Assembly (NCBI GenBank): GCA_003963315.1
Contig: RXJP01000035.1
Span: 14,802-78,801 of the forward strand
Source: Rhodocyclaceae bacterium
GTDB lineage: Bacteria > Pseudomonadota > Gammaproteobacteria > Burkholderiales > Rhodocyclaceae
DNA length: 64,000 nt
Reading direction: 5' to 3'
In this document: one piece after another, positions 1-64,000 of the stretch
Layout of the letters: each line of letters opens with the position of its first letter
Position numbering within the stretch: the stretch's first letter is position 1
Position numbers and translations under genes: made by a program
The notes under the pieces: generated by a model
What the model was told of the DNA's origin: nothing
What the model saw: only the letters and a program-made list of their open reading frames with translations
Databases searched by the model: none

Positions 1-17
1 GCAATTATCTTTTTCAT
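1..17 (-). CDS. amtB: Ammonium transporter AmtB, first 17 nt only (partial)
   Basis: Minus-strand ATG at 15-17 reads MKKII..., 14 nt downstream of the glnK stop. glnK-amtB is the canonical pairing. Only 5 codons are visible, so identity rests on context alone. Confidence 0.3.
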
Positions 18-31
18 ATTGGTTGTTCCCC

Positions 32-466
<435 letters not shown>

Positions 467-1330
467 TTAGAAAGTCTTCAGGAAAGACAGGTAGAAAGTA
501 TCCCGAGCAACGTTCTTGAAGCCAGAAGTAGGAATGGTCTGATTGCTGCCGCTACCGTTGGTACCCCAGCAATAGGGATTCGTAGTGCTGCCACCAGTGC
601 TGTTACAGCTACCGCTATCCACATTCGTAGCGGAATAAGTCAGCCCAACCACGCCGAAACCGACATCTTTGGTCACGCCGATATTCCAGTCAGAGTAAGA
701 AGCGGATTTCAGGGCACCAACCGGAACTGATTTTTCAACGTTCTGATGACCAACGTGACCGGAGACACCCCAGCCATCGCCCAGATCATAGGCAGCATTC
801 AGTTCAACATAGTCAGAACCACGGGTCTTCTGATCGAAAGCGGTGCCACCATACCAACCAATAAAGTAGGGGGACACGGCGTAAGAATAGCGTGCAGTCA
901 GCCACTTCCAAGTGACGGCACCGCGCAATTCGGTAGTGTTGGGATTAGCCAGACCGCCGGAAATATAGTCACCGTGATTGGGATAGATGTAGGAGATAAC
1001 GCCCACATCGTAGCTCCAATCAGGATTGATAGTGCCTTTATAGCCACCGTACAAATCCCACTCCATGGATCCTTTGCCCAGCCAATCCTTAACCCAAGAA
1101 ATGGAAGAAGCCCAAGTACCGACATAGAAGCCATTGGAGAAAGCGTAATCAATACCACCCTGAATGGCGGCGTCGCCATGGGTCTGGCTCACGCCACGGA
1201 ACAGATAATCGGAAACCACACCCACGTTAAAGGTCAGGGGGGAGGGGGGAGGAGCATCCTCAGCGAATGCGGACAGAGCGGGGGCTGCCAGCACGCTGGC
1301 GATTGCGACGGACAAAAGTGTCTTTTTCAT
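467..1330 (-). CDS. TorF-family putative outer-membrane porin (TIGR02001-like beta-barrel)
   Basis: 287 aa with signal peptide MKKTLLSVAIASVLAAPALSAFA. Motifs FNVGVVSDYLFRGVSQT and C-terminal ...LSFLKTF are typical of the TorF/Gcw_chp family, which is often next to amtB. Confidence 0.8.
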   Translation of the reverse strand: MKKTLLSVAIASVLAAPALSAFAEDAPPPSPLTFNVGVVSDYLFRGVSQTHGDAAIQGGIDYAFSNGFYVGTWASSISWVKDWLGKGSMEWDLYGGYKGTINPDWSYDVGVISYIYPNHGDYISGGLANPNTTELRGAVTWKWLTARYSYAVSPYFIGWYGGTAFDQKTRGSDYVELNAAYDLGDGWGVSGHVGHQNVEKSVPVGALKSASYSDWNIGVTKDVGFGVVGLTYSATNVDSGSCNSTGGSTTNPYCWGTNGSGSNQTIPTSGFKNVARDTFYLSFLKTF

Positions 1331-1373
1331 TTTGCTTGCATCTCCTAGAAATAAAAAACAACGAAATACCTAG

Positions 1374-1389
1374 TGCAGGTAGTGTGCCA
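1374..1389 (-). promoter_or_regulatory. Sigma-54 (-24/-12) promoter for the porin-glnK-amtB operon
   Basis: The minus strand reads TGGCAC-ACTAC-CTGCA, close to the consensus TGGCAC-N5-TTGCW, about 45 nt upstream of the porin ATG (1330). Confidence 0.6.
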
Positions 1390-1484
1390 ACCTTGCATTT
1401 TCTTTACAGAACAATGTGTTAAATATTTTTGTCAGACTTACGACAGCACTCGCGCACCAAACTGGCTGACGGACTGGAAATTTA

Positions 1485-1501
1485 TGCACCACATTAATGC
1501 A
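1485..1501. promoter_or_regulatory. Possible NtrC-type enhancer site
   Basis: TGCACC-ACATT-AATGCA is a near-palindrome resembling TGCACC-N5-GGTGCA. It lies about 100 nt upstream of the sigma-54 promoter. Confidence 0.35.
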
Positions 1502-1574
1502 CAAATTGACCTCCGAATTTGCTGCATTGCAGCCCATGCTAGACTTTGGATTCTTAAGAATCAAGGATAACGTC

Positions 1575-1805
1575 ATGAATGCAGGCAAGTTTCTCGATGA
1601 AGCCAGCGCCCGTTTAAGCCAGATATTCGCTGCCGGCCCGGCGGCGGATATTGAAAAAAACATCAAGGCGGCATTGGGCAGCATCTTCACCCGTATGGAA
1701 CTGGTGACGCGGGAAGAATTCGATGTGCAGAAGGAAGTGCTGGCGCGCACCCGGGAAAAACTGACGCAAATGGAAGCCCGCTTGGCGGAATTGGAAAAGC
1801 GCTAA
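1575..1805 (+). CDS. ubiK: Ubiquinone biosynthesis accessory factor UbiK (YqiC/BMFP family)
   Basis: MNAGKFLDEASARLSQIF...LVTREEFDVQKEVLARTREKL..LEARLAELEKR, a coiled-coil UbiK signature. I chose the internal ATG at 1575 because the 5' extension in the ORF track overlaps the divergent promoter region. Confidence 0.8.
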   Translation: MNAGKFLDEASARLSQIFAAGPAADIEKNIKAALGSIFTRMELVTREEFDVQKEVLARTREKLTQMEARLAELEKR

Positions 1806-1833
1806 GCCGCTCCGCCCGTCGCCCAACGCTCTC

Positions 1834-3330
1834 ATGTCCCTCGCCGTCCTCCGTAGCCGTGCCTTGACCGGCATGCAGGCGCTGGAAGTCGCCGTTGAGG
1901 TGCATCTCGCCCCTGGGCTGCCCGCCTTCAATCTGGTGGGACTGCCGGATACCGAAGTCAAGGAGTCCCGGGATCGCGTGAGGGCGGCGATCCAAAATTG
2001 CCGCTTTGAATTTCCCGCCCGGAAAATCACGGTCAACCTGGCACCTGCCGACCTGCCCAAGGGCGCAGGACATTTCGACCTGCCCATCGCCTTGGGCATC
2101 CTGATCGCTTCCGGCCAAGTACCCGCCGAGCATCTGAACGACTACGAATTTGCCGGCGAATTGTCCCTGACCGGCGAGCTGCGTCCGATCAGGGGCGCCT
2201 TGGCCATGAGTCTTGCCGCCGGTCGTTTCGGCCGATCTTTGATGTTGCCCCCGGAGAGCGCAGCGGAAGCCGCCTTGGCGCGAGATACCGTCGTGCTACC
2301 TGCAAGCACGCTGCTCTCTGCTTGTGCCCATCTGAGCGGCGCGGACCACTTGGCGGCGGCGAAGACGGAACCATCCACCGTCGCACCGGGCTATCCGGAC
2401 CTCGCCGAGGTACGGGGACAAAGCCAGGCCAAACGCGCCCTGGAGGTGGCGGCCGCGGGCGGCCATTCCCTCCTGATGAGCGGCCCACCGGGCACCGGCA
2501 AATCCATGCTGGCGAGCCGCTTTCCGGGCTTGCTGCCACCGATGGAGGAACAGGAGGCCTTCGAGGCCGCGGCAGTGCAGTCCCTGGCCGGGAGCTTCCG
2601 GCTTGAGAGCTGGGGCCGGCGTCCTTTCCGCAGCCCCCACCATTCCGCCTCCGCTGCGGCGCTGGTAGGCGGCGGCAGTACGCCCCGCCCGGGGGAGATT
2701 TCCCTAGCCCATGGCGGCGTGCTGTTTCTGGACGAGTTGCCGGAATTCGACCGGCGTGTGTTGGAAGCCCTGCGGGAACCCCTGGAAAGCGGCACCATCT
2801 GCGTGTCCCGGGCGGCGCGCCGGGCCGATTTTCCTGCCCGCTTCCAATTGGTCGCGGCCATGAATCCTTGCCCCTGCGGCTATCTGGGTCACCCCAGCGA
2901 CAAATGCCGCTGCACGCCGGACCAGGTAGGGCGCTACCGTAGCCGCCTATCTGGGCCGCTGCTGGACCGGGTAGATTTAATGATAGAAGTCCCCGCCGTC
3001 AGCGAAGCCGAACTGCGCCAGGGCAAGCAGGGCGAATCCTCCGCCTTCGTACAAAGCCGGGTGATCGCGGCGAGGAACGTTCAGCAACAACGTCAACAAA
3101 TGAGTAATGCCCTGCTCGGCCCGGATGGCATCGATGCCCATTGCAGGCCCGACGAAAAGGGAGCGGCCCTGCTCGCCCAGGCCATGGATAGGCTGCAACT
3201 TTCCGCCCGCGCCTATCACCGCATTCTCAAGGTCGCCCGCACCATCGCCGATCTGGCCGCCAGCGAAAAAGTCGGTGCGGCCCATGTCGCCGAAGCCATC
3301 CAATATCGCCGCGGCCTGCACGAGGCCTGA
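1834..3330 (+). CDS. yifB: YifB/ComM family Mg-chelatase-like ATPase
   Basis: 498 aa with a Lon-protease-like N-terminus (VEVHLAPGLPAFNLVGLPDTEVKESRDRV), Walker A GPPGTGKSM and a C-terminal ChlI-like domain. Confidence 0.9.
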   Translation: MSLAVLRSRALTGMQALEVAVEVHLAPGLPAFNLVGLPDTEVKESRDRVRAAIQNCRFEFPARKITVNLAPADLPKGAGHFDLPIALGILIASGQVPAEHLNDYEFAGELSLTGELRPIRGALAMSLAAGRFGRSLMLPPESAAEAALARDTVVLPASTLLSACAHLSGADHLAAAKTEPSTVAPGYPDLAEVRGQSQAKRALEVAAAGGHSLLMSGPPGTGKSMLASRFPGLLPPMEEQEAFEAAAVQSLAGSFRLESWGRRPFRSPHHSASAAALVGGGSTPRPGEISLAHGGVLFLDELPEFDRRVLEALREPLESGTICVSRAARRADFPARFQLVAAMNPCPCGYLGHPSDKCRCTPDQVGRYRSRLSGPLLDRVDLMIEVPAVSEAELRQGKQGESSAFVQSRVIAARNVQQQRQQMSNALLGPDGIDAHCRPDEKGAALLAQAMDRLQLSARAYHRILKVARTIADLAASEKVGAAHVAEAIQYRRGLHEA

Positions 3331-3336
3331 TCACCC

Positions 3337-4539
3337 TTGCCCATCAGCGCCGGTCTCCTGCCCTTTCTGCTGGCCGCCCTTGCGGCCATCGGCCCGCTGT
3401 CGGTAGACACCTACCTACCGGCGTTCCCGGCCATTGCCGAGGCCCTGCACGCCACGCCGCTCCAGGTGCAGCAGTCCATGACGGCCTACCTGATCACCTT
3501 CTGTCCACTCATGCTGTGGCACGGCGCCATCGCCGACGCGGTGGGACGGCGCAGGGTCATCCTCGCCGGCTTGGCGCTCTATGCGGCGGCTTCGCTCTTC
3601 TGTGTCTTCGCCACCCGGATCGAAATGCTCTGGCTCGGCCGTGCCCTGCAGGGGCTGGCCGGCGGCGTAGGCGGCGTGGTGGGCCGCGCCATCATCCGCG
3701 ACCGTTTCCAGGGCGCCGCCGCGGTACGGCAGATGGCCCATGTCTCCATCATTTTCGCCGCCGCCCCGGCGGTCGCCCCGGTCATCGGCGGCTGGCTCTT
3801 GGTGGGGTTCCAATGGCATGCCATTTTCGTTTTCCTCACCCTCTATACCCTGCTGCTACTTTTGGCCTGCGTCCTTTGGCTGCCGGAAACACTCACCATC
3901 GAACATCGCCACAGCCTCCATCCCCGTGCCCTATGGCAAGGCTATCGGGAGGTGCTGGGCAATCCCGCTTTCCTCAAGATCAGCATCGCCACGGCTTTCT
4001 TTATGAACGGGCAGATGCTTTACATCATGTCCTCGCCCATCTTCCTGATGCGGCACTTGGGCCTCTCGCCCCAATCGTTCTATTGGCTGTTCGTGCCGGT
4101 TATCATGGGCATGGTAACGGGCAACGTGCTGTCCTCCCGCCTGGCGGGCAAGCTGCGAGTGGATCGGGTGGTGGCCCTGGGCATTGTCATCGTGCTGGCA
4201 GCGGCGACGGGCAACGTTGTGCTCAATGCCTTCATGGTCGCCCGCCTGCCTTGGGCCGTGGTCCCCATGATGATCTACGCGGTAGGCCTGTTTACCGCCT
4301 TCTCCGGACTGCAACTGATGGCGTTGGACATGTTCCCGGCGCGGCGCGGCATGGCGTCCAGTTGCCAGAGCTTCATCGTCACGCTGGGCATGGGCCTCAC
4401 CGCCGGTGTGGCAGCGCCGCTGTTGTGGGACTCCACCCTGCACTTGGCGGGCGGCATGGCCATCTACTGCTGTCTGGGACTGGCCTTCTATCGCTGGGCC
4501 AGGGCCGCGCTAAAACAGGCTGAACAACATCTCCCCTGA
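3337..4539 (+). CDS. MFS transporter, Bcr/CflA drug-resistance subfamily
   Basis: 400 aa and about 12 TM segments. The N-terminal motif GPLSVDTYLPAFPAIAEAL is typical of Bcr/CflA. The start is a TTG codon, so the exact start is uncertain. Confidence 0.8.
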   Translation: MPISAGLLPFLLAALAAIGPLSVDTYLPAFPAIAEALHATPLQVQQSMTAYLITFCPLMLWHGAIADAVGRRRVILAGLALYAAASLFCVFATRIEMLWLGRALQGLAGGVGGVVGRAIIRDRFQGAAAVRQMAHVSIIFAAAPAVAPVIGGWLLVGFQWHAIFVFLTLYTLLLLLACVLWLPETLTIEHRHSLHPRALWQGYREVLGNPAFLKISIATAFFMNGQMLYIMSSPIFLMRHLGLSPQSFYWLFVPVIMGMVTGNVLSSRLAGKLRVDRVVALGIVIVLAAATGNVVLNAFMVARLPWAVVPMMIYAVGLFTAFSGLQLMALDMFPARRGMASSCQSFIVTLGMGLTAGVAAPLLWDSTLHLAGGMAIYCCLGLAFYRWARAALKQAEQHLP

Positions 4540-5307
4540 CAGCACGATCAACACCCCGGCAAAAATGCGTTTCAACGTCGCCACCGGCAAGCGGTGGGCC
4601 AACGTGGCACCCAACGGGGCCGCGACCACACTGGGCAAGACCAACATAGCCAAAGCGGGCAAGTAGATATACCCCAGGCTATTGCTGGGCAGGGCGTCCG
4701 CTCCGTAACCGCCTACCATGTAACCCACGGTGCCTGCCAAAGCGATAGGCAGGCCGAGGGCGGAGGAAGTGCCGATAGCGTGGTGCATCTTGACGTTGCA
4801 CCAGGTCATGAAGGGCACCGACAGGGATCCGCCGCCGATGGCCACCAAAGAGGACACCCCGCCGATACCGGCGCCCACCCCGAACATCCCCAGGGGACCG
4901 GGCAATACGCGGGCCGGTTTGGGCTTGGCATTGATGATCATCTGAATCGATACATAAGCCATGAACAGCACGAAGAAAATGGCCAGGGCCTGGGTAGACA
5001 CGTGGCTCACCACCTGGGCGCCAAGGAAGGTGCCCAACAGGATGCCCGGCGCCATGGCGCGCACAATGGGCCAGAGCACGGCACCGTGGCCGTGGTGGGC
5101 ACGCAGGCTGGAAATGGAGGTAAACACGATGGTGGCCAGGGAGGTGCCCAAGGCCAGGTGCATCACATGCTCGACGGGAAAGTGTTGCGCGGTGAACAGC
5201 ACGGCCAGCACCGGCACGATGATGCCGCCGCCGCCGACTCCCAACAATCCCGCAAAAAAACCGGCAAGGGCGCCGAGGGCCGCATAGGCCAATAACCAAG
5301 TCGTCAT
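4510..5307 (-). CDS. TauE/SafE family sulfite/anion exporter
   Basis: Polytopic membrane protein (MTTWLLAYAALGALAGFFAGLLGVGGGGIIVP...). The start at 5307 gives an ATGA overlap with the upstream EVE gene stop. Confidence 0.8.
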   Translation of the reverse strand: MTTWLLAYAALGALAGFFAGLLGVGGGGIIVPVLAVLFTAQHFPVEHVMHLALGTSLATIVFTSISSLRAHHGHGAVLWPIVRAMAPGILLGTFLGAQVVSHVSTQALAIFFVLFMAYVSIQMIINAKPKPARVLPGPLGMFGVGAGIGGVSSLVAIGGGSLSVPFMTWCNVKMHHAIGTSSALGLPIALAGTVGYMVGGYGADALPSNSLGYIYLPALAMLVLPSVVAAPLGATLAHRLPVATLKRIFAGVLIVLSGEMLFSLF

Positions 5308-5768
5308 TTGAGCAGCTTCTGAGTGATGAATTTCCATTCCGCCGGATCCACCGGCGTGATGGAGAGGCGATTGCCTTTTTGCAGTATGCGCATGTTCTCA
5401 AGCTCGGGGTGGGCACGCAATTCCGCCAGGCCGATCAGCCGGGTCTTTTCGGTGATGCGCACATCCACATTCATCCAGCGCGGGTTTTCCTGTGTGGATT
5501 TGGGATCGAAATAATGGCTCTCGGGATCGAACTGGGTGCGGTCCGGGTAGGCCTTCGTCGCCACTTCCGCCAAGCCGGCAATGCCCGGCTCGGGGCAGGA
5601 GGAGTGATAGAAGAACACCTTGTCCCCCACCGCCATCTGGTCGCGCATGAAATTACGCGCCTGGTAATTGCGCACCCCCCACCAATCCACGGTCTGGTTA
5701 GGCATGGCCAACACGTCATCGATGCCAACCACGGAGGGTTCGCTTTTCATCAGCCAATAACGGGGCAT
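5304..5768 (-). CDS. EVE (PUA-like) domain protein
   Basis: MPRYWLMKSEPSVVGIDDVL...WWGVRNYQARNFMRDQMAVGDKVFFYHS matches the EVE/Thy28-like family. The start was moved to the ATG at 5768 with a GGAGG RBS. Confidence 0.8.
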   Translation of the reverse strand: MPRYWLMKSEPSVVGIDDVLAMPNQTVDWWGVRNYQARNFMRDQMAVGDKVFFYHSSCPEPGIAGLAEVATKAYPDRTQFDPESHYFDPKSTQENPRWMNVDVRITEKTRLIGLAELRAHPELENMRILQKGNRLSITPVDPAEWKFITQKLLK

Positions 5769-5775
5769 GGTTCCT

Positions 5776-5810
5776 CCAAAAACAAAAAAGCGCTGAAGTC
5801 CATTCAGCGC
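5776..5810 (-). terminator. Rho-independent terminator (downstream of zapA/6S RNA)
   Basis: The minus strand reads GCGCTGAA-TGGAC-TTCAGCGC followed by TTTTTTGTTTTT. Confidence 0.7.
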
Positions 5811-5857
5811 CATATCAAACCCAAACACACAATCGAGCGTAGCGAGCTAACCAGTCA

Positions 5858-5885
5858 CCTCCCCCAAGGGGAGGCCGGGAGGGGT
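5858..5885. repeat. Short copy of the GGGGAGG-hairpin intergenic repeat (family A)
   Basis: CCTCCCCCAAGGGGAGGCCGGGAGGGGT resembles CCCCTGACAAGGGGAGGACGGGAGGGGT at 48899-48926 and units at 13117-13235. Confidence 0.55.
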
Positions 5886-5939
5886 AGTTTGACTGCCCCG
5901 CTAGCGGGGGAAACCAATATCGTCCCTGGAAGAACGATA

Positions 5940-6140
5940 TTGGTTTCCCCCGCCTGTGCCGTTAGGCCGCTATCCTGAACCTGGGTTCAGGGGGGCTGCG
6001 TTCCTGCTGCATCAGGTTCACCCGGAGAAGGGCGATCACAACAGCAGCGTCTAGGGTCGGCAACCATGTCTTGCGACATTGGTTCAAGGAAATTTACAGC
6101 CTTGGCGAACACCGCAGGGGAAAACCGGGGAAACCCAGCC
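5940..6140 (-). ncRNA. ssrS: 6S RNA (SsrS), boundaries approximate
   Basis: Sits immediately downstream of zapA, which is conserved synteny in gamma- and betaproteobacteria. There is no credible ORF. Minus-strand GGTTTTCCCC (about 6126-6117) can pair with GGGGGAAACC (about 5951-5942) as a closing stem. An internal hairpin CCTGAACC-CA-GGTTCAGG mirrors the E. coli 6S CCUUGAACC-AAG-GGUUCAAGG element. No covariance model was run. Confidence 0.55.
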
Positions 6141-6155
6141 GGCACGGCCTTGGAA

Positions 6156-6506
6156 TCAGAACAGGTCTTCCTGTTTCGTCTCCGCCAGGGCCTTGTCCAA
6201 CTTGGCTTCGATGCCAGCGATTCTACGCCGCAACGCCCCAGCGTCAACGTGGCCCGTCTCGTTTTCCACCACCGGCGCAGGGGCGGCCAGGGCATTGGCG
6301 CGCAACAGGTCGTGGGCCAGATTGAGGGCCACCATCACCGCCAGTTTTTCGCCATTGCTGCGGGTCTTGTCCGCCACTTCGGCCATGCGTTCGTCCAACA
6401 GCTTCACCGCAGCATGCAGGGCCTCCCGCTCTTCTGGCGCACAGGACACCCGGTAGTCCTTGCCTTGGATAGTGATATCGAGGGAATTCGAGTTCGCCAC
6501 AGTCAT
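6156..6506 (-). CDS. zapA: Cell division protein ZapA
   Basis: 116 aa, ...LDITIQGKDYRVSCAPEEREALHAAVKLLDERMAEV...KLAVMVALNLAHDLL matches the ZapA family. Confidence 0.9.
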   Translation of the reverse strand: MTVANSNSLDITIQGKDYRVSCAPEEREALHAAVKLLDERMAEVADKTRSNGEKLAVMVALNLAHDLLRANALAAPAPVVENETGHVDAGALRRRIAGIEAKLDKALAETKQEDLF

Positions 6507-6706
6507 GCCTCCGGCAACTTGTCCCGCAGCACTTCAAGGCGGGCACGCGCGGCATCCATCTTGTCCGCGAGGGATTGCTTCTCGGACTCCAGTACGGCCA
6601 TCCGGCTGCGCAGCGCCAAATTCTCCTCATGCAGCGAGTCGCACAAGGCCAGCACCCGGTCCACCTTCTGATCCAGGGGTTCAAAGAAATCGGGGTCAAG
6701 GTTCAT
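6503..6706 (-). CDS. Small coiled-coil protein (TIGR02449-like, usually upstream of zapA)
   Basis: MNLDPDFFEPLDQKVDRVLALCDSLHEENLALRSRMAVLESEKQSLADKMDAARARLEVL. I chose the internal ATG at 6706. It has a 4-nt overlap with the zapA start. Confidence 0.7.
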   Translation of the reverse strand: MNLDPDFFEPLDQKVDRVLALCDSLHEENLALRSRMAVLESEKQSLADKMDAARARLEVLRDKLPEA

Positions 6707-6829
6707 AACGAAAGTTTGTTGGAAATTCCCTTTATGGTCAAGGCATGAGACCTCGATTTTCAGGTAATCACTGAAGTCAGACCAGGAAAACAGGTGGGGG
6801 CCGGGCAGGTTCAAGCCCCCTTTTGCTAC

Positions 6830-7025
6830 AATCCGCCCCCTGTTCGAGGTGCCCACGCCGATTTTCTTCGGTCAGGGTGAAACGGGAAGCAGGTGAAAGA
6901 CCTGCGCTGCCCCCGCAACGGTAAGGAAGTGCGGAACCATCAAGACGCCACTGGGTGCCATCCAAAATGCGCCCGGGAAGGCGATGGTTCAAGACTTCCA
7001 AGCCCGGAGACCGGCCACGGACATT
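6830..7025 (+). promoter_or_regulatory. Cobalamin (AdoCbl) riboswitch
   Basis: Conserved core GGTGAAACGGGAAGCAGGTGAAAGACCTGCGCTGCCCCCGCAACGGTAAGG and B12 box AGCCCGGAGACCGGCC (7001-7016). A TACAAT -10 element at 6827-6832 lies just upstream, and btuB follows directly. Confidence 0.85.
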
Positions 7026-7145
7026 CGTATGAATCGCTGCGGGAGGGCAGTGGTCGGCGCATTCGTCTGCTCCGAAACTCCTTTTGCTGCGATTCCCTGT
7101 CCAATCCACTGGCAGCGGGGACGCTTGCCGGGAAAAGGAGTATCC

Positions 7146-9095
7146 ATGTTCCATCCATCCATCAAGCCCACTGCGGCAGCTATCGCCGTACTTACCGCCT
7201 TCCAAGCATGCGCTGCTGACGCGGAGCCCTCCCTGACGAATGTCGTCGTGACCGCAAATCGCCAACCCACCCGAGTCGACCGGGTGCTTGCCGACGTCAC
7301 CACGCTGAATCGGGAGGATATCCAATCCTCTGGCTACGGCTCACTTGAATTGCTCTTGGCGGCCCAGCCTGGCGTCGAGTATTCGGCCACCGGCGGCGCC
7401 GGACAACCCGCGTCCATTTTCCTCCGCGGCGCAAACGGGAATCACACATTGGTGTTGCTCGACGGGGCTCGCATCAATTCCGCCACTTTGGGTACCGCCG
7501 CGATTAGCGCCATTCCCCTTGCCGCCATCGACAGGATCGAAATCCTGCGCGGTCCCGCCTCCAGCCTGTACGGCGCCGACGCCATTGGTGGTGTGATCCA
7601 GATATTCACTCGCAGCGGCGGTGATACGCCCTACTTCAGCGCCTCCTACGGCATGGGCAACCGGAATGCGAGCGCCGCCGAAGTCGCCGGCGGCGGAAGA
7701 TTCGGCGATTGGTCTTTGTCCATGGACGCCAGCCAATCCCGTACCGATTCAGTCAATGCCATCAACCATCCTGATGCCCGCTGGGCCACCCTGTTCTTCA
7801 CCACTGATCCCTACAATCCCGACCGGGATGGTTTCCGCAACGACAGCGTAAGCGCCCGGGTCGGCTACCGCATCAATCCCGACCATCAAGTCGGCATCAA
7901 CGTATCCCGCTTCTGGGGATTGGTCCGCAAGGACGCCACCCAGTGCGACCTGGCCACCGGCTTGGTCTGTACCGCCAACTTCGACTCCCGCACCGCCCAG
8001 GCGGTGCAGACCACGTCGGCCTACTGGCGTGGTCAGTTGTCCCAGGACTGGACCAGCACCTTGCGACTGGATCGCAGCGAGGATGACCAACGGGACTATC
8101 GCTTCGATCCGGCCACCCTGCGGGAACCGCGCAGCGCCTTTGCCACCACCCAGCACCAACTGTCCTGGCAGAACGACCTGCGCCTTGGCCCCGGAAAGTT
8201 ACTGCTGGCCGCGGAAGAGCTTCAGCAGAAAATCGCGGCCAACTCCACCTATGTGCAGAAAGAACGGACCATCCGTTCCTTGCTGGCGGGCTACGACGCT
8301 TGGTATGGGCCCCATGGCGTCCAGATAAATGTCCGCCAGGATGACAACACGCAGTTCGGCACGAAAACCACCGGCGGCGTGGCATACGCCTATCAGCTCT
8401 CCCCGGCATGGCGTGCACAAGGCGGCGTCAAGACGGCGTTCAAGGCCCCCTCCTTCAATGACCTCTACTTCCCCCGGGACCCCCTCTTCGGCGGCGGCAA
8501 CCCCAACCTGAAGCCGGAAAAATCCACCTCCACCGAAGCTGGCCTGACCTACACGCAGGGAGACCACCGCCTCGGCGTCACGGTATACCGCAACAAGGTG
8601 AGCAATCTGATCGAATGGCGCCCCGACCTCGCCGTCGGTCCCTTCTTCTGGACGCCGCAAAACATCAGCCAAGCACTATTGCGTGGCGCCACCCTGACCT
8701 ATGACGGCACCCTGGCGGACTGGTGTTTCCGCGCTTCCCTAGATCTGCAAAATCCTATCGACATGGAGCGCAACGTCACCCTCAACAACCGGGCCAGGGC
8801 CACGGCCAAACTCCAGGCTGACCGCCAGATCGGCGCTTGGAATATTGGCGCCGGCTTTCTCGCCGTCGGCGCCCGCCACGAGGACGACAGTTTCAGTGCC
8901 GCCACCCCTGCCGACCGGCGCGACCGCCTGGGGGGCTATACCCTGGCGAATCTATCCGTCCAGTACGCGGTAGACAAGAATTGGAGCGTTTTCGGCCGCG
9001 CCACCAATCTCTTCGACAAACGTTACGAGCCCCGTTTCAACTACAACAGCGAAGGCGCGGGATACTTCGTCGGTGTCCGTTATCAAATGAAATAA
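7146..9095 (+). CDS. btuB: TonB-dependent vitamin B12 receptor BtuB
   Basis: Signal peptide plus TonB box (SLTNVVVTANRQPTRV), plug domain and a C-terminal beta-barrel ending ...YFVGVRYQMK. Start at the ATG 7146 with an AGGAG RBS. The ORF-track 5' extension lies inside the riboswitch. Confidence 0.9.
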   Translation: MFHPSIKPTAAAIAVLTAFQACAADAEPSLTNVVVTANRQPTRVDRVLADVTTLNREDIQSSGYGSLELLLAAQPGVEYSATGGAGQPASIFLRGANGNHTLVLLDGARINSATLGTAAISAIPLAAIDRIEILRGPASSLYGADAIGGVIQIFTRSGGDTPYFSASYGMGNRNASAAEVAGGGRFGDWSLSMDASQSRTDSVNAINHPDARWATLFFTTDPYNPDRDGFRNDSVSARVGYRINPDHQVGINVSRFWGLVRKDATQCDLATGLVCTANFDSRTAQAVQTTSAYWRGQLSQDWTSTLRLDRSEDDQRDYRFDPATLREPRSAFATTQHQLSWQNDLRLGPGKLLLAAEELQQKIAANSTYVQKERTIRSLLAGYDAWYGPHGVQINVRQDDNTQFGTKTTGGVAYAYQLSPAWRAQGGVKTAFKAPSFNDLYFPRDPLFGGGNPNLKPEKSTSTEAGLTYTQGDHRLGVTVYRNKVSNLIEWRPDLAVGPFFWTPQNISQALLRGATLTYDGTLADWCFRASLDLQNPIDMERNVTLNNRARATAKLQADRQIGAWNIGAGFLAVGARHEDDSFSAATPADRRDRLGGYTLANLSVQYAVDKNWSVFGRATNLFDKRYEPRFNYNSEGAGYFVGVRYQMK

Positions 9096-9103
9096 TCCAA
9101 TCC

Positions 9104-10093
9104 ATGCCAAGCCGACGCCGCGCCCTTGCCGTTCTCCTCGCCCTCGCCCTTCTGGCGGGCGTGAGCGTGGCAGTGGCTTTGGTGGCGGGCAGCATTCCGG
9201 TGACGTTCGCCGATCTGTTGCCCGCCTTGGGTAGCGGGTCGGACAGTACCGCGACGGAAGTAATCCGCGGCCTGCGCCTGCCCCGGGCGGTGGGCGCCTT
9301 CGCCTGCGGCGGCTTGCTGGCCCTGGCCGGGGCGCTGATGCAGGTGCTGTTGCGCAACCCCCTGGCCGACCCTTATGTGCTGGGCATTTCCGGCGGTGCG
9401 GCGGTGGGCGCCCTGGCCGCCATGTTGGCGGGATTGGCCCTCGCCTTCGTCAACCTGTTCGCCTTTGCCGGCGCCTTCACCGCCATGGCCCTGGTGTTCG
9501 GCCTGGCCCACGGCGACAACAGTTGGACCCGTACCAGACTATTGCTCACCGGCGTCATCATCGCCGCCGGCTGCGGCGCGGTGGTGGCGCTGATCCTTTC
9601 CATCGCGCCGGAAACCCGGCTGCGCGGCATGCTGTTTTGGCTGATGGGCGATGCCGGCCAGATCAGCAACCCCTGGCCGGCCCTGGCCTTGCTCGTGGCC
9701 GGCATCGCCGCTGCGCTGCCCTTTGCCCGGGAACTCAACCTACTCAGTCGGGGCGACACCCTGGCCCAGTCGCTCGGCGTATCCGTCCCGCGCATCAAAC
9801 GCATCGTCTATGCCCTGGCCTCCCTGTTCACCGCCGTGGCCGTCACCACCGCCGGCAGCATCGGCTTCATCGGCCTCGTGGTGCCGCACCTGATGCGCAT
9901 GGCCGTGGGCAACGACCAGCGCCTGTTGTTGCCGGCCTCGGCCCTGGCCGGCGGCAGCCTGCTGGTACTGGCGGACACCCTGGCCCGCACCTTGGTGGCG
10001 CCCCAGCAATTGCCCGTGGGGGTGCTCACCGCCCTGCTCGGCGTGCCGGTGTTCCTCTTCCTCCTTGGCCGCCAACCGGGAGGACGTTCGTGA
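9104..10093 (+). CDS. btuC: FecCD-family ABC permease (BtuC-like cobalamin/siderophore importer)
   Basis: MPSRRRALAVLLALALL...GLRLPRAVGAFACGGLLALAGALMQVLLRNPLADPYVLGISGGA is a FecCD signature. The gene symbol is inferred from riboswitch and operon context. Confidence 0.85.
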   Translation: MPSRRRALAVLLALALLAGVSVAVALVAGSIPVTFADLLPALGSGSDSTATEVIRGLRLPRAVGAFACGGLLALAGALMQVLLRNPLADPYVLGISGGAAVGALAAMLAGLALAFVNLFAFAGAFTAMALVFGLAHGDNSWTRTRLLLTGVIIAAGCGAVVALILSIAPETRLRGMLFWLMGDAGQISNPWPALALLVAGIAAALPFARELNLLSRGDTLAQSLGVSVPRIKRIVYALASLFTAVAVTTAGSIGFIGLVVPHLMRMAVGNDQRLLLPASALAGGSLLVLADTLARTLVAPQQLPVGVLTALLGVPVFLFLLGRQPGGRS

Positions 10094-10860
10094 GCGCCCT
10101 CCTCACCACTTCCGGCCTGCGCATCAGCATCGCCGGCCATCCGGTTTGCGACGCCTTGGATTGGCAAGTAGTCCGTGGGCAGCATTGGGCCGTGCTCGGC
10201 CGCAACGGCGCCGGCAAGTCCACCCTGCTCCACACCCTGGCCGGCCTGCGCCATGCCGACCAGGGCCGCATCCTCATGGATGGCGAATCCCTTGATGCAA
10301 TCCCGCCCCGGGATCTGGCCCGGATACGGGGCATCCTGCCCCAGCGCCAGCTCGACCCCTTCGCCTCCACCGTGCTGGAAACCGTGCTCGTCGGCCGCCA
10401 CCCCCATCTGGGCCGCTGGGACTGGGAGTCGGCGGAGGATCGCCGCATCGCCCTGGCGGCCCTGGAAGAAACCGGACTGAAAGACCTCGCCCAGCGGGAC
10501 GTGCTCACCCTGTCCGGCGGCGAACGACAACGCCTGGCCATCGCCCAACTGCTTGCCCAACAGCCGCGCCTGATGCTGCTGGACGAACCCCTGACCCACC
10601 TCGACCTCAACCACCAGGTCGCCCTCATGGACCTGATGCGGCGCCAGGCTGGCAGCGGTACCGCCGTGGTGTCGGTGCTGCACGACCCGGGCTTTGCGGC
10701 ACGCTACTGCGACCACGTCCTGCTGCTGTTCGGCACCGGCACCTGGCTGGCGGGACCGACGGCGGAGGTGCTCACCGCGACGAATCTTTCCTGCCTCTAC
10801 GGCCACACCCTCCACGAACTCACCGACGCCGGCGGTCAACGCTGGTTCGTTCCCGCTTGA
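10090..10860 (+). CDS. btuD: ABC transporter ATP-binding protein (BtuD/FecE-like)
   Basis: GTG start at 10090 with a GTGA overlap on the permease stop. Walker A GRNGAGKST, signature LSGGERQR, Walker B LMLLDEP. Confidence 0.85.
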   Translation: MSALLTTSGLRISIAGHPVCDALDWQVVRGQHWAVLGRNGAGKSTLLHTLAGLRHADQGRILMDGESLDAIPPRDLARIRGILPQRQLDPFASTVLETVLVGRHPHLGRWDWESAEDRRIALAALEETGLKDLAQRDVLTLSGGERQRLAIAQLLAQQPRLMLLDEPLTHLDLNHQVALMDLMRRQAGSGTAVVSVLHDPGFAARYCDHVLLLFGTGTWLAGPTAEVLTATNLSCLYGHTLHELTDAGGQRWFVPA

Positions 10861-11462
10861 TGGAAAAAGATATCGACAGCCGACACAAAGCCCGCATGGC
10901 CCGCAAGAAAGCGGTGGTGGACGACCACATCGCCGCGGCCCAGATTGAACGCGGCGTGGTGCTCATCAACACCGGCAACGGCAAGGGCAAGTCCTCCGCC
11001 GCCTTCGGCGTGCTGGCCCGCGCCCTCGGCCACGGACAGCAGGCGGCCGTGGTCCAGTTCGTCAAGAGCCGCACCGACACCGGCGAAGAAGCCCTCTTCA
11101 GCCGCCTGCCCGGCGTGCGCTGGCATGTGATGGGGGAAGGCTTCACCTGGGAAACCCAGGACCGCCACCGCGATACCGTGGCCGCCCGGGCCGCCTGGGA
11201 TTTGGCTTGCCAGTATCTAAAAGACACGGACATCCGCCTGCTGATCCTGGACGAAATCACCTACGCCTTCAAATACGGCTGGCTGGACCTTAACGACGCC
11301 ATCGCCGCGCTCAAGGCCCGGGCACCCATGCAACATGTCATCCTCACCGGCCGCGGCGCGCCCCAGGGCTTGATCGACGTGGCCGACACCGTCAGCGAAA
11401 TCAACGACATCAAGCATGCCTACCAGGCCGGCGTGAAAGCCATGCCGGGCCTGGACTTCTAA
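10857..11462 (+). CDS. cobO: Cob(I)yrinic acid a,c-diamide adenosyltransferase (CobO/BtuR)
   Basis: GVVLINTGNGKGKSSAAFG...LLILDEITYAFKYGWL...VILTGRGAP matches the CobA/CobO/BtuR family. ATGA overlap with btuD. Confidence 0.9.
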   Translation: MMEKDIDSRHKARMARKKAVVDDHIAAAQIERGVVLINTGNGKGKSSAAFGVLARALGHGQQAAVVQFVKSRTDTGEEALFSRLPGVRWHVMGEGFTWETQDRHRDTVAARAAWDLACQYLKDTDIRLLILDEITYAFKYGWLDLNDAIAALKARAPMQHVILTGRGAPQGLIDVADTVSEINDIKHAYQAGVKAMPGLDF

Positions 11463-11497
11463 CCATCTCCCGCGGCAGCGGCTTATAAGGCCAGACC

Positions 11498-12166
11498 ATG
11501 GAACAGCGCTTTCCCGATGCCGATGTGGATGCGGTATACCGTGCCATCCACCAACGCCGCGACATCCGCGAATTCGTTCCCGGCGCCTTGCCAGATGGCC
11601 TGCTGCAACGGCTGTACGCTGCCGCCCATGCCGCTCCCTCGGTGGGCTATATGCAACCCTGGCGCCTGCTGCACATCAGCGATGCCGCGCTCAAGGGCGC
11701 CATGGCGGACATCGTCGAAGCGGAGCGGCAGCGTACTGCCGCCGCCCTGCCCAGCCGCGCCGCGGAATTCCTCAAGCTCAAGGTGGAGGGATTGCGTAGC
11801 TGCGCCGAGATCGTGGTGGTGGCGCTGATGGATGGCTGCGACAAGCATATCTTCGGCAAGCGCACCCTGCCGGAAATGGCCCTGGCCTCCGCCGCCTGCG
11901 CCATCCAGAACATGTGGCTCGCGGCACGGGCGGAGGGTATCGGCATCGGCTGGGTGTCCTTCTTCGAGCCGGCCGACTTGGCCGCACTGCTGCACATGCC
12001 GGAAGGGGCGAAACCCATCGCCATCCTCTGCATCGGCCCCGTCGCCGAATTTCCTGCACAGCCTTTGTTGGAAACCCTGGGCTGGGGTACGCGGCTGACC
12101 AAGGAACAGTTCGTTTTCGAAAACACCTGGCCGGCAGACGCCCTGCCGACGCCTACCGCTTATTGA
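11498..12166 (+). CDS. bluB: 5,6-dimethylbenzimidazole synthase BluB
   Basis: VYRAIHQRRDIREFVPGALPDGLLQRLYAAAHAAPSVGYMQPWRL is a nitroreductase-fold BluB signature. Confidence 0.85.
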   Translation: MEQRFPDADVDAVYRAIHQRRDIREFVPGALPDGLLQRLYAAAHAAPSVGYMQPWRLLHISDAALKGAMADIVEAERQRTAAALPSRAAEFLKLKVEGLRSCAEIVVVALMDGCDKHIFGKRTLPEMALASAACAIQNMWLAARAEGIGIGWVSFFEPADLAALLHMPEGAKPIAILCIGPVAEFPAQPLLETLGWGTRLTKEQFVFENTWPADALPTPTAY

Positions 12167-12218
12167 GCGGGCCGGAGCAAGGGCCGGTCCGCCACCGCTG
12201 GCCACGGTCCAACCACAG

Positions 12219-13145
12219 CTATTTCCGTCGCTTGCCGCGGGCGTTTTCGAGCTGGGCGCAGAGTTGCGTTGCGCCTTCCAGGATGCGTGGCGTGTGGCGC
12301 TGGATCAGGTCCGGCGGCACGAAATAGAGGTTGTCCCGTTTCACCGCGGTCATCGCGCCCCAGCGCCGCCAGTCATCCAGCCATTCGGGCCGGGATTCAT
12401 CCATGCCGCTGGCGACGATGGCTTCAGGATCGGCGGCGATGACGCTTTCCACGCTGACGGTGGGCGCCAGCAATGGGAGGTCGGCAAATACGTTACGGCC
12501 GCCGCAGAGGCGCAGCACATCGCTGATGATCTGCTTGCCGTTCACCGTCATCAGCGGCTGCTTCCATATTTCGTAGAACACGCTGACTGCGGGCCGCTGG
12601 CTGTATTGCCGGCCCAGCTCCCCATAGCGGGCCCGGAAACGGCCCGCTTCGGCATTGGCAACACCCTCCGTGCCGGCCAGGCGGCCGTAGCGCTCGATGT
12701 CGCGGGGAATATCCTCGATGCGGTTGGGCTGGGTGACATAGACCGTCAGCCCCAGCGCCCTGAGCTTGGTGAGCTCCGCCGGCGCATTGCCGCTTTCCCA
12801 GGCCACCAGCAAGTCGGGCTTGAGGGCGGCGATGGCTTCCAGGTCGAGCCGGGCGTAAGAGCCGACGCGGGGGATTTTCTTGGCGGCGGCAGGATAGTTG
12901 CTGTATTCCACGGCCCCCACCAGCTTGTCGCCGGCGCCGGCGGCGAACAGCACTTCCGTGACATGGGGCGCCAGACTGACGATACGCTTGGCGGGGGCCG
13001 CCAGACGGATCACGGCACCGCTGTCGTCGTTGACTTGGACGTCGGCGGCGGCTGTCTGCGCTAGCAGTACACAGGCGGCGGCAAGGAATAGCCGCGCCGC
13101 AAAACCTGAAACCGTAACCCCTCCTGTCCTCCCCCCTTCGACCAA
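12219..13145 (-). CDS. btuF: Periplasmic cobalamin-binding protein BtuF; start uncertain
   Basis: RIVSLAPHVTEVLFAAGAGDKLVGAVEYSNYP...PDLLVAW..., a BtuF/class 8 SBP. The track ORF starts at GTG 13262, but its first ~40 codons run through repeat family A. TTG at 13145 is a candidate start ahead of the signal peptide FAARLFLAAACVLLAQTAAA. Confidence 0.8.
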   Translation of the reverse strand: MVEGGRTGGVTVSGFAARLFLAAACVLLAQTAAADVQVNDDSGAVIRLAAPAKRIVSLAPHVTEVLFAAGAGDKLVGAVEYSNYPAAAKKIPRVGSYARLDLEAIAALKPDLLVAWESGNAPAELTKLRALGLTVYVTQPNRIEDIPRDIERYGRLAGTEGVANAEAGRFRARYGELGRQYSQRPAVSVFYEIWKQPLMTVNGKQIISDVLRLCGGRNVFADLPLLAPTVSVESVIAADPEAIVASGMDESRPEWLDDWRRWGAMTAVKRDNLYFVPPDLIQRHTPRILEGATQLCAQLENARGKRRK

Positions 13146-13235
13146 GCTCAGGACAGACTTATCAGGGGAGGGACCTACTGCCTCAAGGTTCGCTATTCGA
13201 ACTCCCCCCTGACAAGGGGGGCTGGGGGGGGTAAC
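13117..13235. repeat. Composite intergenic repeat, family A (CCCCTGACAAGGGG hairpin units)
   Basis: TTCGAACTCCCCCCTGACAAGGGGGGCTGGGGGGGGTAAC here is nearly identical to the reverse complement of 48834-48874. A second unit, CCTCCTGTCCTCCCCCCTTCGACC, is also present. Confidence 0.7.
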
Positions 13236-13258
13236 CGGCGTCGCAAACAACCGGAGCC

Positions 13259-14233
13259 TCACGGCAACAATACGGTGCCGCCGGTGGTCCGCCGTTCCGC
13301 CAAATCGAGTTGCGCCCGCCCGGCCTCGCGCAGGGGATAGGACTGGCCCACCTCGATCTTCACCTTGCCGCTGGCGATCACCGCGAACAGATCCGCCGCC
13401 ATGGCCAACAGGGCTTCCCGCTTGCGGGTATAGGTGAATAGGGTGGGACGGGTCAGGAAGAGGGAACCGCGCTTGGAGAGTTCCAGGGGGCTGATGGGCG
13501 GCACGGGTCCGGAGGCGTTGCCATAGGTGACCATCATGCCCAGGGGACGCAGGCTGTCCAGGGAATCAAAGAAGGTGTCCTTGCCGATGGCGTCGTACAC
13601 CACGGCCACGCCTTCGCCGTCGGTCAGCGCCTTCACCTGTTCCGGCAATTTGCCTTCGCCGAGGACGAGGACATGGTCGCAGCCGTAGCGCTTGGCCAGA
13701 TCCACCTTGGACCGGGAGCCCACGGTGCCGATCACCAAGGCGCCCAGGGCCTTGGCCCACTGGGCGGCGATCATGCCGACACCGCCGGCAGCAGCATGGA
13801 TCAGCACCGGGTCGCCGGCTTGCACCTGGTAGGTTTGCCGCAGCAGATACTGGGCGGTGAGGCCGCGCATCAGGCCGGCAGCCGCCACCTGGAAAGGAAT
13901 GGCGTCGGGCAGCTTGAGCAGCAGGTCGGCGGCCAGGGTACGCACTTCGGCATAAGCGCCGAGGGGGCTGCTGGCATAGGCGACCCGGTCGCCCACAGCG
14001 AATTCACTGACGCCAGCGCCCACGGCGGTAATGATGCCGGCCCCTTCCTGACCCAGGCCGGTGGGCAAGGGTGTGGGATACAGGCCGGTGCGGACGTAGA
14101 TGTCGATGAAGTTGAGGCCCACGGCCTCCTGCTTCAGGGTGACCTCACCGGGGCCCGGGGGCGGCACATCCACTTCTTCCCATTGCAGGACTTCCGGGCC
14201 GCCGGTGGCGTGCAATCGAATGGTGCCGGCCAT
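13259..14233 (-). CDS. qor: NADPH:quinone oxidoreductase (zeta-crystallin/Qor family MDR)
   Basis: 324 aa, ...GPEVLQWEEVDVPPPGPGEVTLKQEAVGLNFIDIYVRTGLYP...IHAAAGGVGMIAAQWAKALGA. Confidence 0.85.
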   Translation of the reverse strand: MAGTIRLHATGGPEVLQWEEVDVPPPGPGEVTLKQEAVGLNFIDIYVRTGLYPTPLPTGLGQEGAGIITAVGAGVSEFAVGDRVAYASSPLGAYAEVRTLAADLLLKLPDAIPFQVAAAGLMRGLTAQYLLRQTYQVQAGDPVLIHAAAGGVGMIAAQWAKALGALVIGTVGSRSKVDLAKRYGCDHVLVLGEGKLPEQVKALTDGEGVAVVYDAIGKDTFFDSLDSLRPLGMMVTYGNASGPVPPISPLELSKRGSLFLTRPTLFTYTRKREALLAMAADLFAVIASGKVKIEVGQSYPLREAGRAQLDLAERRTTGGTVLLP

Positions 14234-14237
14234 GGTG

Positions 14238-16526
14238 TTATTTCCCGGCGTTGTGGTTGGCGTCCACCACCGCCAGGGCCGTCATGTTCACCAAGCGGCG
14301 GACGGAAGCGGTGGGCGTGAGGATATGCACCGGCTTGGCGGCGCCGAGCAGGATCGGGCCCACGGTGATGCCGCCGGAAGCCACAGTCTTCAGCAGGTTG
14401 AAGGAGATATTGGCCGCATCCAGGTTCGGCATGATGAGCAGATTGGCGGCGCCCTTGAGCACCGAGTCGGGGAAGAGTCGGCTGCGGGTGGCTTCGTCCA
14501 GGGCGGCGTCGGCGTGCATCTCGCCATCCACCTCCAGTGAAGGCGCACGGGCGGCAATCAACTCCCGGGTGCGGCTCATTTTCAGGGCCGAGGCCGAGCA
14601 CATGCTGCCGAAGTTGGAATGGGAAAGCAGCGCCACCTTGGGGCTAAGGCCGAAGCGGCGCACTTCTTCCGCCGCCATCAGGGTGATGTCCGCCAGCAGC
14701 TCGGCGCTGGGATCTTCGTTCACATAGGTGTCGCAGACGAAGAGGGTATGGTTGGGCGCCATCAGCAGGTTCATGGCGGCCATGCAGTGGGCATTGGCTT
14801 CCATGCCGATGACTTCGCTGACATGCTTGAGGTGCACCGCGTGGCGACCGACGGTGCCGCACAACATGGCGTCCACGTCCCCCCGGCGCAGCAGCATGGT
14901 GCCGATCAGGGTGGTGTCGGAGCGGATCAATTGCTTGGCCATGTCCTGGGTGATGCCGCGGCGGCCCATGATCCGGTGATACTCCTGCCACAGTTCCTTA
15001 TAACGGGCGTCGGAGGTGGGATTCACCACCTCGAAATCGACGCCGGCCTTGAGGCGCAGGCCGGCGCGCTCCAGGCGCATCTCGATGACTTCGGGACGGC
15101 CGATCACCACCGGCGTGGCCAGGCCTTCTTCCAACACTGCCTGTACAGCACGCAGCACCCGTTCATCCTCACCTTCGCTATAGAGCACCCGCTTCGGCGC
15201 TTTCTTGGCGGCGGTGAACACCGGCTTCATGATGAAGCCGGAGTGGTAGACAAAACTGTTGAGCTGATCCCGATAGGCGTTCATGTCGGCGATGGGCCGC
15301 GTCGCCACGCCGGAATCCATGGCCGCCTGGGCCACTGCCGGGGCGATCTTGACGATCAGGCGCGGGTCGAAGGGCTTCGGGATCAGGTATTCGGGGCCGA
15401 AGGCGACGTTCTCGTCGCCGTAGGCGGCGGCCACCACATCGGAGCTTTCCGCCTGGGCCAGCTCGGCCAGGGCGCGCACCGATGCCAGCTTCATTTCCTC
15501 GGTGATGCTGGTGGCACCGGCATCCAGCGCGCCACGGAAGATGAAGGGGAAGCAGAGGACGTTGTTCACCTGGTTCGGGTAGTCGGAACGGCCCGTGGCC
15601 ATGATGGCGTCGTTGCGGACCTTCTTCACCTCCTCCGGCAGGATTTCCGGGGTCGGGTTGGCCAGGGCGAAGATCAGGGGCTTGGCCGCCATCTTGGCCA
15701 CCATCTCGGGCTTGAGCACACCGCCGGCGGAAAGGCCGAGGAACACGTCGGCGTCCTGGATCACTTCGCCCAGGGTGCGCATGTCGGTCTTCTTGGCATA
15801 GCGCGCCTTGATGTCGTCCATCAGCTTGGTGCGACCTTCATAGACCAGGCCTTCGATGTCGGTGACCCAGATGTTCTCCACCTTGACGCCAAGCATCACC
15901 AGAAGGTCGAGGCAAGCCAGGGCAGCGGCCCCGGCGCCGGAAGTCACCAGTTTCACTTCTTCGGCTTTCTTGCCCACCACTTTGAGACCGTTGAGCAGGG
16001 CAGTGCCCACCACGATGGCGGTGCCGTGCTGGTCGTCGTGGAAGACGGGAATTTTCATGCGCTCCCGTAGCTTCCGCTCGATGTAGAAGCACTCGGGGGC
16101 CTTGATGTCTTCCAGGTTGATGCCGCCGAAGGTGGGCTCCATGGCGGCGATGATGTCGATCAGTTTGTCGGGATCGGGCTCATCCAGCTCGATGTCGAAC
16201 ACGTCGATGCCGGAGAATTTCTTGAACAGCACGCCCTTGCCTTCCATCACCGGCTTGGCGGCCAGGGGGCCGATATTGCCCAGGCCCAGCACGGCGGTGC
16301 CGTTGGTGACCACGCCCACCAGGTTGGCGCGGGAGGTGTAGCGGCTGGCATTGGCCGGGTTGTCCACAATCTCGTTACAGGCCGCGGCAACGCCAGGGGA
16401 ATAGGCCAGGGACAGGTCGCGCTGGTTGGTGAGGCCCTTGGTGGGGACTACGGCGATCTTTCCGGGGGTGGGGAATTCGTGATATTGCAGCGCGGCTTCG
16501 CGCAGGTCTTTGGCTTTCTTATCCAT
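14238..16526 (-). CDS. maeB: NADP-dependent malic enzyme (malic enzyme + PTA-like domain)
   Basis: [47 protein letters not shown]... plus a C-terminal phosphate-acetyltransferase-like domain, 762 aa from the ATG at 16526. Confidence 0.92.
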
Positions 16527-16686
16527 GGTATGGCGTAACTCCTCTCGGGGGAGGCATGATACTCCTGCCCCCGGAAGGCCCGTCATTACGGGTTTCCACA
16601 GCCCCCGGAGGCGGCGGGATATTGTGCTGCAACATGACGCCGTTCCCTGTGGCAGAATGCCCTTTCACATCATCGGGAGATCGGCC

Positions 16687-17490
16687 ATGAAGCGCGTTGT
16701 GTTCAACCAGAAAGGCGGCGTCGGCAAGAGCACCATCACCTGCAACCTGGCCGCCATCAGCGCCGCCAATGGCGCCCGCACCCTGGTGGTGGATCTCGAT
16801 CCCCAGGGCAATTCCAGCCGCTACCTGCTGGGGGACGGGGTGGATAGCCTGGAACACACGGCCACCGGCTTCTTCGACCAGATGCTCAACTTCAAGCTGC
16901 GGCCCCTGCCCACGGAAGACTTCATCACCGCCACGCCCTTCGAGAACCTGTCCGTCCTGCCCGCCGACGGTGCCCTGGAAGAGCTCCAGGCCAAGTTGGA
17001 ATCCCGCTACAAGATCTACAAGCTGAAGGAAGCCCTGGACGCCCTGGACTACGACGAAATCTGGATCGACACGCCGCCGGCCCTGCACTTCTACACCCGC
17101 TCGGCCCTGATCGCCGCCGATAGCTGCCTGATCCCCTTCGACTGCGACGAGTTCGCCCGCCGCGCCCTGTACACCCTGCTGGACAACGTGGCGGAAATCC
17201 GCGCCGACCATAACGGCGATCTGGAAGTGGAAGGTATCGTGGTGAACCAGTTCCAGCCCCGGGCCAACCTGCCCCAGCAAGTGGTGGCGGAGTTGCGGGA
17301 AGAGGGATTGCCGGTACTGAACACCCTGATTTCGGCCTCGGTGAAGATCAAGGAATCCCACCAGCAGGCGAAACCCATGATCCACCTGGACCGCAGCCAC
17401 AAGCTCTCCCAGGAGTTCGCCACCCTGCATGCCGAACTGCAAGCCAGCCAGAAGGCCCGCGCCAAGGCGGAAGCGCGTAAACGCGCCTAA
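16687..17490 (+). CDS. ParA/MinD-family P-loop ATPase (orphan, no adjacent parB)
   Basis: [44 protein letters not shown] has the deviant Walker A. Basic C-terminal tail [13 protein letters not shown]. Start at the ATG 16687. Confidence 0.85.
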
Positions 17491-17559
17491 GGAAGGTCTG
17501 ATTAAGCACCAGCCGGGCGGGCCGCGCCTGACCTGTCTAAGCCCCCTGGTGACGCACCA

Positions 17560-17612
17560 CGCGTTTCGACAAGCTCAACGCGAACGGAGTTGTTCAGACC
17601 TTCCCTAAGCTG
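17560..17612. repeat. Intergenic repeat, family B (half copy)
   Basis: TTCGACAAGCTCAACGCGAACGGAGTTGTT...CCTTCCCTAAGC matches CTTCGACAAACTCAGGGCGAACGGACTTGTT...TTTCCTTAGC at 27047-27091. Confidence 0.6.
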
Positions 17613-17624
17613 TTTGTTGCGGCG

Positions 17625-18430
17625 TTAGAGGACGCCGAGGAAAGCCAGCAGCAAGGTATTGAACAAATCTTCCTGCTCGATATTGAGCAGATGGGAAGCC
17701 TGGGGAATGTTTTCGTAGCGGGCGCCGGGAATGGCGGCAGCGATGGACGCTACCATGGCCGGCGTTGTGCCGGCATCCTCGTCCCCCACCAGCACCAGCG
17801 TGGGCATGGCGATTCGTCCCAGGCGATCCGTGGTGTCCATACCGGCCACGGCCCGGCCACAAGCGGCATAGCCCGCCAGGGAAGTGTTTTGGATCATGGC
17901 GCCGATGCGGGCCATGACCTCCGCTTCCTCCAAACGATAGGCTTCGGTAAACCAACGCCCCAGGGTGCCTTCCACCATGGCTGCCATGCCGCCGGCCCGG
18001 GCCTGGGCGATACGCTGTTCCCACAGCTTCGCCACGGCTTCCCGATTGGCGCTGCCTTTGTCACCGTAGCCGCTGCTGGTGCTGCATAACACCAGGCGAT
18101 CCAGGCGCTCGGGGGCGGCCAAAGCCAGATGCTGGCCGATCATGCCGCCGATGGAGAGGCCGACGAAATGGGAACGGGCAATGCCCAAGGCATCCCACAA
18201 CCCGAGCACATCGGCGGTCAGGTCGCCAAAACCGCAGGCATCCTCCGCGATGGAGCTGCGACCGTGGCCGCGCATGTCGTAGCGGAGGACGCTGAAATAA
18301 GGCGTGAGGGCGGCCATCTGCCCGTCCCACAGGGAGATATCCGCCGCCAGGGAAGAGGACAGGGTCAGCCACGGCCCCTGCCCCAGGGTATCGTAGTGAA
18401 TCCTGTTGCCATTGATATCGAGAACAGGCA

Positions 18431-18431
<1 letters not shown>
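17625..18431 (-). CDS. Alpha/beta hydrolase, 3-oxoadipate enol-lactonase-like
   Basis: MPVLDINGNRIHYDTLGQGPWLTLSSSLAADISLWDGQM...HFVGLSIGGMIG has the GxSxG nucleophile elbow. The start at 18431 overlaps the uvrD stop by 1 nt. Confidence 0.8.
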
Positions 18432-20632
<2,201 letters not shown>

Positions 20633-20812
20633 GAAGGGAATTATAGCCAGGGGGGTTCAAGTGCCTGAATTAGGGGGAAAAAGCAATGCTGCTCTGCGGC
20701 AAATACTGCACAAAACCGGGGGAATAGTGAACTATTTCCTTGTTTATCAATGGGGAGGTGGCTAAAATTTAATTGTGCAATGCAATATAACCAAACCAAA
20801 AGAGAGATCACC

Positions 20813-21166
20813 ATGAACAGCAACAACCACCCCCTGCAACTGCCCTGGCTTGCCAGGCGGGCCGGGCTTTCCAACGAGCGGGCCGAAGCCCTCTGGCGGG
20901 AAGCTTCCGCCTACGCCGTCCGCAGGACGGGCAGTACCGATTCTTCAGCTTACGCCCAGGTGGCGATGGACAAGCTCCATGCGTTGATTGACGCTGAATC
21001 CAGCCGTCTCAATACCCTCTCCCCCGTGCGTACCTGGGCCCGTCTGCAACGCCATTATTGGTCTTTGCAATTGACCTGGCTGGAAGCCGGCAACACCATC
21101 GCCACCCGCACTTGGCGCACCCTCAGCCGCACCGGCAAGTCCGGCGTTTGTACCTGCTGCTCCTGA
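20813..21166 (+). CDS. Hypothetical protein
   Basis: 117 aa from the ATG 20813, preceded by AGAGAG. No family recognised. Ends ...GVCTCCS. Confidence 0.5.
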   Translation: MNSNNHPLQLPWLARRAGLSNERAEALWREASAYAVRRTGSTDSSAYAQVAMDKLHALIDAESSRLNTLSPVRTWARLQRHYWSLQLTWLEAGNTIATRTWRTLSRTGKSGVCTCCS

Positions 21167-21186
21167 ACCGCAGACGGTAGCGCGCT

Positions 21187-24793
<3,607 letters not shown>

Positions 24794-24794
<1 letters not shown>

Positions 24795-25462
24795 TGCGTA
24801 CCCGGCTCTCCACCTTCGCACTGATGGCGTTCTGCACCCTGGGTGCGGGACACGCGCCGACCGCCGTCGCCCAGGATGCTGTTGCCACCGAAGCCGCCCC
24901 CCAGGCAGCCATCCCGCTGGAGGATGGCCAATCCCTGCAACCCGGCGATGGCCTGGGCTGGAAGTGGGTAACCAACGGCGAGGTCAAACAAGTCATCCTG
25001 CCGGCCTTTCATCCCGAATGGTCGCATCCGATCCAAAGCGGCAACAACCTGGCCTACGTGGGGCTGACCAAAAATGGCGACCGCCATCAACTGGGGTGCA
25101 TCACGTACGATTTGGCCAAGGGCAAGGTACTCAATCGACAGGATTCGTCCCTGTTCGCCAGGGATGGCCAAGCGCTCTCATCGCCTCGCATCGATAACGG
25201 CGTCGCCACCTGCGTCCTCAAGGGCGAACGTTGCGGCAAGGACGGCGCCCGCTGCTCGGCAGCGGAAGAAACCGTGGCCCTTAACTTCCTGCCGGGTGCC
25301 TTGGCCAAGAAAGACCTGAAGGGCAAGAAGCACCACACCAAATCCCACGGCAAATCCCGCGCCGCCAATCTGGGGCACGCTTACCGCAAGCCCGTCACCC
25401 CAGAAGGCAAAGCCCGTTCCGCCTCCGCCCATTCCACCGCACGAAAGGCCGCCCACCCATGA
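24794..25462 (+). CDS. Hypothetical secreted protein with basic C-terminal tail
   Basis: 222 aa with signal peptide MRTRLSTFALMAFCTLGAGHA. Its start overlaps the leuS stop (TGATG) and its stop overlaps the lptE start (ATGA). No family recognised. Confidence 0.6.
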
Positions 25463-25971
25463 AAGCGTTCCGACTCCTGCTCCTGCTGGCGGCCACCGTG
25501 CTGCTCGGTGCCTGCGGCTTCCATCTGCGCAACAGCCAGGACCTGCCCTTCAAGACGCTCTACATCGCCCTGCCGGAAAGCAGCGATCTGCGGGCAACAT
25601 TGGCGCGCAACATCCGCGCCGGCAGCGCCACCGAAGTGGTGTCCGAGGACACCCAGGCGGACGCCATCCTCACCGTCACCGGCGACCTGCCGCGCAAGGT
25701 GATCCTCTCCCTCAACGCTTCCGGCCGTGTGCGGGAATTCCAGTTGATCCGCACCTTCAGCTTCCGCGTCCATGACAAACAGGGCCGCGACCTGATGGTG
25801 CCGGCCAAGATTGAAATCCGCCGCGACATCACCTACACCGACGACCTGGTGCTATCGAAGGAAGCGGAAGAAACCCTGCTCTGGCGCGACATGCAGACCG
25901 ACATGGTGCAGCAGGTGCTGCGTCGCTTGGCCACCGCCAAGGCCAAGCCCATCGACCCGGACCAGCAATAA
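25459..25971 (+). CDS. lptE: LPS-assembly lipoprotein LptE
   Basis: Lipobox LLGAC|GFHLR. Sits in the conserved leuS-lptE-holA position and matches the LptE/RlpB family over its length. Confidence 0.85.
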   Translation: MKAFRLLLLLAATVLLGACGFHLRNSQDLPFKTLYIALPESSDLRATLARNIRAGSATEVVSEDTQADAILTVTGDLPRKVILSLNASGRVREFQLIRTFSFRVHDKQGRDLMVPAKIEIRRDITYTDDLVLSKEAEETLLWRDMQTDMVQQVLRRLATAKAKPIDPDQQ

Positions 25972-25974
25972 ACC

Positions 25975-26988
25975 GTGCAGCTCCGGCCGGAACAACTCGC
26001 CGTCCATCTGGAAAAGCCCCTGGCGCCGCTCTACGTGGTACATGGGGACGAACCCCTGCTCACCATCGAGGCGGCGGATGCCATCCGCGCCGCGGCCCGC
26101 AAGCAGGGCTATGAAGAGCGCGAGGTTCTGGTGGCGGGTCCCGGCTTCCGCTGGGACGAACTGTTCATGGCCGCGGGCAATATGTCCCTCTTTGGCGGCT
26201 CGAAACTCATCGACCTGCGCATCCCCTCGGGCAAGCCCGGCCGCGACGGCGGCGAAGCCCTGCAAAAGCATTGCGACCAAGCCCTGAACGGCGGCCCCGG
26301 CCTGTCCACCCTGATCTCCCTGCCCCTGCTGGATTGGCAGGCGAAGAAGGCAAGCTGGTTCGTCAAGCTGCTGGACGCCGGCGTGGTACTGGAATGCAAT
26401 GCGCCGCCGCTACCCCAATTACCCGACTGGATCGCCACTCGCTTGGCACGGCAAAAGCAAAGCGCCAGCCGCGACGGCCTGGATTTCATCGCCAGCCACG
26501 TGGAAGGCAACCTTCTGGCGGCCCACCAGGAAATCCAAAAGCTGGGCCTGCTCTACCCGGAAGGCGCCCTTAGCCTGGAACAGATCGAGGACGCGGTGCT
26601 GGATGTGGCCCGCTTCGACGTAGACAAACTGCGCGCCGCGCTGCTGGCCGGTGACGCCGCCCGTTGCGGCCGCCTGCTGGACGGCCTGCGCGCCGAAGAC
26701 ACCGCACCGCCCTTGCTGCTCTGGGCGCTGACCTCGGAAATCCGCGCCCTGGCGCAAATCCGCAACGCCGTGGATCGCGGCCTGCCCATGGATGCCGCCA
26801 TGAAGGAAGCCAAGGTCTTCGGCCCGCGCCAGAACCCCCTGCGCGCCGCCGCCCAACGGGTCTCCGCCGTTGGCGCCCGCAATGCCCTGCTCCACGCAGC
26901 GCGCATCGACCGCATGATCAAGGGCCTGGTCCAGGGCGATATCTGGGATGAGTTCTTGCAGTTGTCGCTACGCTTAGGGAAACGCTGA
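25975..26988 (+). CDS. holA: DNA polymerase III delta subunit
   Basis: GTG start, 337 aa, LRPEQLAVHLEKPLAPLYVVHGDEPLL...SLFGGSKLIDLRIPSGKP. Confidence 0.88.
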   Translation: MQLRPEQLAVHLEKPLAPLYVVHGDEPLLTIEAADAIRAAARKQGYEEREVLVAGPGFRWDELFMAAGNMSLFGGSKLIDLRIPSGKPGRDGGEALQKHCDQALNGGPGLSTLISLPLLDWQAKKASWFVKLLDAGVVLECNAPPLPQLPDWIATRLARQKQSASRDGLDFIASHVEGNLLAAHQEIQKLGLLYPEGALSLEQIEDAVLDVARFDVDKLRAALLAGDAARCGRLLDGLRAEDTAPPLLLWALTSEIRALAQIRNAVDRGLPMDAAMKEAKVFGPRQNPLRAAAQRVSAVGARNALLHAARIDRMIKGLVQGDIWDEFLQLSLRLGKR

Positions 26989-27092
26989 TTAAGCTGATAC
27001 CGTTCGGGCTGAGCTAGTCGAAGCCCTGGGTTCCATGGAACTGCCCTTCGACAAACTCAGGGCGAACGGACTTGTTCCGCGTTTCCTTAGCG
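26971..27092. repeat. Intergenic repeat, family B (full palindromic copy)
   Basis: The arms CCGTTCGGGCTGAGCTAGTCGAAG (27000-27023) and CTTCGACAAACTCAGGGCGAACGG (27047-27070) are inverted complements. The outer pair CGCTTAGGGAAACGC / GCGTTTCCTTAGCG extends the hairpin over the holA stop. Confidence 0.65.
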
Positions 27093-27124
27093 AAGTAACA
27101 ACGCGGCATCGCAATCCGCATTCT

Positions 27125-27994
27125 TCATCGCCCCTGAACCTCCTCTCGATCCGCCCGCACTCGCAGATAGGACGCAAAGCGGGGCAGCCCCGAACTGGTC
27201 AGATCCCGGTAACGATAGGTCACCCATGCGCCCACCGGTGGCGGGTTGCGGCGATCCGCGTCACTGAAGCCCGTGCCCAACTTGAAGCGGCGGCCATCCT
27301 CGCTTTCCACCTGCAACGCGCCCAGCAGTCCCGAATACTTTCCTTGCCCCGGTACATGGGCCAGGACCTTGGCTTCGGCATCCAGATAGGGCTTCACTTT
27401 CAAGAGATCATCGCTGCGGCCGGGCCGATAGGGCGCATCACCCTTGTGCAGCACCAGGCCCTCGCCGCCGCCCTTCACCACCAGGCGCAGGCGGCGTTTC
27501 ACGTCCGCCGCCGTGGTGGCGGGGATCTGGGGAATCATCTGCACCCAAGGCTGACCGATGCGGGCCACCACGGCCTTCAACGCAGGCACCCGCTCCGTGA
27601 AGGGGCCGGGATGGCCGGGCAGATCGAACAACATGTAGTGCATGCGCTTCCAGGCCGTATCGTCCGGCACCTGGCTACGGACGGTGGACACCGCTTCGGC
27701 AAAGCGGCCCCGCCCGGCCCAGAGTTCGCCATCCAGGGGCTGATCCGGCCAGCCGGCGGTGAACCAGGCGGGCGCATTGATGACCGTGCCGCCCCGGGTC
27801 AGCAACTGCTTGCCGTCCCAATAGCCGCGCACGCCATCCAGCTTTTCGCTGAGCCAGTAGCCTGTGGGATCGCTATCGCCGTGCCAGATATTGGCCAGGG
27901 TGACGGCGGGCGGGGTCGGCGTTTCCGCCCCATGTAGCGCAGGCGGTAGCAGGAAGCACAGGCAGTACAGCAGGCGACGCAAGGCTGCCCTCAC
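27125..27994 (-). CDS. ligE: ATP-dependent DNA ligase, minimal periplasmic Lig E type
   Basis: Adenylation motif SEKLDGVRGYWDG (KxDG), an OB-fold C-terminus, and a predicted signal peptide RAALRRLLYCLCFLLPPALHG. I chose the GTG start at 27994, which gives a GTGA overlap with the upstream gene stop. Confidence 0.85.
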   Translation of the reverse strand: MRAALRRLLYCLCFLLPPALHGAETPTPPAVTLANIWHGDSDPTGYWLSEKLDGVRGYWDGKQLLTRGGTVINAPAWFTAGWPDQPLDGELWAGRGRFAEAVSTVRSQVPDDTAWKRMHYMLFDLPGHPGPFTERVPALKAVVARIGQPWVQMIPQIPATTAADVKRRLRLVVKGGGEGLVLHKGDAPYRPGRSDDLLKVKPYLDAEAKVLAHVPGQGKYSGLLGALQVESEDGRRFKLGTGFSDADRRNPPPVGAWVTYRYRDLTSSGLPRFASYLRVRADREEVQGR

Positions 27995-29415
27995 CACTTC
28001 ACCCGCGCTGTGTATTCCAGGGTCGCGCTCCCTTCGGCCGGGACAAGCACGTTCCATTGGGCGATGCGGGACGACGGCTTGCTGTGCTTCAGGCTTTCCT
28101 GGGTAATGTCCCAATCGCCGGGCAGGGGCTCCTGCACCTTGATGACGGCGCTTTCCGTCTTGGCATTGCGGATGACGATGCGATAGCTGGTTTCCACACT
28201 ACGGTCGCTGATGCGTTTGTAATTCGTCTGCGCCCGGTCGGCGGTGATGTCGAAGGCCTCGCCCAACTTGAGGCGCACGGTCTCGTGCTTCGCCGTGTGT
28301 TCGATGCGGTCCTCGCCGACGAACTGCGCCGCCCCCTGGCTGTCCCGGGCGTAGGCGCGCACGGTGCCGGCGGGGAGCGGTTTGCCCAGGTCGCCACCCT
28401 TGTTCTGGAAGGTCAGGAAAACGGCGGGATTGATCTTCTCGCCCAAGCTGTCGTAGCGCCCCTGGTAGTAATAGTCGGCCCCGGCCAGCACATACTCCCG
28501 TTCCGCCGGCACGTTGCTGGCGGAGAGCAGGGCCAGTTGCTTGGTCTGGTTTTCCGCCAGGGTGGTAGGCCGCTCGAAGGTGTACAGGTGGTAATCCATC
28601 AGTCCCTCTTCCCGGGGTGCGGCGGGCGCGGCCATCAGGGCGCGACCTACGGCCTTGGCCTCGAACATCGGCTGCCTGGGCGTCACCCGGTTCACCGTAC
28701 CGGCCACCAGTTGCAGATGGGCGTTTTCGTAGCTGACACCGCTGGCATTGGTCAGGGTGACCCAGCCGGAGAGATCGAGGGATTTGCCGTCGGCCGCCAG
28801 TTCGGCCACGTAGTCGGCCTTCCAGGAAAGGCCGCCGGTGAGGTAGGAAAGTTCCAGGGTCTGGTTGCCGCCGGCGCCATCGAACAGCACCGACAAGGTG
28901 GGCCGGTCGCGCAGATTGGGCGGCACGCTATCGTAGGCGATGCGCCCCGGCACGCCGGTTTCAATCCGGTCGGCGAAGCGCAGCACGGTCCCCTGACCGG
29001 CGGCCAACACGGTGGCCTTCTCCCGGGTCTCGGCGCCGGTGGCGGGATTGATGCGGATCACGCTCACTTCCCGGCCCACATATTTATCCAGCAGCTTTTG
29101 CGGTGTCAGCAGATCGAAATCGAAGTTCTGTTCCACCAGGGTGATGGGTTTGCCCGTCACTGCCCGCAACAGGGCGGTTTCGGGCTGCATCTGGGCCGAC
29201 ACTTCCCGCAGGGAAAGGCGCACCGGGCCGGTGGGCAGGGTGAGCATGCGCCTCTCCTTCACCAGGGCCAGGTTGTCGTTGTACACCGTTACCGCCGTGG
29301 ACAGACGGTCGGCCGCGAGGGAGGTGATGGCGGATTCCGCAGCCTGGGCCGGGGCAGCCAGCGCGGCCAGGCAGGCGGATAACAATATGGGGCGCAAGGG
29401 TTTCAGGGCTTTCAT
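27991..29415 (-). CDS. Secreted DUF4139-like protein
   Basis: 474 aa from the ATG 29415 with a GGAG RBS. Signal peptide MKALKPLRPILLSACLAALAAPAQA. The family call is from memory of DUF4139/MuiA-like proteins (..VTVYNDNLALVKERR..LSYLTGGLSWKADY..) and has not been checked. Confidence 0.75.
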   Translation of the reverse strand: MKALKPLRPILLSACLAALAAPAQAAESAITSLAADRLSTAVTVYNDNLALVKERRMLTLPTGPVRLSLREVSAQMQPETALLRAVTGKPITLVEQNFDFDLLTPQKLLDKYVGREVSVIRINPATGAETREKATVLAAGQGTVLRFADRIETGVPGRIAYDSVPPNLRDRPTLSVLFDGAGGNQTLELSYLTGGLSWKADYVAELAADGKSLDLSGWVTLTNASGVSYENAHLQLVAGTVNRVTPRQPMFEAKAVGRALMAAPAAPREEGLMDYHLYTFERPTTLAENQTKQLALLSASNVPAEREYVLAGADYYYQGRYDSLGEKINPAVFLTFQNKGGDLGKPLPAGTVRAYARDSQGAAQFVGEDRIEHTAKHETVRLKLGEAFDITADRAQTNYKRISDRSVETSYRIVIRNAKTESAVIKVQEPLPGDWDITQESLKHSKPSSRIAQWNVLVPAEGSATLEYTARVKW

Positions 29416-29560
29416 GGCATCTCCAATCAGGCGGAACAGGCCCCATGATGCCATGCTCATGGTGACAACCCTGTGCGCCATGAAGCGGCTTGGACAAGAG
29501 GGGCAGCGGTAGAATGGCGGGCTTCCATCCACATCGAACCGCTCCCGTTTGGGAATCGCC

Positions 29561-30832
29561 ATGGACATCACCGTTTACATGAACACCCTGGGCGTGGCTG
29601 CCCGTGCTGCCGCCACTGATATGGCCAAGGCCGGCACCCAGGCCAAGAACCAGACCCTGCTTGCCCTGGCCCGCCTGCTGCGGGAACAGACCGAGGCCTT
29701 GCAGGCGGACAACGCCAAAGATATCGCCGCCGCCGAAGCGGCCGGTCTGGCCGCGCCGCTGGTGGACCGGCTGCGCCTCACCCCCAAAGTGCTGGCCACG
29801 GTGGCCGAAGGTTGCGAGCAACTGGCCGCCATGCCCGATCCCGTCGGCGAGATCACCGGCGTCAAGCGCCGCCCCACCGGCATCAGCGTCGGCCAGATGC
29901 GGGTGCCCCTGGGCGTGTTCGGCATGATTTACGAGAGCCGGCCCAATGTCACCATCGAGGCGGCTTCCCTGGCCATCAAGAGCGGCAATGCTTGCATCCT
30001 GCGCGGCGGCTCGGAAGCCATTCATTCCAACGTGGCCCTGTGGAAGCTGGTGCAACAGGCCTTGGTGTCCGCCGGCTTGCCCGCCAGCGCCGTTCAGTTG
30101 GTGGAAACCACCGACCGCGCCGCCGTCGGCCGCCTGATTGCCATGCCCGAATTCGTGGATGTGATCATTCCCCGCGGCGGCAAGGGCCTGATCGAACGCA
30201 TCAGCGCCGAAGCCAAGGTGCCGGTGATCAAGCATCTGGACGGCAACTGCCACACCTATGTGGACGCCGAAGTGGATATCGAGAAGGCGCTGATCGTCAC
30301 CGACAACGCCAAGACGCAAAAGTACAGCCCCTGCAACGCCACCGAGTCGCTGCTGGTCCATGCTGCGTCGGCGGCCGCGTTCCTGCCCAGGATCGGCGCC
30401 ATTTTCGCCGCCAAGGGCGTGGAGATGCGTTGCGATGCAGCGGCCAAGGCCATCCTCGCCCAGGTGCCGGGCGCCCAGGTGGCGGATGCCACGGAAGAGG
30501 ACTGGCGCACCGAATATCTGGATGCCATCATCAGCGTCAAGGTGGTGAGCAACCTGGACGAAGCCATTGACCACATCAATCGCTACGGCTCCCACCACAC
30601 CGACGCCATCCTCACCACCAACCATCCCAACGCCATGCGCTTCCTGCGGGAAGTGGACTCGGCCTCGGTAATGATCAATGCCTCCACCCGCTTTGCCGAC
30701 GGCTTTGAATACGGCCTCGGCGCGGAGATCGGTATTTCCACCGACAAATTCCACGCCCGCGGCCCGGTGGGTCTGGAAGGCCTCACCAGCATGAAATGGG
30801 TGGTGCTGGGCGACGGCGAAATCCGCCAGTAA
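29561..30832 (+). CDS. proA: Gamma-glutamyl phosphate reductase
   Basis: [24 protein letters not shown]...[29 protein letters not shown]...[10 protein letters not shown]. Confidence 0.93.
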
Positions 30833-30836
30833 AACC

Positions 30837-31550
30837 ATGGCGCAAGGCCCAGGGCAACAGGCGCGGCCCGTGATCAAAAAGCCCGCCGCCCTGGCGGAAG
30901 CCGTCACCGCCGCCTTGCAGCCCCTGGCCGACAAGGAACGGGCCGTGGCCATGGCGGCCTATATGCAGGAGCACTTCGCCTTTCTCGGCATCGCCACGCC
31001 CCGGCGGCGCAAGGCGGTGCACAGCCTGCTGCGCAGTTACGAAGGCGATCCGCTGGCAGCGGCGGACATCCTCTGGCATCGCCGCGAACGGGAATACCAG
31101 TATGTGGCCTGCGATCTGCTGGCCATGCGGGCCCAGACCCTGGCGCCCGACGCCCTGGAATTCCTCTTGGCCCTGGCCCAGCGCAAGTCCTGGTGGGACA
31201 CGGTGGACAACCTGGTCAAGGTCGCGGGTGTTCAGGTGCAGCGGCAACCGAGCCTCGCCGCACGTATGGATGCCTTGATCCACGACGAGGATTTCTGGCT
31301 GCGCCGTATCGCCCTGCTCCATCAACTGGGTTGGAAAGAAAAGACCGACGAGAAGCGCCTGTTCCGCTACTGCCTGCAACAGGCAGGCGAGAAAGAGTTC
31401 TTCATCCGCAAGGCCATCGGTTGGGCCCTGCGGGACTACGCCCGTCACGCGCCGGCTGCGGTGGCCGACTTTCTCGTCCACAATGGCGCGGTGCTCTCTC
31501 CCCTCTCGCGGCGGGAGGCGGGCAAGCATCTGCAAGGAGGCGAAGCATGA
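30837..31550 (+). CDS. DNA alkylation repair protein (AlkD/AlkC-like HEAT-repeat glycosylase family)
   Basis: ...MAAYMQEHFAFLGIATPRRR...WWDTVDNL...FFIRKAIGWALRDYAR is characteristic of the DNA_alkylation family. Confidence 0.8.
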   Translation: MAQGPGQQARPVIKKPAALAEAVTAALQPLADKERAVAMAAYMQEHFAFLGIATPRRRKAVHSLLRSYEGDPLAAADILWHRREREYQYVACDLLAMRAQTLAPDALEFLLALAQRKSWWDTVDNLVKVAGVQVQRQPSLAARMDALIHDEDFWLRRIALLHQLGWKEKTDEKRLFRYCLQQAGEKEFFIRKAIGWALRDYARHAPAAVADFLVHNGAVLSPLSRREAGKHLQGGEA

Positions 31551-32047
31551 ACAAGCATCCGGCCCCGCAACCCTGGCAGGCCGTCGTCGCGGCCCCGGGT
31601 TTTTGCCTGGGCATTCACTGCACCGAGGATGAAATCACCGACATCCATTTCATCGAAGCCCAAGCCGAGGTGGCGGCACTATTGCCCCTGGCCAAGGAAG
31701 CCGTGCGACAACTGCGCGCCTGGTTGAAAAATCCGGCCCACGACTTCACCCTGCCCCTGGCCCCGGCCGGCACCCATTTCCGGCGCCGGGTCTGGCAACA
31801 GATCGCGGCCATTCCGCCGGGGGAAACCCGCAGCTACGGCGACATCGCCAAGGCCATCGGCTCCGCGCCCCGAGCTGTGGGCGGCGCCTGCGGTGCGAAT
31901 CCCTATCCGGTGGTGGTGCCCTGCCACCGCGTCGTGGCGGCCAGCAACGGTTTCAACGGCGGCCTCGGCGGCTTCGCCCATCAACGCGGTGGTTTCCTGC
32001 TGGAGGTGAAACGCTGGCTGTTGGACCATGAACAAGGCCAACGCTGA
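31547..32047 (+). CDS. ogt: Methylated-DNA--protein-cysteine methyltransferase
   Basis: Active-site motif VPCHRVV, RSYGDIAKAIG helix. ATGA overlap with the upstream alkylation-repair gene. Confidence 0.88.
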   Translation: MNKHPAPQPWQAVVAAPGFCLGIHCTEDEITDIHFIEAQAEVAALLPLAKEAVRQLRAWLKNPAHDFTLPLAPAGTHFRRRVWQQIAAIPPGETRSYGDIAKAIGSAPRAVGGACGANPYPVVVPCHRVVAASNGFNGGLGGFAHQRGGFLLEVKRWLLDHEQGQR

Positions 32048-32948
32048 TCTCCTCGACGAATTCGTCGACACCCTCTGGCTGCGCGACGGCCTTTCCAAGA
32101 ACACCCTCGCCGCCTATCACAGCGACCTGACCCTATTCGCCCGCTGGTTGGCGGACACGCCCCTGCAAGCCGTGGGCGAAACGGAAATCAACGGCTATCT
32201 GGCCCATCTGCACCACCAGCCGACGCCGCCCAAATCCACCAGCCAACGCCGCCTGCTCTCGGCCCTGCGCCGCCTCTACGGCTGGCTGCTGGACGAAAAC
32301 CGGATCCAGTTGGACCCCTTGCTCAATATCCTGCCGCCGGCCCCGGCCAGCCGCTTTCCCAAGACGCTCTCCGAACAGCAGGTGGAAGCGCTCTTGGCCG
32401 CCCCCGACCTGGACACCCCCATCGGCCTGCGTGACCGGGCCATGCTGGAAGTGGTGTACGCCACCGGCCTGCGGGTATCGGAACTGGTGGGGCTGCGCCT
32501 GTTTGAAGTCAGCCTCGACGACGGCGTGCTGCGCACCTTCGGCAAGGGCGCCAAGGAAAGACTGGTGCCCCTGGGCGAAGTCGCCGTGGACTGGCTGCAA
32601 CGCTACCTGCTGGAGGCCCGCCCCCTGCTGTTGAAGGACAAGATCTGCGACGAAGTGTTCGTCACCGGCCGTCGGCAGAAGAACCAGGACGGCAGCGGCG
32701 CCATGACCCGGCAGATGGCCTGGGCCCTGATCAAGAAATACGCGGTGATCGCCGGCATTCCCCGGGAACGCATCTCTCCCCACGTCATGCGCCACGCCTT
32801 CGCCACCCACCTCCTCAACCATGGCGCCGACCTGCGGGTGGTGCAACTGCTGCTGGGCCATGCCGACATTTCCACCACCCAGGTGTACACCCACGTCGCC
32901 CGGGAACGGCTCAAGCAATTGCACCAAAGCCACCATCCCCGTGGTTGA
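32028..32948 (+). CDS. xerD: Site-specific tyrosine recombinase XerD
   Basis: 306 aa, DEFVDTLWLRDGLSKNTLAAYHSDL...GLRVSELVGL...HVMRHAFATHLLNHGADLRVVQLLLGHADISTTQVYTHV. Confidence 0.9.
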   Translation: MNKANADLLDEFVDTLWLRDGLSKNTLAAYHSDLTLFARWLADTPLQAVGETEINGYLAHLHHQPTPPKSTSQRRLLSALRRLYGWLLDENRIQLDPLLNILPPAPASRFPKTLSEQQVEALLAAPDLDTPIGLRDRAMLEVVYATGLRVSELVGLRLFEVSLDDGVLRTFGKGAKERLVPLGEVAVDWLQRYLLEARPLLLKDKICDEVFVTGRRQKNQDGSGAMTRQMAWALIKKYAVIAGIPRERISPHVMRHAFATHLLNHGADLRVVQLLLGHADISTTQVYTHVARERLKQLHQSHHPRG

Positions 32949-33028
32949 GCCTGCCGCGCGCCGCAACCATTACCTTTTGGTTTGACAGGGAAAAATGCGG
33001 CACCTATAATCCGGCCTCCTTTTTCTGG

Positions 33029-33104
33029 GGGTCGGTAGCTCAGTCGGTAGAGCAGCGGACTTTTAATCCGTTGGTCGCGAGTTCGAATCTCGCCCGACCC
33101 ACCA
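33029..33104 (+). tRNA. tRNA-Lys (anticodon UUU)
   Basis: GGGTCGGTAGCTCAGTCGGTAGAGCAGCGGACTTTTAATCCGTTGGTCGCGAGTTCGAATCTCGCCCGACCCACCA folds as a canonical cloverleaf. A TATAAT box lies at 33005-33010. Confidence 0.93.
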
Positions 33105-33151
33105 AAAAGCCAGGAAAAAACGGCGCGGCTTCCGTTATAATCCGCGCCCTC

Positions 33152-33227
33152 GGGCTGTTAGCTCAGTTGGTAGAGCAGCGGACTCTTAATCCGTAGGTCG
33201 AGTGTTCGAATCACTCACAGCCCACCA
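33152..33227 (+). tRNA. tRNA-Lys (anticodon CUU)
   Basis: GGGCTGTTAGCTCAGTTGGTAGAGCAGCGGACTCTTAATCCGTAGGTCGAGTGTTCGAATCACTCACAGCCCACCA. A TATAAT box lies at 33135-33140. Confidence 0.93.
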
Positions 33228-33243
33228 GTAAAATCAACAAGTT

Positions 33244-33277
33244 AGGCCAACTCTCCGGGGTTGGCCTTTTTGTTTTT
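33244..33277 (+). terminator. Rho-independent terminator after the tRNA-Lys pair
   Basis: AGGCCAAC-TCTCCGGG-GTTGGCCT followed by TTTTTGTTTTT. Confidence 0.8.
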
Positions 33278-33384
33278 GGCACCCGTGTAAGCCTCATGTA
33301 ACCCGTTTTGCACACTCTCAATCCATTTAAATCCATATCTGGAACTTGATTGACCACCTAATCCCGTCTCGCTAATCTGCCACT

Positions 33385-33732
33385 ATGAGTTCCTTTGCCG
33401 AGATTGATACTGAAACGATAGCTGCCACCCAGGCTTTTATAAAAGCAGTGGCTGGCCGCTATGCTTTCGCGGGCGCCATTCTCTTCGGCAGCCGAGCTCG
33501 GAAGTCCCATCGCCCAGACAGCGACGCCGATGTGGCGGTATTACTGCAAGGTCGCCCCGGGAAATTCGTTGCCACCAAGTTGGAAATGGACGATTTGGCT
33601 TACGACGTCCTTCTGGATACAGGTATCCGTATCCAGCCCTTACCAATCTGGGAAGAAGAGTGGCAGCATCCCGAAAACTATTCCAATCCCCGGCTACTGC
33701 AAAACATCGAGCGAGAGGGCATTCGACTTTGA
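33385..33732 (+). CDS. Minimal nucleotidyltransferase (MNT/MntA-type antitoxin)
   Basis: 115 aa with the GSxxR...DxD motif in ILFGSRARKSHRPDSDADVAV. Lower-GC region. Confidence 0.8.
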   Translation: MSSFAEIDTETIAATQAFIKAVAGRYAFAGAILFGSRARKSHRPDSDADVAVLLQGRPGKFVATKLEMDDLAYDVLLDTGIRIQPLPIWEEEWQHPENYSNPRLLQNIEREGIRL

Positions 33733-34115
33733 ACGCCCAAGCGCTAATGGCCAAAGCCATTCAGGCCTCCGTATCCGCCAAGGTACTACTGGATACGGGA
33801 GACGGTGATGGAGCATGCAACAGGGCTTACTACGCCATGTTCGACGCTGCCAGAGCCGCTCTACTGGCTTCAGGGGCTCCCGTTGAACCAGAGGTGGCTA
33901 AAACCCACAGTGGTTTAATTTCAGCCTTCAGTCTGCACTTGGTGAAAACGGGACGGGTTCCCATTGAACTGGGGAAGTCCATCAATAAAGTTGAAGATCT
34001 CCGCCTGATTGCAGACTACAAAGGTGATCAGATAAGCCAAGAGGATGCAGCATGGGCCGTTGCTCAAGCACAAACCTTTGTTCAGGCTATGCGGGTTACC
34101 TTCATATCGAAGTAA
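33729..34115 (+). CDS. HEPN-domain protein (HepT-type toxin partner of MNT)
   Basis: All-helical ~128 aa with ...NRAYYAMFDAARAALL...EDLRLIADYKG, HEPN PF05168-like. A TTG start at 33729 gives a TTGA overlap with the MNT stop. ATG at 33747 is the alternative. Confidence 0.7.
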   Translation: MNAQALMAKAIQASVSAKVLLDTGDGDGACNRAYYAMFDAARAALLASGAPVEPEVAKTHSGLISAFSLHLVKTGRVPIELGKSINKVEDLRLIADYKGDQISQEDAAWAVAQAQTFVQAMRVTFISK

Positions 34116-34423
34116 AAACAGCGAAGCTTGTGCTGGTTCATTTTCGAGGCTTTATACGGTTAAAAGCCGAAAAATGTGAATCAGGCAGATCATCGGCCTT
34201 AGCTGACAGTAATCTTCTAATAACAAATGGCCGGATTTGATGACAGACCGGCCTTTGCTATTTGGGCCTGGGAGCAAGGACTTTTGCTGGACCGCCACAT
34301 CCGCCATCCGAGGCAGCCCATCGTCGCTTGAAAGAGTAGCCTTCTAGGCATGAACGGCGCCGAGAATAAGCGCAGCTCGTTGGAAGGCGTCCATTTGATG
34401 GAATGGGCTAAGCATCCGCCCTC

Positions 34424-34714
34424 TTGCGGAAGAATTCAAAGTATTCAGCAAGTGTCGAGAGTGTTGAAGCCGCAATCGCGTGTACGTCGACCATCCTCTC
34501 CAATACAAACAGGGTTTCACAGGCGATTGGCGAGATATCGTCGGCATTGGCAGAGCAAAGCATTGCAACTCGGGAAGTATCCGAGCGAGTCGACTGGGTG
34601 CTGAATATGAGTAAAGAAAACTCGAATAATGCAGCGCAAACAGCAGATGTTTCCACGCGACTTATGTCCTTAGCCGAGGGACTCAAATTTGCCGCGGAGC
34701 GATTTAATGTATGA
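34424..34714 (+). pseudogene. C-terminal remnant of a methyl-accepting chemotaxis protein
   Basis: Only about 95 aa matching the end of an MCP signalling domain (..IGEISSALAEQSIATREVSERV...AAQTADVSTRLMSLAEGLKFAAERFNV). There is no ligand-binding, TM or HAMP region upstream, and the ORF opens at a TTG. Confidence 0.65.
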
Positions 34715-34858
34715 CTTAACCCAATTAACTGTCCAACTTTTTGGGGTCAGTTCATTCGGACTGGGCTTTTTGTTTGCGGCGCTGGCAGTGAAGGGGAAAG
34801 AGATATCGCGCCTAAAACTATCCCGCTTCCGTTCGGCTATCTGAAACCCTCACGGGGC

Positions 34859-35335
34859 TCAGAAAAAGACCTTCACATAGGACCACACACTCTTGGCCGT
34901 AAGAATCAGGATGATCAGGAAAAGCACCAACTTGCTGGTCAGCGCGCCGTAGATAATTCCGAAAACGGTATTTTCCTCATGGCGACGGTGGGGGCGGGCG
35001 GTTATAGGCTTGTCCGTATAACGGCGCCCCTTCTGGGCTTGGTTGCTCCACGCATTGTCCGCCTCGCTGCGTTCATCACGATCCAGCTTCAACTGCGCAT
35101 CACGCAGGCTGATTTTAAGTTTCTCGCTCAAGTCGATCGCCTGACGAATCTTGTTGACCTTGGCCAGCCAAAGCAATTCCGCGCCGATTTCCATGGGCAG
35201 CCCCTTCCTTGATCCATCGCGGGCATCCATCACCAAGGTGTTGATATAGGTTTCCAATTCCGGATGGCCCCAGATCGCACAAACCCTTTTACTCAGGTGC
35301 GGGATACTCTCAAGCGCGGATTGGACATCGGTCAT
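34859..35335 (-). CDS. Hypothetical protein with C-terminal TM anchor
   Basis: 158 aa, MTDVQSALESIPHLSKRVCAIWGHPELETYINTLVMDARDGSRKGLPMEIG... with a C-terminal hydrophobic segment LVLFLIILILTA. No family recognised. Confidence 0.6.
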   Translation of the reverse strand: MTDVQSALESIPHLSKRVCAIWGHPELETYINTLVMDARDGSRKGLPMEIGAELLWLAKVNKIRQAIDLSEKLKISLRDAQLKLDRDERSEADNAWSNQAQKGRRYTDKPITARPHRRHEENTVFGIIYGALTSKLVLFLIILILTAKSVWSYVKVFF

Positions 35336-35469
35336 AACGCTGTGTGTTCATGGGTCACAAGGTGAAACAAGTTTACCCCACGCTTCACAGCCATCACCAC
35401 CCCCAAATGGGATTTGCATCGCTCCGGAATGTCAGGCGACAGACAACAACTTCTCCTTACAATGCCTTG

Positions 35470-35730
35470 ATGGGGCTCTTTATTTTTCTGATTATCATGC
35501 TGGCCGTTGCCTGGGGTGTTTCCCTGCAATTCGGCGCAGAGCCAAACCAACCGCCCGAGGTTCCAACCATCCAGCAAGCCGGCCAGCCGGCGCCGCAGCC
35601 AGCGCCACCGGCAGAAGTCACGTCTATGGCCAACACAACCCCTGTCGCCGAAGGAAAGACGCCAGCCTTGGCTGCCGACGAGCGTCCCACCCCACCGCAA
35701 GACAGCCCGCCCAGGGATCTGGACCACTAA
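35470..35730 (+). CDS. Possible small Pro-rich membrane-anchored protein
   Basis: MGLFIFLIIMLAVAWGV then a Pro/Ala/Gln-rich tail. Divergent from 34859-35335. The coding status is weakly supported. Confidence 0.35.
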   Translation: MGLFIFLIIMLAVAWGVSLQFGAEPNQPPEVPTIQQAGQPAPQPAPPAEVTSMANTTPVAEGKTPALAADERPTPPQDSPPRDLDH

Positions 35731-35743
35731 CACCCCGTCAAAT

Positions 35744-36934
35744 TCAGAACACCATGTCGTAGCTGACGGATAGCAGCCTGGCGTTGCCAAAAGGCACGCT
35801 GTTGCCGCTGGCATTGGCATTGAAGGCGGAACCGCTGTCGTCCCGCCAACGCTCCAACTGGGCCTTTACCGCACTGGTGGGCGTCAAGTCGTAACGCAGG
35901 GAGAACGCCAGGGTGGACCACCGTTCAGCCGCCAGGGGGTCGATGCTTGCGGGATCAATCACTGTCGGATCCGCGGCATGGGGGGATAGGCGCATCCGGT
36001 ACCGGTTGTACGTCAGCATGGGCAGGTACGGGCCAATGCGGTAGCCCACGCCGAGCAGGAAGGAGTAATCCTCCTCTCCCATGGGCTTGCGGTCCATGTA
36101 GAGGTACTCGTTGCGCACGACCCAATTGCGCTGGTCCACGGAGAAGGAGAGCGCATAGATTTTCTGCGCAGCCTTCGGTGAATACCCATAAGGTGGAGGG
36201 ATGGTCGGATCTTCGAAACGGTTCTGAATATCGGATTGGATATAAGCCGCCCGCACTTCGACCCAGTCCCTGGCCAGGGTCATATCCGCGCCGCGGATAT
36301 TGCTCCAGCGTGAATCGGTGCGGGTGTCTTTGCCGTTGTAGATTTTTTGATAGGGGTTGTCCCTGCGGGTTTCTCCACCGGCGAAGAAATTCATGCTTGA
36401 CGACCATCCGCCCCATTGGTCACGATAGAGCAGGTTGGCGCCGTTGTAATTGACGATTTCCCAGCCGTATTGTCCCGGCGGCAAGTGAACCCAAGGGTAA
36501 GCCAGCCCCACGTCCTGGGTTTCCGAGTAGTAGAAAAGCGGCAGACGCTTGCGGCCCAACTGGAAAGTCAAACGGTCATCAATAACATAGTTGAGATAGG
36601 CCCACTCAAGATTGAATTGACCGTCCCGCGCCCCCCGCGCCACTGCTTGGCCGGTCACCGAGAAATGGGGATTGAAGGCGGCCGTGCCCTGCAAGCCCAA
36701 TTTCGAGTCGGGTTTCAGTGTCCATCCTCCGCGCTGGTAGATACCGCCTTGGCCGTAGTCAGAAACGAACATGGGCGCCCGGTAGCCATTGAAATCCTGC
36801 GCACCGTCGCCGCCCAACACCTTGCCCGCGGCGACGGTCAAAAATCCGGAACCGGAAAACTCGACACCGCCGTCATTTGCCTGTGCAGTGGCAGCGGAAA
36901 CGGCCCACACACATCCCAATACAAGTTTTCTCAT
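35744..36934 (-). CDS. Uncharacterised outer-membrane beta-barrel (porin-like), paralog of 39767-41050
   Basis: 396 aa from the ATG 36934. Signal peptide MRKLVLGCVWAVSAATAQA, alternating beta pattern and C-terminal ...LLSVSYDMVF. It shares LEWAYLNY...LGRKRLP.FYY...PP.QY blocks with the second copy. Confidence 0.75.
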   Translation of the reverse strand: MRKLVLGCVWAVSAATAQANDGGVEFSGSGFLTVAAGKVLGGDGAQDFNGYRAPMFVSDYGQGGIYQRGGWTLKPDSKLGLQGTAAFNPHFSVTGQAVARGARDGQFNLEWAYLNYVIDDRLTFQLGRKRLPLFYYSETQDVGLAYPWVHLPPGQYGWEIVNYNGANLLYRDQWGGWSSSMNFFAGGETRRDNPYQKIYNGKDTRTDSRWSNIRGADMTLARDWVEVRAAYIQSDIQNRFEDPTIPPPYGYSPKAAQKIYALSFSVDQRNWVVRNEYLYMDRKPMGEEDYSFLLGVGYRIGPYLPMLTYNRYRMRLSPHAADPTVIDPASIDPLAAERWSTLAFSLRYDLTPTSAVKAQLERWRDDSGSAFNANASGNSVPFGNARLLSVSYDMVF

Positions 36935-36944
36935 TCTGTTCTGT

Positions 36945-39332
36945 TCAGGACAACATGGTGTCGACGCGGGCTGACACTTGCCGAAATTCCTCGATCGGTA
37001 CCGGTTTGGAAAAATAATAGCCCTGGCCGTAACGGCAGCCCATGGCCCGTAGTAGGTCGAGTTGCTCCACGGTTTCAACCCCTTCGGCAACCACCGACAT
37101 GCTGAGGCTTTTCGCCATCGCCACCACGGCCTCCACCAGGGCGCGGTCGCTGGGGTCGTTATGCATGTCGCGGACGAAGGACTTGTCCACCTTGACCGAA
37201 CTGACGGGGAAGCGCTTGAGGTAGGACAACGAGGAATAGCCGGTGCCGAAATCGTCGAGATAGAAGTGCAGGCCCAATTCGCGCACCGCGGCGAGCCATT
37301 GCTGCGCCTTGCTGACGTCGGTCAGCAACACCCCCTCGGTGATTTCCAGGACCAACCGCCAGGGCTCGATGCCATGGCGGGCGATGGCATCGGCCAAGGC
37401 CTGGGGCGGCAGCCCGTCGGGGATCTGGCGCCCGGAGACGTTGAGCGACATGTACAGGTCCAGTCCCTCAGCTTGCCAAACAGCCAATTGGCGGCAAGCG
37501 GTTTCCAGCCCCCACAGGCCGATATCGACGATGAATCCGGTTTCCTCGGCCACGGGAATGAAGGCATCCGGCGGCACCAGGCCTTTTTCCGCATGCTGCC
37601 AGCGAATGAGGGCCTCGACGCCAGCCAGTCGGTTTTCCTGGAGGTCGATAATCGGCTGGTAGAACAGGCGGAATTCATCGCGGCGCAAGGCCAACTGCAT
37701 GTCGGTTTCCAGGGCGCGGCGGCGGGCGGCGGCCTCGGCCATGGCGGGATCATAGAAGGTATAGCGGTTACCGTCGCCGAGCTTGGCGCGATCCAGGGCC
37801 AGCTCCGCATTGCGCAGCAAGGTGGGCATGTCCACGCCATCGTTCGGGAAAATAGTGATGCCTACGCTGGCGCCCAATTGGATCGGATTGGCATGTTCGT
37901 CATAACTGCGGGCCAGGGTGCGGACAATGCGTTCGCCGATATTCGCGGCCATGGCCTCCTCCTCCACCTTGGGCAGGATGACGGCGAATTCGTCGCCGCC
38001 GATACGGGCCACGGTGTCGGAAGTCTTGATGCAGGACTGCAGGCGGCCGGCGGCCGACTTCAGGATCAGGTCGCCCACAGGCAGACCCAACGCATCGTTG
38101 ATGCGCTTGAATCCATCGAGATCCACCAGCATCAACGTAAAACCTCCCGCCGTCGCACCGTCGTGCTGCCGAATCGCCGTCTGCAGATGCGCCTCCAGCC
38201 CAGGCCGGTTGGCCACTCCGGTCAATGGATCGGTCACTGCCTGACGGCGGGCCATATCCTCGGACAACTTGCGTTCGGTGACATCGGAGACGACGCCTTG
38301 CGCCATACCGCCACCGACGCTGGAAAGTCCGACATTGAGCCAGCGCGCCATGCCGTCGTCCGGCGTGAACTCGAGATCCGCAGCGGTGACAGCCTTGCCA
38401 TCGATGCAGTCGGCAATCAGTCCTTGCAAATCCTCGGGCCGGCTCCAGGCCAGATCGATCAGCCGGACCTGGGCTGTCTCAACATCCCCGGGTAGCCTGA
38501 GCAAGCGCGCCAAGGCCGGGTTGGAAGAGCTGATGCAACCGTTCCGGTCGGCGGTGAAAATCCCGGTTTCGGCATTGTCGAAAATGGCGCGGTATTTCTT
38601 TTCCTCAATAGTGTGCAGGAGCCGGATTTCCCGTTCGTCCTTGAGGGACACCACCAACTGGTCGGCCATCCCGTTGATGTCCTCGACCAAGCGGCCAAGC
38701 TCGCTGCCCACATAGCCCCGGGGTATTTGCAAGCGGTCGCCGGAAATCGGGTCCATCCGGTGCAAACGGTCGGACATGCCCTTGATCGGGCGCACGATCA
38801 ATTTCAGCATGACGGCGACGATGACCACAACCACGGAGGCCAACTGAAGCCACAGCAAGAAGCCGACGAAGCGGGCTTCATCGTCCACGGCGCGGTCGAA
38901 GGTCTTGGGGTCGGGATCGAGCACGATTTTCCCGACAGGCACGTCGGGGCTGAAAGGGGAGTGGATCACCCGTATCTGCCGGCCGGATTGGGCCCGTTTC
39001 AGATCCGCCGGCGACACGCCGCTGCGATAATTGCGGGCCAGTTCGTTGCTATTGCCGCTGATGCTGACGCCCAGGACGCCGCTGTTCTTCATCAAGCCGT
39101 TGGCCACTTCCTTCGCCAGGCTTTCATCCTGGACAAAGCAGGCGATACTGACTGTGCTCTCTACGGTATCGAGCAATTCGCTGAGGCGGGTGGTCGTCTG
39201 CGTTTCGACGCGGCTCTTGGTACTGAAGACGGTACCGCCGATAAACAGCATCCCGACAAAAATACCGCTGCCCACCACGGCAACGACGGCGAGATAAATC
39301 AGGCTTTGGCGCCAGTCGCGCAGTTTCACCAT
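36945..39332 (-). CDS. Membrane sensor with HAMP-PAS-GGDEF-EAL domains (c-di-GMP turnover)
   Basis: 795 aa with an N-terminal TM, a periplasmic segment and a second TM. GGDEF motif in RIGGDEFAV, EAL motif in EALIRWQH, and DDFGTGYSSLSYL. Confidence 0.9.
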   Translation of the reverse strand: MVKLRDWRQSLIYLAVVAVVGSGIFVGMLFIGGTVFSTKSRVETQTTTRLSELLDTVESTVSIACFVQDESLAKEVANGLMKNSGVLGVSISGNSNELARNYRSGVSPADLKRAQSGRQIRVIHSPFSPDVPVGKIVLDPDPKTFDRAVDDEARFVGFLLWLQLASVVVVIVAVMLKLIVRPIKGMSDRLHRMDPISGDRLQIPRGYVGSELGRLVEDINGMADQLVVSLKDEREIRLLHTIEEKKYRAIFDNAETGIFTADRNGCISSSNPALARLLRLPGDVETAQVRLIDLAWSRPEDLQGLIADCIDGKAVTAADLEFTPDDGMARWLNVGLSSVGGGMAQGVVSDVTERKLSEDMARRQAVTDPLTGVANRPGLEAHLQTAIRQHDGATAGGFTLMLVDLDGFKRINDALGLPVGDLILKSAAGRLQSCIKTSDTVARIGGDEFAVILPKVEEEAMAANIGERIVRTLARSYDEHANPIQLGASVGITIFPNDGVDMPTLLRNAELALDRAKLGDGNRYTFYDPAMAEAAARRRALETDMQLALRRDEFRLFYQPIIDLQENRLAGVEALIRWQHAEKGLVPPDAFIPVAEETGFIVDIGLWGLETACRQLAVWQAEGLDLYMSLNVSGRQIPDGLPPQALADAIARHGIEPWRLVLEITEGVLLTDVSKAQQWLAAVRELGLHFYLDDFGTGYSSLSYLKRFPVSSVKVDKSFVRDMHNDPSDRALVEAVVAMAKSLSMSVVAEGVETVEQLDLLRAMGCRYGQGYYFSKPVPIEEFRQVSARVDTMLS

Positions 39333-39335
39333 GGC

Positions 39336-39764
39336 TCAGGGCGAGAATTCGTAAACGATTTTGACGCGCCCATCGGCCCTCGCCCGATCGACATAGCCGA
39401 TCGCGCCCTGGGTGCCGGCCACCCAACTGACCAGATCGTCATTGCCTACCGCCTGCCTGGGCGGCACGGTACGGCCGGAAAAGACCAGGCGCGCCCAGTA
39501 GGCGTTGATTTCGGCCAGTTCCTTGTTGACCAACTGGCGATAAAAAACGGCTTTCTCGGGCTGGCTCGACGGCAGGTCGGCGGGCAATGCGGAGAGGCCG
39601 GAGGGTAGCTGGCGGAAGCGGCCGAGGAAGATGTTCACCACTTCGTCGCGGCTGAGTCTGTCCACGCCGGCCCTGGGATTGGCAATGACAACCACATCCG
39701 CCGCGGCGTCCGGTGGCGGCAGCAGTGCGCAGAGTGCCAACAGGAGCAGGTATCGCCGCATCAT
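39336..39764 (-). CDS. Small periplasmic PBP-like (PstS/phosphate-binding-fold) protein
   Basis: 142 aa from the ATG 39764. Signal peptide MMRRYLLLLALCALLPPPDAAA. ...VVVIANPRAGVDRLSRDEVVNIFLGRF...YWARLVFSGR...GAIGYV resembles single-lobe PstS-like proteins. There is a 3-nt gap to the downstream sensor. Confidence 0.7.
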   Translation of the reverse strand: MMRRYLLLLALCALLPPPDAAADVVVIANPRAGVDRLSRDEVVNIFLGRFRQLPSGLSALPADLPSSQPEKAVFYRQLVNKELAEINAYWARLVFSGRTVPPRQAVGNDDLVSWVAGTQGAIGYVDRARADGRVKIVYEFSP

Positions 39765-39766
39765 GG

Positions 39767-41050
39767 TCAGAAGACGAAATCCAAGGCCAGGCTGACTATG
39801 TTCAGCCGGCCATTGTAGTTCGGCTGCTCCCACCGGGTCGGGAAGATCGACCGGGGCGAACCGCGTACGGCGTCCAGCTGGGCCTTCAAGGCCATGTCCT
39901 GCCGGAAGTCCCAACGTAGGCCAAGGGTGGCGGTATGCTGATCACTGTGGGAATCGGCCATGATGCCGGCCACCGTCGCATCCATGACCGGGCCGAGGCC
40001 GGTGCTGAGTTGCTTGGACGAGGATCGCGTCCATGAGAAACCGGCGAAGGGTGTCACCTTGTTCAGCCGGTAACCGGCGATCAGATAGCCGGCATGGGAA
40101 TTCTCGAAAACCTTGCTGTCGTGCTGTGTCCGGCTAAGCATCAACTGCACTTGCAAGGGCCCGCTATCATAAACGGCGCCCGCGGAATAGAAGCGACTGA
40201 GCTTGTCTGCCATGGACAAGGCCTTTGAGGCATCCATCGCTCCATTGAGCTCCAGCAGTTGGTGGAGGTCGGCCAGGGGTAGATCCTTCTTGAACTTGAC
40301 CTGGGCATAGCCCAACCGCCACTGCCAGGCGCCCTGTTGATAGTCGACATAAGCACCGCTCATGACGGATCGGTTCATGTCCCACTGGCGGTTCGCCAGG
40401 GGTGCCTTCTCGCGGATCAAGCCGGCGAACAACTTACTCCGCAGCAGGCCCTCTCCCAAGGGCAGGGTCGCCAGACCGTCGGCGCCATCGATATAGGAAA
40501 ACGGCAGCGCCCCATAGTAGTCGTTCGGCGGCCGGATCGGCAGATAAGAGTAGCCCACCAAACGGGAGTCGGCGAGCATGTAGAACTCGGTGCCCAAGCG
40601 TCCGCCGCGCAGGCTGAGATTGGGGTTCGGCTCGAATTTGAGAAAGGCCCAGGTCAACTCTGGGTCATGGCTGCCGTCATAACGGTAGCGGCTGACGGCC
40701 TGGGCAACGGCTTCCAAATTTTCGGCAGCGGGGAAATTGGCCTGGAGGCCGAGGACGGAATCGGTTTTGGCCGACCAATGGGTGGACAAGCCATCCGGCT
40801 GGGAGAGGTCGCGGACGAATTCAGCCTGGCTGGAGGAAGAACGGGCCAATCCCAAGGTGCCGAACCCCCGCAGCGAAAATTCACCGCCCTCGCTTGTGAC
40901 ATCCCCTGCCTGGGCCGCAGTCGAGACGGCGAGAACAACGGCAGCGACCGAAGCCCGCCGTGTCCACCATGGGAGCGGCTTCCTTAACAGACGGGAGAAG
41001 CATCCACTGCCCCGGCCTGCACCGGAAGTATTGTATGAATCCTTTGTCAT
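39767..41050 (-). CDS. Uncharacterised outer-membrane beta-barrel (porin-like), paralog of 35744-36934
   Basis: 427 aa with signal region ASVAAVVLAVSTAAQA and C-terminal ...IVSLALDFVF. There is a 2-nt gap to the PBP-like gene. Confidence 0.75.
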   Translation of the reverse strand: MTKDSYNTSGAGRGSGCFSRLLRKPLPWWTRRASVAAVVLAVSTAAQAGDVTSEGGEFSLRGFGTLGLARSSSSQAEFVRDLSQPDGLSTHWSAKTDSVLGLQANFPAAENLEAVAQAVSRYRYDGSHDPELTWAFLKFEPNPNLSLRGGRLGTEFYMLADSRLVGYSYLPIRPPNDYYGALPFSYIDGADGLATLPLGEGLLRSKLFAGLIREKAPLANRQWDMNRSVMSGAYVDYQQGAWQWRLGYAQVKFKKDLPLADLHQLLELNGAMDASKALSMADKLSRFYSAGAVYDSGPLQVQLMLSRTQHDSKVFENSHAGYLIAGYRLNKVTPFAGFSWTRSSSKQLSTGLGPVMDATVAGIMADSHSDQHTATLGLRWDFRQDMALKAQLDAVRGSPRSIFPTRWEQPNYNGRLNIVSLALDFVF

Positions 41051-41174
41051 GCCCTGTTTTCCGGAATTTCCAGGCCTGCTGCGTGGAATGAGGGGAGCAG
41101 CCCACCTTTAAAGACCCGGGCCAGTGTAACAAATTAGCCTGAACGCCCCCTTGCCTTCCGCCACCCAAGCCCCG

Positions 41175-41531
41175 CTATTGCTGCAATTTCCGCAACTCGA
41201 CCAAGGCCTGAGTCACCCGATCTGTCGCCTCGGGCAAGACCTGCTCCAACACGGCCACGGCTTCCGTGGCATCGCCAGCCCGATGAAGGCGCACCACCTC
41301 GCCGGCGACCGCATGGAAATGATCGTGGGCGGCCAATAAAGCGGAAAATCCTGGCGAGGCCGCATATTGCCTGCCGCCATCAAGCAACCACTGCCCCAAT
41401 TCGCAAGCGGTGCTGTCGGCGGCGAGCTCCGCCGTCAATCCCTGCTCACCGATGCCAAGCACATACAACTTCAATCGCGTCATCCAGATGGCGTGACGGG
41501 CCAAGGCAAGATCAAAGTCATAGGTAGTCAT
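41175..41531 (-). CDS. Stand-alone CZB (chemoreceptor zinc-binding) domain protein
   Basis: 118 aa, ...ARHAIWMTRLKLYV...STACELGQWL...AHDHFHAVAGEVV carries the H-x3-W...C...HxxxH CZB signature. Confidence 0.75.
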   Translation of the reverse strand: MTTYDFDLALARHAIWMTRLKLYVLGIGEQGLTAELAADSTACELGQWLLDGGRQYAASPGFSALLAAHDHFHAVAGEVVRLHRAGDATEAVAVLEQVLPEATDRVTQALVELRKLQQ

Positions 41532-41610
41532 GGCAAGCCCTCCCTGGATTCAGCTACGTTGAAGCTTATTCCCGCCCTCCGACCATCGCGTGATCCACGT
41601 CAACAGCATG

Positions 41611-41648
41611 CAAGAAGGCCCTGCCGGTTGCCCGGCAGGGCCTTCTTG
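41611..41648 (-). terminator. 17-bp perfect hairpin after the spoT-DUF3460 unit
   Basis: CAAGAAGGCCCTGCCGG-TTGC-CCGGCAGGGCCTTCTTG, 12 nt past the DUF3460 stop. There is no clear T-run. Confidence 0.5.
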
Positions 41649-41659
41649 GAAAACGTTAT

Positions 41660-41848
41660 TCAGTTGGCGTCGTAGTAATAGGCTTTGTTGGGCACTTGAG
41701 CCTCGCTCTGCCGCTTGGCTTCTGCCAGGGGCACGGGAGCCTTGTCCCACCACAGGGCACGGCCGGCTTTCTGTTCCTTCACTTCTTCGGGGTGGGCCTT
41801 GAGCCATTCGCGGATGAATTTGGTGTGTTCGGATTCGTAGAGTGCCAT
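41660..41848 (-). CDS. DUF3460-like small protein
   Basis: 62 aa MALYESEHTKFIREWLKAHPEEVKEQKAGRALWWDK... is conserved in betaproteobacteria (family call from memory). Confidence 0.7.
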   Translation of the reverse strand: MALYESEHTKFIREWLKAHPEEVKEQKAGRALWWDKAPVPLAEAKRQSEAQVPNKAYYYDAN

Positions 41849-41864
41849 GGTTGTCTTCCTTGAA

Positions 41865-44081
41865 TTACTGACGGGGGATGGAGTCCTTGAGCCGCGCCAG
41901 GCGGATCACTTCCGGGATGCAGCGCAGTGCGCGCATGATACGGGCGAGGTGGGCGCGATGGTTCACTTCCAAAGTGAAATAGACCAGGGAGGTGGTGCTG
42001 TGATCTTCCTCCACGCGCACGTCGATGATGTTGGACTGGCTGTCGGAAATGGCCAGGGCCAGCTTGGCCAGCACACCACGGCGGTTGTGCACCAGAACAC
42101 GGATGCCCACCTGGAACATCCGCTCAACGCCGGCTTCCCATTCCACATCCACCCATTCCTGTTTGTCGCCGTGACGCAGGCGGGCGATGGCGGGACAGTC
42201 ATGGGTATGCACCGATAGGCCGCGTCCCTTACGGATCAGCCCGATGATGGGGTCGCCGGGAATGGGGTGGCAACAGGTCGCGAGTTGCACGGCCATGCCC
42301 TCGCTGCCACGGATGAGGATGGGTCCCTGGGACTTGACGGTCTCCGCCGGTACGGACCCGCTACGCGTATCCAGCAGGCTGCGGGCCACCACCGCCGGCA
42401 GGCGCTTACCGAGACCGATATCGGTGAGCACGTCGGCCTTGGTCTTGCCGCCGTTTTCCTTTAGGAATTTCTCCCAGGCAGCGGGATCCACGGCGGGCAG
42501 GTTGGTGCCCAGTTCACTCAAGGCGCGGGCCAACAAACGCTCGCCGAGGGCGCCGGCCTGCTCCTGCTGCTGGGTCTTGAGGAAATGACGGATGCGGGAG
42601 CGGGCGCGGCTGCTGCGCACATAACTCAACCAGGCGGGATTGGGGCTGGCCTGGGGTGCAGTGATGATTTCCACCCGGTCGCCGTTGCGCAACTCGGTGC
42701 GCAGGGGCATCAATTCCAGGTTGATGCGACAGGCCACGCAACGGTTGCCCACATCGGTGTGGATGGCGTAAGCGAAATCCACCGCCGTGGCGCCCCGGGG
42801 CAGGCTGATGATCTTGCCCTTGGGGGTGAATACGTACACCTCGCTGGAGAGCAGATCCACCTTCACATGTTCGAGAAACTCCGCCGAGTCGCCGGAGGCG
42901 GATTGCAGTTCCAACAGGGATTGAAGCCACTTGTGGGTGCGCCGCTGCAATTCTGAAAGGGCTTCGTCGTCCTTGTACAGCCAGTGGGAGGCGACGCCGG
43001 TTTCCGCCACATGGTTCATCTCGGCGGTGCGCACCTGCATTTCCACCGGGGTGCCGTAGGGGCCGATCAGGGTGGTGTGCAGGGATTGGTAACCGTTGGC
43101 CTTGGGAATGGCGATGTAGTCCTTGAACTTGCCCGGCACCGGCTTGTAGAGGCTGTGCAGCGCGCCCAGGGTGAGGTAACAGGTGGGTACGTCCTTGACC
43201 ACGATGCGGAAGCCGTAGATGTCCAGCACCTGGGAGAAGGTGAGATGCTTGTCCAGCATCTTGCGGTAGATGCCGTAGAGGTGCTTCTCCCGTCCGCTCA
43301 CTTCGGCGTCGATACCAGCAGCAGGCAGCGCTTTTTTCAATGTGGTGAGGATTTTTCCCACCACCTCGCGACGGTTGCCCCGGGCGGCCTTGACCGCTTT
43401 CTCCAACACCCGATAACGCATGGGATAGAGATGGCGGAAGGAATACTCCTGCAACTCCCGGTAGAGCTTATTGAGGCCCAGCCGGTTGGCGATGGGGGCG
43501 TAGATTTCCAAGGTCTCCCGGGCGATGCGGCGGCGCTTGTCGGGCCGGATCACGTCCAGGGTGCTCATGTTGTGCAGGCGGTCGGCCAGCTTGATGAGGA
43601 TAACGCGCACGTCCCGCGCCATGGCCAGCAGCATCTTGCGGTAGTTCTCGGCCTGGGCCTGCTCGTAGGTCTGGTGTTCCAGCCGATCCAGCTTGGAGAC
43701 GCCATCCACCAGCTCGGCGGCGGATTTACCGAAGCGCTCGGCGATCTCCTCCTTGGTGATCTCGGTGTCCTCCATCACGTCGTGGAGGAGGGCGGCAATC
43801 ACGGCCTGCACATCCAACTGCCAGTGGGCGAGGTGGGTGGCGACGGCCAGGGGATGGGAGATGTAGGGCTCGCCGCTGATGCGGTACTGGCCCTGGTGGG
43901 CGGCCTCGCCGAACAGGTAGGCGGCGCCTACCTTGGCGATGTCTTCCGGGGAAAGATAGGTGGCGAGCTGGGCGTTGAAAGCCGCCAGCTCAGCCGATGC
44001 ATCCTTGGCGGGGGCCAGCTCCCGGCCCGAAAAGGGCCGTTTGGAAGCGGTGGCGATGGAGGACGGCAACACCGTAGCCAT
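41865..44081 (-). CDS. spoT: Bifunctional (p)ppGpp synthetase/hydrolase SpoT/RelA homolog
   Basis: 738 aa with an HD domain (HPLAVA..LLHDVMEDT), a RelA/SpoT synthetase domain, and TGS and ACT domains. Confidence 0.93.
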   Translation of the reverse strand: MATVLPSSIATASKRPFSGRELAPAKDASAELAAFNAQLATYLSPEDIAKVGAAYLFGEAAHQGQYRISGEPYISHPLAVATHLAHWQLDVQAVIAALLHDVMEDTEITKEEIAERFGKSAAELVDGVSKLDRLEHQTYEQAQAENYRKMLLAMARDVRVILIKLADRLHNMSTLDVIRPDKRRRIARETLEIYAPIANRLGLNKLYRELQEYSFRHLYPMRYRVLEKAVKAARGNRREVVGKILTTLKKALPAAGIDAEVSGREKHLYGIYRKMLDKHLTFSQVLDIYGFRIVVKDVPTCYLTLGALHSLYKPVPGKFKDYIAIPKANGYQSLHTTLIGPYGTPVEMQVRTAEMNHVAETGVASHWLYKDDEALSELQRRTHKWLQSLLELQSASGDSAEFLEHVKVDLLSSEVYVFTPKGKIISLPRGATAVDFAYAIHTDVGNRCVACRINLELMPLRTELRNGDRVEIITAPQASPNPAWLSYVRSSRARSRIRHFLKTQQQEQAGALGERLLARALSELGTNLPAVDPAAWEKFLKENGGKTKADVLTDIGLGKRLPAVVARSLLDTRSGSVPAETVKSQGPILIRGSEGMAVQLATCCHPIPGDPIIGLIRKGRGLSVHTHDCPAIARLRHGDKQEWVDVEWEAGVERMFQVGIRVLVHNRRGVLAKLALAISDSQSNIIDVRVEEDHSTTSLVYFTLEVNHRAHLARIMRALRCIPEVIRLARLKDSIPRQ

Positions 44082-44112
44082 GGGTTCCGTCCATCCGGTT
44101 CAAGTCAGCGGC

Positions 44113-44319
44113 TCAGGACTGGCTTCGGGTCAGGATTTCAATGCCCACCTTGCCAACCGCCATTTCGCGCAGGGCCACTACGGTGGGCTTGTCGCGGCCG
44201 GCTTCCACCAAGGGTGTGCTGCCGGTGGCGAGCTGGCGGGCGCGGGTAGCGGCCACCAGGGTCAGTTGGAAGCGGTTGGGGATGTGCTTGAGGCAATCGT
44301 CTACGGTCACGCGGGCCAT
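44113..44319 (-). CDS. rpoZ: DNA-directed RNA polymerase subunit omega
   Basis: [30 protein letters not shown]... Confidence 0.93.
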
Positions 44320-44339
44320 GGTGGGTCCTTTGCTATGAA

Positions 44340-44975
44340 TCAGTTGGAATCGAGAAAGCGGAAAACGCCGGGGTGGCGGGCGCGCTGGGGATGGAATCGC
44401 AGCCGGGAGGCGCGAACTGCGGCTAACAAATCGTCGAGCGCCATCTGCAAATCGTCGTTGATTATAACAAAGGCGAACTCCCCCACGTGGCGCATTTCGC
44501 CCAGGGCGGCGGCCACCCGGCGCTGGATCACGTCCTCGCTGTCCTGGCCGCGGCTACGCAGACGGCGCTCCAGCTCCTCCGCGGAAGGCGGCATGATGAA
44601 GATCCCCACCGCGTCGGGGAAGATTTCCCGCACCTGCTGGGCGCCCTGCCAGTCGATCTCCAGCAGCATGTCGTGACCCGCCTGCATCTGGGCCTGCAAC
44701 CAGGCTTTGGAAGTCCCGTAGAAATTGCCGTGCACTTCCGCCCATTCCAGGAATTCCCCCCGGCCACGCATGGCAAGGAAGGTCTGGATATCGATGAAGT
44801 GGTACTCGCGGCCGTTCTCCTCGCCAGGCCGGGGCGGGCGGGTGGTGTAGGAGATGGAGTGCATCACCTGGGTGTCCCGTTCCAGCAGCAGCTTGACCAA
44901 CGTGGTCTTGCCCGCGCCGGAAGGGGCGGCGACGATAAAAAGAGAACCAGTGGTAATGGGGGTCATGGTCTGCAT
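44340..44975 (-). CDS. gmk: Guanylate kinase
   Basis: [20 protein letters not shown]...[21 protein letters not shown]. Confidence 0.93.
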
Positions 44976-44985
44976 AATCGGGGCC

Positions 44986-45852
44986 TCACTCCAAATTCTG
45001 CACCTGCTCGCGCATCTGCTCGATCAGCAATTTGAGTTCCAGGGCAATGGCGGTGACCTCGGTGGACACGGATTTGGAAGCCAGGGTATTGGCTTCCCGA
45101 TTCAATTCCTGCATCAGGAAATCCAGGCGTTTGCCCACGGCGCCCCCCTTCTTCAGCACCCGCTCCACTTCGTCCAGGTGGGTGACCAGGCGGGCCAGTT
45201 CCTCCTCCACATCGATCTTCGCGGCGAAAACGCCCAGTTCCTGGCGGATGCGATCCTCGTCCAGGTTGGCCACGGCTTCCCGCAGTTTGGCCGCCAGGCG
45301 GTCCTGGTAGTCGGCCAGGGCCAGGGGAATCAGCGGTTTTACCTTGGCCACCTGTTCCCGCATGCGGGCAGCGCGATCCAGCAGCACGGCCGCCAGCTTC
45401 TCCCCTTCCCGCGCCCGGGTGGCGATGAACTCGTCCAGCAATTGTTGCAGCAGGGACAAGGCCTCGGCCTGGAGCTTGTCGGTATCCAGGCCCTCGTCGG
45501 CCAGTACCCCGGGCCAGCGCGGCACATCGGCCACGGACAGCGGCTTGGCGCCGTGGAGAACGGACAACACCGCGCTTTCCAGCTTTGCCAATTGTTCCAC
45601 CAGGGCCTGGTTGGGCGCCAAGTCCCGGCCGCTGCCGGCACGGGCCTGCAAACCGCCGCGCACTTCCAGCTTGCCCCGTTGCACCTTGGCGGAAATCTGC
45701 TCACGCAGGGGCATCTCGAGGAAACGCAGGTCTTCGCTGATGCGGAAACCCAGGTCCAGGTAGCGGGAGTTCACGCTCTTGAGTTCGAGATTGAGGGAGG
45801 CAAAACCCAGGTCGCGATTGCCTGCCGCATAGCCGGTCATGCTGAAGATCAT
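44986..45852 (-). CDS. yicC: YicC/YloC family stress-induced protein
   Basis: MIFSMTGYAAG...LELKSVNSRYLDL...REANTLASKS. Confidence 0.88.
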   Translation of the reverse strand: MIFSMTGYAAGNRDLGFASLNLELKSVNSRYLDLGFRISEDLRFLEMPLREQISAKVQRGKLEVRGGLQARAGSGRDLAPNQALVEQLAKLESAVLSVLHGAKPLSVADVPRWPGVLADEGLDTDKLQAEALSLLQQLLDEFIATRAREGEKLAAVLLDRAARMREQVAKVKPLIPLALADYQDRLAAKLREAVANLDEDRIRQELGVFAAKIDVEEELARLVTHLDEVERVLKKGGAVGKRLDFLMQELNREANTLASKSVSTEVTAIALELKLLIEQMREQVQNLE

Positions 45853-45949
45853 GGAGGGATTCCGATGGTTGCAATGGCGCGTGCCACGGTCGTCTTTACA
45901 GGTCCGGCGCGGCGACGCAGAATGCCGGGGATTCTATCCCTTCCCGCCC

Positions 45950-46906
45950 ATGTCGCCCGCCCAGGCCAACCAACCCCTCCCCGCCGGATTCTGGCTCGCC
46001 CAGTATCAGATCGAAAGCCAGCTTTCCCTTGGCGGCTTTTCCATCGTCTATCTGGCCCGGGACATGCTGGGCGACGCCGTGGCGATCAAGGAATACCTGC
46101 CCAACGCCCTGGCCCTGCGCGCCGGCGAAAGCCCCGAGCCCGTGGTCAGCCCACGCCACCGGGCAGTGTTCAACCACGGCTTGACCTGCTTTTTCGAGGA
46201 AGGCCGCCATCTCACCCAGCTCAACCATCCCAACGTGGTGCGGGTGCTCGACTTCTTCCGCGCCCATGGCACCGCCTACCTGGTCATGCGTTACGAGGAA
46301 GGACGCACCCTCCACGCCCACATCCTGAAACATCCCGGGGAACTGGGAGAGGAGTTCATCCGCAATACGTTCGGCCGCGTCCTCAACGGTCTCCGCGCCG
46401 TGCATAGCAGCCAACTGCTGCACCTGGACATCAAACCCGCCAACGTCTACCTGCGCCAGCAGGACGGCAGCCCGGTGCTGCTGGACTTCGGCGCGGCACG
46501 CCAGGTGATCGGCCACGACGTGCCCCAACTGCGCACCATGCACACCCCGGGCTACGCCGCCCCGGAACAGTATGAGAAAGGACCACAACAACAAGAGCTG
46601 CTGGGGCCGTGGACCGATATGTACGGCATCGGCGCCACCCTCTACGCCTGCCTCGGCGGCAAACCGCCGCCCTCCGCCCAACTGCGCCTGGAGCGGGATG
46701 ACATGGTGCCGGCGGTGCGCCAATTCTCCGGCAAGTATTCCCGCCACCTGCTGGAAACCGTGGACATGTGCTTGCACCTGGACCCCCTGCGCCGTCCCCA
46801 AAGCGCCCACACACTGCAAAAACGCCTGGCCAGCGCGGAGCGGGATGTGGATCCTCCCGGCCTATTGAACCGTTTCAGCCATTGGATCAAGGGGGCCGGG
46901 AAGTGA
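45950..46906 (+). CDS. Hanks-type serine/threonine protein kinase (catalytic domain only)
   Basis: GGFSIVYLARD..VAIKEY, HLDIKPANVYL, LLDFGAAR, TPGYAAPEQ. 318 aa from the ATG 45950, with no TM or sensor domain. Confidence 0.85.
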   Translation: MSPAQANQPLPAGFWLAQYQIESQLSLGGFSIVYLARDMLGDAVAIKEYLPNALALRAGESPEPVVSPRHRAVFNHGLTCFFEEGRHLTQLNHPNVVRVLDFFRAHGTAYLVMRYEEGRTLHAHILKHPGELGEEFIRNTFGRVLNGLRAVHSSQLLHLDIKPANVYLRQQDGSPVLLDFGAARQVIGHDVPQLRTMHTPGYAAPEQYEKGPQQQELLGPWTDMYGIGATLYACLGGKPPPSAQLRLERDDMVPAVRQFSGKYSRHLLETVDMCLHLDPLRRPQSAHTLQKRLASAERDVDPPGLLNRFSHWIKGAGK

Positions 46907-47081
46907 AAGACATAAGGCACCACATCGGGCACCACGTCGGCACGGCGAGCGCCAAAGGCCTTAGCCACGGGGACACGGGGGAAAACCGGCAAGCAAACCC
47001 AACGATAAGGAAGCCTTTGCCTTTCCCCGTGGTTAAAAGCTTTTATGTTTTTCGCCATGCCGTCGTGGTGAACAACAGGCC

Positions 47082-47915
47082 ATGAACTATCTCGTCCACC
47101 AGGAAAGCCGTATCGGCCGGCGTGCCATCAACCAGGATCGCCTCGTGTTCCGAGCCAGCGAAAAGGCGTTGCTGCTGGTCGTGGCGGACGGCATGGGCGG
47201 CCACGCCCATGGCGAGGTGGCGGCCCAGGTGGCCATCGACTACATGGCCGACGCTTTTGAACACCAGGCCCGTCCTGCCCTGGCCGATCCCTTCCTGTTC
47301 CTCACCCAGTGTTTCAATGGCGCCCACGCCGCTATCGCCCGGGTGGCAGGGCTGCGCGGGCTGAAGGAGACGCCCCGCACCACCTGCGTCGCCTGCGTGG
47401 TGCAAGACGGCCTGGCCCACTGGATCCATGCCGGCGATGCCCGCCTCTACCTGTTGCGGGATGGCCGTATCCTCCAGCGCAGTCGCGACCACAGCCGGGT
47501 GCAGTTGCAATTGGCGCAGGGATTGATCGATGCCGATACCGCCAAACACCATCCGGAGCGGCATCGCGTCTATAGCTGCCTGGGGGGCCCCGTGGCGCCC
47601 CAGTTGGATTTCTCCGCCAAGACCCCCTTGCTCCCCGGCGATGTGCTGGCCCTGTGCACCGATGGCGTCTGGGGGCCGGCGGGGGACAGCCGCCTCGCCC
47701 GCCGATTATCAGAAGCGCCGCCGGAGAAAGCGGTGCCCCAACTCCTCGACGACGCCGAACGCAAGGGCGGAGCCCACGCCGACAACCTGAGCCTGATCGC
47801 CCTGCGCTGGGAAACCCCCAGCCCCTGGGCCGCCCAACTGGGCTCCCCCAGTGATGAGGACATCGAGCGCGCCATCGACGAAATTCGGGGCATCATTCGC
47901 CCCTCGCAAAACTGA
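47082..47915 (+). CDS. PP2C-family serine/threonine phosphatase
   Basis: RRAINQDRL...LLVVADGMGGHAHGEVAAQVA...CTDGVW...DNLSLIAL. Confidence 0.85.
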   Translation: MNYLVHQESRIGRRAINQDRLVFRASEKALLLVVADGMGGHAHGEVAAQVAIDYMADAFEHQARPALADPFLFLTQCFNGAHAAIARVAGLRGLKETPRTTCVACVVQDGLAHWIHAGDARLYLLRDGRILQRSRDHSRVQLQLAQGLIDADTAKHHPERHRVYSCLGGPVAPQLDFSAKTPLLPGDVLALCTDGVWGPAGDSRLARRLSEAPPEKAVPQLLDDAERKGGAHADNLSLIALRWETPSPWAAQLGSPSDEDIERAIDEIRGIIRPSQN

Positions 47916-47935
47916 ACCTGAACCCCAACCGCCTT

Positions 47936-48033
47936 TGGCACAGAGAACACAGAGGCACAGAGCACACGGAGAAAATACAGAAAATGGTTTTTGGCTTTGC
48001 TCTGTGTACTTCCTATCTCCGTGTTCTCTGTGT
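47936..48033. repeat. CACAGAG-type palindromic intergenic repeat (family C)
   Basis: CACAGAGAACACAGAGGCACAGAGCACACGGAGAAAATAC ... TATCTCCGTGTTCTCTGTG. The arms are inverted complements. No coding potential. Confidence 0.65.
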
Positions 48034-48068
48034 CATAAGCGGTTGTTTTGTTTTTTAAAGGAACTTCC

Positions 48069-48788
48069 ATGACCCGACCCAGCGGCCGCACACCGACGCA
48101 ACTGCGCCCCCTCACCATCACCCGCGATTACACCTGCCACGCCGAAGGCAGCGTGCTGGTGGCCTTCGGTAACACCAAGGTGCTGTGCACCGCCAGCGTC
48201 GAAGAGAAGGTGCCCGGCTTCCTCAAGGGCAAGGGCCAGGGCTGGGTCACCGCCGAATACGGCATGCTGCCCCGCTCCACCCACACCCGCAGCGACCGGG
48301 AAGCCGCCCGGGGCAAACAATCCGGCCGCACCCAGGAGATCCAACGCCTGATCGGTCGCAGCCTGCGCGCCGTGATCGACCTCAATGCCCTGGGTGAGCG
48401 CCAGATCGTGCTTGATTGCGACGTGCTCCAGGCCGACGGCGGCACCCGTTGCGCCAGCATCACCGGCGCCCTGGTGGCCCTGCACGACGCCATCGGCAAA
48501 CTCATGGCGGACGGCAAACTCGCCGCCAGTCCCCTCAAGGATTTCGTCGCCGCCGTCTCTGTCGGCATCGTGGACGGTGTGCCGGTGCTGGACCTGGACT
48601 ACCCCGAGGACTCAAGCTGCGACACCGACATGAATGTGGTGATGACCGGCAGCGGCGGCATGGTGGAAGTGCAAGGCACCGCCGAAGGCACGCCCTTCAC
48701 CCGCAAGGAACTGGACGCCCTGTTGGCCCTGGCGGAACAAGGTATCGGCGAGATCATCGCGGCCCAGAAGAAGGCCCTCAGCGTATAA
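48069..48788 (+). CDS. rph: Ribonuclease PH
   Basis: [44 protein letters not shown]...[12 protein letters not shown]. Confidence 0.95.
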
Positions 48789-48833
48789 GAAACTGCCTTG
48801 CAAAGGCTTCCCCTATGGATTCACCGAAATCTT

Positions 48834-48929
48834 TAACCCCCCCAGCCCCCCTTGTCAGGGGGGGAGTTCGAGCCGAGAAGCTTTGAACGGTACGCCCCTC
48901 CCCTGACAAGGGGAGGACGGGAGGGGTTG
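48834..48929. repeat. Composite intergenic repeat, family A
   Basis: Two hairpin units, CCCCCCTTGTCAGGGGGG and CCCCTGACAAGGGG. The first is the inverted copy of 13196-13235. Confidence 0.7.
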
Positions 48930-48955
48930 CAGGTTTCTCTCTATCGGAAATCACG

Positions 48956-49543
48956 ATGAACAAAATCGTCCTTGCCTCCAATAACGCCGGCAAACTCAAG
49001 GAGTTTGCCCAACTGCTGGCGCCCCTGGGCATCGAAGTGCTGCCGCAATCCGCTTTCAATGTCAGCGAAGCGGAAGAACCCCACGTCACCTTTGTCGAGA
49101 ATGCCTTGGCCAAGGCCCGCCATTGCGCCCGGGCCACGGGCCTGCCGGCCCTGGCCGACGACTCGGGCCTCTGCGTCGCCGCCTTGGGCGGTGCGCCGGG
49201 GGTGCAGTCGGCGCGCTATGCCGGCGCACCCAAATCCGACGCCCGCAACAACGAGAAGTTGCTGGCGGAACTCAAAAGCACCACCGACCGCCGCGCCCAT
49301 TTCACCTGTGTGCTGGTGTTGGTGCACCACGCCGACGACCCCCAGCCCATCATCTGCGAAGGCGAATGGCACGGTGAAATCCTCACCGCACCACGGGGTG
49401 GTGAGGGCTTCGGCTACGACCCCTTGTTCGGTGTGCCCGAACTGGGCAAGTCCGCCGCCGAGCTAAGCCATGAGGAAAAAAACACCCGCTCCCATCGCGG
49501 CCAGGCGGTGCGGGCCTTGGTCGCTCGACTCAAGCCGTGCTGA
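48956..49543 (+). CDS. rdgB: Non-canonical purine NTP (dITP/XTP) pyrophosphatase RdgB
   Basis: MNKIVLASNNAGKLKEFAQLL...TFVENALAKARH...LADDSGL...GFGYDPLF. Confidence 0.92.
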   Translation: MNKIVLASNNAGKLKEFAQLLAPLGIEVLPQSAFNVSEAEEPHVTFVENALAKARHCARATGLPALADDSGLCVAALGGAPGVQSARYAGAPKSDARNNEKLLAELKSTTDRRAHFTCVLVLVHHADDPQPIICEGEWHGEILTAPRGGEGFGYDPLFGVPELGKSAAELSHEEKNTRSHRGQAVRALVARLKPC

Positions 49544-49633
49544 TTGACAAAAAAATAATCGCCAAGAGCACCAAGGCCGCCTTGGTGATTTCCTCGCCGC
49601 ATACCCCCGCTCCTTAAATTCCTGCCCTCCGCC

Positions 49634-50839
49634 ATGACCCGCATCATCCCCATCGCCGCCGCGCCGGAAGTGCATAGCGAACCGCGCTTCACAGCGCTGC
49701 CCCCCCTCTCGCTCTACGTGCATATCCCATGGTGCGTAAAGAAGTGCCCTTACTGCGACTTCAACTCCCACGAGGCGAAGAACGCGATTCCCGAGGCGGA
49801 ATACGTGGCGGCCCTGATCGCCGATCTGGAGTCGGCCCTGCCGCACATCTGGAACCGCCCCGTACACAGCGTGTTCTTCGGCGGCGGCACCCCCAGCCTG
49901 CTTTCCGTCAACGCCGTGGATACGCTGCTGGCGGCCTTCCGCGCCCGGCTGCCGCTGGCGCCGACGGCGGAGATCACCCTGGAAGCCAACCCCGGCACGG
50001 TGGAGGCGGACAAGTTCGCCGGCTTCCGTGCCGCCGGCGTCAATCGCGTGTCCCTCGGCATCCAGAGTTTCGATGATGCCAAGCTCCAGGCCCTGGGCCG
50101 CATTCACGGCAGCGACGAAGCAAAGCGCGCCATCGACCTCGCCCTCAAGCATTTCGACCAGGTGAACATCGACCTGATGTACGCCCTGCCCCGGCAAAGC
50201 CTGGACGAAGCACGGCGCGATCTGGAAACCGGCATCGCCTTCGGCACGCCCCACCTTTCCGCCTACCACCTGACCCTGGAACCCAACACCCCCTACGCCC
50301 ACCATCCGCCGCCCCTGCCCGACGACGATGCCGCCGCCGACATGCAGGACATGGTGGAGGAAACCCTGGCCGGCGCGGGCTACGAGCACTACGAAACCTC
50401 GGCCTATGCCAAGCCGGGCAACGCCTGTTTCCACAATATGAATTACTGGACTTTCGGCGATTACCTGGGCATCGGCGCCGGCGCCCACGGCAAGATCACC
50501 TCGTCGGCCCCGGGTACGGAAAGCCCGGTGGTGAGGGAGATGCGGCGCAAGCATCCGAAGGATTATCTGGCAGGCGCGGCCCGGGGCGATTTCGTGCAGG
50601 AACGGCGCTTCGTCACGACGGAAGAATTGCCCTTCGAGTTCCTGATGAACGCCCTGCGCCTGACGGAGGGCTTCGCCGTGACACAGTTCGAGGAACGCAG
50701 CGGCCTGCCGATTGCCGTGGCCCAGGATCATCTGCGCCAAGCTCAACAAGAAAATTTGCTGACTATCGCCGAATGGAAAATCGTCCCAACACTGCAGGGC
50801 CGGCGCTTCCTCAACCGCCTGTTAGGGATTTTTCTCTAG
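49634..50839 (+). CDS. hemW: Radical SAM heme chaperone HemW (HemN-like)
   Basis: LYVHIPWCVKKCPYCDFNSH is the CxxxCxxC radical SAM motif. rdgB-hemW synteny. Confidence 0.9.
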   Translation: MTRIIPIAAAPEVHSEPRFTALPPLSLYVHIPWCVKKCPYCDFNSHEAKNAIPEAEYVAALIADLESALPHIWNRPVHSVFFGGGTPSLLSVNAVDTLLAAFRARLPLAPTAEITLEANPGTVEADKFAGFRAAGVNRVSLGIQSFDDAKLQALGRIHGSDEAKRAIDLALKHFDQVNIDLMYALPRQSLDEARRDLETGIAFGTPHLSAYHLTLEPNTPYAHHPPPLPDDDAAADMQDMVEETLAGAGYEHYETSAYAKPGNACFHNMNYWTFGDYLGIGAGAHGKITSSAPGTESPVVREMRRKHPKDYLAGAARGDFVQERRFVTTEELPFEFLMNALRLTEGFAVTQFEERSGLPIAVAQDHLRQAQQENLLTIAEWKIVPTLQGRRFLNRLLGIFL

Positions 50840-50854
50840 GAGAAACGCAAGTAC

Positions 50855-51565
50855 CTACCGTTCCCCTAGATAAGGCCGGAACAGGTACTCCAACTCTTCC
50901 AGGGAATATTCGATGGATGCCGGCATCGCCTTGGCCAGCAGGTCGAGAATGACTACCGCATTGACGGAAGCATCCTCCTCGGCGGCAGCCCGCAGGCGCT
51001 CGGCCATGGCCATGTTCACCGTGTGCAAGCGCTGGTAGATGTCCCTCAGGCCAGCCAGCGCCAGATCGGTACCCAGGCCTTCACGGTGGCGGAAATACTG
51101 CGCCAGTAAATACATGGAGGCGGCCCGGTAGAGGGTTTCCTCTTCGCTGGCCAGGGGCAAGTGGAAGCGGGCCATGGGCCGCAGCCAGCTCATGTGCGGA
51201 CAGGCCGAGGCGGCCATGACCAGGCCCATAAGGGAACTCACCGCCCGTTGGGCGGTGGTGCTTGCCGTCACGGTCCGATCCGGGGTGGTCACCTCTACCT
51301 TCAACGCCGCATGGGACACCAGCGGACCGGTGAAATCCAGCAGGTCCGCCAAGCCTTCCGCCACAGGGCAGCAGGGGGAATCCTCGACGCGCAAAGGGCA
51401 ATGGGAACACTGGTGAAATTCAAGCTGGGTCCATTCCCGAGGCTCGGTTGGACAAAGGGAGGGCTGCAAAGCCAGGCTTTGGGCATCCAGGCGCACCACG
51501 TGCTCGGCGGCACGGCCGTCGGCCAGTTCAAATCGATAGTGAAACTCGATGCACTTTCCGCCCAT
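50855..51565 (-). CDS. Hypothetical Cys-rich protein
   Basis: 236 aa with ...LCPTEPREWTQLEFHQCSHCPLRVEDSPCCPVAEG... Lies 12 nt downstream of trmB on the same strand. No family assigned with confidence. Confidence 0.6.
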   Translation of the reverse strand: MGGKCIEFHYRFELADGRAAEHVVRLDAQSLALQPSLCPTEPREWTQLEFHQCSHCPLRVEDSPCCPVAEGLADLLDFTGPLVSHAALKVEVTTPDRTVTASTTAQRAVSSLMGLVMAASACPHMSWLRPMARFHLPLASEEETLYRAASMYLLAQYFRHREGLGTDLALAGLRDIYQRLHTVNMAMAERLRAAAEEDASVNAVVILDLLAKAMPASIEYSLEELEYLFRPYLGER

Positions 51566-51577
51566 GATGTTTCATCC

Positions 51578-52273
51578 TCATGCCTTCCGACGGAACACAA
51601 TATCCCACACGCCATGGCCCAGGCGCACGCCGCGTTGCTCGAACTTGGTCAGGGGCCGGTAGTCGGGGCGGGGGGCGTAACCCTCCGCCGTGTTTTGCAG
51701 CAGGGGTTCGCCACCCAACACTTCCAGCATCTGCACGGCGTAATCCTCCCAGTCGGTGGCGCAATGGAGATAGCCGCCGGGGGCGAGGCGCAGGGCGAGT
51801 TCATGCACAAATGGCGTTTGCAGCAGGCGGCGTTTGTTGTGGCGCTTCTTGTGCCAGGGGTCGGGAAAGAAGACATGGATGCCGGCCAGGCTGCCGTGGG
51901 GAATCATGTCCCGCACAATCTCCACCGCATCGTGCTGGATCACCCGCAGGTTGGCGAGTTCGCGCAGGGCGATTTCCTTGAGCAAAGCGCCCACCCCGGG
52001 GGTATGCACCTCGATGCCGAGATAGTTGTTCTGCGGATGGGCAGCGGCGATGGTGGCGGTCGTCTCCCCCATGCCGCAACCGATTTCCATGATGGTGGGC
52101 GCCGTGCGGCCGAAGGCGGCGGCGAAGTCCAGCGCCTTGGCTTGATAGGGAATACCCCAACGCGGCATGCCTTCGTCGTAATAGCGCTGCTGGGCCACGG
52201 AAACCCGGCTTTGGCGCAGGACGAAGCTGCGGATATGGCGATGGGGAAATTCGGTTTTGTTGTCTTCGCTCAT
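51578..52273 (-). CDS. trmB: tRNA (guanine46-N7)-methyltransferase
   Basis: ...[12 protein letters not shown]...YLGIEVH...[19 protein letters not shown]. Confidence 0.92.
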
Positions 52274-52920
52274 TCAGGGTCCTTGGCGACGGGCGCGGGA
52301 TCGATGGAAGGTGGGTCCGCCGGCGCCGAAACAGGGGATTCGGCCGTCCCGGATGGGGTAGGCGTCGTGGTTACGACGGCCATGTCCGCCGGCTCATGCC
52401 ACACGGCGCCCGGAAAATCCGGATCGCCCTTTTCAATGGCCTGGCGACGGGATGCATAGAACTTCTCCAGATCGTAGCGTTCCTGTTGCAAGGCTTCGGG
52501 CAGGGTGGCGCAGGCGGCGCCCAGGGTCTCCGGCGGCGAGGTCAGGGCTGGCTTAAGGTGCAGGGCCGCAGAGAGGGCCTCTGGCGACGCCGTGTCGCGA
52601 CCGAAGTAGTGCCGGGCCAGGTCCCGTTCCGCTGCGCGAATGCGGGCTTGTTGTCGGTCCATCCAGTCCACGTAGGCCAGGGCCGCGGCAGTGTCGCCCC
52701 GGGCCTGGCAGGTGATGCCCAGCAAACGCACGCCGTGGATGACGCCCCATAGCAATTGCTGGGTCAGCAATTGGGGATTGTCGAAGGCATAACCCTGGGG
52801 TATCGCGGGCGCCGAGGACTTTTCCTGGGGCAGTGGCCGACGCGACATCTCGCCCCCCGCCCAAGCCGCCCCCGGCAGGGCCAGGACAAGACAGGCCGCA
52901 AGGCGGCGGATGCGGATCAC
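52270..52920 (-). CDS. Hypothetical secreted protein
   Basis: 216 aa with signal peptide [21 protein letters not shown] and a Pro/Thr-rich C-terminus. It has 4-nt overlaps with both thiG (upstream) and trmB (downstream). Confidence 0.6.
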
Positions 52921-53705
52921 GAGCCGATCAGGCCGCCCGTGGGCGAACTGGGAGAGGCCGTGTAGAACTTCTTCGCCATGCGCCCGGCACGGAAAGCCTC
53001 GCGACCCGCCTCCACGGCTTTCCGCATGGCGCCGGCCATCAGCACCGGATCTTGCGCCAGGGCGATGGCCGTGTTCATCAGCACGCCGTCGCAGCCCAAC
53101 TCCATGGCGATGGCCGCATCGGAAGCGGTGCCCACGCCGGCATCCACCAGCACCGGCACCCTGGCCTGGTCAATGATGAGCTTGAGGTTCCAGGGATTGA
53201 GGATGCCCATGCCGGAACCGATCAGGGAGGCCAGGGGCATGATGGCGACGCAGCCGATGTCTTCCAGCATGCGCGCCTGGATGGGATCGTCGGCGCAATA
53301 GACCATGACCTTGAAGCCATCCTTGACCAGCACCTCGGCGGCCTTGAGGGTTTCCGGCATGTTGGGGAACAGGGTGTGGCTGTCCCCCAGCACTTCCAGT
53401 TTGACCAAATCATGGCCGTCGAGCAGCTCCCGCGCCAGGCGCAGGGTGCGCACGGCTTCCTCGGCGCTGTAACAGCCGGCGGTATTGGGCAGATAGGTGA
53501 ATTCGGAAGGCGGCAGGGCGTCCAGCAGGGAAGGTTGGCCCGGCTCTTGGCCGATATTGGTGCGACGGATGGCGACGGTGACGATCTGCGCGCCGGAAGC
53601 GACGATGGCTTCCCGGGTCTGGGCGAAATCCTTGTATTTGCCGGTGCCCACCAAGAGGCGGGAGGAATAGGCTTTACCGGCGATGGTGAGGGTGTCCTGG
53701 GTCAT
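52917..53705 (-). CDS. thiG: Thiazole synthase
   Basis: [22 protein letters not shown]...VLPYT-like..[15 protein letters not shown]...[12 protein letters not shown]. Confidence 0.93.
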
Positions 53706-53756
53706 GGCGACGAACGGGTAAGTGGGGCCGCAACGGCGGCCGGGGATGACGGGGAA

Positions 53757-53960
53757 TCAACCCCCGCCCACGGCAACGACGATCTCCAGCACATCGCCGT
53801 CGGCAAGGGCGGTGCTGCCGTGCCGGCTCTTGGGCACGATCTCGCCGTTGCGCTCCACCGCCACCCGTTTGTCGATAAGGGCAAGCTCGGCCAACAGGTC
53901 GGCGACGGTGATGGGGGTGGAAAACGAACGGGCTGCGCCGTTGATGCGGAGGGAAATCAT
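53757..53960 (-). CDS. thiS: Sulfur carrier protein ThiS
   Basis: 67 aa ending ...[10 protein letters not shown]. The C-terminal GG is diagnostic. Confidence 0.88.
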
Positions 53961-53972
53961 CCGCTGATTTTA

Positions 53973-56900
53973 TCAGGTGGACTCGGTGGCTTCGGCGGAT
54001 TGCGCGGCAATGCCGTTGTTGCGCTCGAGATAGGCCGTGAATGTCACCGCCGGCAGGGCCGGGCTGAAGTAGAAGCCCTGCACCTCGTTACAGCCATGGC
54101 TTTGGAGGAAATTCAACTGGCCTTGGGTCTCCACCCCTTCCGCCAGCACCTGGAGGCCGATGGAATGGGCCATTTGCACAATGGTGGTGGTGATGGTGGC
54201 ATCGTCGGCATCGAGGGTCACGTCACGGACGAAGGAACGGTCGATCTTGAGCTTGTCGATGGGCAGCTTGCGCAGATAGGCCAGGGAAGAATAGCCGGTG
54301 CCGAAATCGTCGATGGCGAGGCGGATGCCCAGGCCGCGCAGACCTTCGATATTGGCGCGAAGGACCTCCGAGGAAACGATGAGCAGGCTCTCTGTCACTT
54401 CGAATTCAAGCCGCTCCGGCGGATAGCCGGTGTCGGCCAGGATGGCGCGCACCGCGTCGAGGAAATCCTCCTGGGCAAACTGGGGCGCCGACACATTCAC
54501 CGCCATGGTCAGGTCCGTCCAGCCGGCCGCATGCCAAGCCGCGCCTTGTTTGCAGGCTTCCCTCAAGGCCCACTCGCCCAAGGAGACGATGAGGCCGCAT
54601 TCCTCCGCCACGGGAATGAACTTGAGGGGCGGCACCATGCCCAGATCCGGATGACGCCAGCGCATCAAGGCCTCGGCGCCGACGACTTTCTGTCCAACCA
54701 GCGCCACCAGGGGCTGGTAATGCATTTCGAGCTCGCCGTTCTCCAGGGCCCGGCGCAAGCCGTGCTCCATCAACAGCCGCTCGTTGGCGGTGGCGTTCAT
54801 GGCGGAGGTGAAGTAATGGAAAGTGTTGCGGCCGTGTTCCTTGGAGTGGTACATGGCCACGTCGGCGTGCTTGATCAGCGTGGTCATGTCCCTGCCGTCC
54901 TCGGGGTAGAGGGCGATGCCGATGGAAGGCGTGATGTGGAGCTCATGTCCTTCCAGCACACAGGTATCCGCCAAGCGTTCCAGCAGCTTCTCGGCCACCC
55001 GGCCGGCGTCCTCCGGTTGTTCGATATTCTCCAGCAGCACCAGGAATTCGTCTCCGCCCTGGCGGCTCACCGTATCCGTGCTGCGGACGCAGGTGCCGAT
55101 ACGGTTGGCCACCTCCTTCAGCAGCAGATCGCCGATATGGTGGCCCAGGGTGTCGTTCACCGTCTTGAAACGGTCCAGGTCGATGAAAAGCAGGGCGAAG
55201 CGCGCGCCGTTGCGTTCGCTGTGGGCGATGACATGGCTGACCCGGTCCTGGAACAGGATGCGGTTGGGCAGACCGGTCAGGAAGTCGTGTTCCGAGAGAT
55301 GGCGGATGCGTTCCTCGCTGGCCTTGCGCTCGGTAATGTCGGAGAACACGCCGACGTAATTGCACACCTTGCCCAGATCGTCCCGCACGGCGGAAATGGT
55401 CAGCCATTCCGGATAGATGCGGCCGTTTTTGCGCCGATTGACGATCTCCCCCTGCCACAGGCCCTTTTCCTTGAGGGCCAGCCACATGTCCTTGTAGAAC
55501 GCGGCGTGATGCTGGCCGGACGCCAGCTTCTTCGGGTTCTGTCCGATCATGTCCTCGCTGGTGTAGCCGGTGATCTGGGTGAAGGCGGCGTTCACCGACA
55601 ACACGTTCACCGCCTCGTCGGTCACCAGGATGCCTTCGGCGCTGGCCTTGAACACGCTGGCGGCAAGGTGGAGCTGCGTTTCGGCATCCTTGCGGCCGGT
55701 GATGTCACTGACCATGGCCACCACGCCTTCGGCCCCCTCGGCCTCGATACGGCGGGCCATGAGCTGGTGCCAGCGAAGGCCTTCCCGCAACTGCATGGTG
55801 TGCTCCGAAAACACCTGGTCCACCTTGCCCGCCATCAATTGCCGCATCTCGTCGGCATGGCGGTCGAACAGGGTCGGATTGCATTGGCGCAGATAGCGGC
55901 TGGCGGCATCGGTGCCGTATTCGCCATTATTGAGTTGGGGCAGTCCTTCCCCGGAAAAAAATTCCCGGGCCGCCCTATTGATGAAGCGATAGCGGCTGTC
56001 CGGGCCGATCATGAACACCATGGCCGGCAAGGCATCGAGCACCGCGCCCAGACGTTCCTTTTCCGCCAGCACTGCGGCTGCACGTTGCTCCCCCAGGCGT
56101 CGCTGGTGAAAAAAGAACAGGATGGCAAAGGCGGAAATACTGAGGATGATCAACGCCGCCATGGCGCTGAAGCGCAAGGCATCCTTGCGCCACTCCGTCA
56201 GGGCGTCGCCGCGCTTCAGGCGCAGCACCAGGACCAGGGGATAAAGGCGCGAGGTACGGTAGGCCGTCAGCTCGTTATGTTCCGCGTCATCGAAACTGCC
56301 CATCTCCCGCTCCGACAGGGCCAGGGGATCCCAATCCTCGGCGCGCAAGGCGCCCCATTGCATAGCCGCACTGGTACCGAACAGGGGCAAGCCGTCGTAG
56401 CGCAACACATGGAGATCGCCGGGGGATTGCAGTAAACGTTCCCGGTATTTCTGCACAAAGTAATCGGGATTGAGGGCAGCCACCAGGGTGTAGCGATGCC
56501 CGCCGCTCTTGATCTTCCGCAGCAAGGGAATAAAGCCCAGGTCGCGGGCTTCCTGCACGGCTTCGGCGCTGGCCTGGGACACAGCTTGTCCGCTGGAAAA
56601 GTCCCGGCCCAGCCAACGGCCCGCCACTTGCAACAAGCCCTCATCCCCATCCAAGGCCGGCTGGGGGTCGGTGAAACCCAGGCGCTGGCCTTCGTTGCCG
56701 GCGGAGGACGAGGCCAGCACCTGGCCATCCTCCCTCAGTACCGACAGGGAGCGGACCTGGGGCAAATTGGCGATGGACCGGCGCAGGATGGCGCGCAGAT
56801 CCGGCGCTGGCCGCTCCAGGTTTTCCGTATCCGCCAGATTGACCATCATCTGATCCGTCACCAGCACGCTCTGGGTCAGATGGTCCTCGAAGGTGCGTAC

Positions 56901-57062
56901 TTGCATTTCGGCAATACGCAGGTGATAGCTCAGGGTCTCGACACGCAGGCGATGGATGAAATAGCCGGTGGCCGTGGCCGAGGACAGGACGAACAGGGCC
57001 AGCAGGGCGAAAAAACCCCGCGCGCCCATTTGCCTTTGGGTGATCCTGTCGAGCCAGTTCAC
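53973..57062 (-). CDS. Membrane sensor with periplasmic domain, multiple PAS domains, GGDEF and EAL
   Basis: 1029 aa with two TM segments flanking a ~270-aa periplasmic region. GGDEF motif in RQGGDEFLVLL, EAL motif in EALMRWRH, and DDFGTGYSSLAYL. Confidence 0.9.
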   Translation of the reverse strand: MNWLDRITQRQMGARGFFALLALFVLSSATATGYFIHRLRVETLSYHLRIAEMQVRTFEDHLTQSVLVTDQMMVNLADTENLERPAPDLRAILRRSIANLPQVRSLSVLREDGQVLASSSAGNEGQRLGFTDPQPALDGDEGLLQVAGRWLGRDFSSGQAVSQASAEAVQEARDLGFIPLLRKIKSGGHRYTLVAALNPDYFVQKYRERLLQSPGDLHVLRYDGLPLFGTSAAMQWGALRAEDWDPLALSEREMGSFDDAEHNELTAYRTSRLYPLVLVLRLKRGDALTEWRKDALRFSAMAALIILSISAFAILFFFHQRRLGEQRAAAVLAEKERLGAVLDALPAMVFMIGPDSRYRFINRAAREFFSGEGLPQLNNGEYGTDAASRYLRQCNPTLFDRHADEMRQLMAGKVDQVFSEHTMQLREGLRWHQLMARRIEAEGAEGVVAMVSDITGRKDAETQLHLAASVFKASAEGILVTDEAVNVLSVNAAFTQITGYTSEDMIGQNPKKLASGQHHAAFYKDMWLALKEKGLWQGEIVNRRKNGRIYPEWLTISAVRDDLGKVCNYVGVFSDITERKASEERIRHLSEHDFLTGLPNRILFQDRVSHVIAHSERNGARFALLFIDLDRFKTVNDTLGHHIGDLLLKEVANRIGTCVRSTDTVSRQGGDEFLVLLENIEQPEDAGRVAEKLLERLADTCVLEGHELHITPSIGIALYPEDGRDMTTLIKHADVAMYHSKEHGRNTFHYFTSAMNATANERLLMEHGLRRALENGELEMHYQPLVALVGQKVVGAEALMRWRHPDLGMVPPLKFIPVAEECGLIVSLGEWALREACKQGAAWHAAGWTDLTMAVNVSAPQFAQEDFLDAVRAILADTGYPPERLEFEVTESLLIVSSEVLRANIEGLRGLGIRLAIDDFGTGYSSLAYLRKLPIDKLKIDRSFVRDVTLDADDATITTTIVQMAHSIGLQVLAEGVETQGQLNFLQSHGCNEVQGFYFSPALPAVTFTAYLERNNGIAAQSAEATEST

Positions 57063-57069
57063 GCCAATA

Positions 57070-57885
57070 TCAATCGATCACGGCGATGGGGTCGAGCTTA
57101 TGCCGCTTGGCGGCCGTCATCAGGCGTCCATCCCGCTTGATCTCGCTCATGAAGGACTCCAGGCGGGCATACCAACGGTCGTCACCGGGCTGCAGGGCCC
57201 AGCCGTAGGACGTGACGTGATAGGTCCCGATCGGCTCCACCAACCGCGCCCAATCGGTGGTTTCCAGCATGCGGCGGCTGTAGGGATAGTCGGTCATGAA
57301 CACATCGGCGCGGCCGGACTCCACTTCCTGTTCCCGGGCGAAGGGCGTATCCAGCACCGCCAGGGTGGCGTTCTTCAGCTTGTCCCGCATCACCGGCTCG
57401 TGCAGGGTGCCTTTGGCCACTGCGACCACGGTGCCCTTCTTGTCGATATCGTTCCAATCCTTGATGCGGCTGTTGCCCCGGGTGGTGATGGCGTAGATGT
57501 CGCTCTTCAAGTGGGGCCGGGTGAAGCGCAGTTTTTCGGCACGGGCCGCCGTGATGCCGATGGCGAACATGGCCACATCGCACCTGTCGGCGGTCACGTC
57601 GTCGATCAGCTTGGCGAAGGAGGAGTCCACGAACTGCACCGTCACCCCCATATCCCGGCCCAGCGCCCGGGCCAGGTCCACATCAATGCCGACAAGTTGT
57701 CCCGTTTTCGGATTGCGGTAGGAAATTCCGTAGTAGTCGGGCCAGATGCACACCCGCAGTATTTTGTTGGCACGGATGCGGTCCAGGTGACTGACGGCAT
57801 CCGCCGCGGTCGCGGCACCCGCTGTCCACAGGGAAAGCAGGCCCATTGTCAGGACGGCAAAAAAAGAAACGAAACGGGAAGCCAT
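57070..57885 (-). CDS. Family-3 (amino-acid type) periplasmic solute-binding protein
   Basis: Signal peptide then ...ILRVCIWPDYYGISYRNPKTGQLVGIDVDLARALG...FTRPHL..., SBP_bac_3-like. Lies 7 nt upstream of the PAS-GGDEF-EAL sensor. The start could be 57885 or 57903. Confidence 0.8.
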   Translation of the reverse strand: MASRFVSFFAVLTMGLLSLWTAGAATAADAVSHLDRIRANKILRVCIWPDYYGISYRNPKTGQLVGIDVDLARALGRDMGVTVQFVDSSFAKLIDDVTADRCDVAMFAIGITAARAEKLRFTRPHLKSDIYAITTRGNSRIKDWNDIDKKGTVVAVAKGTLHEPVMRDKLKNATLAVLDTPFAREQEVESGRADVFMTDYPYSRRMLETTDWARLVEPIGTYHVTSYGWALQPGDDRWYARLESFMSEIKRDGRLMTAAKRHKLDPIAVID

Positions 57886-57981
57886 ATCGAACCTCACTTC
57901 CATATATAACTAAAGGCATATTTAATGATAACGGGAAATTGCCGGGAAAGCGACTCTGCGGCGTGCGCCAAGCCACTCCCC

Positions 57982-58010
57982 TTCCATGGTTTCCGAGATC
58001 GGACTAGAAT
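57982..58010 (+). promoter_or_regulatory. Putative sigma-70 promoter of the interrupted tRNA-Gly gene
   Basis: TTCCAT-17 nt-TAGAAT followed by CCGCC. It has the same TAnAATCCGsC layout as the promoters in front of both tRNA-Lys genes and leuS. Confidence 0.5.
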
Positions 58011-58827
58011 CCGCCTTCTTCCTGCGGGTGTCGTATAACGGCATTACCTGAGCTTCCCAAGCGTGCGACTCGCGTCGCGTAGGTTAGCTGTAACCGCTGC
58101 ACACGTTCGAAGTGCAGGAACACAGCCTATCGAGAGAAGTGCCGCTTGCCGGCACGATGCGGCTAAGGCCGTACGAGTAATTGTCCTGCTGCCCGCAAGG
58201 GATGACAGGACCAGGGGTTCAGCCCCTTGTAGTCTAGGAGCGGTGCGTCACTGGTAACGGTGGGGTGCCAAGCGCTCTGACAATGTAGCCACCTTACGGG
58301 GTACGCCATATCCCGCGAGGGACTTGGTGTGATTTCGGGAGTTGCACCCGGATGAGGCGCTAGGCTGGGTTGGTTGGTCAACAAAAGTGAACCGCTATTA
58401 AACGTCGTTAAGCTTGATGAGCCAAAGGCAACTTGCAATATCGGGCTCAGCCAAAACGGCACGTGATCGGTTGTTCGCCTGCTTGGTGCGAACACGCTGA
58501 CATAGGCATCACCGGCGAAAAGGCGGGACCTTCCCAATTCTGTTACTTGTGCGGAACGAGGTAAGCCCAATGCGGCGTCTGGCCAGTTTGGTAGACAAAG
58601 GTAACCGCAAGGTTATCTGATGCTGTAGTGGGTAGAGGAGGATGGAAAAAGCGAATGCCTCGCTGTAATAGCGGGGATAGGGGATGGAACGATTGCCCCG
58701 ACGCGAAAGCGTGCAGACTTCCATCTGGTGACTCTTCGTAAGAAGGGTCTGTTCAATCGCAAACCCAACGGGGATGATGCTAAGATTCCCGGTCGGGGAT
58801 AATTGCGTCTTCCTCCGAAGGTTCAGA

Positions 58828-58901
58828 GCGGGTGTAGTTCAATGGTAGAACTCCTGGTTCCCAACCAGATAACGAGGGTTCGATTCCCTTCACCCGCTCC
58901 A
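58828..58901 (+). tRNA. Intact tRNA-Gly (anticodon CCC) located inside intron domain IV
   Basis: GCGGGTGTAGTTCAATGGTAGAACTCCTGGTTCCCAACCAGATAACGAGGGTTCGATTCCCTTCACCCGCTCCA is a 74-nt canonical cloverleaf with encoded CCA. It lies 17 nt upstream of the IEP ATG. Confidence 0.88.
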
Positions 58902-58918
58902 TACAACCGGAGGTTGAT

Positions 58919-60586
58919 ATGGACGCAATGCAATCTGATTGCGATGTCGCCTCTACGGCTTGGCAGTCTTGGCACGAAGTTTCATGGATCAAGGCTTATC
59001 AAGTTGTCGCGAGGCTACAGGCACGTATTGCGAAGGCAGCAAAAGTAGGGGAATGGCGGAGGGTTCGCACCCTGCAGAGACTCCTGACCAAATCGAGTAG
59101 TGCGAAAGTGCTGGCAGTTCGGCGGGTCACGGAGAATCAAGGCCGGAAGACTCCAGGCGTGGATAAACAAACCTGGGGCACGCCGGAAGAGAAGTGGAAA
59201 GCGGTAGTTGACCTTGGTAACAAGAGATACAAGCCGTTACCATTACGACGCATCTACATTCCGAAAGCAAATGGTGACCAACGCCCTCTGGGCATACCCA
59301 CCATGCGTGATCGGGCGATGCAAGCGCTGCATTTGCTGGCGCTGGATCCTGTTGCCGAAACAATCGCAGATCCTCATTCCTACGGTTTCAGACGTGAGCG
59401 CTCGACGGCAGATGCTATCGAACAAGTGCGCAACGTGCTGGGCCGGAAAGCTTCCCCGAAATGGGTGCTGGAAGGAGATATCAAAGGTTGTTTTGACAAC
59501 ATTAGTCATGACTGGCTGGTTGCTAATGTCTGCATAGACAAGGGCGTCCTTCGGAAATGGCTGAAAGCAGGCTTTATCGAGATGGGAAGGCTTTTCCCAA
59601 CGCAAGCAGGGACGCCACAGGGAGGCATCATTTCCCCGGTCTTGGCGAATCTGGCGCTGGATGGGCTGCAACATGAACTGACCAAACTGTTCCGTACAGT
59701 GCGGGAGGCGCGTGCGGCAAAGGTCAATCTGGTGCGGTATGCGGATGACTTCATCATCACTGGGAGCTCGCAAGAGTTTTTGGCGGAGAAGGTCAAACCT
59801 CTGGTGGAGAAATTCCTTGCCGCCCGGGGCCTCAAACTCTCGGAAAAGAAAACCAAAATCACGCATGTGACGGAGGGTTTCGACTTCCTGGGGTGGAATG
59901 TCAGATATTTCAATCGAATGCTGGTCACACAGCCGTCGAAGAAGAATATCAAGGCGTTTCTGGAGAAAATCCGCAACCTGCTGCGCGACAGAAAGGCTGC
60001 TGGACAGATCGAGGTGATCGAAAAGCTGACCCCGGTACTCAGGGGATGGGCCAACTATCATCGAAGTCAGATGGCGTCCCAGACGTTTGCAAGGTGCGAT
60101 CATCAAATCTGGCGAGCATTATGGCGCTGGGCGTGTCGCCGTCACCCAAACAAAGGGAAGCGGTGGATCAAACAGCGTTACTTCAAATGCCTCAAGGGGC
60201 GTGACTGGCGATTTGCGGATCAGGACAAGTTGCTGCCCATCTTGGCGGGATGCCGGAAACGGCCCCACACCAAGATCATGGCCGAAGCGAATCCGTACGA
60301 TCCGACGTACGACGAGTATTTTTCCAGACGGCTTGCACAGCGAATGGAAAAGACGCTCGAAGGACGGCTCAAGCTTCGCTGGTTGTGGTGGTGGCAGGAA
60401 GGTGAATGCCCCATCTGCAATCAAAAGATCACGAGAGAAACCGGGTGGCACCTCCACCACATAATCAAGCGATCTCAGCGAGGTTCGGACAAGCTGACCA
60501 ACTTGGTCTTGCTGCATCCGAATTGCCATATGCAGTACCACGTTTTTGAGAAATACGGCCCTGCCGGCACCTCAATGTTCAAATAG
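58919..60586 (+). CDS. Group II intron-encoded protein: reverse transcriptase / maturase (X) / HNH endonuclease
   Basis: 555 aa. RT motifs are IPKANGDQRPLGIPTMRDR, SYGFRRERS, DIKGCFDNISH, GTPQGGIISPVLANLAL, YADDFIITG and GFDFLGW. The X domain has RGWANYHR. The En domain has CPICNQ...HLHHII...LLHPNCHMQYH. A GGAGG RBS lies at 58909-58913. Confidence 0.93.
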   Translation: MDAMQSDCDVASTAWQSWHEVSWIKAYQVVARLQARIAKAAKVGEWRRVRTLQRLLTKSSSAKVLAVRRVTENQGRKTPGVDKQTWGTPEEKWKAVVDLGNKRYKPLPLRRIYIPKANGDQRPLGIPTMRDRAMQALHLLALDPVAETIADPHSYGFRRERSTADAIEQVRNVLGRKASPKWVLEGDIKGCFDNISHDWLVANVCIDKGVLRKWLKAGFIEMGRLFPTQAGTPQGGIISPVLANLALDGLQHELTKLFRTVREARAAKVNLVRYADDFIITGSSQEFLAEKVKPLVEKFLAARGLKLSEKKTKITHVTEGFDFLGWNVRYFNRMLVTQPSKKNIKAFLEKIRNLLRDRKAAGQIEVIEKLTPVLRGWANYHRSQMASQTFARCDHQIWRALWRWACRRHPNKGKRWIKQRYFKCLKGRDWRFADQDKLLPILAGCRKRPHTKIMAEANPYDPTYDEYFSRRLAQRMEKTLEGRLKLRWLWWWQEGECPICNQKITRETGWHLHHIIKRSQRGSDKLTNLVLLHPNCHMQYHVFEKYGPAGTSMFK

Positions 60587-60605
60587 GGGTGCTTATGGGT
60601 TGCTT

Positions 60606-60639
60606 GAGCCGTATGCGGGGAAACTTGCACGTACGGTTC
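60606..60639 (+). other. Group II intron domain V (catalytic hairpin)
   Basis: GAGCCGTATGCGGGGAAACTTGCACGTACGGTTC is a 34-nt hairpin with an AGC triad, a 2-nt bulge and a GAAA tetraloop, typical of chloroplast-like/IIB bacterial introns. Confidence 0.9.
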
Positions 60640-60715
60640 TTAGGGGAGGGGGTGGCCGTGAGGCTACCCCCTTACCCGCCTCATGAAGAGGGTTCGACTC
60701 CCTTCACCCGCTCCA

Positions 60716-60744
60716 AAAAACAAAGGGCGCCCCACGGCGCCCTT
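60716..60744 (-). terminator. Rho-independent terminator of the dioxygenase gene (abuts the tRNA-Gly 3' end, possibly bidirectional)
   Basis: The minus strand reads AAGGGCGCC-GTGG-GGCGCCCTT followed by TGTTTTTT. Confidence 0.7.
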
Positions 60745-60767
60745 GTCCGTTTACGCCTTCCCCCGTG

Positions 60768-61568
60768 TCAGCCGATCTGGCAGGACAGCATGCTCAGGGA
60801 ATGCAGGTGGGTTCCCGTCACCGGGAATGACACTTTTTCCCCCTCACCCTGAAGGGCTATTGCATAGAGCAAAGGCAGGTAATGGTCGGGGCTAGGCACG
60901 GAAAGACGGGCATCCTCACCCAAGGCTTCGTAGTGGATCAAGCCGGCGTGATCGCCTTTCTCCAACATGGCCCTGACGGCTGCGTCGAAACGCACGCACC
61001 AGTCGGCGGGCGGCGACGTTTCGCTGCGGTTGAGGGTGCGCAGGTTGTGCACCACATTGCCGCTGGCCACCACCAACACGTCTTCATCCCGCAATGGCCG
61101 CAAACGACGGGCCAGTTGGTAGTGGTACTCCGGCGGCTGGGTGCCGTCCATGGACAACTGCACCACGGGGATATCGGCCCTGGGAAACAGATGCATCAAC
61201 ACCGACCAGGTGCCGTGGTCCAGCCCCCAGCTATCCTTGTCCTGCCCCACCGGCGTCGGCGCCAGCAATTGGGCCACCCGCTGCGCCAGGGCCGGGGAGC
61301 CGGGGGCGGGATATTGCACGTCGAACAATTCCTGGGGGAAGCCGTGGAAGTCGTGGATGGTGGGCGGCTTTTCCATGGCCGTGACATGGGTGCCGCGGGT
61401 ATAGAAATGGGCCGAGACGGCGAGGATGGCTTTGGGCTTGCGGGGCAGCAGCGCTTCGCCCCATTGGTGCCAGAGCGGACGGAAACGGTTTTCGGTGATG
61501 GCATTCATGGGCGTGCCGTGGGCCACGAACAGCACCGGCATGGGAACAGGATGGCTCATGGCATTCAT
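60768..61568 (-). CDS. ygiD: 4,5-DOPA dioxygenase extradiol-like protein (YgiD, LigB superfamily)
   Basis: PVLFVAHGTPMNAI...AILAVSAHFYT...IHDFHGFPQELF...DHGTWSVL. Confidence 0.85.
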   Translation of the reverse strand: MNAMSHPVPMPVLFVAHGTPMNAITENRFRPLWHQWGEALLPRKPKAILAVSAHFYTRGTHVTAMEKPPTIHDFHGFPQELFDVQYPAPGSPALAQRVAQLLAPTPVGQDKDSWGLDHGTWSVLMHLFPRADIPVVQLSMDGTQPPEYHYQLARRLRPLRDEDVLVVASGNVVHNLRTLNRSETSPPADWCVRFDAAVRAMLEKGDHAGLIHYEALGEDARLSVPSPDHYLPLLYAIALQGEGEKVSFPVTGTHLHSLSMLSCQIG

Positions 61569-62278
61569 ACCTTGATGCGGAAGGGATTGAAATTGGTGTG
61601 GCGGTCGTACCAGTCCTCATGCTCCTTGCGCTTGAGGAAGTGCACCACCTTGTAGGTCACCGGCGTCATCACCACCTCCCAGCCGGTCTTCAGGGCGTAT
61701 TGGGCCAGGGCCACATGGAACACCTGGCTGTCGGGCCAGAGGCCGTAGAAAGCGATGGCATAAAACAGGCCCGAGTCCACCGCCTCCCCCGCCAGGGTGG
61801 AACCGATGGTGCGGGTCCACAGCCATTTGCCTTCGGTGGCGATCTTCATCTTGGCCAGCACATAGCTGTTCACGAAGGTGCCGCACCAGAAGGCGATCAT
61901 GGAGCCGGCGACAATGCGCGGCGTGTTGCCGAACACCGCTTCCAGATGGGCTTGGTAGCCGCGGTTGAAATCGTCCGTCGCCGGCGGCAGGGACAGCACC
62001 ACCACCGACATGAAACTGGCGAAGGCCAGGGCGGCGAACCCCACCCACACCACGCGCCGATCGCGGCCGTAGCCGTATACCTCGGTGAGGATGTCGCCGA
62101 AGATGTAGGAGATGGGGAAGAACAGCACACCGCCGCTGAACACCACGGTGCCGAACAGGGGCAGTTCCACCTGGGCCGCCTTGGCCGCGCCGATCAGGTT
62201 GGAGCAAAGCAGCACCACGGCGAAGGCCGCCATGATGAAGTCGTAATACCGGTACTGCCGCTGGGGAGGGGCGTTCAT
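61565..62278 (-). CDS. yhhQ: Queuosine precursor transporter (YhhQ/VUT family, DUF165)
   Basis: YYDFIMAAFAVVLLCSNLIGAAK...FFPISYIFGDILTEVYGY.... 4-nt overlap with ygiD. Confidence 0.85.
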   Translation of the reverse strand: MNAPPQRQYRYYDFIMAAFAVVLLCSNLIGAAKAAQVELPLFGTVVFSGGVLFFPISYIFGDILTEVYGYGRDRRVVWVGFAALAFASFMSVVVLSLPPATDDFNRGYQAHLEAVFGNTPRIVAGSMIAFWCGTFVNSYVLAKMKIATEGKWLWTRTIGSTLAGEAVDSGLFYAIAFYGLWPDSQVFHVALAQYALKTGWEVVMTPVTYKVVHFLKRKEHEDWYDRHTNFNPFRIKV

Positions 62279-62407
62279 CTTTTTCTCCTGTTGTCATGGG
62301 TTTGTCATCGCATTGTATTGACAATGCCGGCCCCGGGCTTCGCTGGTACATTGGCCGCCACGTCATTCCCCCTTTCCCGAGCCCGCAATCCCCAGCCCAT
62401 ATTTCCG

Positions 62408-64000
62408 ATGAGCGAAAACAAGCAATTCTTTCCCCGCCCGGTCATCGAGGCCGGCGGCAATCGCTGGGACTGGGCGCTGCTGCCCCTGGTGCTGGCCCTG
62501 CTGGTGCTGCTGGCCTACGGCGCCCAGCAGATGGCGCGGCCGTTCCAGTTGGGAGAAGTGATCCCGCTCTCCCTCGACCCGAGCAACCTGCCCTACTACC
62601 TGCTGCGCACCACCCTGCGCATGTTCATCGCCCTGGCCGCGTCGATGCTGTTCAGTTGCCTCTTCGCCGCCATCGCCGCCAAGTACCGCAGCGCCGAAAA
62701 AGTGATGGTGCCCCTCCTAGACATCCTCCAGTCGATTCCCATCCTCGGCTTCCTCTCCATTACCGTGAGCGGTTTCATCGCCCTGTTCCCGGGCAACCTG
62801 CTCGGCGTGGAGTGCGCGGCGATCTTCGCCATCTTCACCTCCCAGGCCTGGAACATGGCCTTTTCCGCCTACCAGGGTTTCCGCACCGTGCCGGCGGAAC
62901 TGATGGAAGCCGCCCAGGTCTTCCAGCTCTCCGGCTGGCAACGCTTCTGGCGCTTGGAGCTGCCCTTCGCTATCCCCGGCCTGCTGTGGAACATGATGAT
63001 GTCCATGTCCGGCGGCTGGTTCTTCGTCGTCGCCTCGGAAGCCATCTCGGTCTCCAACCAGAACATCAAGCTGCCCGGTATCGGCTCCTACATCGCCCTG
63101 GCCATCGAAGCCCGCGACCTCTCCGCCATCGGCTGGGCCATCGGCGCCATGCTGGTGGGGGTGCTGCTCTACGACCAGTTGTTCTTCCGTCCGCTGCTGG
63201 CCTGGGCGGACAAGTTCCGTTTCGAGGAAACCGGCAGCGACACCGCCCAAGCCTCCTGGTTGCTCACCTGGCTGCGCCGTACCGAAAAAACCCAGGGACT
63301 GGTGGCCGGCTTCGCCCGCCTGCTGGAGCGCTCCTTCTCCCTGTTCCGCCGCAGCTACGACGGCACCTCGATCCGCTCCCGGCCTGCGCTGCCCTCTGCG
63401 CTGCCGGAACGCATCTGGGACGCGGTGATCGCCGCGGCGGTGTTCTACGCCTGCTGGGCGCTGTTCCATTTCATCCACAGCGAAGTGGGTTGGAGCGAAG
63501 CGGCGCGGGTGGTGGTGCTCGGCCTCTACACCCTGAGCCGGGTCATCATCCTGATCTTCCTTGCCGCCCTGATCTGGATTCCCATCGGCGTTTGGATCGG
63601 CCTCAATCCCCGGCTGGCGGAACGGGTCCAGGCGGTGGCCCAGTTCCTCGCCGCCTTCCCGGCCAACCTGATGTTCCCGGTGGCGGTGGTGGTGATCGTC
63701 AAGTACCACCTCAACCCGGACATCTGGCTCTCGCCGCTGATGATCCTCGGCACCCAGTGGTACCTGCTGTTCAACGTCATCGCCGGCGCGTCCACCATCC
63801 CCACCGAGCTGCGCTACGCGGCGAAGAACTTCGGCCTCACCGGCTGGCTCAAATGGCGGCGCTATCTGTTGCCGGCCATCTTTCCCAGCTTCGTCACCGG
63901 CGCCATCACCGCCACCGGCGGCTCCTGGAACGCCAGCATCGTGGCGGAATACGTGAGCTGGGGCGATACCACCTTGCAAGCCCACGGCATCGGCAGCTAT
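62408..64000 (+). CDS. ABC transporter, duplicated (fused) permease component, anion/NitT-TauT-like; 3' end outside window
   Basis: Not in the ORF track because it runs off the window. I translated it by hand from the ATG at 62408, giving 531 codons with no stop: MSENKQFFPRPVIEAGGNRWDWALLPLVLALLVL...LDILQSIPILGF...ASEAISV...WNASIVAEYVSWGDTTLQAHGIGSY. Two BPD-type permease domains. Confidence 0.8.
   Translation, partial: MSENKQFFPRPVIEAGGNRWDWALLPLVLALLVLLAYGAQQMARPFQLGEVIPLSLDPSNLPYYLLRTTLRMFIALAASMLFSCLFAAIAAKYRSAEKVMVPLLDILQSIPILGFLSITVSGFIALFPGNLLGVECAAIFAIFTSQAWNMAFSAYQGFRTVPAELMEAAQVFQLSGWQRFWRLELPFAIPGLLWNMMMSMSGGWFFVVASEAISVSNQNIKLPGIGSYIALAIEARDLSAIGWAIGAMLVGVLLYDQLFFRPLLAWADKFRFEETGSDTAQASWLLTWLRRTEKTQGLVAGFARLLERSFSLFRRSYDGTSIRSRPALPSALPERIWDAVIAAAVFYACWALFHFIHSEVGWSEAARVVVLGLYTLSRVIILIFLAALIWIPIGVWIGLNPRLAERVQAVAQFLAAFPANLMFPVAVVVIVKYHLNPDIWLSPLMILGTQWYLLFNVIAGASTIPTELRYAAKNFGLTGWLKWRRYLLPAIFPSFVTGAITATGGSWNASIVAEYVSWGDTTLQAHGIGSY

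Follow-up and report, generated by a model that had tools for sequence, protein, structure and literature searches.

What interrupts a tRNA gene of a Rhodocyclaceae bacterium, and what does the interrupting element carry with it? In the 64,000-nt stretch of contig RXJP01000035.1 analysed here (assembly GCA_003963315.1; hereafter the window), a chromosomal gene for tRNA-Gly(CCC) is interrupted in the anticodon stem by a group II intron that is complete and contains an ORF, and the boundaries at 58063 and 60680 are confirmed. The 5' exon of this outer tRNA (58024–58062, + strand) holds tRNA positions 1–40 and matches, without a difference, the corresponding part of the uninterrupted tRNAs on 19 metagenome contigs. 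The 3' exon (60681–60715, + strand), delimited by the empty site, holds positions 41–73 and an encoded CCA, and the insertion point lies between positions 40 and 41. The joined exons form a 74-nt tRNA that ARAGORN calls as tRNA-Gly(CCC) and whose 5-bp anticodon stem is free of mismatches. The uninterrupted tRNA occurs on 86 contigs, 19 of which, from metagenomes, match the joined exons at 74/74 positions and so provide an exact empty site; a tRNA identical to the joined exons scores 54.4 bits with RF00005 (threshold 29). The T13·T22 mismatch in the D stem of the outer tRNA is native, as it is also found in uninterrupted alleles. In a search for a syntenic empty site, we found no uninterrupted allele whose flanking genes are those of the window, arranged alike. 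ARAGORN with shifted junctions was tried as a boundary control and dropped as proof, because it tolerates shifted joins and is too permissive to discriminate; the empty site was used for the boundary. Directly past the 3' end of the outer tRNA is a GC-rich hairpin (60723–60744, not assigned to a strand and scored on the minus strand), followed on the plus strand by TTGTCCGTTT; it is a probable bidirectional terminator.

The intron (58063–60680, + strand; 2618 nt) is of the chloroplast-like/IIB type, and its extent is supported by RF02012, RF00029, the same junctions in about 50 related loci and the empty site. A conserved segment of domain I (58211–58359, + strand) matches RF02012 (group-II-D1D4-7) with 103.3 bits. 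RF00029, which covers domains V and VI, aligns over the full model at 60604–60680 (66.4 bits) and stops exactly at 60680. In this alignment domain V spans 60606–60639 and domain VI 60642–60678 (both + strand), the latter with a GUGA loop; its bulged branch-point A, at 60674, precedes the intron 3' end by six bases, in agreement with a bulged branch A 7–8 nt from that end. The intron starts with GUGCGAC and ends with ...ACCCGCC. GUGCG at 58063–58067 agrees with the 5' consensus GUGYG and is kept in about 46 related loci. The 3' consensus AY is absent from the window (...GCC); many relatives end in ...GAC, one subclade in ...GCC/TCC, and introns at CC-type sites (see below) in ...GAA. AY is preferred in the consensus but not strictly required, and the 3' boundary at 60680 is fixed by the empty site. 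As a closing helix of domain IV, pairing of GCAA(A)CCCA (58760–58768) with TGGGTTGC (60596–60603) is plausible in the window; it has no support in distant loci, and we therefore left this helix undefined. With one D1 and one DV/DVI, the window does not hold a twintron.

The protein encoded by the intron (IEP; 58919–60586, + strand; 555 aa) has RVT_N, reverse transcriptase (RVT_1), maturase (GIIM) and HNH endonuclease domains, all above their Pfam thresholds, and the YADD motif is present. Its Shine-Dalgarno sequence, GGAGG at 58909–58913 (+ strand), was read from the sequence. The closest solved relative is the maturase of TeI4h (chain 6ME0_C), matched over the full length with 608 bits and about half of the residues identical. 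The TeI4h ribonucleoprotein structures are 6ME0 and 6MEC.

An earlier note, made from the letters of the DNA, had placed the exons, the intron, domain V and the bulged A, all correct to the base. Its 74-nt cloverleaf for the joined exons is what ARAGORN calls and what the 19 identical contigs contain, and the RF00005 search that it proposed for the spliced tRNA succeeded on the identical uninterrupted gene. The GTGCGAC start that it read is found at 58063, and the RF00029 alignment agrees with its domain V and with its domain VI with a GTGA loop. It had also proposed searches with RF00029 and the group-II-D1D4 models, and both match. The RT/maturase/HNH ORF and the ribozyme domains bear out its description of a complete, ORF-containing intron. 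Its caveat that the 3' end reads ...GCC instead of AY was correct, while many clade relatives have ...GAC. Different boundaries in homologues, which it had named as grounds for rejecting the split gene, were not found, the junctions being the same in the related loci.

Recognition of this site can be read from pairing between intron and exon. EBS1 (GCTTGG; 58481–58486, + strand), the loop of a hairpin GTTCGC-CT-GCTTGG-T-GCGAAC, pairs at 6/6 positions with IBS1 (CCAAGC), the last 6 nt of the 5' exon. EBS2 (AAGCTTG; 58409–58415, + strand) forms 7 contiguous pairs with the upstream IBS2 (GAGCTT and its neighbours), that is, with exon positions −8 to −14, or tRNA positions 33 to 27. EBS1 is kept in all loci and becomes GGTTGG in precisely the two introns at ...CCCAACC| junctions, compensatory to the change from ...AAGC| to ...AACC|. 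EBS2 varies together with exon positions 28/29 from locus to locus and reads GAACCA(A/G) in introns at CC-type sites. These patterns show that the intron recognises its site by pairing of EBS1 (GCUUGG) with CCAAGC and of EBS2 (AAGCUUG) with the 5' strand and loop of the anticodon stem. For EBS3, no column covarying with the first 3'-exon base was found among 7 informative sequences, the alignment being unreliable in the variable part of domain I.

The reading of a split gene follows from the covariance models, the EBS/IBS pairing with its covariation, the exact match of the empty site and some 50 homologous introns inserted at this position. The flanking tRNA halves could otherwise be attachment-site duplications of an integrative element, since such elements often target and partly duplicate tRNA genes, or an assembly artefact, given that a short Logan contig, which also has the exact protein, breaks off within the tRNA carried by the intron. 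The halves, however, do not overlap, and they join to the sequence of uninterrupted genes; all ribozyme domains are present, EBS and IBS covary, there is no integrase, and the same structure is present in isolate genomes and long-read MAGs. An attachment-site or artefactual origin is effectively refuted.

In domain IV the intron carries a second, intact tRNA-Gly(CCC) (58828–58901, + strand), called by ARAGORN and by RF00005 (68.5 bits). Such inner tRNAs were found in 54 related loci, mostly from Betaproteobacteria, and covariation supports their cloverleaf (98.5% of cells paired; 8 pairs with double-sided changes; 0/500 shuffles). The anticodon stem of the inner tRNA in the window is CCTGG/CCAGA, versus TGAGC/GCTCA in the target. 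The earlier note had overlooked the inner tRNA, which is the intron's most unusual feature. The CCC anticodon is kept in all 55 inner tRNAs, and the anticodon loop, the first three acceptor pairs, U73 and C35/C36 are invariant in the 34 unique aligned ones. We take U73, G1:C72, C2:G71, G3:C70, C35 and C36 to be the glycine identity elements, as in E. coli tRNA-Gly; none of these is missing or changed in any of the 34 unique sequences. Inner tRNAs are on average 86% identical in pairwise comparison; the corresponding means are 73% for the protein-coding DNA and 43% for the 74 nt that precede the inner tRNA. Degraded inner tRNAs occur in two copies only (loci L058 and L014), both otherwise truncated or divergent.

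On the protein tree the tRNA-carrying introns form one clade, within which protein identity has fallen to about 58%. All members whose 5' flank is preserved are at the same site in tRNA-Gly(CCC). Sister clades are without an inner tRNA, and their flanks are without tRNA-like sequence; where the inner tRNA would stand, these introns have only a hairpin and a spacer. Cultured carriers include Piscinibacter (Ideonella) sakaiensis 201-F6 (L035), which degrades PET, Duganella alba FT9W (L015) and Massilia sp. Bi118 (L016), the last with a foreign intron in DV. In L035 the anticodon stem reads GCAGC/GCUUC in the outer and UCUGC/GCAGA in the inner tRNA. The element is absent from the plasmid and phage collections, where the only matches are of about 100 nt, to a related intron on E. 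coli and Shigella plasmids; carriage by plasmids or phages was rejected on this ground.

The distribution and conservation of the inner tRNA bear on whether it could be a neutral passenger, regenerated by recombination, gene conversion or RT template switching with the host tRNA. Some inner tRNAs look mosaic (L001 and L007), with a Rhodocyclales-type D arm and a TTCGACT T loop as in the window's outer tRNA. Inner and outer copies have identical stretches of about 30 nt in common, so exchange is possible, and recombination is seen in L031 and L028. A passenger of this kind is nevertheless very improbable. The tRNA was acquired once and kept throughout the clade despite the divergence of the proteins; it is far more conserved than its flanks and constant in position, and the two degraded copies are the only ones.

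The 3' end of the inner tRNA is 17 nt upstream of the IEP start codon, and its CCA is 7 nt before the GGAGG. The order tRNA, GGAGG-like motif, start codon is found in most clade members. No conserved promoter was found upstream of the inner tRNA, and the scan of the + strand was empty. The window's GATAAT was considered as an independent promoter and rejected, as it is not conserved among relatives. This arrangement could mean that the inner tRNA is mainly an RNA-processing or translation element for the IEP and that decoding is incidental: cleavage by RNase P and at the 3' end of the tRNA would free an mRNA with a short leader and an accessible ribosome-binding site from what is otherwise a structured tRNA precursor that is not translated. 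Its place, always immediately upstream of a GGAGG-like motif and start codon, the lack of a conserved promoter of its own and the mere hairpin and spacer at the equivalent place in the tRNA-less sister introns all fit such a role. We nevertheless regard it as an unlikely main function. Any tRNA-like fold would do for processing, yet the identity of the cargo is always that of the target, and the anticodon loop (34 aligned sequences), CCC (all 55), the acceptor-stem pairs and U73 do not change; decay of the outer tRNA beside a clean inner tRNA, described next, would also be left unexplained. A processing role and a role as a spare copy are not mutually exclusive.

Stem mismatches occur in 1/53 inner versus 17/42 outer tRNAs, leaving out the 27:43 pair, which is often non-canonical. 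C28·U42 is present in the outer tRNA of 13 loci, and one outer gene (L038) has a deletion in the anticodon loop, in each case beside an intact inner tRNA. Deviant 5' splice sites (GCGCG in L004/L006, GUACG in L053) likewise accompany intact inner tRNAs. In several genomes the outer gene or its splice site has thus decayed and the inner tRNA is intact, although C28·U42 might be host-native or due to recombination.

Inner tRNAs usually differ from the target at pairs of the anticodon stem, especially 29:41, which is A:U in 38/42 outer versus 7/53 inner tRNAs; some introns, including that of the window, also differ at 31:39. The 29:41 pair helps to form IBS2 and, through the first base of the 3' exon, IBS3, and 31:39 is within IBS1. 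EBS1 and EBS2 together pair better with their own outer than with their own inner tRNA in 35/46 loci, which are phylogenetically non-independent; the difference is small in most, about one base pair, and there is some circularity in the comparison, since a tRNA counts as outer only if it was invaded. In the window there are 13 contiguous pairs with the outer versus 7 with the inner tRNA. A change in IBS1 was considered as a general rule of self-immunity and rejected: most inner tRNAs keep CCCAAGC, CC-type inner tRNAs occur only in the window, L003/L004, L010, L028 and L031, and L047 has another IBS1 change. The difference at 29:41 is more general.

A second intron or its remains is found inside the inner tRNA at three of about 55 loci, one an intact twintron (L027) and two recombined derivatives (L028 and L031). 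Inner tRNAs are thus used as targets in nature, as a portable homing site would be, that is, a landing pad where more copies of the intron can insert, kept for, or by, the spread of introns and not for the host; nested introns of Methanosarcina acetivorans offer a precedent (PMC4424553). Nesting is confined to these three loci, however, and does not obviously raise transmission of the carrier. Inner tRNAs tend to mismatch the EBS of their own carrier and to avoid the A29:U41 typical of invaded genes, so nesting looks avoided, not promoted. Maintenance as a landing pad is therefore improbable, if marginally less so than a neutral passenger.

The explanation that we favour, and consider probable from these sequence comparisons, is a self-compensating selfish intron: a retromobile element in tRNA-Gly(CCC) whose inner tRNA would be a spare of the gene that it disrupts. 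The whole unit would be transcribed from the host tRNA promoter, maturase-assisted splicing would religate the outer tRNA, and RNase P and 3'-end processing would excise the inner tRNA from the intron transcript. The cell would then be supplied with tRNA-Gly(CCC) even if splicing were slow or failed, and this supply independent of splicing would make the inner tRNA a spare copy and lower the cost of invasion. Because it differs at 29:41, and in some introns also at 31:39, the inner tRNA would be a poor substrate for its own carrier. With a spare present, the outer gene would be free to decay, and the intron would become hard to lose. Excision of the inner tRNA from domain IV would sever the intron RNA and so conflict with retromobility, a conflict that would be avoided only if a fraction of the RNA were processed or if processing followed splicing. 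The gene glyU, for tRNA-Gly(CCC), is dispensable in E. coli; the target gene may therefore not be essential, and compensation may matter less than supposed.

More tentatively, and at somewhat less than even odds in our judgement, the arrangement may represent a strategy of a selfish element, in which an intron on a conserved tRNA gene brings a functional replacement that it cannot itself invade. Invasion would be nearly free of cost, the host would become dependent, and an arms race would follow. GC-type and CC-type anticodon-stem variants of the spare tRNA would be pursued by introns with retargeted EBS1 and EBS2, with nested structures of intron, tRNA, intron and tRNA as the outcome.

How does this compare with known systems? 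The earlier note held that bacterial tRNA introns are of group I and that group II introns in tRNA genes are an organellar feature; this does not stand, as TeI4h, a group IIB intron of Thermosynechococcus elongatus, has already been published in a tRNA-Ile(CAU) gene (PMC2882425). Like the intron of the window, TeI4h is of group II and interrupts a bacterial tRNA gene, and its RT/maturase/endonuclease protein is the closest solved relative. It differs in its target tRNA, its host phylum, a deviant 5' U and the lack of any reported carried tRNA, and it belongs to a family found mostly at other sites, whereas the entire clade described here is specialised for a single tRNA site and has a copy of the tRNA. 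Bacterial group I introns (in tRNA-Leu, fMet, Ile and Arg) are also self-splicing introns in bacterial tRNA genes, but they are of another ribozyme class, interrupt the loop and not the stem, and lack both an RT and a cargo tRNA.

Organellar group II introns (trnK/MatK, trnG, trnV, trnA, trnI) are alike in the interrupted tRNA gene, the maturase ORF in domain IV and the dependence of the host on splicing. We know of no organellar group II intron in a tRNA gene with a second copy of the interrupted tRNA. They are immobile and vertically inherited and have degenerate proteins (PMC4424553), whereas the intron of the window has an intact RT and HNH and, in the exact empty site, a sign of recent mobility. 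The nested introns of M. acetivorans contain homing sites of related introns, and nesting is balanced there by recombinational deletion (PMC4424553). These and other twintrons share with our clade the nested copies and recombinational deletion (compare L027, L028 and L031), but the homing site in M. acetivorans is intron sequence without coding exons, in contrast to a complete, conserved tRNA gene here. For prophages and integrative elements in tRNA genes, attP carries a replacement 3' tRNA segment. It is generally known that such mobile elements, too, target a conserved tRNA gene and bring sequence that preserves its function; they do so by integrase-mediated DNA recombination that duplicates part of the tRNA, whereas here a ribozyme retroelement has a whole separate tRNA gene. 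In the openly accessible literature, we found no tRNA-carrying group II intron, and TeI4h was the only one of group II seen to interrupt a bacterial tRNA gene. The tRNA-carrying arrangement, conserved across a clade of introns, has apparently not been described so far.

Annotation pipelines will take the inner tRNA for the organism's tRNA-Gly(CCC) and overlook the split gene. The system is testable, with several cultured carriers and with mobility assays and cryo-EM structures for its closest relative, TeI4h. Mobile introns are held to be tolerated because they remove themselves by splicing, and those of bacteria mostly avoid important genes. A widespread clade here does the opposite, homing into one conserved tRNA gene and bringing its own copy of the tRNA. 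If the inner tRNA is functional, a mobile intron would compensate its damage genetically, besides splicing, and could become indispensable after the original gene decays. This would bear on the domestication of, and addiction to, selfish elements, on the settlement of introns in essential genes, as in organelles, and on the evolution of tRNA repertoires.

The window belongs to the chromosome of a Rhodocyclaceae MAG whose LeuRS matches an NCBI MAG protein at 100% identity and that of Zoogloea at ~81%, and its genes include leuS, uvrD, spoT/relA and a malic enzyme gene. Also present are a 6S RNA (5943-6123, minus strand), a cobalamin riboswitch before a 703-aa ORF (6830-7033, plus strand), and tandem genes for tRNA-Lys(UUU) and tRNA-Lys(CUU) (33029-33227, plus strand).

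A tRNA-Gly(CCC) gene in this window is split by a group II intron. The 5' exon (58024-58062) reads GCGGGTG-TC-GTAT-AACGGCA-TTAC-C-TGAGC-TTCCCAA-GC and is followed by GTGCGAC from 58063; joined to the 3' exon (60681-60715), it is called by ARAGORN as a 74-nt tRNA-Gly(CCC). The intron (58063-60680) contains a domain I segment (58211-58359; Rfam RF02012, 103 bits) and domains V and VI (60604-60680; RF00029, 66 bits, full model), which end exactly at 60680, with the bulged A of domain VI at 60674. Its ORF (58919-60586) encodes a 555-aa protein with RVT_N, RVT_1, GIIM and HNH domains, and YADD is kept. Scanning metagenome contigs with a 40-nt pattern across the exon junction recovered the uninterrupted gene on 86 contigs, in 19 of which the whole tRNA is identical to the joined exons of the window (74/74); RF00005 gives one such copy 54.4 bits. 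The result is an empty-site proof of the classical kind, and the boundaries are exact because the uninterrupted tRNA is identical to the joined exons. No syntenic empty site for the window was found among the uninterrupted alleles. The split gene and the complete, ORF-containing intron described in an earlier note are thus borne out, and we regard it as nearly certain that a group II intron bounded by 58063/60680 interrupts tRNA-Gly(CCC). Given ribozyme domains, covariation and an empty site, we can rule out both an integrative element and an artefact of assembly. The first ~130 nt after GUGCGAC (58068-58200) are highly variable even among close relatives and give almost no BLAST match; the remainder aligns at 70-90%, and intron lengths range from 2590 to 3188 nt.

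The intron carries a second, complete tRNA-Gly(CCC) (58828-58901; ARAGORN and Rfam, 68.5 bits) after the 5' domains of the ribozyme and before the protein ORF; 7 nt separate its CCA end from a GGAGG ribosome-binding site, and 17 nt separate it from the ATG. This inner tRNA has the same acceptor stem as the interrupted outer tRNA and nearly the same T arm, but a different D arm and anticodon stem (inner CCTGG/CCAGA versus outer TGAGC/GCTCA). At 58897-58913, the CUCC of its 3' end (...GCUCCA) is complementary to the Shine-Dalgarno GGAG 8 nt downstream; before processing, the two might fold into a small hairpin and hide the ribosome-binding site, which we offer only as an idea.

The intron protein has thousands of relatives, and 80 related genome loci (L numbers below) were fetched for comparison. 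An intact tRNA-Gly(CCC) occupies the same place in 54 of them, and the proteins of these loci are 58-91% identical to that of the window. Their hosts belong to the Rhodocyclales, Burkholderiales and Gallionellaceae, together with some Gammaproteobacteria; isolates are among them, for instance Piscinibacter sakaiensis 201-F6, Duganella alba and a Massilia sp. In a neighbour-joining tree of the proteins, the tRNA-carrying introns form one clade. Introns of the sister clades (Pseudomonas, Azotobacter, Citrobacter, Marinobacterium and Achromobacter; protein identity ≤59%) have only a ~35-nt hairpin and spacer where the inner tRNA would be, and no tRNA-like sequence was found in their flanks. Just two clade members lack the inner tRNA, with its last 18-20 nt left before the Shine-Dalgarno sequence and ATG (~3960-4000): L058, from Solimonas fluminis, has an internal deletion, and L014 is without any intron 5' part and is therefore a 5'-truncated copy.

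Homologous copies agree with the boundary drawn in the earlier note, since every clade member with a preserved 5' flank is inserted at ...GCTTCCCAAGC followed by GTGCGAC, between tRNA positions 40 and 41 of tRNA-Gly(CCC). Joined exons are called as tRNA-Gly(CCC) in 41 of the 42 loci having both junctions; the odd one out, L031, has been rearranged, and its true 3' exon is found farther downstream. The exons vary by host group, with changes matched across the intron (CTAGC/GCTAG, GCAGC/GCTGC, CTTGC/GCAAG and others), and they are genes of the hosts themselves. The ~30-nt identity of inner tRNA and 3' exon probably breaks short-read assemblies, and the architecture is therefore likely to be under-assembled in metagenomes. 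A 3619-nt Logan contig (SRR7877887; L082) encodes the exact window protein and starts 46 nt upstream of the ORF, within the inner tRNA. Plasmids of E. coli (NZ_CP011417.1, L081, among them), Shigella, E. albertii and Enterobacter hold a ~100-nt unannotated match to window positions 58630-58729 at 83-84% identity (L081 and matches H1-H15), presumably part of a related tRNA-less intron.

Several lines of evidence indicate that selection maintains the inner tRNA as a tRNA. Across 34 unique inner tRNAs, 98.5% of cells in the cloverleaf are paired, double-sided changes affect 8 of 21 pairs, and the observed covariation was reached by 0 of 500 shuffles. The anticodon loop, G1:C72, C2:G71, G3:C70, U73 and CCA are invariant in this set. 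An RNA-processing or translation-control element for the mRNA of the protein would fit the constant position of the inner tRNA, but not the strict keeping of its glycine/CCC identity; we consider this role, which is compatible with a spare copy, rather unlikely. Over 51 loci, mean pairwise identity reaches 86% in the inner tRNA, against 73% in the protein-coding DNA and 43% in the 74 nt preceding the tRNA. Such conservation speaks against a neutral passenger renewed through exchange with host tRNAs, which we hold to be very unlikely, although the inner tRNAs have a mosaic appearance. Those at L001:3909-3983 and L007:3908-3982 (75 nt each) resemble the outer tRNA of the window in their Rhodocyclales-type D arm (GTATAACGGCTATTAC) and TTCGACT T loop; most others, the window's included, have GTTC/GAAC or GCTC/GAGC D arms, also seen in outer tRNAs of Burkholderiales and Gallionellaceae. 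The pattern suggests exchange between host and intron-borne tRNAs.

Mismatched stems are more frequent in the outer tRNAs. With the 27:43 pair left out, as it is often non-canonical in both sets, stem mismatches occur in 1 of 53 inner versus 17 of 42 outer tRNAs. Three of the 17 have T13.T22, which is native because uninterrupted alleles have it too, and 13 have C28.U42 (GCAGC/GCTTC; 3' exon starting TTC). The latter loci are all Burkholderiales (L015, L016, L035-L037, L039, L040, L043, L044, L046, L047, L049 and L051), and their close relatives L033 and L034 have the matching TGC; decay, 3'-exon co-conversion from a GAAGC-type donor and a native feature are all possible sources. Stronger outer damage beside an intact inner tRNA is found in the 5' splice sites of L004 and L006 (GCGCG) and L053 (GUACG), and in L038, where the outer anticodon loop has lost one base.

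The exon-binding site EBS1 is the loop GCTTGG (58481-58486), which pairs with CCAAGC and whose hairpin stem varies by compensatory changes; the partner of EBS2, AAGCTTG (58409-58415), is the tRNA stretch from position 33 back to 27, and in many loci the two covary at exon positions 28 and 29. Two introns whose junction is the variant ...TTCCCAACC share GGTTGG as EBS1 and GAACCA(A/G) replacing AAGC.. in EBS2. EBS3, sought through covariation with the first 3'-exon base, was not identified. The 29:41 pair, which contributes to IBS2 (exon position -12) and to that base, is A:U in 38 of 42 outer versus 7 of 53 inner tRNAs (inner U:A 30, G:C 16). Contiguous EBS1+EBS2 pairs are more numerous with a locus's own outer than own inner tRNA in 35 of 46 loci, equal in 7 and fewer in 4 (13 versus 7 pairs in the window), a trend that would fit selection against self-invasion, the effect usually being one pair, the loci interrelated and the outer tRNAs by definition the invaded ones.

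Inner tRNAs are themselves invaded at times, as nested loci show. L027 is an intact twintron: a GC-specific intron (...AAGC junction) lies in the host tRNA, and its CC-type (...AACC) inner tRNA is split by a CC-specific intron with a truncated ORF and a GC-type inner tRNA of its own, so that D1 and DV/DVI each occur twice in the locus, beside a single intact tRNA. Recombination of L027-like structures gave rise to L028 and L031. Two intron specificities therefore exist, and an intron of either type has, in these loci, a tRNA of the non-target type as its cargo. That nesting does occur is in keeping with an inner tRNA that serves as a portable homing site, for which M. acetivorans offers a parallel (PMC4424553); nested loci are rare, however, nesting seems to be avoided, and we hold this reading to be very unlikely. 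At L016 (Massilia sp. Bi118), a second, unrelated group II intron (5705-8097; own DV/DVI match 8002-8097) lies inside domain V of the tRNA-Gly intron, the sequence of which resumes at 8098; the tRNA-Gly intron thereby reaches 4998 nt.

Comparative sequence evidence leads us to favor, with slightly better than even confidence, the inner tRNA as a functional compensating copy. No conserved promoter was found upstream of it, and so transcription would most likely start at the promoter of the host tRNA and cover the intron and inner tRNA together. Splicing with maturase help would religate the outer tRNA, RNase P and 3'-end processing would free the inner tRNA from the precursor or the excised intron, and tRNA-Gly(CCC) would thereby be supplied independently of splicing. 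Retrohoming, by the HNH/RT protein and the lariat, would be into tRNA-Gly(CCC) genes that lack the intron. If domain IV is processed, the intron RNA would be severed. Trans-splicing remains available to group II introns broken in that domain; an RNA so severed could not retrohome, and a balance between processing and mobility is thus predicted.

Among proteins of solved structure, the TeI4h maturase/RT 6ME0 is the nearest (608 bits full-length, about half of residues identical), which places the intron in the chloroplast-like/IIB lineage. TeI4h, its closest characterised relative, is likewise a group II intron in a bacterial tRNA gene, tRNA-Ile(CAU) of T. elongatus (PMC2882425), so the earlier argument that such insertions were new to bacteria fails in that part. 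In the freely accessible full-text literature searched, no group II intron was found described as carrying a tRNA and no clade as dedicated to tRNA-Gly(CCC), and tRNA cargo is absent from the variant forms in a review of ORF-less introns, twintrons, altered splice sites, alternative splicing and LAGLIDADG cargo (PMC4424553). The earlier note missed the inner tRNA at 58828-58901, and the finding is more interesting than first reported because it comprises a conserved intron-borne spare tRNA, decay of outer genes, and retargeted introns nested in inner tRNAs.

Follow-up and report, generated by a model that had tools for sequence, protein, structure and literature searches.

The usual description of group II introns gives them a reverse transcriptase (RT) as their sole cargo, and splicing or the avoidance of genes as their ways to limit harm. 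The locus studied here raises the question of whether such an intron can also carry a replacement for the gene that it interrupts. In the window, by which we mean the whole analysed stretch of 64,000 nucleotides from Rhodocyclaceae bacterium contig RXJP01000035.1, a group II intron splits a tRNA-Gly(CCC) gene and holds a second tRNA-Gly(CCC) in its own domain IV. A first-pass annotation had proposed that this cargo is a spare copy that neutralizes the cost of the insertion.

We sought to determine whether the locus holds one intron or a composite. Positions 58063–60680 of the plus strand form a single intact group IIB1 intron of 2618 nt. It starts with GUGCGAC (GUGCG at 58063) and ends with ...CCUUACCCGCC, and the bulged A of domain VI, 60674, is the seventh base from the intron 3′ end. 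The parts of the intron and of its host gene are:

58024–58062, plus strand: host tRNA-Gly(CCC) 5′ exon, tRNA nt 1–40; its last 13 nt hold IBS2 (−12 to −8, AGCTT) and IBS1 (−6 to −1, CCAAGC)
58211–58359, plus strand: domain I core segment (Rfam RF02012, group-II-D1D4-7, 103.3 bits, full length)
58828–58901, plus strand: cargo tRNA-Gly(CCC), 74 nt, with the CCA encoded at 58899–58901 (ARAGORN; Rfam tRNA)
58919–60586, plus strand: intron-encoded protein (IEP) of 555 aa, ATG at 58919, with RT (YADD), maturase and HNH endonuclease
60604–60680, plus strand: domains V and VI (Rfam RF00029, 66.4 bits)
60681–60715, plus strand: host tRNA-Gly(CCC) 3′ exon, tRNA nt 41–76 including CCA (in-silico splicing, ARAGORN)
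60723–60744, no strand assigned: G+C-rich, terminator-like hairpin 3′ of the host tRNA gene, called on the minus strand

A permissive Rfam scan of 57900–60900 returned one domain I, one domain V/VI and no more; hence the locus holds a single intron rather than a pair of fragments, and the window intron is not itself a twintron. When the host halves (58024–58062 and 60681–60715) were joined in silico, ARAGORN recognized a 74-nt tRNA-Gly(CCC) split between nt 40 and 41. Two truncated introns around an ordinary tRNA were ruled out by these single ribozyme matches and by the exons that rebuild a tRNA. The symmetric stem of the downstream hairpin could also terminate the tRNA transcript.

The IEP contains the Pfam domains RVT_N, RVT_1, GIIM and HNH, with YADD present in the translation, and its closest solved structure is 6ME0, the T. 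elongatus IIB RNP (608 bits over residues 10–542). Placement in group IIB1 En+ follows from the 5′ GUGYG, domains V/VI with a bulged A, the domain I model match and the IEP domains in domain IV, together with the EBS1–IBS1 (GCUUGG/CCAAGC) and EBS2–IBS2 (AAGCU/AGCUU) pairings. With complete IEP domains, and with EBS1 and EBS2 that fit the host site and covary with it, the intron looks active from its sequence.

The target is recognized through the following elements:

58410–58416, plus strand: EBS2 (AAGCUUG), which pairs with 5′ exon positions −8 to −12, plus wobble pairs at −13 and −14
58481–58486, plus strand: EBS1 (GCUUGG), in a hairpin loop whose stem covaries, pairing with IBS1 CCAAGC
58520, plus strand: candidate EBS3 (A), which pairs with the first 3′-exon base, T60681 (tRNA nt 41)

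All carriers are inserted in a split tRNA-Gly(CCC) at ...GCTTCCCAAGC/GTGCGAC, and all reconstructable hosts (47/47) splice in silico to tRNA-Gly(CCC). EBS1, also surveyed by metagenome census, reads GCTTGG in every intron that follows CCAAGC and GGTTGG in both introns that follow CCAACC. EBS2 changes to AACCA in introns of GG..CC-type tRNAs, and to AAGCC where host position −12 is G (L048). The candidate EBS3, located by pairwise mapping of introns to the window, pairs with host position +1 in 45/48 introns and switches from A to T where the host has A; no clean column was found when a MAFFT alignment of the 5′ segments was searched for EBS3, because that alignment was too gappy. Escherichia coli glyU (GCGGGCGTAGTTCAATGGTAGAACGAGAGCTTCCCAAGC/TCTATACG...) is a perfect predicted target that fits EBS1, EBS2 and EBS3 of the window intron. 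The tRNA-Gly(CCC) gene is single-copy in E. coli and has a median of one place per genome across 5411 genomes. The unusual D arm of the window host, TCGTATAACGGCATTAC, is the native Rhodocyclales type; decay of this arm was ruled out, since the same arm is common to the host genes of L001–L013.

Next, we asked whether the cargo evolves as a tRNA. The complete 74-nt tRNA-Gly(CCC) with CCA read in the first-pass annotation was recovered by ARAGORN and matched the Rfam tRNA model over 58828–58898 (68.5 bits, E 8e-13). As had been claimed, it sits between the ribozyme part (the domain I match) and the IEP reading frame, ending 17 nt upstream of the ATG, and it shares its isoacceptor identity and an identical acceptor stem with the interrupted host gene; the T-loops are one base apart. 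The window cargo has two variants, a G31–C39 anticodon-stem pair and a C27–A43 mismatch. Constraint was computed over 36 distinct cargo sequences. Of their stem cells, 98.3% are paired, compared with 85.6% after shuffling and 45–54% in slid registers. Both sides have changed in 9/21 pairs (compensatory), and the covariation score is 0.329 versus 0.097, a value reached by 0/500 shuffles. The anticodon loop, G1–C72, C2–G71, G3–C70, U73, G18/G19 and CCA never change in the 36 cargos, nor do the T-loop UUCGA (54–58), U8, A14, U33 and C61, and the acceptor stem is invariant save one covarying pair. Bacterial GlyRS recognizes G1–C72, C2–G71, G3–C70, U73, C35 and C36, and this identity set is fully kept in the cargo alignment. 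The cargo sequence thus has what a functional tRNA-Gly is expected to have: a cloverleaf with the conserved tertiary nucleotides, compensatory stems and the GlyRS identity set. Judged by these substitution patterns, the cargo evolves as a tRNA.

The arrangement is widespread. The same cargo lies at the same place in 54 of the 56 related genome loci that were informative and in 90 metagenomic contigs, the latter retrieved with an 18-mer whose use assumes no tRNA. About 145 independent sequences carry it, always in a split tRNA-Gly(CCC) host, so the claim that a mobile intron carries the isoacceptor it interrupts holds well beyond the window. Carriers were found in Beta- and Gammaproteobacteria and include cultured strains, such as Piscinibacter (Ideonella) sakaiensis 201-F6, Duganella alba FT9W and Massilia sp. 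Bi118. The first-pass annotation had named an isolated rearrangement or an assembly error as what would undo its idea. Among IEP relatives, the insertion point of the cargo is constant down to ~58% IEP identity; and the same architecture stands on multi-megabase contigs and on the complete chromosomes CP054864.1 and NZ_OZ257250.1. No isoacceptor other than tRNA-Gly(CCC) was seen as cargo among the ~145 copies, and no decayed cargo was found among ~149 informative copies. Only five of these have incomplete cargos, all interrupted by the same foreign element; an island resembling tRNA-targeting integrative elements apparently used the cargo as its attachment site.

In the IEP tree, the tRNA-Gly introns are monophyletic, and their sister group is the cargo-free introns of the groEL stop codon. 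These sister introns have a matching domain IV layout and RBS and no tRNA, which argues that the cargo arose as a single insertion of ~85–90 nt. Two loci, L014 and L058, were ruled out as cargo-free ancestors, since both keep a 3′ remnant of the cargo and lack domain I; upstream of this remnant lies the conserved end of a foreign element, common to L098, L126 and L157. We found no plasmid-borne copy covering at least 80% of the element, and no flank synteny between the window and the other genome loci. An empty-site control via the neighboring LigB-family gene yielded none: two longer contigs were not syntenic, and a 95%-identical contig stops inside the T arm.

The sequences that flank the cargo bear on how it might interact with IEP translation:

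58803–58810, plus strand: bracket stem of domain IV, 5′ strand (UUGCGUCU), pairing with 58921–58928 in the minimum free energy (MFE) fold
58812–58817, plus strand: CCUCCG, able to pair with the RBS in the window copy; in relatives the tract belongs to a small local hairpin
58908–58913, plus strand: CGGAGG, including the IEP Shine-Dalgarno GGAGG (58909–58913); CAACCGGAGGTTGATATGGACGC is nearly invariant in the clade
58921–58928, plus strand: bracket stem of domain IV, 3′ strand (GGACGCAA), running from the last base of the ATG through codon 3

It had been suggested that CCTCCG and CGGAGG, both confirmed at these positions, form a stem that hides the RBS. In the window copy they do pair in the MFE fold of 58780–58945 (−65.4 kcal/mol, z = −4.7, 0/200 shuffles as good). 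Across the clade, a pyrimidine tract lies opposite a purine tract (75% paired versus 52–66% in slid registers), and no covariation was found in this stem. We therefore dropped a conserved RBS-sequestering stem and retain the pairing for the window copy. The outer bracket is register-specific: its core pairs are 72–97% paired in 36 sequences, versus 21–45% in slid controls. This bracket, GCGTCY/GGACGC, covers the IEP start codon and codons 2–3, and L048 has the compensatory form GTGTCC/GGACAC. RNAalifold on the cargo flanks recovered only the cloverleaf. In nearly all loci, L052 being the exception, the cargo 3′ end lies within ~10 nt of the Shine-Dalgarno, and the 23 nt downstream of the cargo are almost invariant across loci.

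Each intron was compared with its own cargo. The GCTTCCCAAGC motif is retained in ~85% of cargos. Pairing of EBS3 with the cargo of the same intron is seen in only 9/49 introns, versus 45/48 for pairing with the host, and 40 of 49 cargos are mismatched to their carrier at EBS3 and/or EBS1/EBS2, which points to selection against being a target. A flip of the 31–39 pair was ruled out as a general device of self-immunity, as this pair is altered in ~13% of cargos and the difference at nt 41 is more general. Nesting was found in 3/56 genome loci, and no metagenome contig shows a second 5′ junction upstream of the cargo. In locus L027, a perfect nested twintron, the outer cargo is itself interrupted at nt 40/41 by an inner intron, and this invader has retargeted EBS1, EBS2 and EBS3. 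Recombination products of nested copies are represented by L028 and L031. Host and cargo tRNA bodies are also exchanged: L026 is the exact reciprocal of L020–L025 at a syntenic locus, with the two bodies swapped, and the cargo of L008 is of the L033/L034 host type.

Anatomy, conservation, covariation, target pairing and nesting are thus directly supported here. Taking these sequence data together, we consider it likely that a mobile IIB1 lineage homing to nt 40/41 of tRNA-Gly(CCC) carries a spare tRNA-Gly(CCC) that offsets the cost of its insertion. Compensatory changes that keep the cloverleaf, an invariant anticodon loop and discriminator, an acceptor stem invariant apart from its one covarying pair, and the lack of any other isoacceptor in the same place all indirectly favor the spare-copy idea with which the first-pass annotation began. 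The homing introns would recognize the anticodon loop and the adjoining stem via EBS1, EBS2 and probably EBS3, and a whole tRNA-Gly(CCC) gene would have entered domain IV of this lineage, in the stretch that separates a small hairpin from the IEP RBS. A consensus scan of the plus strand found no sigma-70-like promoter inside the intron, which makes the host tRNA promoter the probable source of cargo transcripts, as part of the precursor; group II introns rely on host promoters (PMC12584367). The ordinary tRNA-processing enzymes would release the cargo, with RNase P making its 5′ end and trimming from the 3′ side stopping at the encoded CCA. We infer that the cargo is expressed, processed, aminoacylated and beneficial to fitness: the cell would retain its supply of tRNA-Gly(CCC) however efficiently the 2.6-kb intron splices, and with the supply secured, the cost of invasion would be lowered and persistence of the element helped. 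As the target motif of the intron is present in the cargo too, the cargo would be kept mismatched to its carrier at nt 41 and/or the 31–39 pair.

Release of the cargo would have a side effect. It would sever the intron RNA a short way 5′ of the RBS, and the cleavage would undo the domain IV helix over the start codon and, in the window copy, over the RBS. Cleavage by RNase P/Z could plausibly be coupled in this way to IEP expression, as the first-pass annotation had proposed. An intron cut in domain IV could still splice in two pieces, as domain IV-cut introns do in vivo (PMC1874635), and would no longer be a full-length template for mobility. This is also a counterpoint to the spare-tRNA explanation, as cargo release destroys the full-length intron RNA required for retrohoming. 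Three further points temper it. Since 47/47 hosts are intact after in-silico splicing, splicing may already restore the tRNA and make the cargo redundant. E. coli tolerates the loss of glyU, so the cost to be offset may be small. Finally, host and cargo bodies exchange, so part of the covariation signal could come from selected host genes.

The tRNA might mainly serve the intron instead, as an RNase P/3′-processing "punctuation" signal or as an RNP scaffold that splits the 5′ part of the ribozyme from the IEP mRNA and unmasks the RBS and start codon, with decoding incidental. The closeness of the cargo 3′ end to the Shine-Dalgarno in nearly all loci, the almost invariant 23 nt that follow, the register-specific GCGTCY/GGACGC helix over the start codon, the window fold that buries the RBS as well, the absence of an internal promoter and the continued splicing of introns fragmented in domain IV are all consistent with such a role. 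However, a processing handle needs no invariant CCC anticodon loop, glycine identity pairs or U73, and it has no need to be the target's own isoacceptor in all ~145 cases; moreover, the groEL sisters share the domain IV layout and the RBS without a tRNA, and one groEL intron is highly mobile. We therefore regard it as unlikely to be the main role of the cargo; it is compatible with the spare-tRNA explanation, the two not being mutually exclusive. A passenger without function, in which a single captured copy of the target has been kept intact-looking by repeated recombination or gene conversion with host tRNAs, is quite improbable. Interchangeable cargo and host bodies (L008 versus L033/L034; L026 versus L020–L025) and the known recombination products of nested copies (L028, L031) would fit this, but among the ~149 informative copies none is decayed and the five incomplete ones were all cut by one foreign element, the insertion point is identical in a clade whose IEPs diverge to 58% identity, and the systematic cargo–host difference at nt 41 runs contrary to homogenizing conversion.

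The perfect twintron L027, whose inner intron occupies nt 40/41 of the outer cargo, and the ~85% of cargos that keep GCTTCCCAAGC would agree with a cargo that acts as a portable homing site or decoy, letting further copies nest and multiply where one natural site exists. Such a site would not require an intact D arm, T arm, acceptor stem and CCA, yet all are kept; 40/49 cargos mismatch their carrier at EBS3 and/or EBS1/EBS2, and nesting is rare (3/56 genome loci, none in metagenome contigs). We give this explanation very little credence. An artefact or isolated rearrangement, by mis-assembly or by two truncated introns flanking a chromosomal tRNA, has a practically negligible probability: although short-read assemblies do break at the 30-nt repeat that the host 3′ exon has in common with the cargo (in L203, the contig stops within the T arm), the locus has one domain I and one domain V/VI between exons that rebuild a tRNA, and ~145 independent assemblies are alike, including the two complete chromosomes and the multi-megabase contigs.

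A broader proposal, which we put forward tentatively and with some doubt, is that intron and cargo together form a tRNA-gene replacement and arms-race system. By recombination with the flanking exons, a cargo may become the chromosomal tRNA-Gly(CCC) gene and hosts may become cargo, and the retroelement would move tRNA bodies between Beta- and Gammaproteobacteria. Cargos would dodge self-homing by flipping the 29–41 and 31–39 pairs, while variants would re-evolve EBS1, EBS2 and EBS3 and invade cargos, producing tRNA-in-intron-in-tRNA-in-intron nests.

If the spare-tRNA explanation holds, a whole lineage bearing a working-looking copy of the interrupted gene represents a new type of cargo and a means, different from splicing or gene avoidance, by which a retroelement covers its cost. 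It raises the questions of what a tRNA intron costs, whether the ribozyme still functions once tRNA-processing enzymes have split it, and how homing into the carried target is avoided. Domain IV evidently tolerates a structured RNA gene beside the IEP start, which bears on intron vectors that might deliver tRNAs. There are also consequences for annotation and assembly: tRNA scanners take the cargo for the tRNA-Gly(CCC) gene of the genome and overlook the split host gene, and short-read contigs are fragmented by the 30-nt repeat that occurs in both cargo and host exon.

Specialized subgroup IIB1 lineages, namely groEL stop codon introns such as Avi.groEL, were reportedly described by Michel et al. 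2007, a paper outside the scope of our literature search. In the full-text literature searched, we found no prior description of a group II intron with a tRNA cargo, in agreement with the novelty that had been supposed. By IEP, the nearest known introns are those of the groEL stop codon (Avi.groEL, EcKTE56.groEL; PMC12584367), a sister clade at 54–59% identity. Both groups share the domain IV layout, the GUGCGAC start, domains V/VI and an En+ IEP; both occupy a single exact position in a conserved housekeeping gene and have a variable region near the 5′ end. The loci L060, L061, L064, L066–L070 and L079 sit in the groEL stop codon, between ATGATGTA and A, as befits a family that targets start or stop codons, whereas the tRNA-Gly introns target a tRNA gene, the window intron lying at tRNA nt 40/41 and thus outside that definition. 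A tRNA in domain IV occurs only in the tRNA-Gly lineage. Across relatives, in which domain V and intron 5′ ends were located by nhmmer and motif search, the distance from the 5′ end to the domain I landmark is 166–367 nt and the remaining intron length is constant; this stretch is at most a candidate counterpart of the 300–700 nt 5′-subterminal insertion at the base of domain I (subdomain Ia) that marks the specialized family.

The CL/IIB1 En+ introns typified by the Thermosynechococcus elongatus IIB RNP (6ME0) resemble the window intron in RT, maturase, HNH and EBS1/EBS2/EBS3 recognition; unlike it, they have no described cargo RNA gene in domain IV and are not known to insert in tRNA genes. 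Organellar group II introns (plastid trnK with matK, trnG, trnV, trnA and trnI; red-algal mitochondrial trnI) likewise interrupt tRNA genes and hold an IEP or maturase in domain IV (PMC4424553, PMC10455443), but they are immobile or degenerate, vertically fixed and without a tRNA copy; the "intronic tRNA" of the red-algal literature is an intron-containing trnI (PMC10455443). Bacterial group I introns in the anticodon loops of tRNA-Leu, -fMet, -Ile and -Arg also self-splice in the anticodon region (bioRxiv 10.1101/2020.01.27.920355; PMC4853749). They are a different ribozyme class, with no reverse transcriptase and no known cargo tRNA. Fungal mitochondrial introns can contain tRNA genes (PMC7902536), as here, but these are reported as gene-map features only; neither a relation to the gene that is interrupted nor a conserved position is described for them, and no bacterial group II case is given. 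Twintrons of Euglena plastids, cyanobacteria and plant mitochondria (PMC7049729) are group II introns within group II introns, as is L027. The latter differs in that its nesting site is the cargo tRNA in domain IV, homologous to the outer insertion site, and in that its EBSs were retargeted. Islands and phages that insert in tRNA genes bring a replacement 3′ segment that restores the disrupted gene. The cargo intron follows the same logic of restoring a disrupted tRNA from carried sequence; the likeness is functional only, as the sole reading frame of the window intron is the RT and it has no integrase. The islands integrate by means of a tyrosine integrase, and what they duplicate is confined to the 3′ part of the gene, whereas the retroelement in the window brings a whole, separately folded tRNA.

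ARAGORN called three tRNAs in the window, one of which is a tRNA-Gly(CCC) at 58828-58901 on the forward strand, with an Rfam score of 68.5 bits; the tRNA reported there by the first-pass annotation was thus recovered, and every coordinate it had given was exact. The sole blemish of this cargo tRNA is a C27-A43 mismatch. Directly upstream of the intron start, GUGCGAC (58063), lie 39 bases that open another tRNA-Gly(CCC), the host, and the remaining 35 bases follow position 60680. Since a permissive rescan of 57900-60900 found no second copy of domain I or domains V/VI, the element is a single intron rather than two truncated pieces. Among solved structures, the T. elongatus IIB intron maturase/RT (6ME0) comes closest to its intron-encoded protein (IEP). 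The RNA features of the window and the parts of the element are as follows:

5943-6123, reverse strand: 6S RNA
6830-7033, forward strand: cobalamin riboswitch
33029-33227, forward strand: tRNA-Lys(UUU)/tRNA-Lys(CUU) pair
58211-58359: group II domain I segment (Rfam scan)
58410-58414: EBS2, AAGCU
58481-58486: EBS1, loop GCUUGG
58919-60586: IEP ORF, 555 aa, with RVT_N, RVT_1, GIIM and HNH domains
60604-60680: domains V/VI (Rfam scan)

Two genes upstream of the interrupted tRNA, a large ORF (53973-57062, reverse strand) has a predicted translation that resembles a sensor bearing GGDEF/EAL-type motifs (diguanylate cyclase and phosphodiesterase); the ORF seems to have no connection with the intron.

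IEP relatives were collected by a back-translated search with one genome per species, and the best 80 of 571 were retained. In every locus spanning the region, down to an IEP identity of about 58%, ARAGORN placed a tRNA-Gly(CCC) ending ~18 nt before the IEP start, so that domain IV (D4) of the related introns carries a tRNA as well. Carriers were found in Rhodocyclales, Oxalobacteraceae, Gallionellaceae, the Rubrivivax/Piscinibacter group, Lysobacterales, Rhodanobacteraceae and other taxa, and complete chromosomes are among them. All carrier introns are inserted after ...GCTTCCCAAGC, begin with GTGCGAC and are followed by the tRNA 3' half; splicing in silico gave a tRNA-Gly(CCC) for 47 of 47 rebuildable hosts (locus counts take in related sequences and are not independent events). 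Relatives below ~59% identity have no tRNA and are inserted elsewhere, nine of them at the groEL stop codon; these correspond to the specialised IIB1 introns described by Michel et al. and Gomes et al. (PMC12584367). In a quick neighbour-joining tree of the IEPs, the tRNA-hosted introns formed one clade that included them all. The groEL introns share the D4 order of the carriers (long hairpin, GCGTC, small hairpin, RBS, ATG) without the tRNA, and the cargo is therefore one insertion of ~85-90 nt. In metagenomes, the 18-mer GGAGGTTGATATGGACGC, a probe that does not require the tRNA, matched at least 120 stretches. Among the 120 matches listed, 90 had a tRNA-Gly(CCC) directly upstream and none had any other tRNA; the rest were mostly unrelated genes.

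Locus L001 (JBLNBM010000027.1) lies on a contig labelled Bacteroidota, with an IEP 90% identical to that of the window and a host tRNA of Rhodocyclales type, pointing to either mis-binning of the contig or a recent transfer. The intron 5' segment is unusually long in L056 (1605-2906, 1302 nt) and L001 (1870-2908, 1039 nt) versus ~770-870 nt, the extra ~490 nt of L056 being situated between EBS1 and the cargo. The D5/D6 region of L016 is split by a ~2.3 kb segment (4704-7000) with the gene for another, unrelated RT, which shares 34% identity with the IEP across residues 66-328; the segment is probably a different group II intron that sits within the first.

The 55 cargos represent 36 distinct sequences. 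Their cloverleaf cells were paired in 98.3% of cases, against 45-54% in slid controls, and 9 of the 21 cloverleaf pairs showed both-sided changes. The covariation score was 0.329, compared with 0.097 for shuffles, and none of 500 shuffles reached it. Each position of the anticodon stem shows three to six types of pair. No variation was seen in the anticodon loop, U73, CCA, most of the T loop or six of the seven acceptor pairs, among them 1-72, 2-71 and 3-70. Judged by its sequence record, the cargo evolves as a tRNA.

Two introns with GGUUGG and AACCA are inserted after ...CCAACC rather than ...CCAAGC, so that one flipped tRNA pair (31-39) is compensated at both EBS1 and EBS2; in L048, a host G at -12 is matched by AAGCC. 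The candidate EBS3, A58520 in the window, is complementary to host position +1 in 45 of 48 introns and is replaced by U in five whose host has A. Nucleotide 41 is T in 40 of 48 hosts; of 48 cargos, 29 have A there, 13 have C and only 6 have T, and just 9 of 49 introns have a candidate EBS3 that pairs with the cargo they carry. The window cargo, with the G31-C39 variant and A41, thus fails to match its carrier at IBS1, IBS2 and IBS3. The single-copy tRNA-Gly(CCC) gene of E. coli, glyU (L204; NZ_AP018784.2, 1004033-1004106), reads ...GAGAGCTTCCCAAGC followed by TCT and matches EBS1, EBS2 and the candidate EBS3 of the window intron. Despite this matching target, glyU is uninterrupted in 5411 of 5426 complete E. 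coli genomes.

A decoy or homing site is contradicted by these systematic mismatches between cargos and their carrier introns, and a dead passenger by the absence of decayed copies. Were the cargo purely a processing signal, its invariant anticodon and identity elements, as well as the strict match between cargo and target, would be left unexplained. An artefact is excluded, as the architecture occurs in about 145 independent assemblies; the assembly error or isolated rearrangement envisaged in the first-pass annotation is not supported.

The intron is, from its sequence, apparently an active, site-specific IIB1 element. RNase P and 3' trimming act on a tRNA that is part of a longer transcript. 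We infer, as for every functional statement on the cargo, that it would be released as a functional tRNA-Gly(CCC), keeping isoacceptor supply independent of splicing; cleavage would also free the IEP mRNA from the D4 helix, and mobility would be served by uncleaved molecules only. A need for compensation is plausible by analogy, because tRNA-Gly(CCC) is single-copy in E. coli. With their IEP, introns severed within domain IV continue to splice in vivo (PMC1874635). No sigma-70-like promoter was found inside the intron, a terminator-like hairpin occurs only after the host 3' exon, and transcription of group II introns depends on the promoter of the host (PMC12584367).

The 23 nt 3' of the cargo (CAACCGGAGGTTGATATGGACGC) are nearly invariant. 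The core pairs of a GCGTCY/GGACGC stem, which covers the G of the ATG and codons 2-3, were paired in 72-97% of cases, against 21-45% in slid controls for the whole 8-pair stem; they are almost invariant, with one compensatory case (L048). A CCTCCG/CGGAGG stem had been proposed in the first-pass annotation to hide the RBS. It forms in the predicted minimum free energy fold of the window copy, where both helices would stack around the cloverleaf, but across relatives 75% of its cells were paired versus 52-66% in slid controls, with no covariation.

Cargos can themselves be invaded. L027 is a clean three-level nest: the outer intron lies in the host tRNA, an inner, ORF-deleted intron with EBS1, EBS2 and EBS3 matching the outer cargo (GG..CC type) interrupts that cargo at nt 40/41, and the inner cargo is intact. 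In L028 an intron-containing tRNA is immediately preceded by a fossil made up of a 5' half and the intron 5' segment, and L031 has two IEP-D5/D6 modules with a cargo 3' half between them; both look like recombination products of nests. The second IEP copy of L031 (4809-6456) is frameshifted near residue 258, and the inner copy of L027 (3001-3243) is reduced to residues 1-81; a single intact RT seems to suffice for each nested locus. Both flanks are 75-82% identical in nucleotide sequence among six Gallionellaceae loci, which thus represent the same chromosomal gene, their differing exonic tRNA bodies notwithstanding. The L026 host is identical to the cargo of L020-L025, and the L026 cargo is identical to the host of L020 and L024; the L008 cargo is the host type of L033/L034.

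In five copies (L014:2880-2985, L058:2860-2960, L098, L126 and L157:7560-7670) only the cargo 3' part, from the T loop onward, is present, preceded in all five by the same conserved ~100 nt sequence. In L157 the next ORF upstream (3245-7348) codes for HTH, Mrr nuclease and STAND NTPase domains. The ~100 nt element resembles attR, the distal end of an integrative defence island for which the cargo tRNA would have been the attachment site. The only sign of host-exon decay seen was in L047, whose 3' exon (4782-4816) ends ...CACCCGCTCAT instead of ...CTCCA, leaving the exonic tRNA without an encoded CCA; its cargo has a T31-A39 pair. L203 (2450-2525) is a short-read contig whose neighbouring gene is 95% identical; it stops exactly in the T arm of the host 3' exon, and the ~30-nt repeat common to cargo and host exon probably breaks assemblies at the element.

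In the full-text literature searched, neither insertion of a bacterial group II intron into tRNA-Gly nor carriage of a tRNA by one was described; the novelty claimed for the cargo thus stands against that literature, although an earlier mention is possible. The element is an IIB1 En+ intron, sister to the groEL lineage, whose defining target feature it does not share. It has one aspect in common with each of several other systems: the group II introns of organellar tRNA genes, the group I introns found in bacterial tRNAs, integrative islands restoring the tRNA they target, and twintrons.

Follow-up and report, generated by a model that had tools for sequence, protein, structure and literature searches.

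A group II intron in tRNA-Gly(CCC) carries a tRNA-Gly(CCC) gene that is mismatched to its own exon-binding sites

A mobile group II intron splits a tRNA-Gly(CCC) gene between nucleotides 40 and 41, in the anticodon stem, in a 64,000-nucleotide stretch of Rhodocyclaceae DNA (the window). Its domain IV holds a second tRNA-Gly(CCC) gene, the cargo, whose anticodon stem has lost several of the base pairs that the intron makes with the interrupted (host) gene. The cargo is probably a poor substrate for its own intron. This protection is relative, because sibling introns with matching changes in their exon-binding sites (EBS) are found inserted in cargos of the same type.

Results

The intron and the interrupted gene

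The elements of the locus are listed below in the coordinates of the window.

58024..58062, plus strand: exon 1 of the split tRNA-Gly(CCC), tRNA nucleotides 1-40, read from the sequence; contains IBS2a T58049 (position -14), IBS2 GAGCTT 58050-58055, spacer C58056 and IBS1 CCAAGC 58057-58062
58063..60680, plus strand: group II intron of 2618 nt with the ends GTGCGAC (5') and CCCGCC (3'), assigned to IIB1; its protein is of CL1 type
58070..58190, plus strand: variable 5'-subterminal insertion of about 100-120 nt, limits approximate, from a three-way alignment
58828..58901, plus strand: cargo tRNA-Gly(CCC) in domain IV, CCA included in the gene (ARAGORN; Rfam tRNA, 68.5 bits); the intron-encoded protein starts 17 nt downstream
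58919..60586, plus strand: intron-encoded protein, 555 aa, reverse transcriptase (RT), maturase and HNH endonuclease
60604..60680, plus strand: domains V and VI, from the RF00029 alignment and the sequence
60681..60715, plus strand: exon 2 of the split tRNA-Gly(CCC), tRNA nucleotides 41-73 plus CCA, from the sequence and ARAGORN on the spliced product; IBS3 is T60681
60723..60744, no strand assigned: G+C-rich hairpin directly 3' of the tRNA end, scored as terminator-like on the minus strand

ARAGORN identifies the joined exons as a 74-nt tRNA-Gly(ccc), in which the spacer C58056 is anticodon nucleotide C34. Two Rfam models match the ribozyme, RF02012 with 103.3 bits (58211-58359) and RF00029 with 66.4 bits (60604-60680), and the intron boundaries are kept in about 50 relatives. 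The hallmarks of a IIB1 ribozyme are present: GTGCG at the 5' end (58063), domain V with the AGC triad, and a domain VI with a bulged A60674, which lies 7 nt from the 3' splice site and is the branch-point candidate. The intron-encoded protein has the Pfam domains RVT_N, RVT_1, GIIM and HNH and matches TIGR04416 with 376.6 bits. Its closest solved chain is 6ME0_C (607.9 bits); LtrA scores only 147 bits. This chain is the Th.e.I3 RT, classed as CL1 in PMC8643678, and on this basis the window intron is assigned to subgroup IIB1 with a CL1 protein. With its endonuclease domain it is apparently intact as a mobile element.

The 5'-subterminal insertion is missing from L212, a IIB1 intron of an E. 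coli plasmid, and is longer in relatives, reaching about 330 nt. The distance from the 5' splice site to the start of RF02012 is 149 nt in the window intron and 52 nt in L212, and BLAST similarity to relatives is lost across the insertion. A promoter scan upstream of exon 1 gave no consensus promoter. The hairpin at 60723..60744 may also act on the plus strand and terminate the tRNA/intron transcript.

Comparative evidence locates the exon-binding sites

Three features of domain I are assigned to exon recognition.

58409..58415, plus strand: EBS2a T58409 and EBS2 AAGCTT (58410-58415), in a multibranch loop that follows the 5' strand of helix CGTCG/CGGCG
58473..58493, plus strand: EBS1 hairpin, with stem GTTCGC (58473-58478)/GCGAAC (58488-58493) and the 9-nt loop CTGCTTGGT; EBS1 is GCTTGG 58481-58486
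58520, plus strand: EBS3, an A in the internal loop (3' strand) that separates helices CCGCT/GGCGG and CGTCG/CGGCG; its partner is the +1 nucleotide T60681

A previous sequence-only reading had set the exon 1 end, GAGCTT-C-CCAAGC, against GCTTGG in the 9-nt loop of a 6-bp hairpin and AAGCTT at 58410-58415, with the caveat that such 6-mers arise by chance. These coordinates hold, and so does the caveat. When the 765-nt 5' part of the intron is shuffled, 24% of the shuffles contain an exact complement of IBS1 and 96% a G-U-tolerant complement of IBS2; four sites of the latter kind are present in the window intron. GGTTGG, the complement of the cargo IBS1, is found twice at 58368-58377, outside the EBS1 loop. 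Because 6-mer matches in the window alone do not exceed chance, the significance of the assignment comes only from comparative data.

Alignment of relatives strongly supports EBS1 and EBS2 where that reading had placed them, through covariation within domain I, covariation between intron and exon, and homology to L212. All 6 stem pairs of the EBS1 hairpin change on both sides among 32 sequences. Taken together, five subdomain ID helices are paired in 99.8% of cells and show compensatory changes at 19 of 26 pairs, values reached in 0 of 500 shuffles. Among 50 relatives, EBS1 position 2 faces exon position -2 as 48 C:G and 2 G:C pairs with zero mismatches, and EBS2 position 3 faces -10 as 48 G:C and 2 C:G. 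EBS2 pairing with -12 is Watson-Crick in 44/50 (T:A, A:T and C:G types). EBS2a is Watson-Crick paired with -14 in 38/50 (31 C:G, 6 G:C and 1 A:T), against a shuffle mean of 24.8. EBS2 and EBS2a covary with exon positions -14, -13, -12 and -10.

The search for EBS3 depended on the ranking: minority classes returned constant T columns, and overall complementarity returned A58520. This is the best complementary column of the domain I alignment, with 45/48 Watson-Crick pairs to the +1 nucleotide (40 A:T and 5 T:A). Its location gives weight to the changed +1 nucleotide that had been pointed out in the cargo. A IIA-type delta pairing was rejected; the nucleotide 5' of EBS1 is a T opposite the +1 T, and thus does not pair.

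L212 aligns with the window intron position by position and pairs with its own exons at the nucleotides homologous to the window EBSs. Its EBS1-homologous loop is GCTTCC and its exon ends in GGAAGC, its EBS3 homologue is G and its +1 nucleotide is C, and it has homologues of EBS2a and EBS2. A full specificity switch is seen in two relatives inserted at CCAACC, in which EBS1 is GGTTGG and EBS2 is AACCAG or AACCAA, facing an IBS2 of NTGGTT. The EBS1 switch counts as one evolutionary event because it is seen in a single lineage (the inner intron of L027 and the near-identical outer intron of L028).

In the window, EBS1 pairs with the 5' exon at 6/6 positions and EBS2 at 6/6 with one G-U. In tRNA numbering, EBS2 contacts nucleotides 28-33, EBS1 contacts 35-40, and A58520 contacts 41. 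EBS2a is mismatched to the intron's own site, T58409 standing opposite T58049 (-14), a condition common to most Rhodocyclales copies. In EcI5, mobility depends on the EBS2a/-14 pair and splicing does not (PMC8643678), so the window copy may home poorly even into its own site.

The cargo is a conserved tRNA-Gly(CCC)

A search with the intron protein gave 80 related loci, and 54 of them have the cargo at the equivalent place, about 17 nt before the protein gene. The cargo adjoins a GGAGG ribosome-binding site and lies inside a covarying bracket stem. The window cargo reads GCGGGTG...CACCCGC-T-CCA and holds G1:C72, C2:G71, G3:C70, U73, C35 and C36, the identity elements of E. coli GlyRS. With its cloverleaf, CCC anticodon and these elements, it appears to be a bona fide tRNA-Gly(CCC) with one C27.A43 mismatch. 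The anticodon stem, said earlier to form still, does so at four of five pairs, 27:43 being the exception.

Across the family the cargo anticodon is always CCC, as in the interrupted gene, CCA is always encoded, and the stems change by compensation. The spliced host tRNAs are called tRNA-Gly(ccc) in 49/50 cases, and host and cargo tRNAs both look functional from their sequences. Two 5'-truncated copies (L014 and L058) start inside the cargo T-arm.

The intron pairs better with its host gene than with its cargo

The anticodon arms were compared at the positions contacted by the intron. The host arm reads ..CTGAGCTTCCCAAGC followed by TCATG.., the cargo arm ..TCCTGGTTCCCAACC followed by AGATA.., and the E. 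coli-type arm ..AGAGCTTCCCAAGC followed by TCTAT... The cargo has CTGGTT-C-CCAACC and then A at the place where exon 2 of the host starts with T60681. The window intron pairs at 13/13 positions with the host tRNA and at 8/13 with the cargo. The five broken contacts (5/13) are -13, -12, -10, -2 and +1, the same mismatches that the sequence-only reading had listed. The intron contacts the anticodon stem on both of its strands, so that three compensated base-pair changes cost five contacts.

Of 51 introns, 45 score higher with the host than with the cargo, 4 score the same with both and 2 score lower with the host; the medians are 12 for the host and 10 for the cargo. The cargo +1 nucleotide is mismatched to EBS3 in 41/51 introns. 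IBS1 CCAAGC is retained by the cargo in 42/51 relatives, which makes the IBS1 mismatch of the window an exception in the family. In the tRNA-Gly intron family the EBS2 helix extends to -8, and -13 is often unpaired. Pairing discrimination is weak or absent in L008, L009, L029 and L052, because their cargos differ from the target at -13 only. No cargo fully matches its own intron at all 14 positions where both could be scored; the cargos of L018, L039, L054 and L056 come near a full match because the count tolerates G-U.

E. coli tRNA-Gly(CCC), given correctly in the earlier reading, contains GAGCTTCCCAAGCTC within ..CGAGAGCTTCCCAAGCTCTAT.. and is a perfect match to the window intron target. 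The cargo had also been said to look immune to homing. The loss of pairing with the intron's EBSs supports this, and the lost pairs would block homing, an effect of five mismatches that is extrapolated from other IIB1 and IIA introns. Such immunity would extend no further than the binding sites of the intron itself; cargo of this kind does hold a sibling variant.

Sibling introns occupy the same gene and each other's cargos

Nearly all relatives sit at ..TTCCCAAGC with the intron starting GTGCGA.., in tRNA-Gly(CCC). This site is occupied in Rhodocyclales, Burkholderiales, Gallionellaceae and several gammaproteobacterial lineages, which together with the E. coli match agrees with the wide host range that had been suggested. 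The complete genomes CP054864.1 and NZ_OZ257250.1 are among the carriers. The sibling variant matches the window's cargo at 14/14 positions and is found inserted in such cargo, making twintrons. In L027 the outer intron is of GCTTGG type and has a CCAACC-type cargo, in which the inner intron (EBS1 GGTTGG, EBS2 AACCAG, EBS3 T) lies. The nesting is reversed in L028, and L031 is a recombined derivative among the nested introns. The window itself contains no twintron. Reciprocal host/cargo pairs are seen between L020-L025 and L026. These loci establish that specificity variants and nested introns exist in the family.

Other sources were searched for related elements. A metagenome scan with TTCCCAAHCGTGCGA for insertion sites other than CCAAGC returned 120 stretches, none with an intron; they are chance matches or an ordinary tRNA (L140). 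Viral contigs held no close relative, with protein identity of 54% at most, and gave no sign of a phage-borne lineage. In a nucleotide search of plasmids the sole match was to introns of enterobacterial plasmids, over 100 nt of conserved ribozyme sequence. A full-text literature search returned no report of a tRNA inside or as cargo of a group II intron, nor of a bacterial tRNA-Gly intron. A midpoint-rooted neighbour-joining tree of the protein, built without an outgroup, largely follows host taxonomy.

Discussion

The proposed mechanism starts with a cargo that would be co-transcribed with the intron and, once expressed and charged, would supply tRNA whether or not the intron splices. Loop nucleotides would be fixed in a tRNA-Gly(CCC), leaving only stem pairs 28:42, 29:41, 30:40 and 31:39 free to differ. 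A compensated change at 29:41, 30:40 or 31:39 would remove two intron contacts with the tRNA fold kept, and a change at 28:42 would remove one. The window cargo is expected to be a poor reverse-splicing substrate for its own intron because three of the four changeable pairs are altered and five of 13 contacts are broken. The interrupted gene and tRNAs like that of E. coli are full matches. Siblings with compensating changes in EBS1, EBS2 and EBS3 do invade cargo of the window's type and give rise to the nested introns.

The pairing differences could have other origins. One alternative, that the 6-mer complementarities are coincidental and the true exon-binding sites lie elsewhere in domain I, is already refuted and can be given practically no weight. 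Window-only P values of about 0.24 for EBS1 and about 0.96 for G-U-tolerant EBS2 would accommodate it, but every variable pair covaries, the specificity of L027 and L028 has switched, EBS1 is the terminal loop of a covariation-supported hairpin, and the E. coli IIB1 intron L212, whose exons differ, pairs with them at homologous positions. An alternative that deserves more attention, although we consider it unlikely, accepts the sites and denies that the difference between cargo and target is an immunity adaptation: vertical inheritance and drift of paralogous tRNA-Gly genes would produce it, with EBS-IBS covariation maintained for splicing of the host tRNA. Because the protein tree mirrors taxonomy, much of the intron history may be vertical and the differences between cargo and target could be drift. 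The spliced host tRNAs remain intact, the cargos of L008, L009, L029 and L052 are one position off the target, and EBS2a is mismatched in most Rhodocyclales copies, the window included. This account is opposed by the EBS2a/-14 pair, which still covaries (38/50) although EcI5 needs it for mobility and not for splicing (PMC8643678), by the ongoing invasion evident from host/cargo swaps and from twintrons whose binding sites match exactly, and by the finding that no scorable cargo fully matches its own intron at all 14 positions.

The domain IV tRNA could also be mainly an RNA-processing or structural module. Cuts by RNase P and 3' processing near the ribosome-binding site would free the RT mRNA or limit mobility, and target differences would be incidental. 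The position of the cargo 17 nt upstream of the ATG, beside GGAGG and within the covarying bracket stem, fits such a role, as do the truncations of L014 and L058 in the cargo T-arm, which look as if reverse transcription had stopped at a cut or structured tRNA. A module of this kind does not account for an anticodon that is always CCC and matches the interrupted gene, for the retention of G1:C72, C2:G71, G3:C70 and U73 (E. coli GlyRS identity elements), or for a CCA that is always encoded and stems that all change by compensation. We regard it as improbable as the main explanation; the processing and replacement-tRNA roles are not mutually exclusive. The preferred reading remains that the cargo is a replacement tRNA that pairs poorly with its own intron, and that selection rather than drift would keep cargo and target apart.

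The window intron resembles EcI5 of E. coli and Th.e.I3/T.el4h of Thermosynechococcus, mobile IIB1 introns with CL1 RTs (PMC8643678; PDB 6ME0/6MEC). It shares with them an EBS1 in a terminal loop, EBS2 and EBS2a in a multibranch loop, an EBS3 in the internal loop of subdomain ID, and a protein with RT, maturase and HNH domains; the protein of the EcI5-like E. coli plasmid intron is about 54% identical. The window intron differs in its target, a tRNA anticodon stem, in the complete tRNA gene in domain IV, in the extra 5'-subterminal insertion of about 100 nt, and in an EBS2 helix that reaches -8 with -13 often unpaired. The nearest cargo-less relatives in the set are groEL-type loci (L060-L070, L076 and L079), which have groEL upstream, the EBS1 loop TTTTACATCT and 54-59% protein identity. 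A specialized IIB1 clade (start/stop-codon, Avi.groEL-type) is described in PMC12584367 as having, at the base of domain I, a 5'-subterminal 'subdomain Ia' of about 300-700 nt. The window insertion resembles it and lies at the expected place but is shorter, at about 100-330 nt in the tRNA-Gly family versus 300-700 nt. Both kinds of intron reside in an essential, highly conserved proteobacterial gene. The specialized introns are placed at, or directly beside, the start or stop codon of a protein gene and carry no tRNA, whereas the window intron lies at tRNA nucleotides 40/41 and not at either end of a housekeeping coding sequence.

Group I introns occur in the anticodon loops of cyanobacterial tRNAs. 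Organellar group II introns are also found in tRNA genes, an example being chloroplast trnK with matK (PMC4424553). In these systems, as in the window, an essential tRNA gene is interrupted and the intron must be removed to make the tRNA. They are not known to carry a replacement tRNA or to form mutually invading specificity variants, and they are largely immobile or of another class. Phages and integrative elements that insert in tRNA genes make good the displaced segment with a copy of their own, using DNA recombinases and duplicating only the 3' part. The window intron shares their logic of a conserved tRNA landing site where damage is neutralised by a replacement sequence; unlike them, it is an RNA-guided retroelement that carries a whole, differently sequenced tRNA. 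Twintrons are known in T. elongatus, Trichodesmium and Methanosarcina (PMC2882425, PMC4649490, PMC4424553). L027, L028 and L031 are likewise nested in related introns by homing. What sets them apart is that nesting takes place in the cargo tRNA and that matched EBS changes distinguish the invader from the resident.

The general view of bacterial group II introns is that they avoid essential genes and carry only their own reverse transcriptase. We propose, with slightly more doubt than confidence, an intron lineage that uses tRNA-Gly(CCC) both as landing site and as passenger. The passenger would be a working replacement tRNA, re-coded in its anticodon stem to escape recognition by the intron's own RNA, and siblings would target each other's passengers, amounting to self/non-self discrimination and an intragenomic arms race written in RNA-DNA base pairs. 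The intron-borne tRNA may then be the main or only dependable source of tRNA-Gly(CCC) in many Betaproteobacteria. Annotation misdescribes the tRNA-Gly(CCC) locus in carrier genomes, because tRNA finders report the cargo only and miss the split gene. The family is a natural data set on the target rules of IIB1 introns, the class of EcI5-type gene-targeting vectors, and includes EBS2a, EBS3 and a complete natural re-targeting. An element of this kind could shield the tRNA that it carries by compensated stem changes, each of which removes two contacts. The home of this family is an essential tRNA that is universally conserved, and the family brings a spare copy of it, which suggests how a mobile intron may settle in a housekeeping gene even where splicing is inefficient.

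A group II intron in tRNA-Gly(CCC) carries a second tRNA-Gly(CCC)

A tRNA-Gly(CCC) gene is split by a group II intron at window positions 58024-60715. The joined exons form a 74-nt tRNA identified as tRNA-Gly(ccc) by ARAGORN, and the intron interrupts the 3' strand of its anticodon stem between tRNA nucleotides 40 and 41. A second, intact tRNA-Gly(CCC), the cargo, is located in intron domain IV.

Elements of the split tRNA gene and its intron (window coordinates)
58024-58062: exon 1, 3' end GAGCTT-C-CCAAGC
58063-60680: group II intron, first nucleotides GTGCGAC, last nucleotides CCCGCC
58211-58359: domain I core (Rfam RF02012, 103.3 bits)
58828-58901: complete cargo tRNA-Gly(CCC) with encoded CCA, domain IV, 17 nt upstream of the protein start codon
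58919-60586: intron-encoded protein ORF, 555 aa (RVT_N, RVT_1, GIIM and HNH domains; TIGR04416 match)
60604-60680: domains V/VI (Rfam RF00029, 66.4 bits)
60681-60715: exon 2, TCATG at its start and CACCCGCTCCA at its end

Two covarying long-range stems, 58794-58800 (TTGCGTC) with 58922-58928 (GACGCAA) and 58718-58723 (TTCCAT) with 58919-58923 (ATGGA), are both arranged around the cargo tRNA, ribosome-binding site and start codon; folding of the intron may hide the start codon of its protein. The window also contains ordinary features unrelated to the intron, namely a 6S RNA, a cobalamin riboswitch and a neighbouring pair of tRNA-Lys genes (TTT, CTT), at 5943-6123 (-), 6830-7033 (+) and 33029-33227 (+).

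The intron belongs to subgroup IIB1/CL1 by every feature testable. The solved structure most similar to its protein, by a wide margin, is 6ME0_C (607.9 bits; LtrA, 147 bits). This chain is the Th.e.I3/T.el4h reverse transcriptase, and PMC8643678 classes that intron as IIB1 and its enzyme as CL1. A class-level comparison was made through domains I-III with a IIB1 intron of an E. coli plasmid (CP091399.1, L212 555-2905; protein ~54% identical). The window intron has ~100-120 extra nt just 3' of GTGCGAC (58070-58190), and RF02012 begins 149 nt past its splice site versus 52 nt in L212. This insertion is absent from L212, hypervariable in sequence and length (about 100-330 nt) among relatives, and is reminiscent of, but shorter than, subdomain Ia in the specialized IIB1 clade (groEL-type introns). 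The intron is also close to the start/stop-codon clade, although its insertion site falls outside that clade's definition.

Distribution of related introns

A scan with the intron protein, using one genome per species, gave 80 loci. A tRNA-Gly(CCC) occupies the same place, ~17 nt before the protein gene, in 54 of them; 6 are cut contigs or truncated copies, and 20 are introns without cargo whose proteins are 54-59% identical. The EBS1 loop TTTTACATCT is found in at least 10 cargo-less introns (L060-L062, L064, L066-L068, L070, L076 and L079), and groEL-like sequence lies upstream of several. These introns are of the Avi.groEL type, within the 'specialized' IIB1 clade (PMC12584367). Nearly all cargo-bearing loci have a common insertion site in tRNA-Gly(CCC), after TTCCCAAGC and with the intron beginning GTGCGA. 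The carriers are Rhodocyclales, Oxalobacteraceae, Gallionellaceae, Casimicrobiaceae, Sphaerotilaceae-type Burkholderiales and several gammaproteobacterial lineages, and a neighbour-joining protein tree largely follows their taxonomy. The exons of L008, a Rhodocyclaceae genome, are almost the same as the window's, which suggests that the window derives from a Rhodocyclales betaproteobacterium.

Three side observations concern individual loci. The record of L001 (JBLNBM010000027.1) is labelled Bacteroidota and has tRNA exons and an intron of the Rhodocyclales type; the label is probably a binning error. In L016, domain V of the tRNA-Gly intron is itself interrupted by an unrelated group II intron (5705-8097; junction GAGCCGTATGCGGGGAAAC|TGTGCGCC), which encodes a protein (6197-8014) with RVT_1, Intron_maturas2 and an AI2M-like HNH domain. 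L014 (~3940-5798) and L058 (~3915-6360) are 5'-truncated copies that start inside the cargo T-arm and retain exon 2, as would be expected of reverse transcription halted at the tRNA or of processed intron RNA.

Structure and covariation identify the exon-binding sites

The sequence-only reading had assigned EBS1 (GCTTGG) and EBS2 (AAGCTT) by complementarity to exon 1, and all of its sequence statements are correct at the coordinates it gives. Taken from the window sequence alone, such 6-mer matches are not significant. An exact IBS1 complement occurred in 24% of shuffles of the 765-nt 5' part and a G-U-tolerant IBS2 complement in 96%, with four such sites present. The stretch 58368-58377 (GGTTGGTTGG) contains GGTTGG twice, an exact complement of the cargo IBS1 CCAACC; it is conserved, lies outside any EBS-like loop and is probably coincidental.

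A five-helix structure was tested on an alignment of 32 diverse homologues of the segment 58386-58532. Paired cells made up 99.8% and both-sided changes occurred in 19 of 26 pairs, values approached by none of 500 shuffles and by no slid register. The GCTTGG hairpin has compensatory changes at all 6 stem pairs around a constant loop, YTGCTTGGT. AAGCTT lies in the multibranch loop directly after the 5' strand of the CGTCG/CGGCG helix, and the internal loop that separates this helix from CCGCT/GGCGG has a run of A residues on its 3' strand. The binding sites also covary with the exons.

Covariation of intron positions with exon positions among related introns
EBS1 position 2 with -2: 48 C:G and 2 G:C, zero mismatches
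EBS2 position 3 with -10: 48 G:C and 2 C:G
EBS2 position 5 with -12: Watson-Crick in 44/50 (37 T:A, 6 A:T, 1 C:G)
EBS2 position 6 with -13: only 17/50
T58409 (the nucleotide 5' of EBS2) with -14: 38/50 (31 C:G, 6 G:C, 1 A:T); shuffle mean 24.8
A58520 (best-complementing domain I column) with +1: 40 A:T and 5 T:A of 48

The low count at -13 means that the EBS2 helix effectively spans -8 to -12. T58409 and -14 are the EBS2a-IBS2a pair of IIB1/IIB2 introns, and the A58520 column is EBS3. Both G:C cases in EBS1, the inner intron of locus L027 and the outer intron of locus L028, are inserted after CCAACC and have EBS1 GGTTGG, with EBS2 AACCAG (L027) or AACCAA (L028) against TTGGTT/CTGGTT. These two introns are near-identical and therefore count as one evolutionary event, in which two distinct sites of the intron changed in concert. 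The L212 exons are quite different from those of the window, and the homologous nucleotides of L212 pair with them: EBS1 GCTTCC with GGAAGC, EBS2 CCCTG with CAGGG, EBS2a A with T at -14 and EBS3 G with C at +1. This placement is the structure-based check called for in the sequence-only reading, and it confirms the EBS assignment.

Binding sites favor the host over the cargo tRNA

The window intron pairs with its host at 13/13 positions (EBS2, 6; EBS1, 6; EBS3, 1) and with its own cargo at 8/13, losing -13, -12, -10, -2 and +1. The losses follow from geometry, since the intron reads both anticodon-stem strands plus the loop (tRNA nucleotides 28-33 as IBS2, 35-40 as IBS1 and 41 as IBS3). A tRNA-Gly(CCC) cannot vary in this loop, and the only variable stem pairs are 28:42, 29:41, 30:40 and 31:39. 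A compensated change costs two contacts at 31:39 (-10 and -2), two at 29:41 (-12 and +1) and one at 28:42 (-13). Exactly these three pairs are changed in the window cargo, and 30:40 is kept. The sequence-only reading had the cargo anticodon stem preserved by compensation; in fact 4 of 5 pairs form, and 27:43 is C.A.

Of 51 introns, 45 pair better with the host than with their own cargo, 4 score the two equally and 2 pair better with the cargo (medians, 12 for host and 10 for cargo). The cargo +1 is mismatched to EBS3 in 41/51. Cargo IBS1 is the same as the target in 42/51, making the IBS1 mismatch in the window unusual rather than a family rule, and -13 is the sole cargo-target difference in L008, L009, L029 and L052. 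Judged by predicted base pairs, discrimination between host and cargo is strong in the window and weak in some relatives.

Sibling introns invade cargo tRNAs

L027, L028 and L031 are nested or recombined twintrons, with one tRNA-Gly intron inside the cargo tRNA of another. L027 (2326-6186) contains a pair of domain I cores and a pair of domain V/VI units, together with a single intact tRNA. Exon 1 is followed by the 5' part of the outer intron (EBS1 GCTTGG), the 5' half of the outer cargo ending in CCAACC, the inner intron, the 3' half of the outer cargo, the outer protein gene, domains V/VI and exon 2. The inner intron (3132-4377; EBS1 GGTTGG, EBS2 AACCAG, EBS3 T) has its own intact cargo and lacks most of its protein gene. 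In L028 (2323-5757) the nesting is inverted: the locus opens with a GGTTGG-type 5' part, whose CCAAGC-type cargo is interrupted by an intron of GCTTGG type. It has two domain I cores and only one V/VI unit and 3' end, the outcome that recombination between the protein genes of the two introns would be expected to give. L031 (3151-7572) is the complementary recombination product, with one core and 5' part, two V/VI units and 3' parts, and a tRNA 3' half between them.

Target and cargo arms are also exchanged in Gallionellaceae. Host arms are GGCAGC... and cargo arms TCTTGC... in L020-L025, except for L022 (host arm AGAAGC); in L026 the two arms are swapped, and EBS2 and EBS3 are changed to match.

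By inspection, the L027 inner intron matches the window cargo at 14/14 positions, EBS2a included, so the cargo appears protected from its own intron and not from sibling variants. The observation behind the proposal that the cargo is immune to homing is confirmed. Its interpretation is supported, subject to qualifications: the pairing difference argues for immunity, which would hold against the binding sites of the same intron.

State of the tRNAs and mobility of the window intron

Spliced host tRNAs were called tRNA-Gly(ccc) in 49/50 cases with intact acceptor stems, which indicates either maintenance of the exons or recent invasion. In some loci the split gene may be decaying. With exon 2 TTCATACG, the spliced tRNA of ~17 Burkholderiales loci, among L015, L016 and L035-L051, has a C28:U42 mismatch, L038 lacks one anticodon C in exon 1 and is no longer Gly by ARAGORN, and L047 has a damaged exon 2 3' end. 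Every cargo tRNA has the anticodon CCC, an encoded CCA, G1:C72, C2:G71, G3:C70 and U73, the last four being GlyRS identity elements, and cargo stems show compensated variation. We infer that the cargo would be a working tRNA from the same transcript.

The window EBS2a T58409 is mismatched with T58049 at -14, as in most Rhodocyclales copies. The EBS2a-IBS2a pair of EcI5 is essential for retrohoming and not for splicing (PMC8643678), and by analogy the window copy may be impaired for homing. The E. coli tRNA-Gly(CCC) arm GAGCTTCCCAAGCTC, correctly given in the sequence-only reading, has A at -14, with which T58409 would pair to give a 14/14 match.

In the full-text literature searched, no report was found of a bacterial tRNA as a group II intron target, of a complete tRNA as cargo in domain IV, or of a cargo re-coded relative to the target with siblings invading each other's cargo; earlier mention of the lineage is possible. 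As far as found, these introns expose a previously undescribed strategy of a well-studied retroelement class, which is directly testable.
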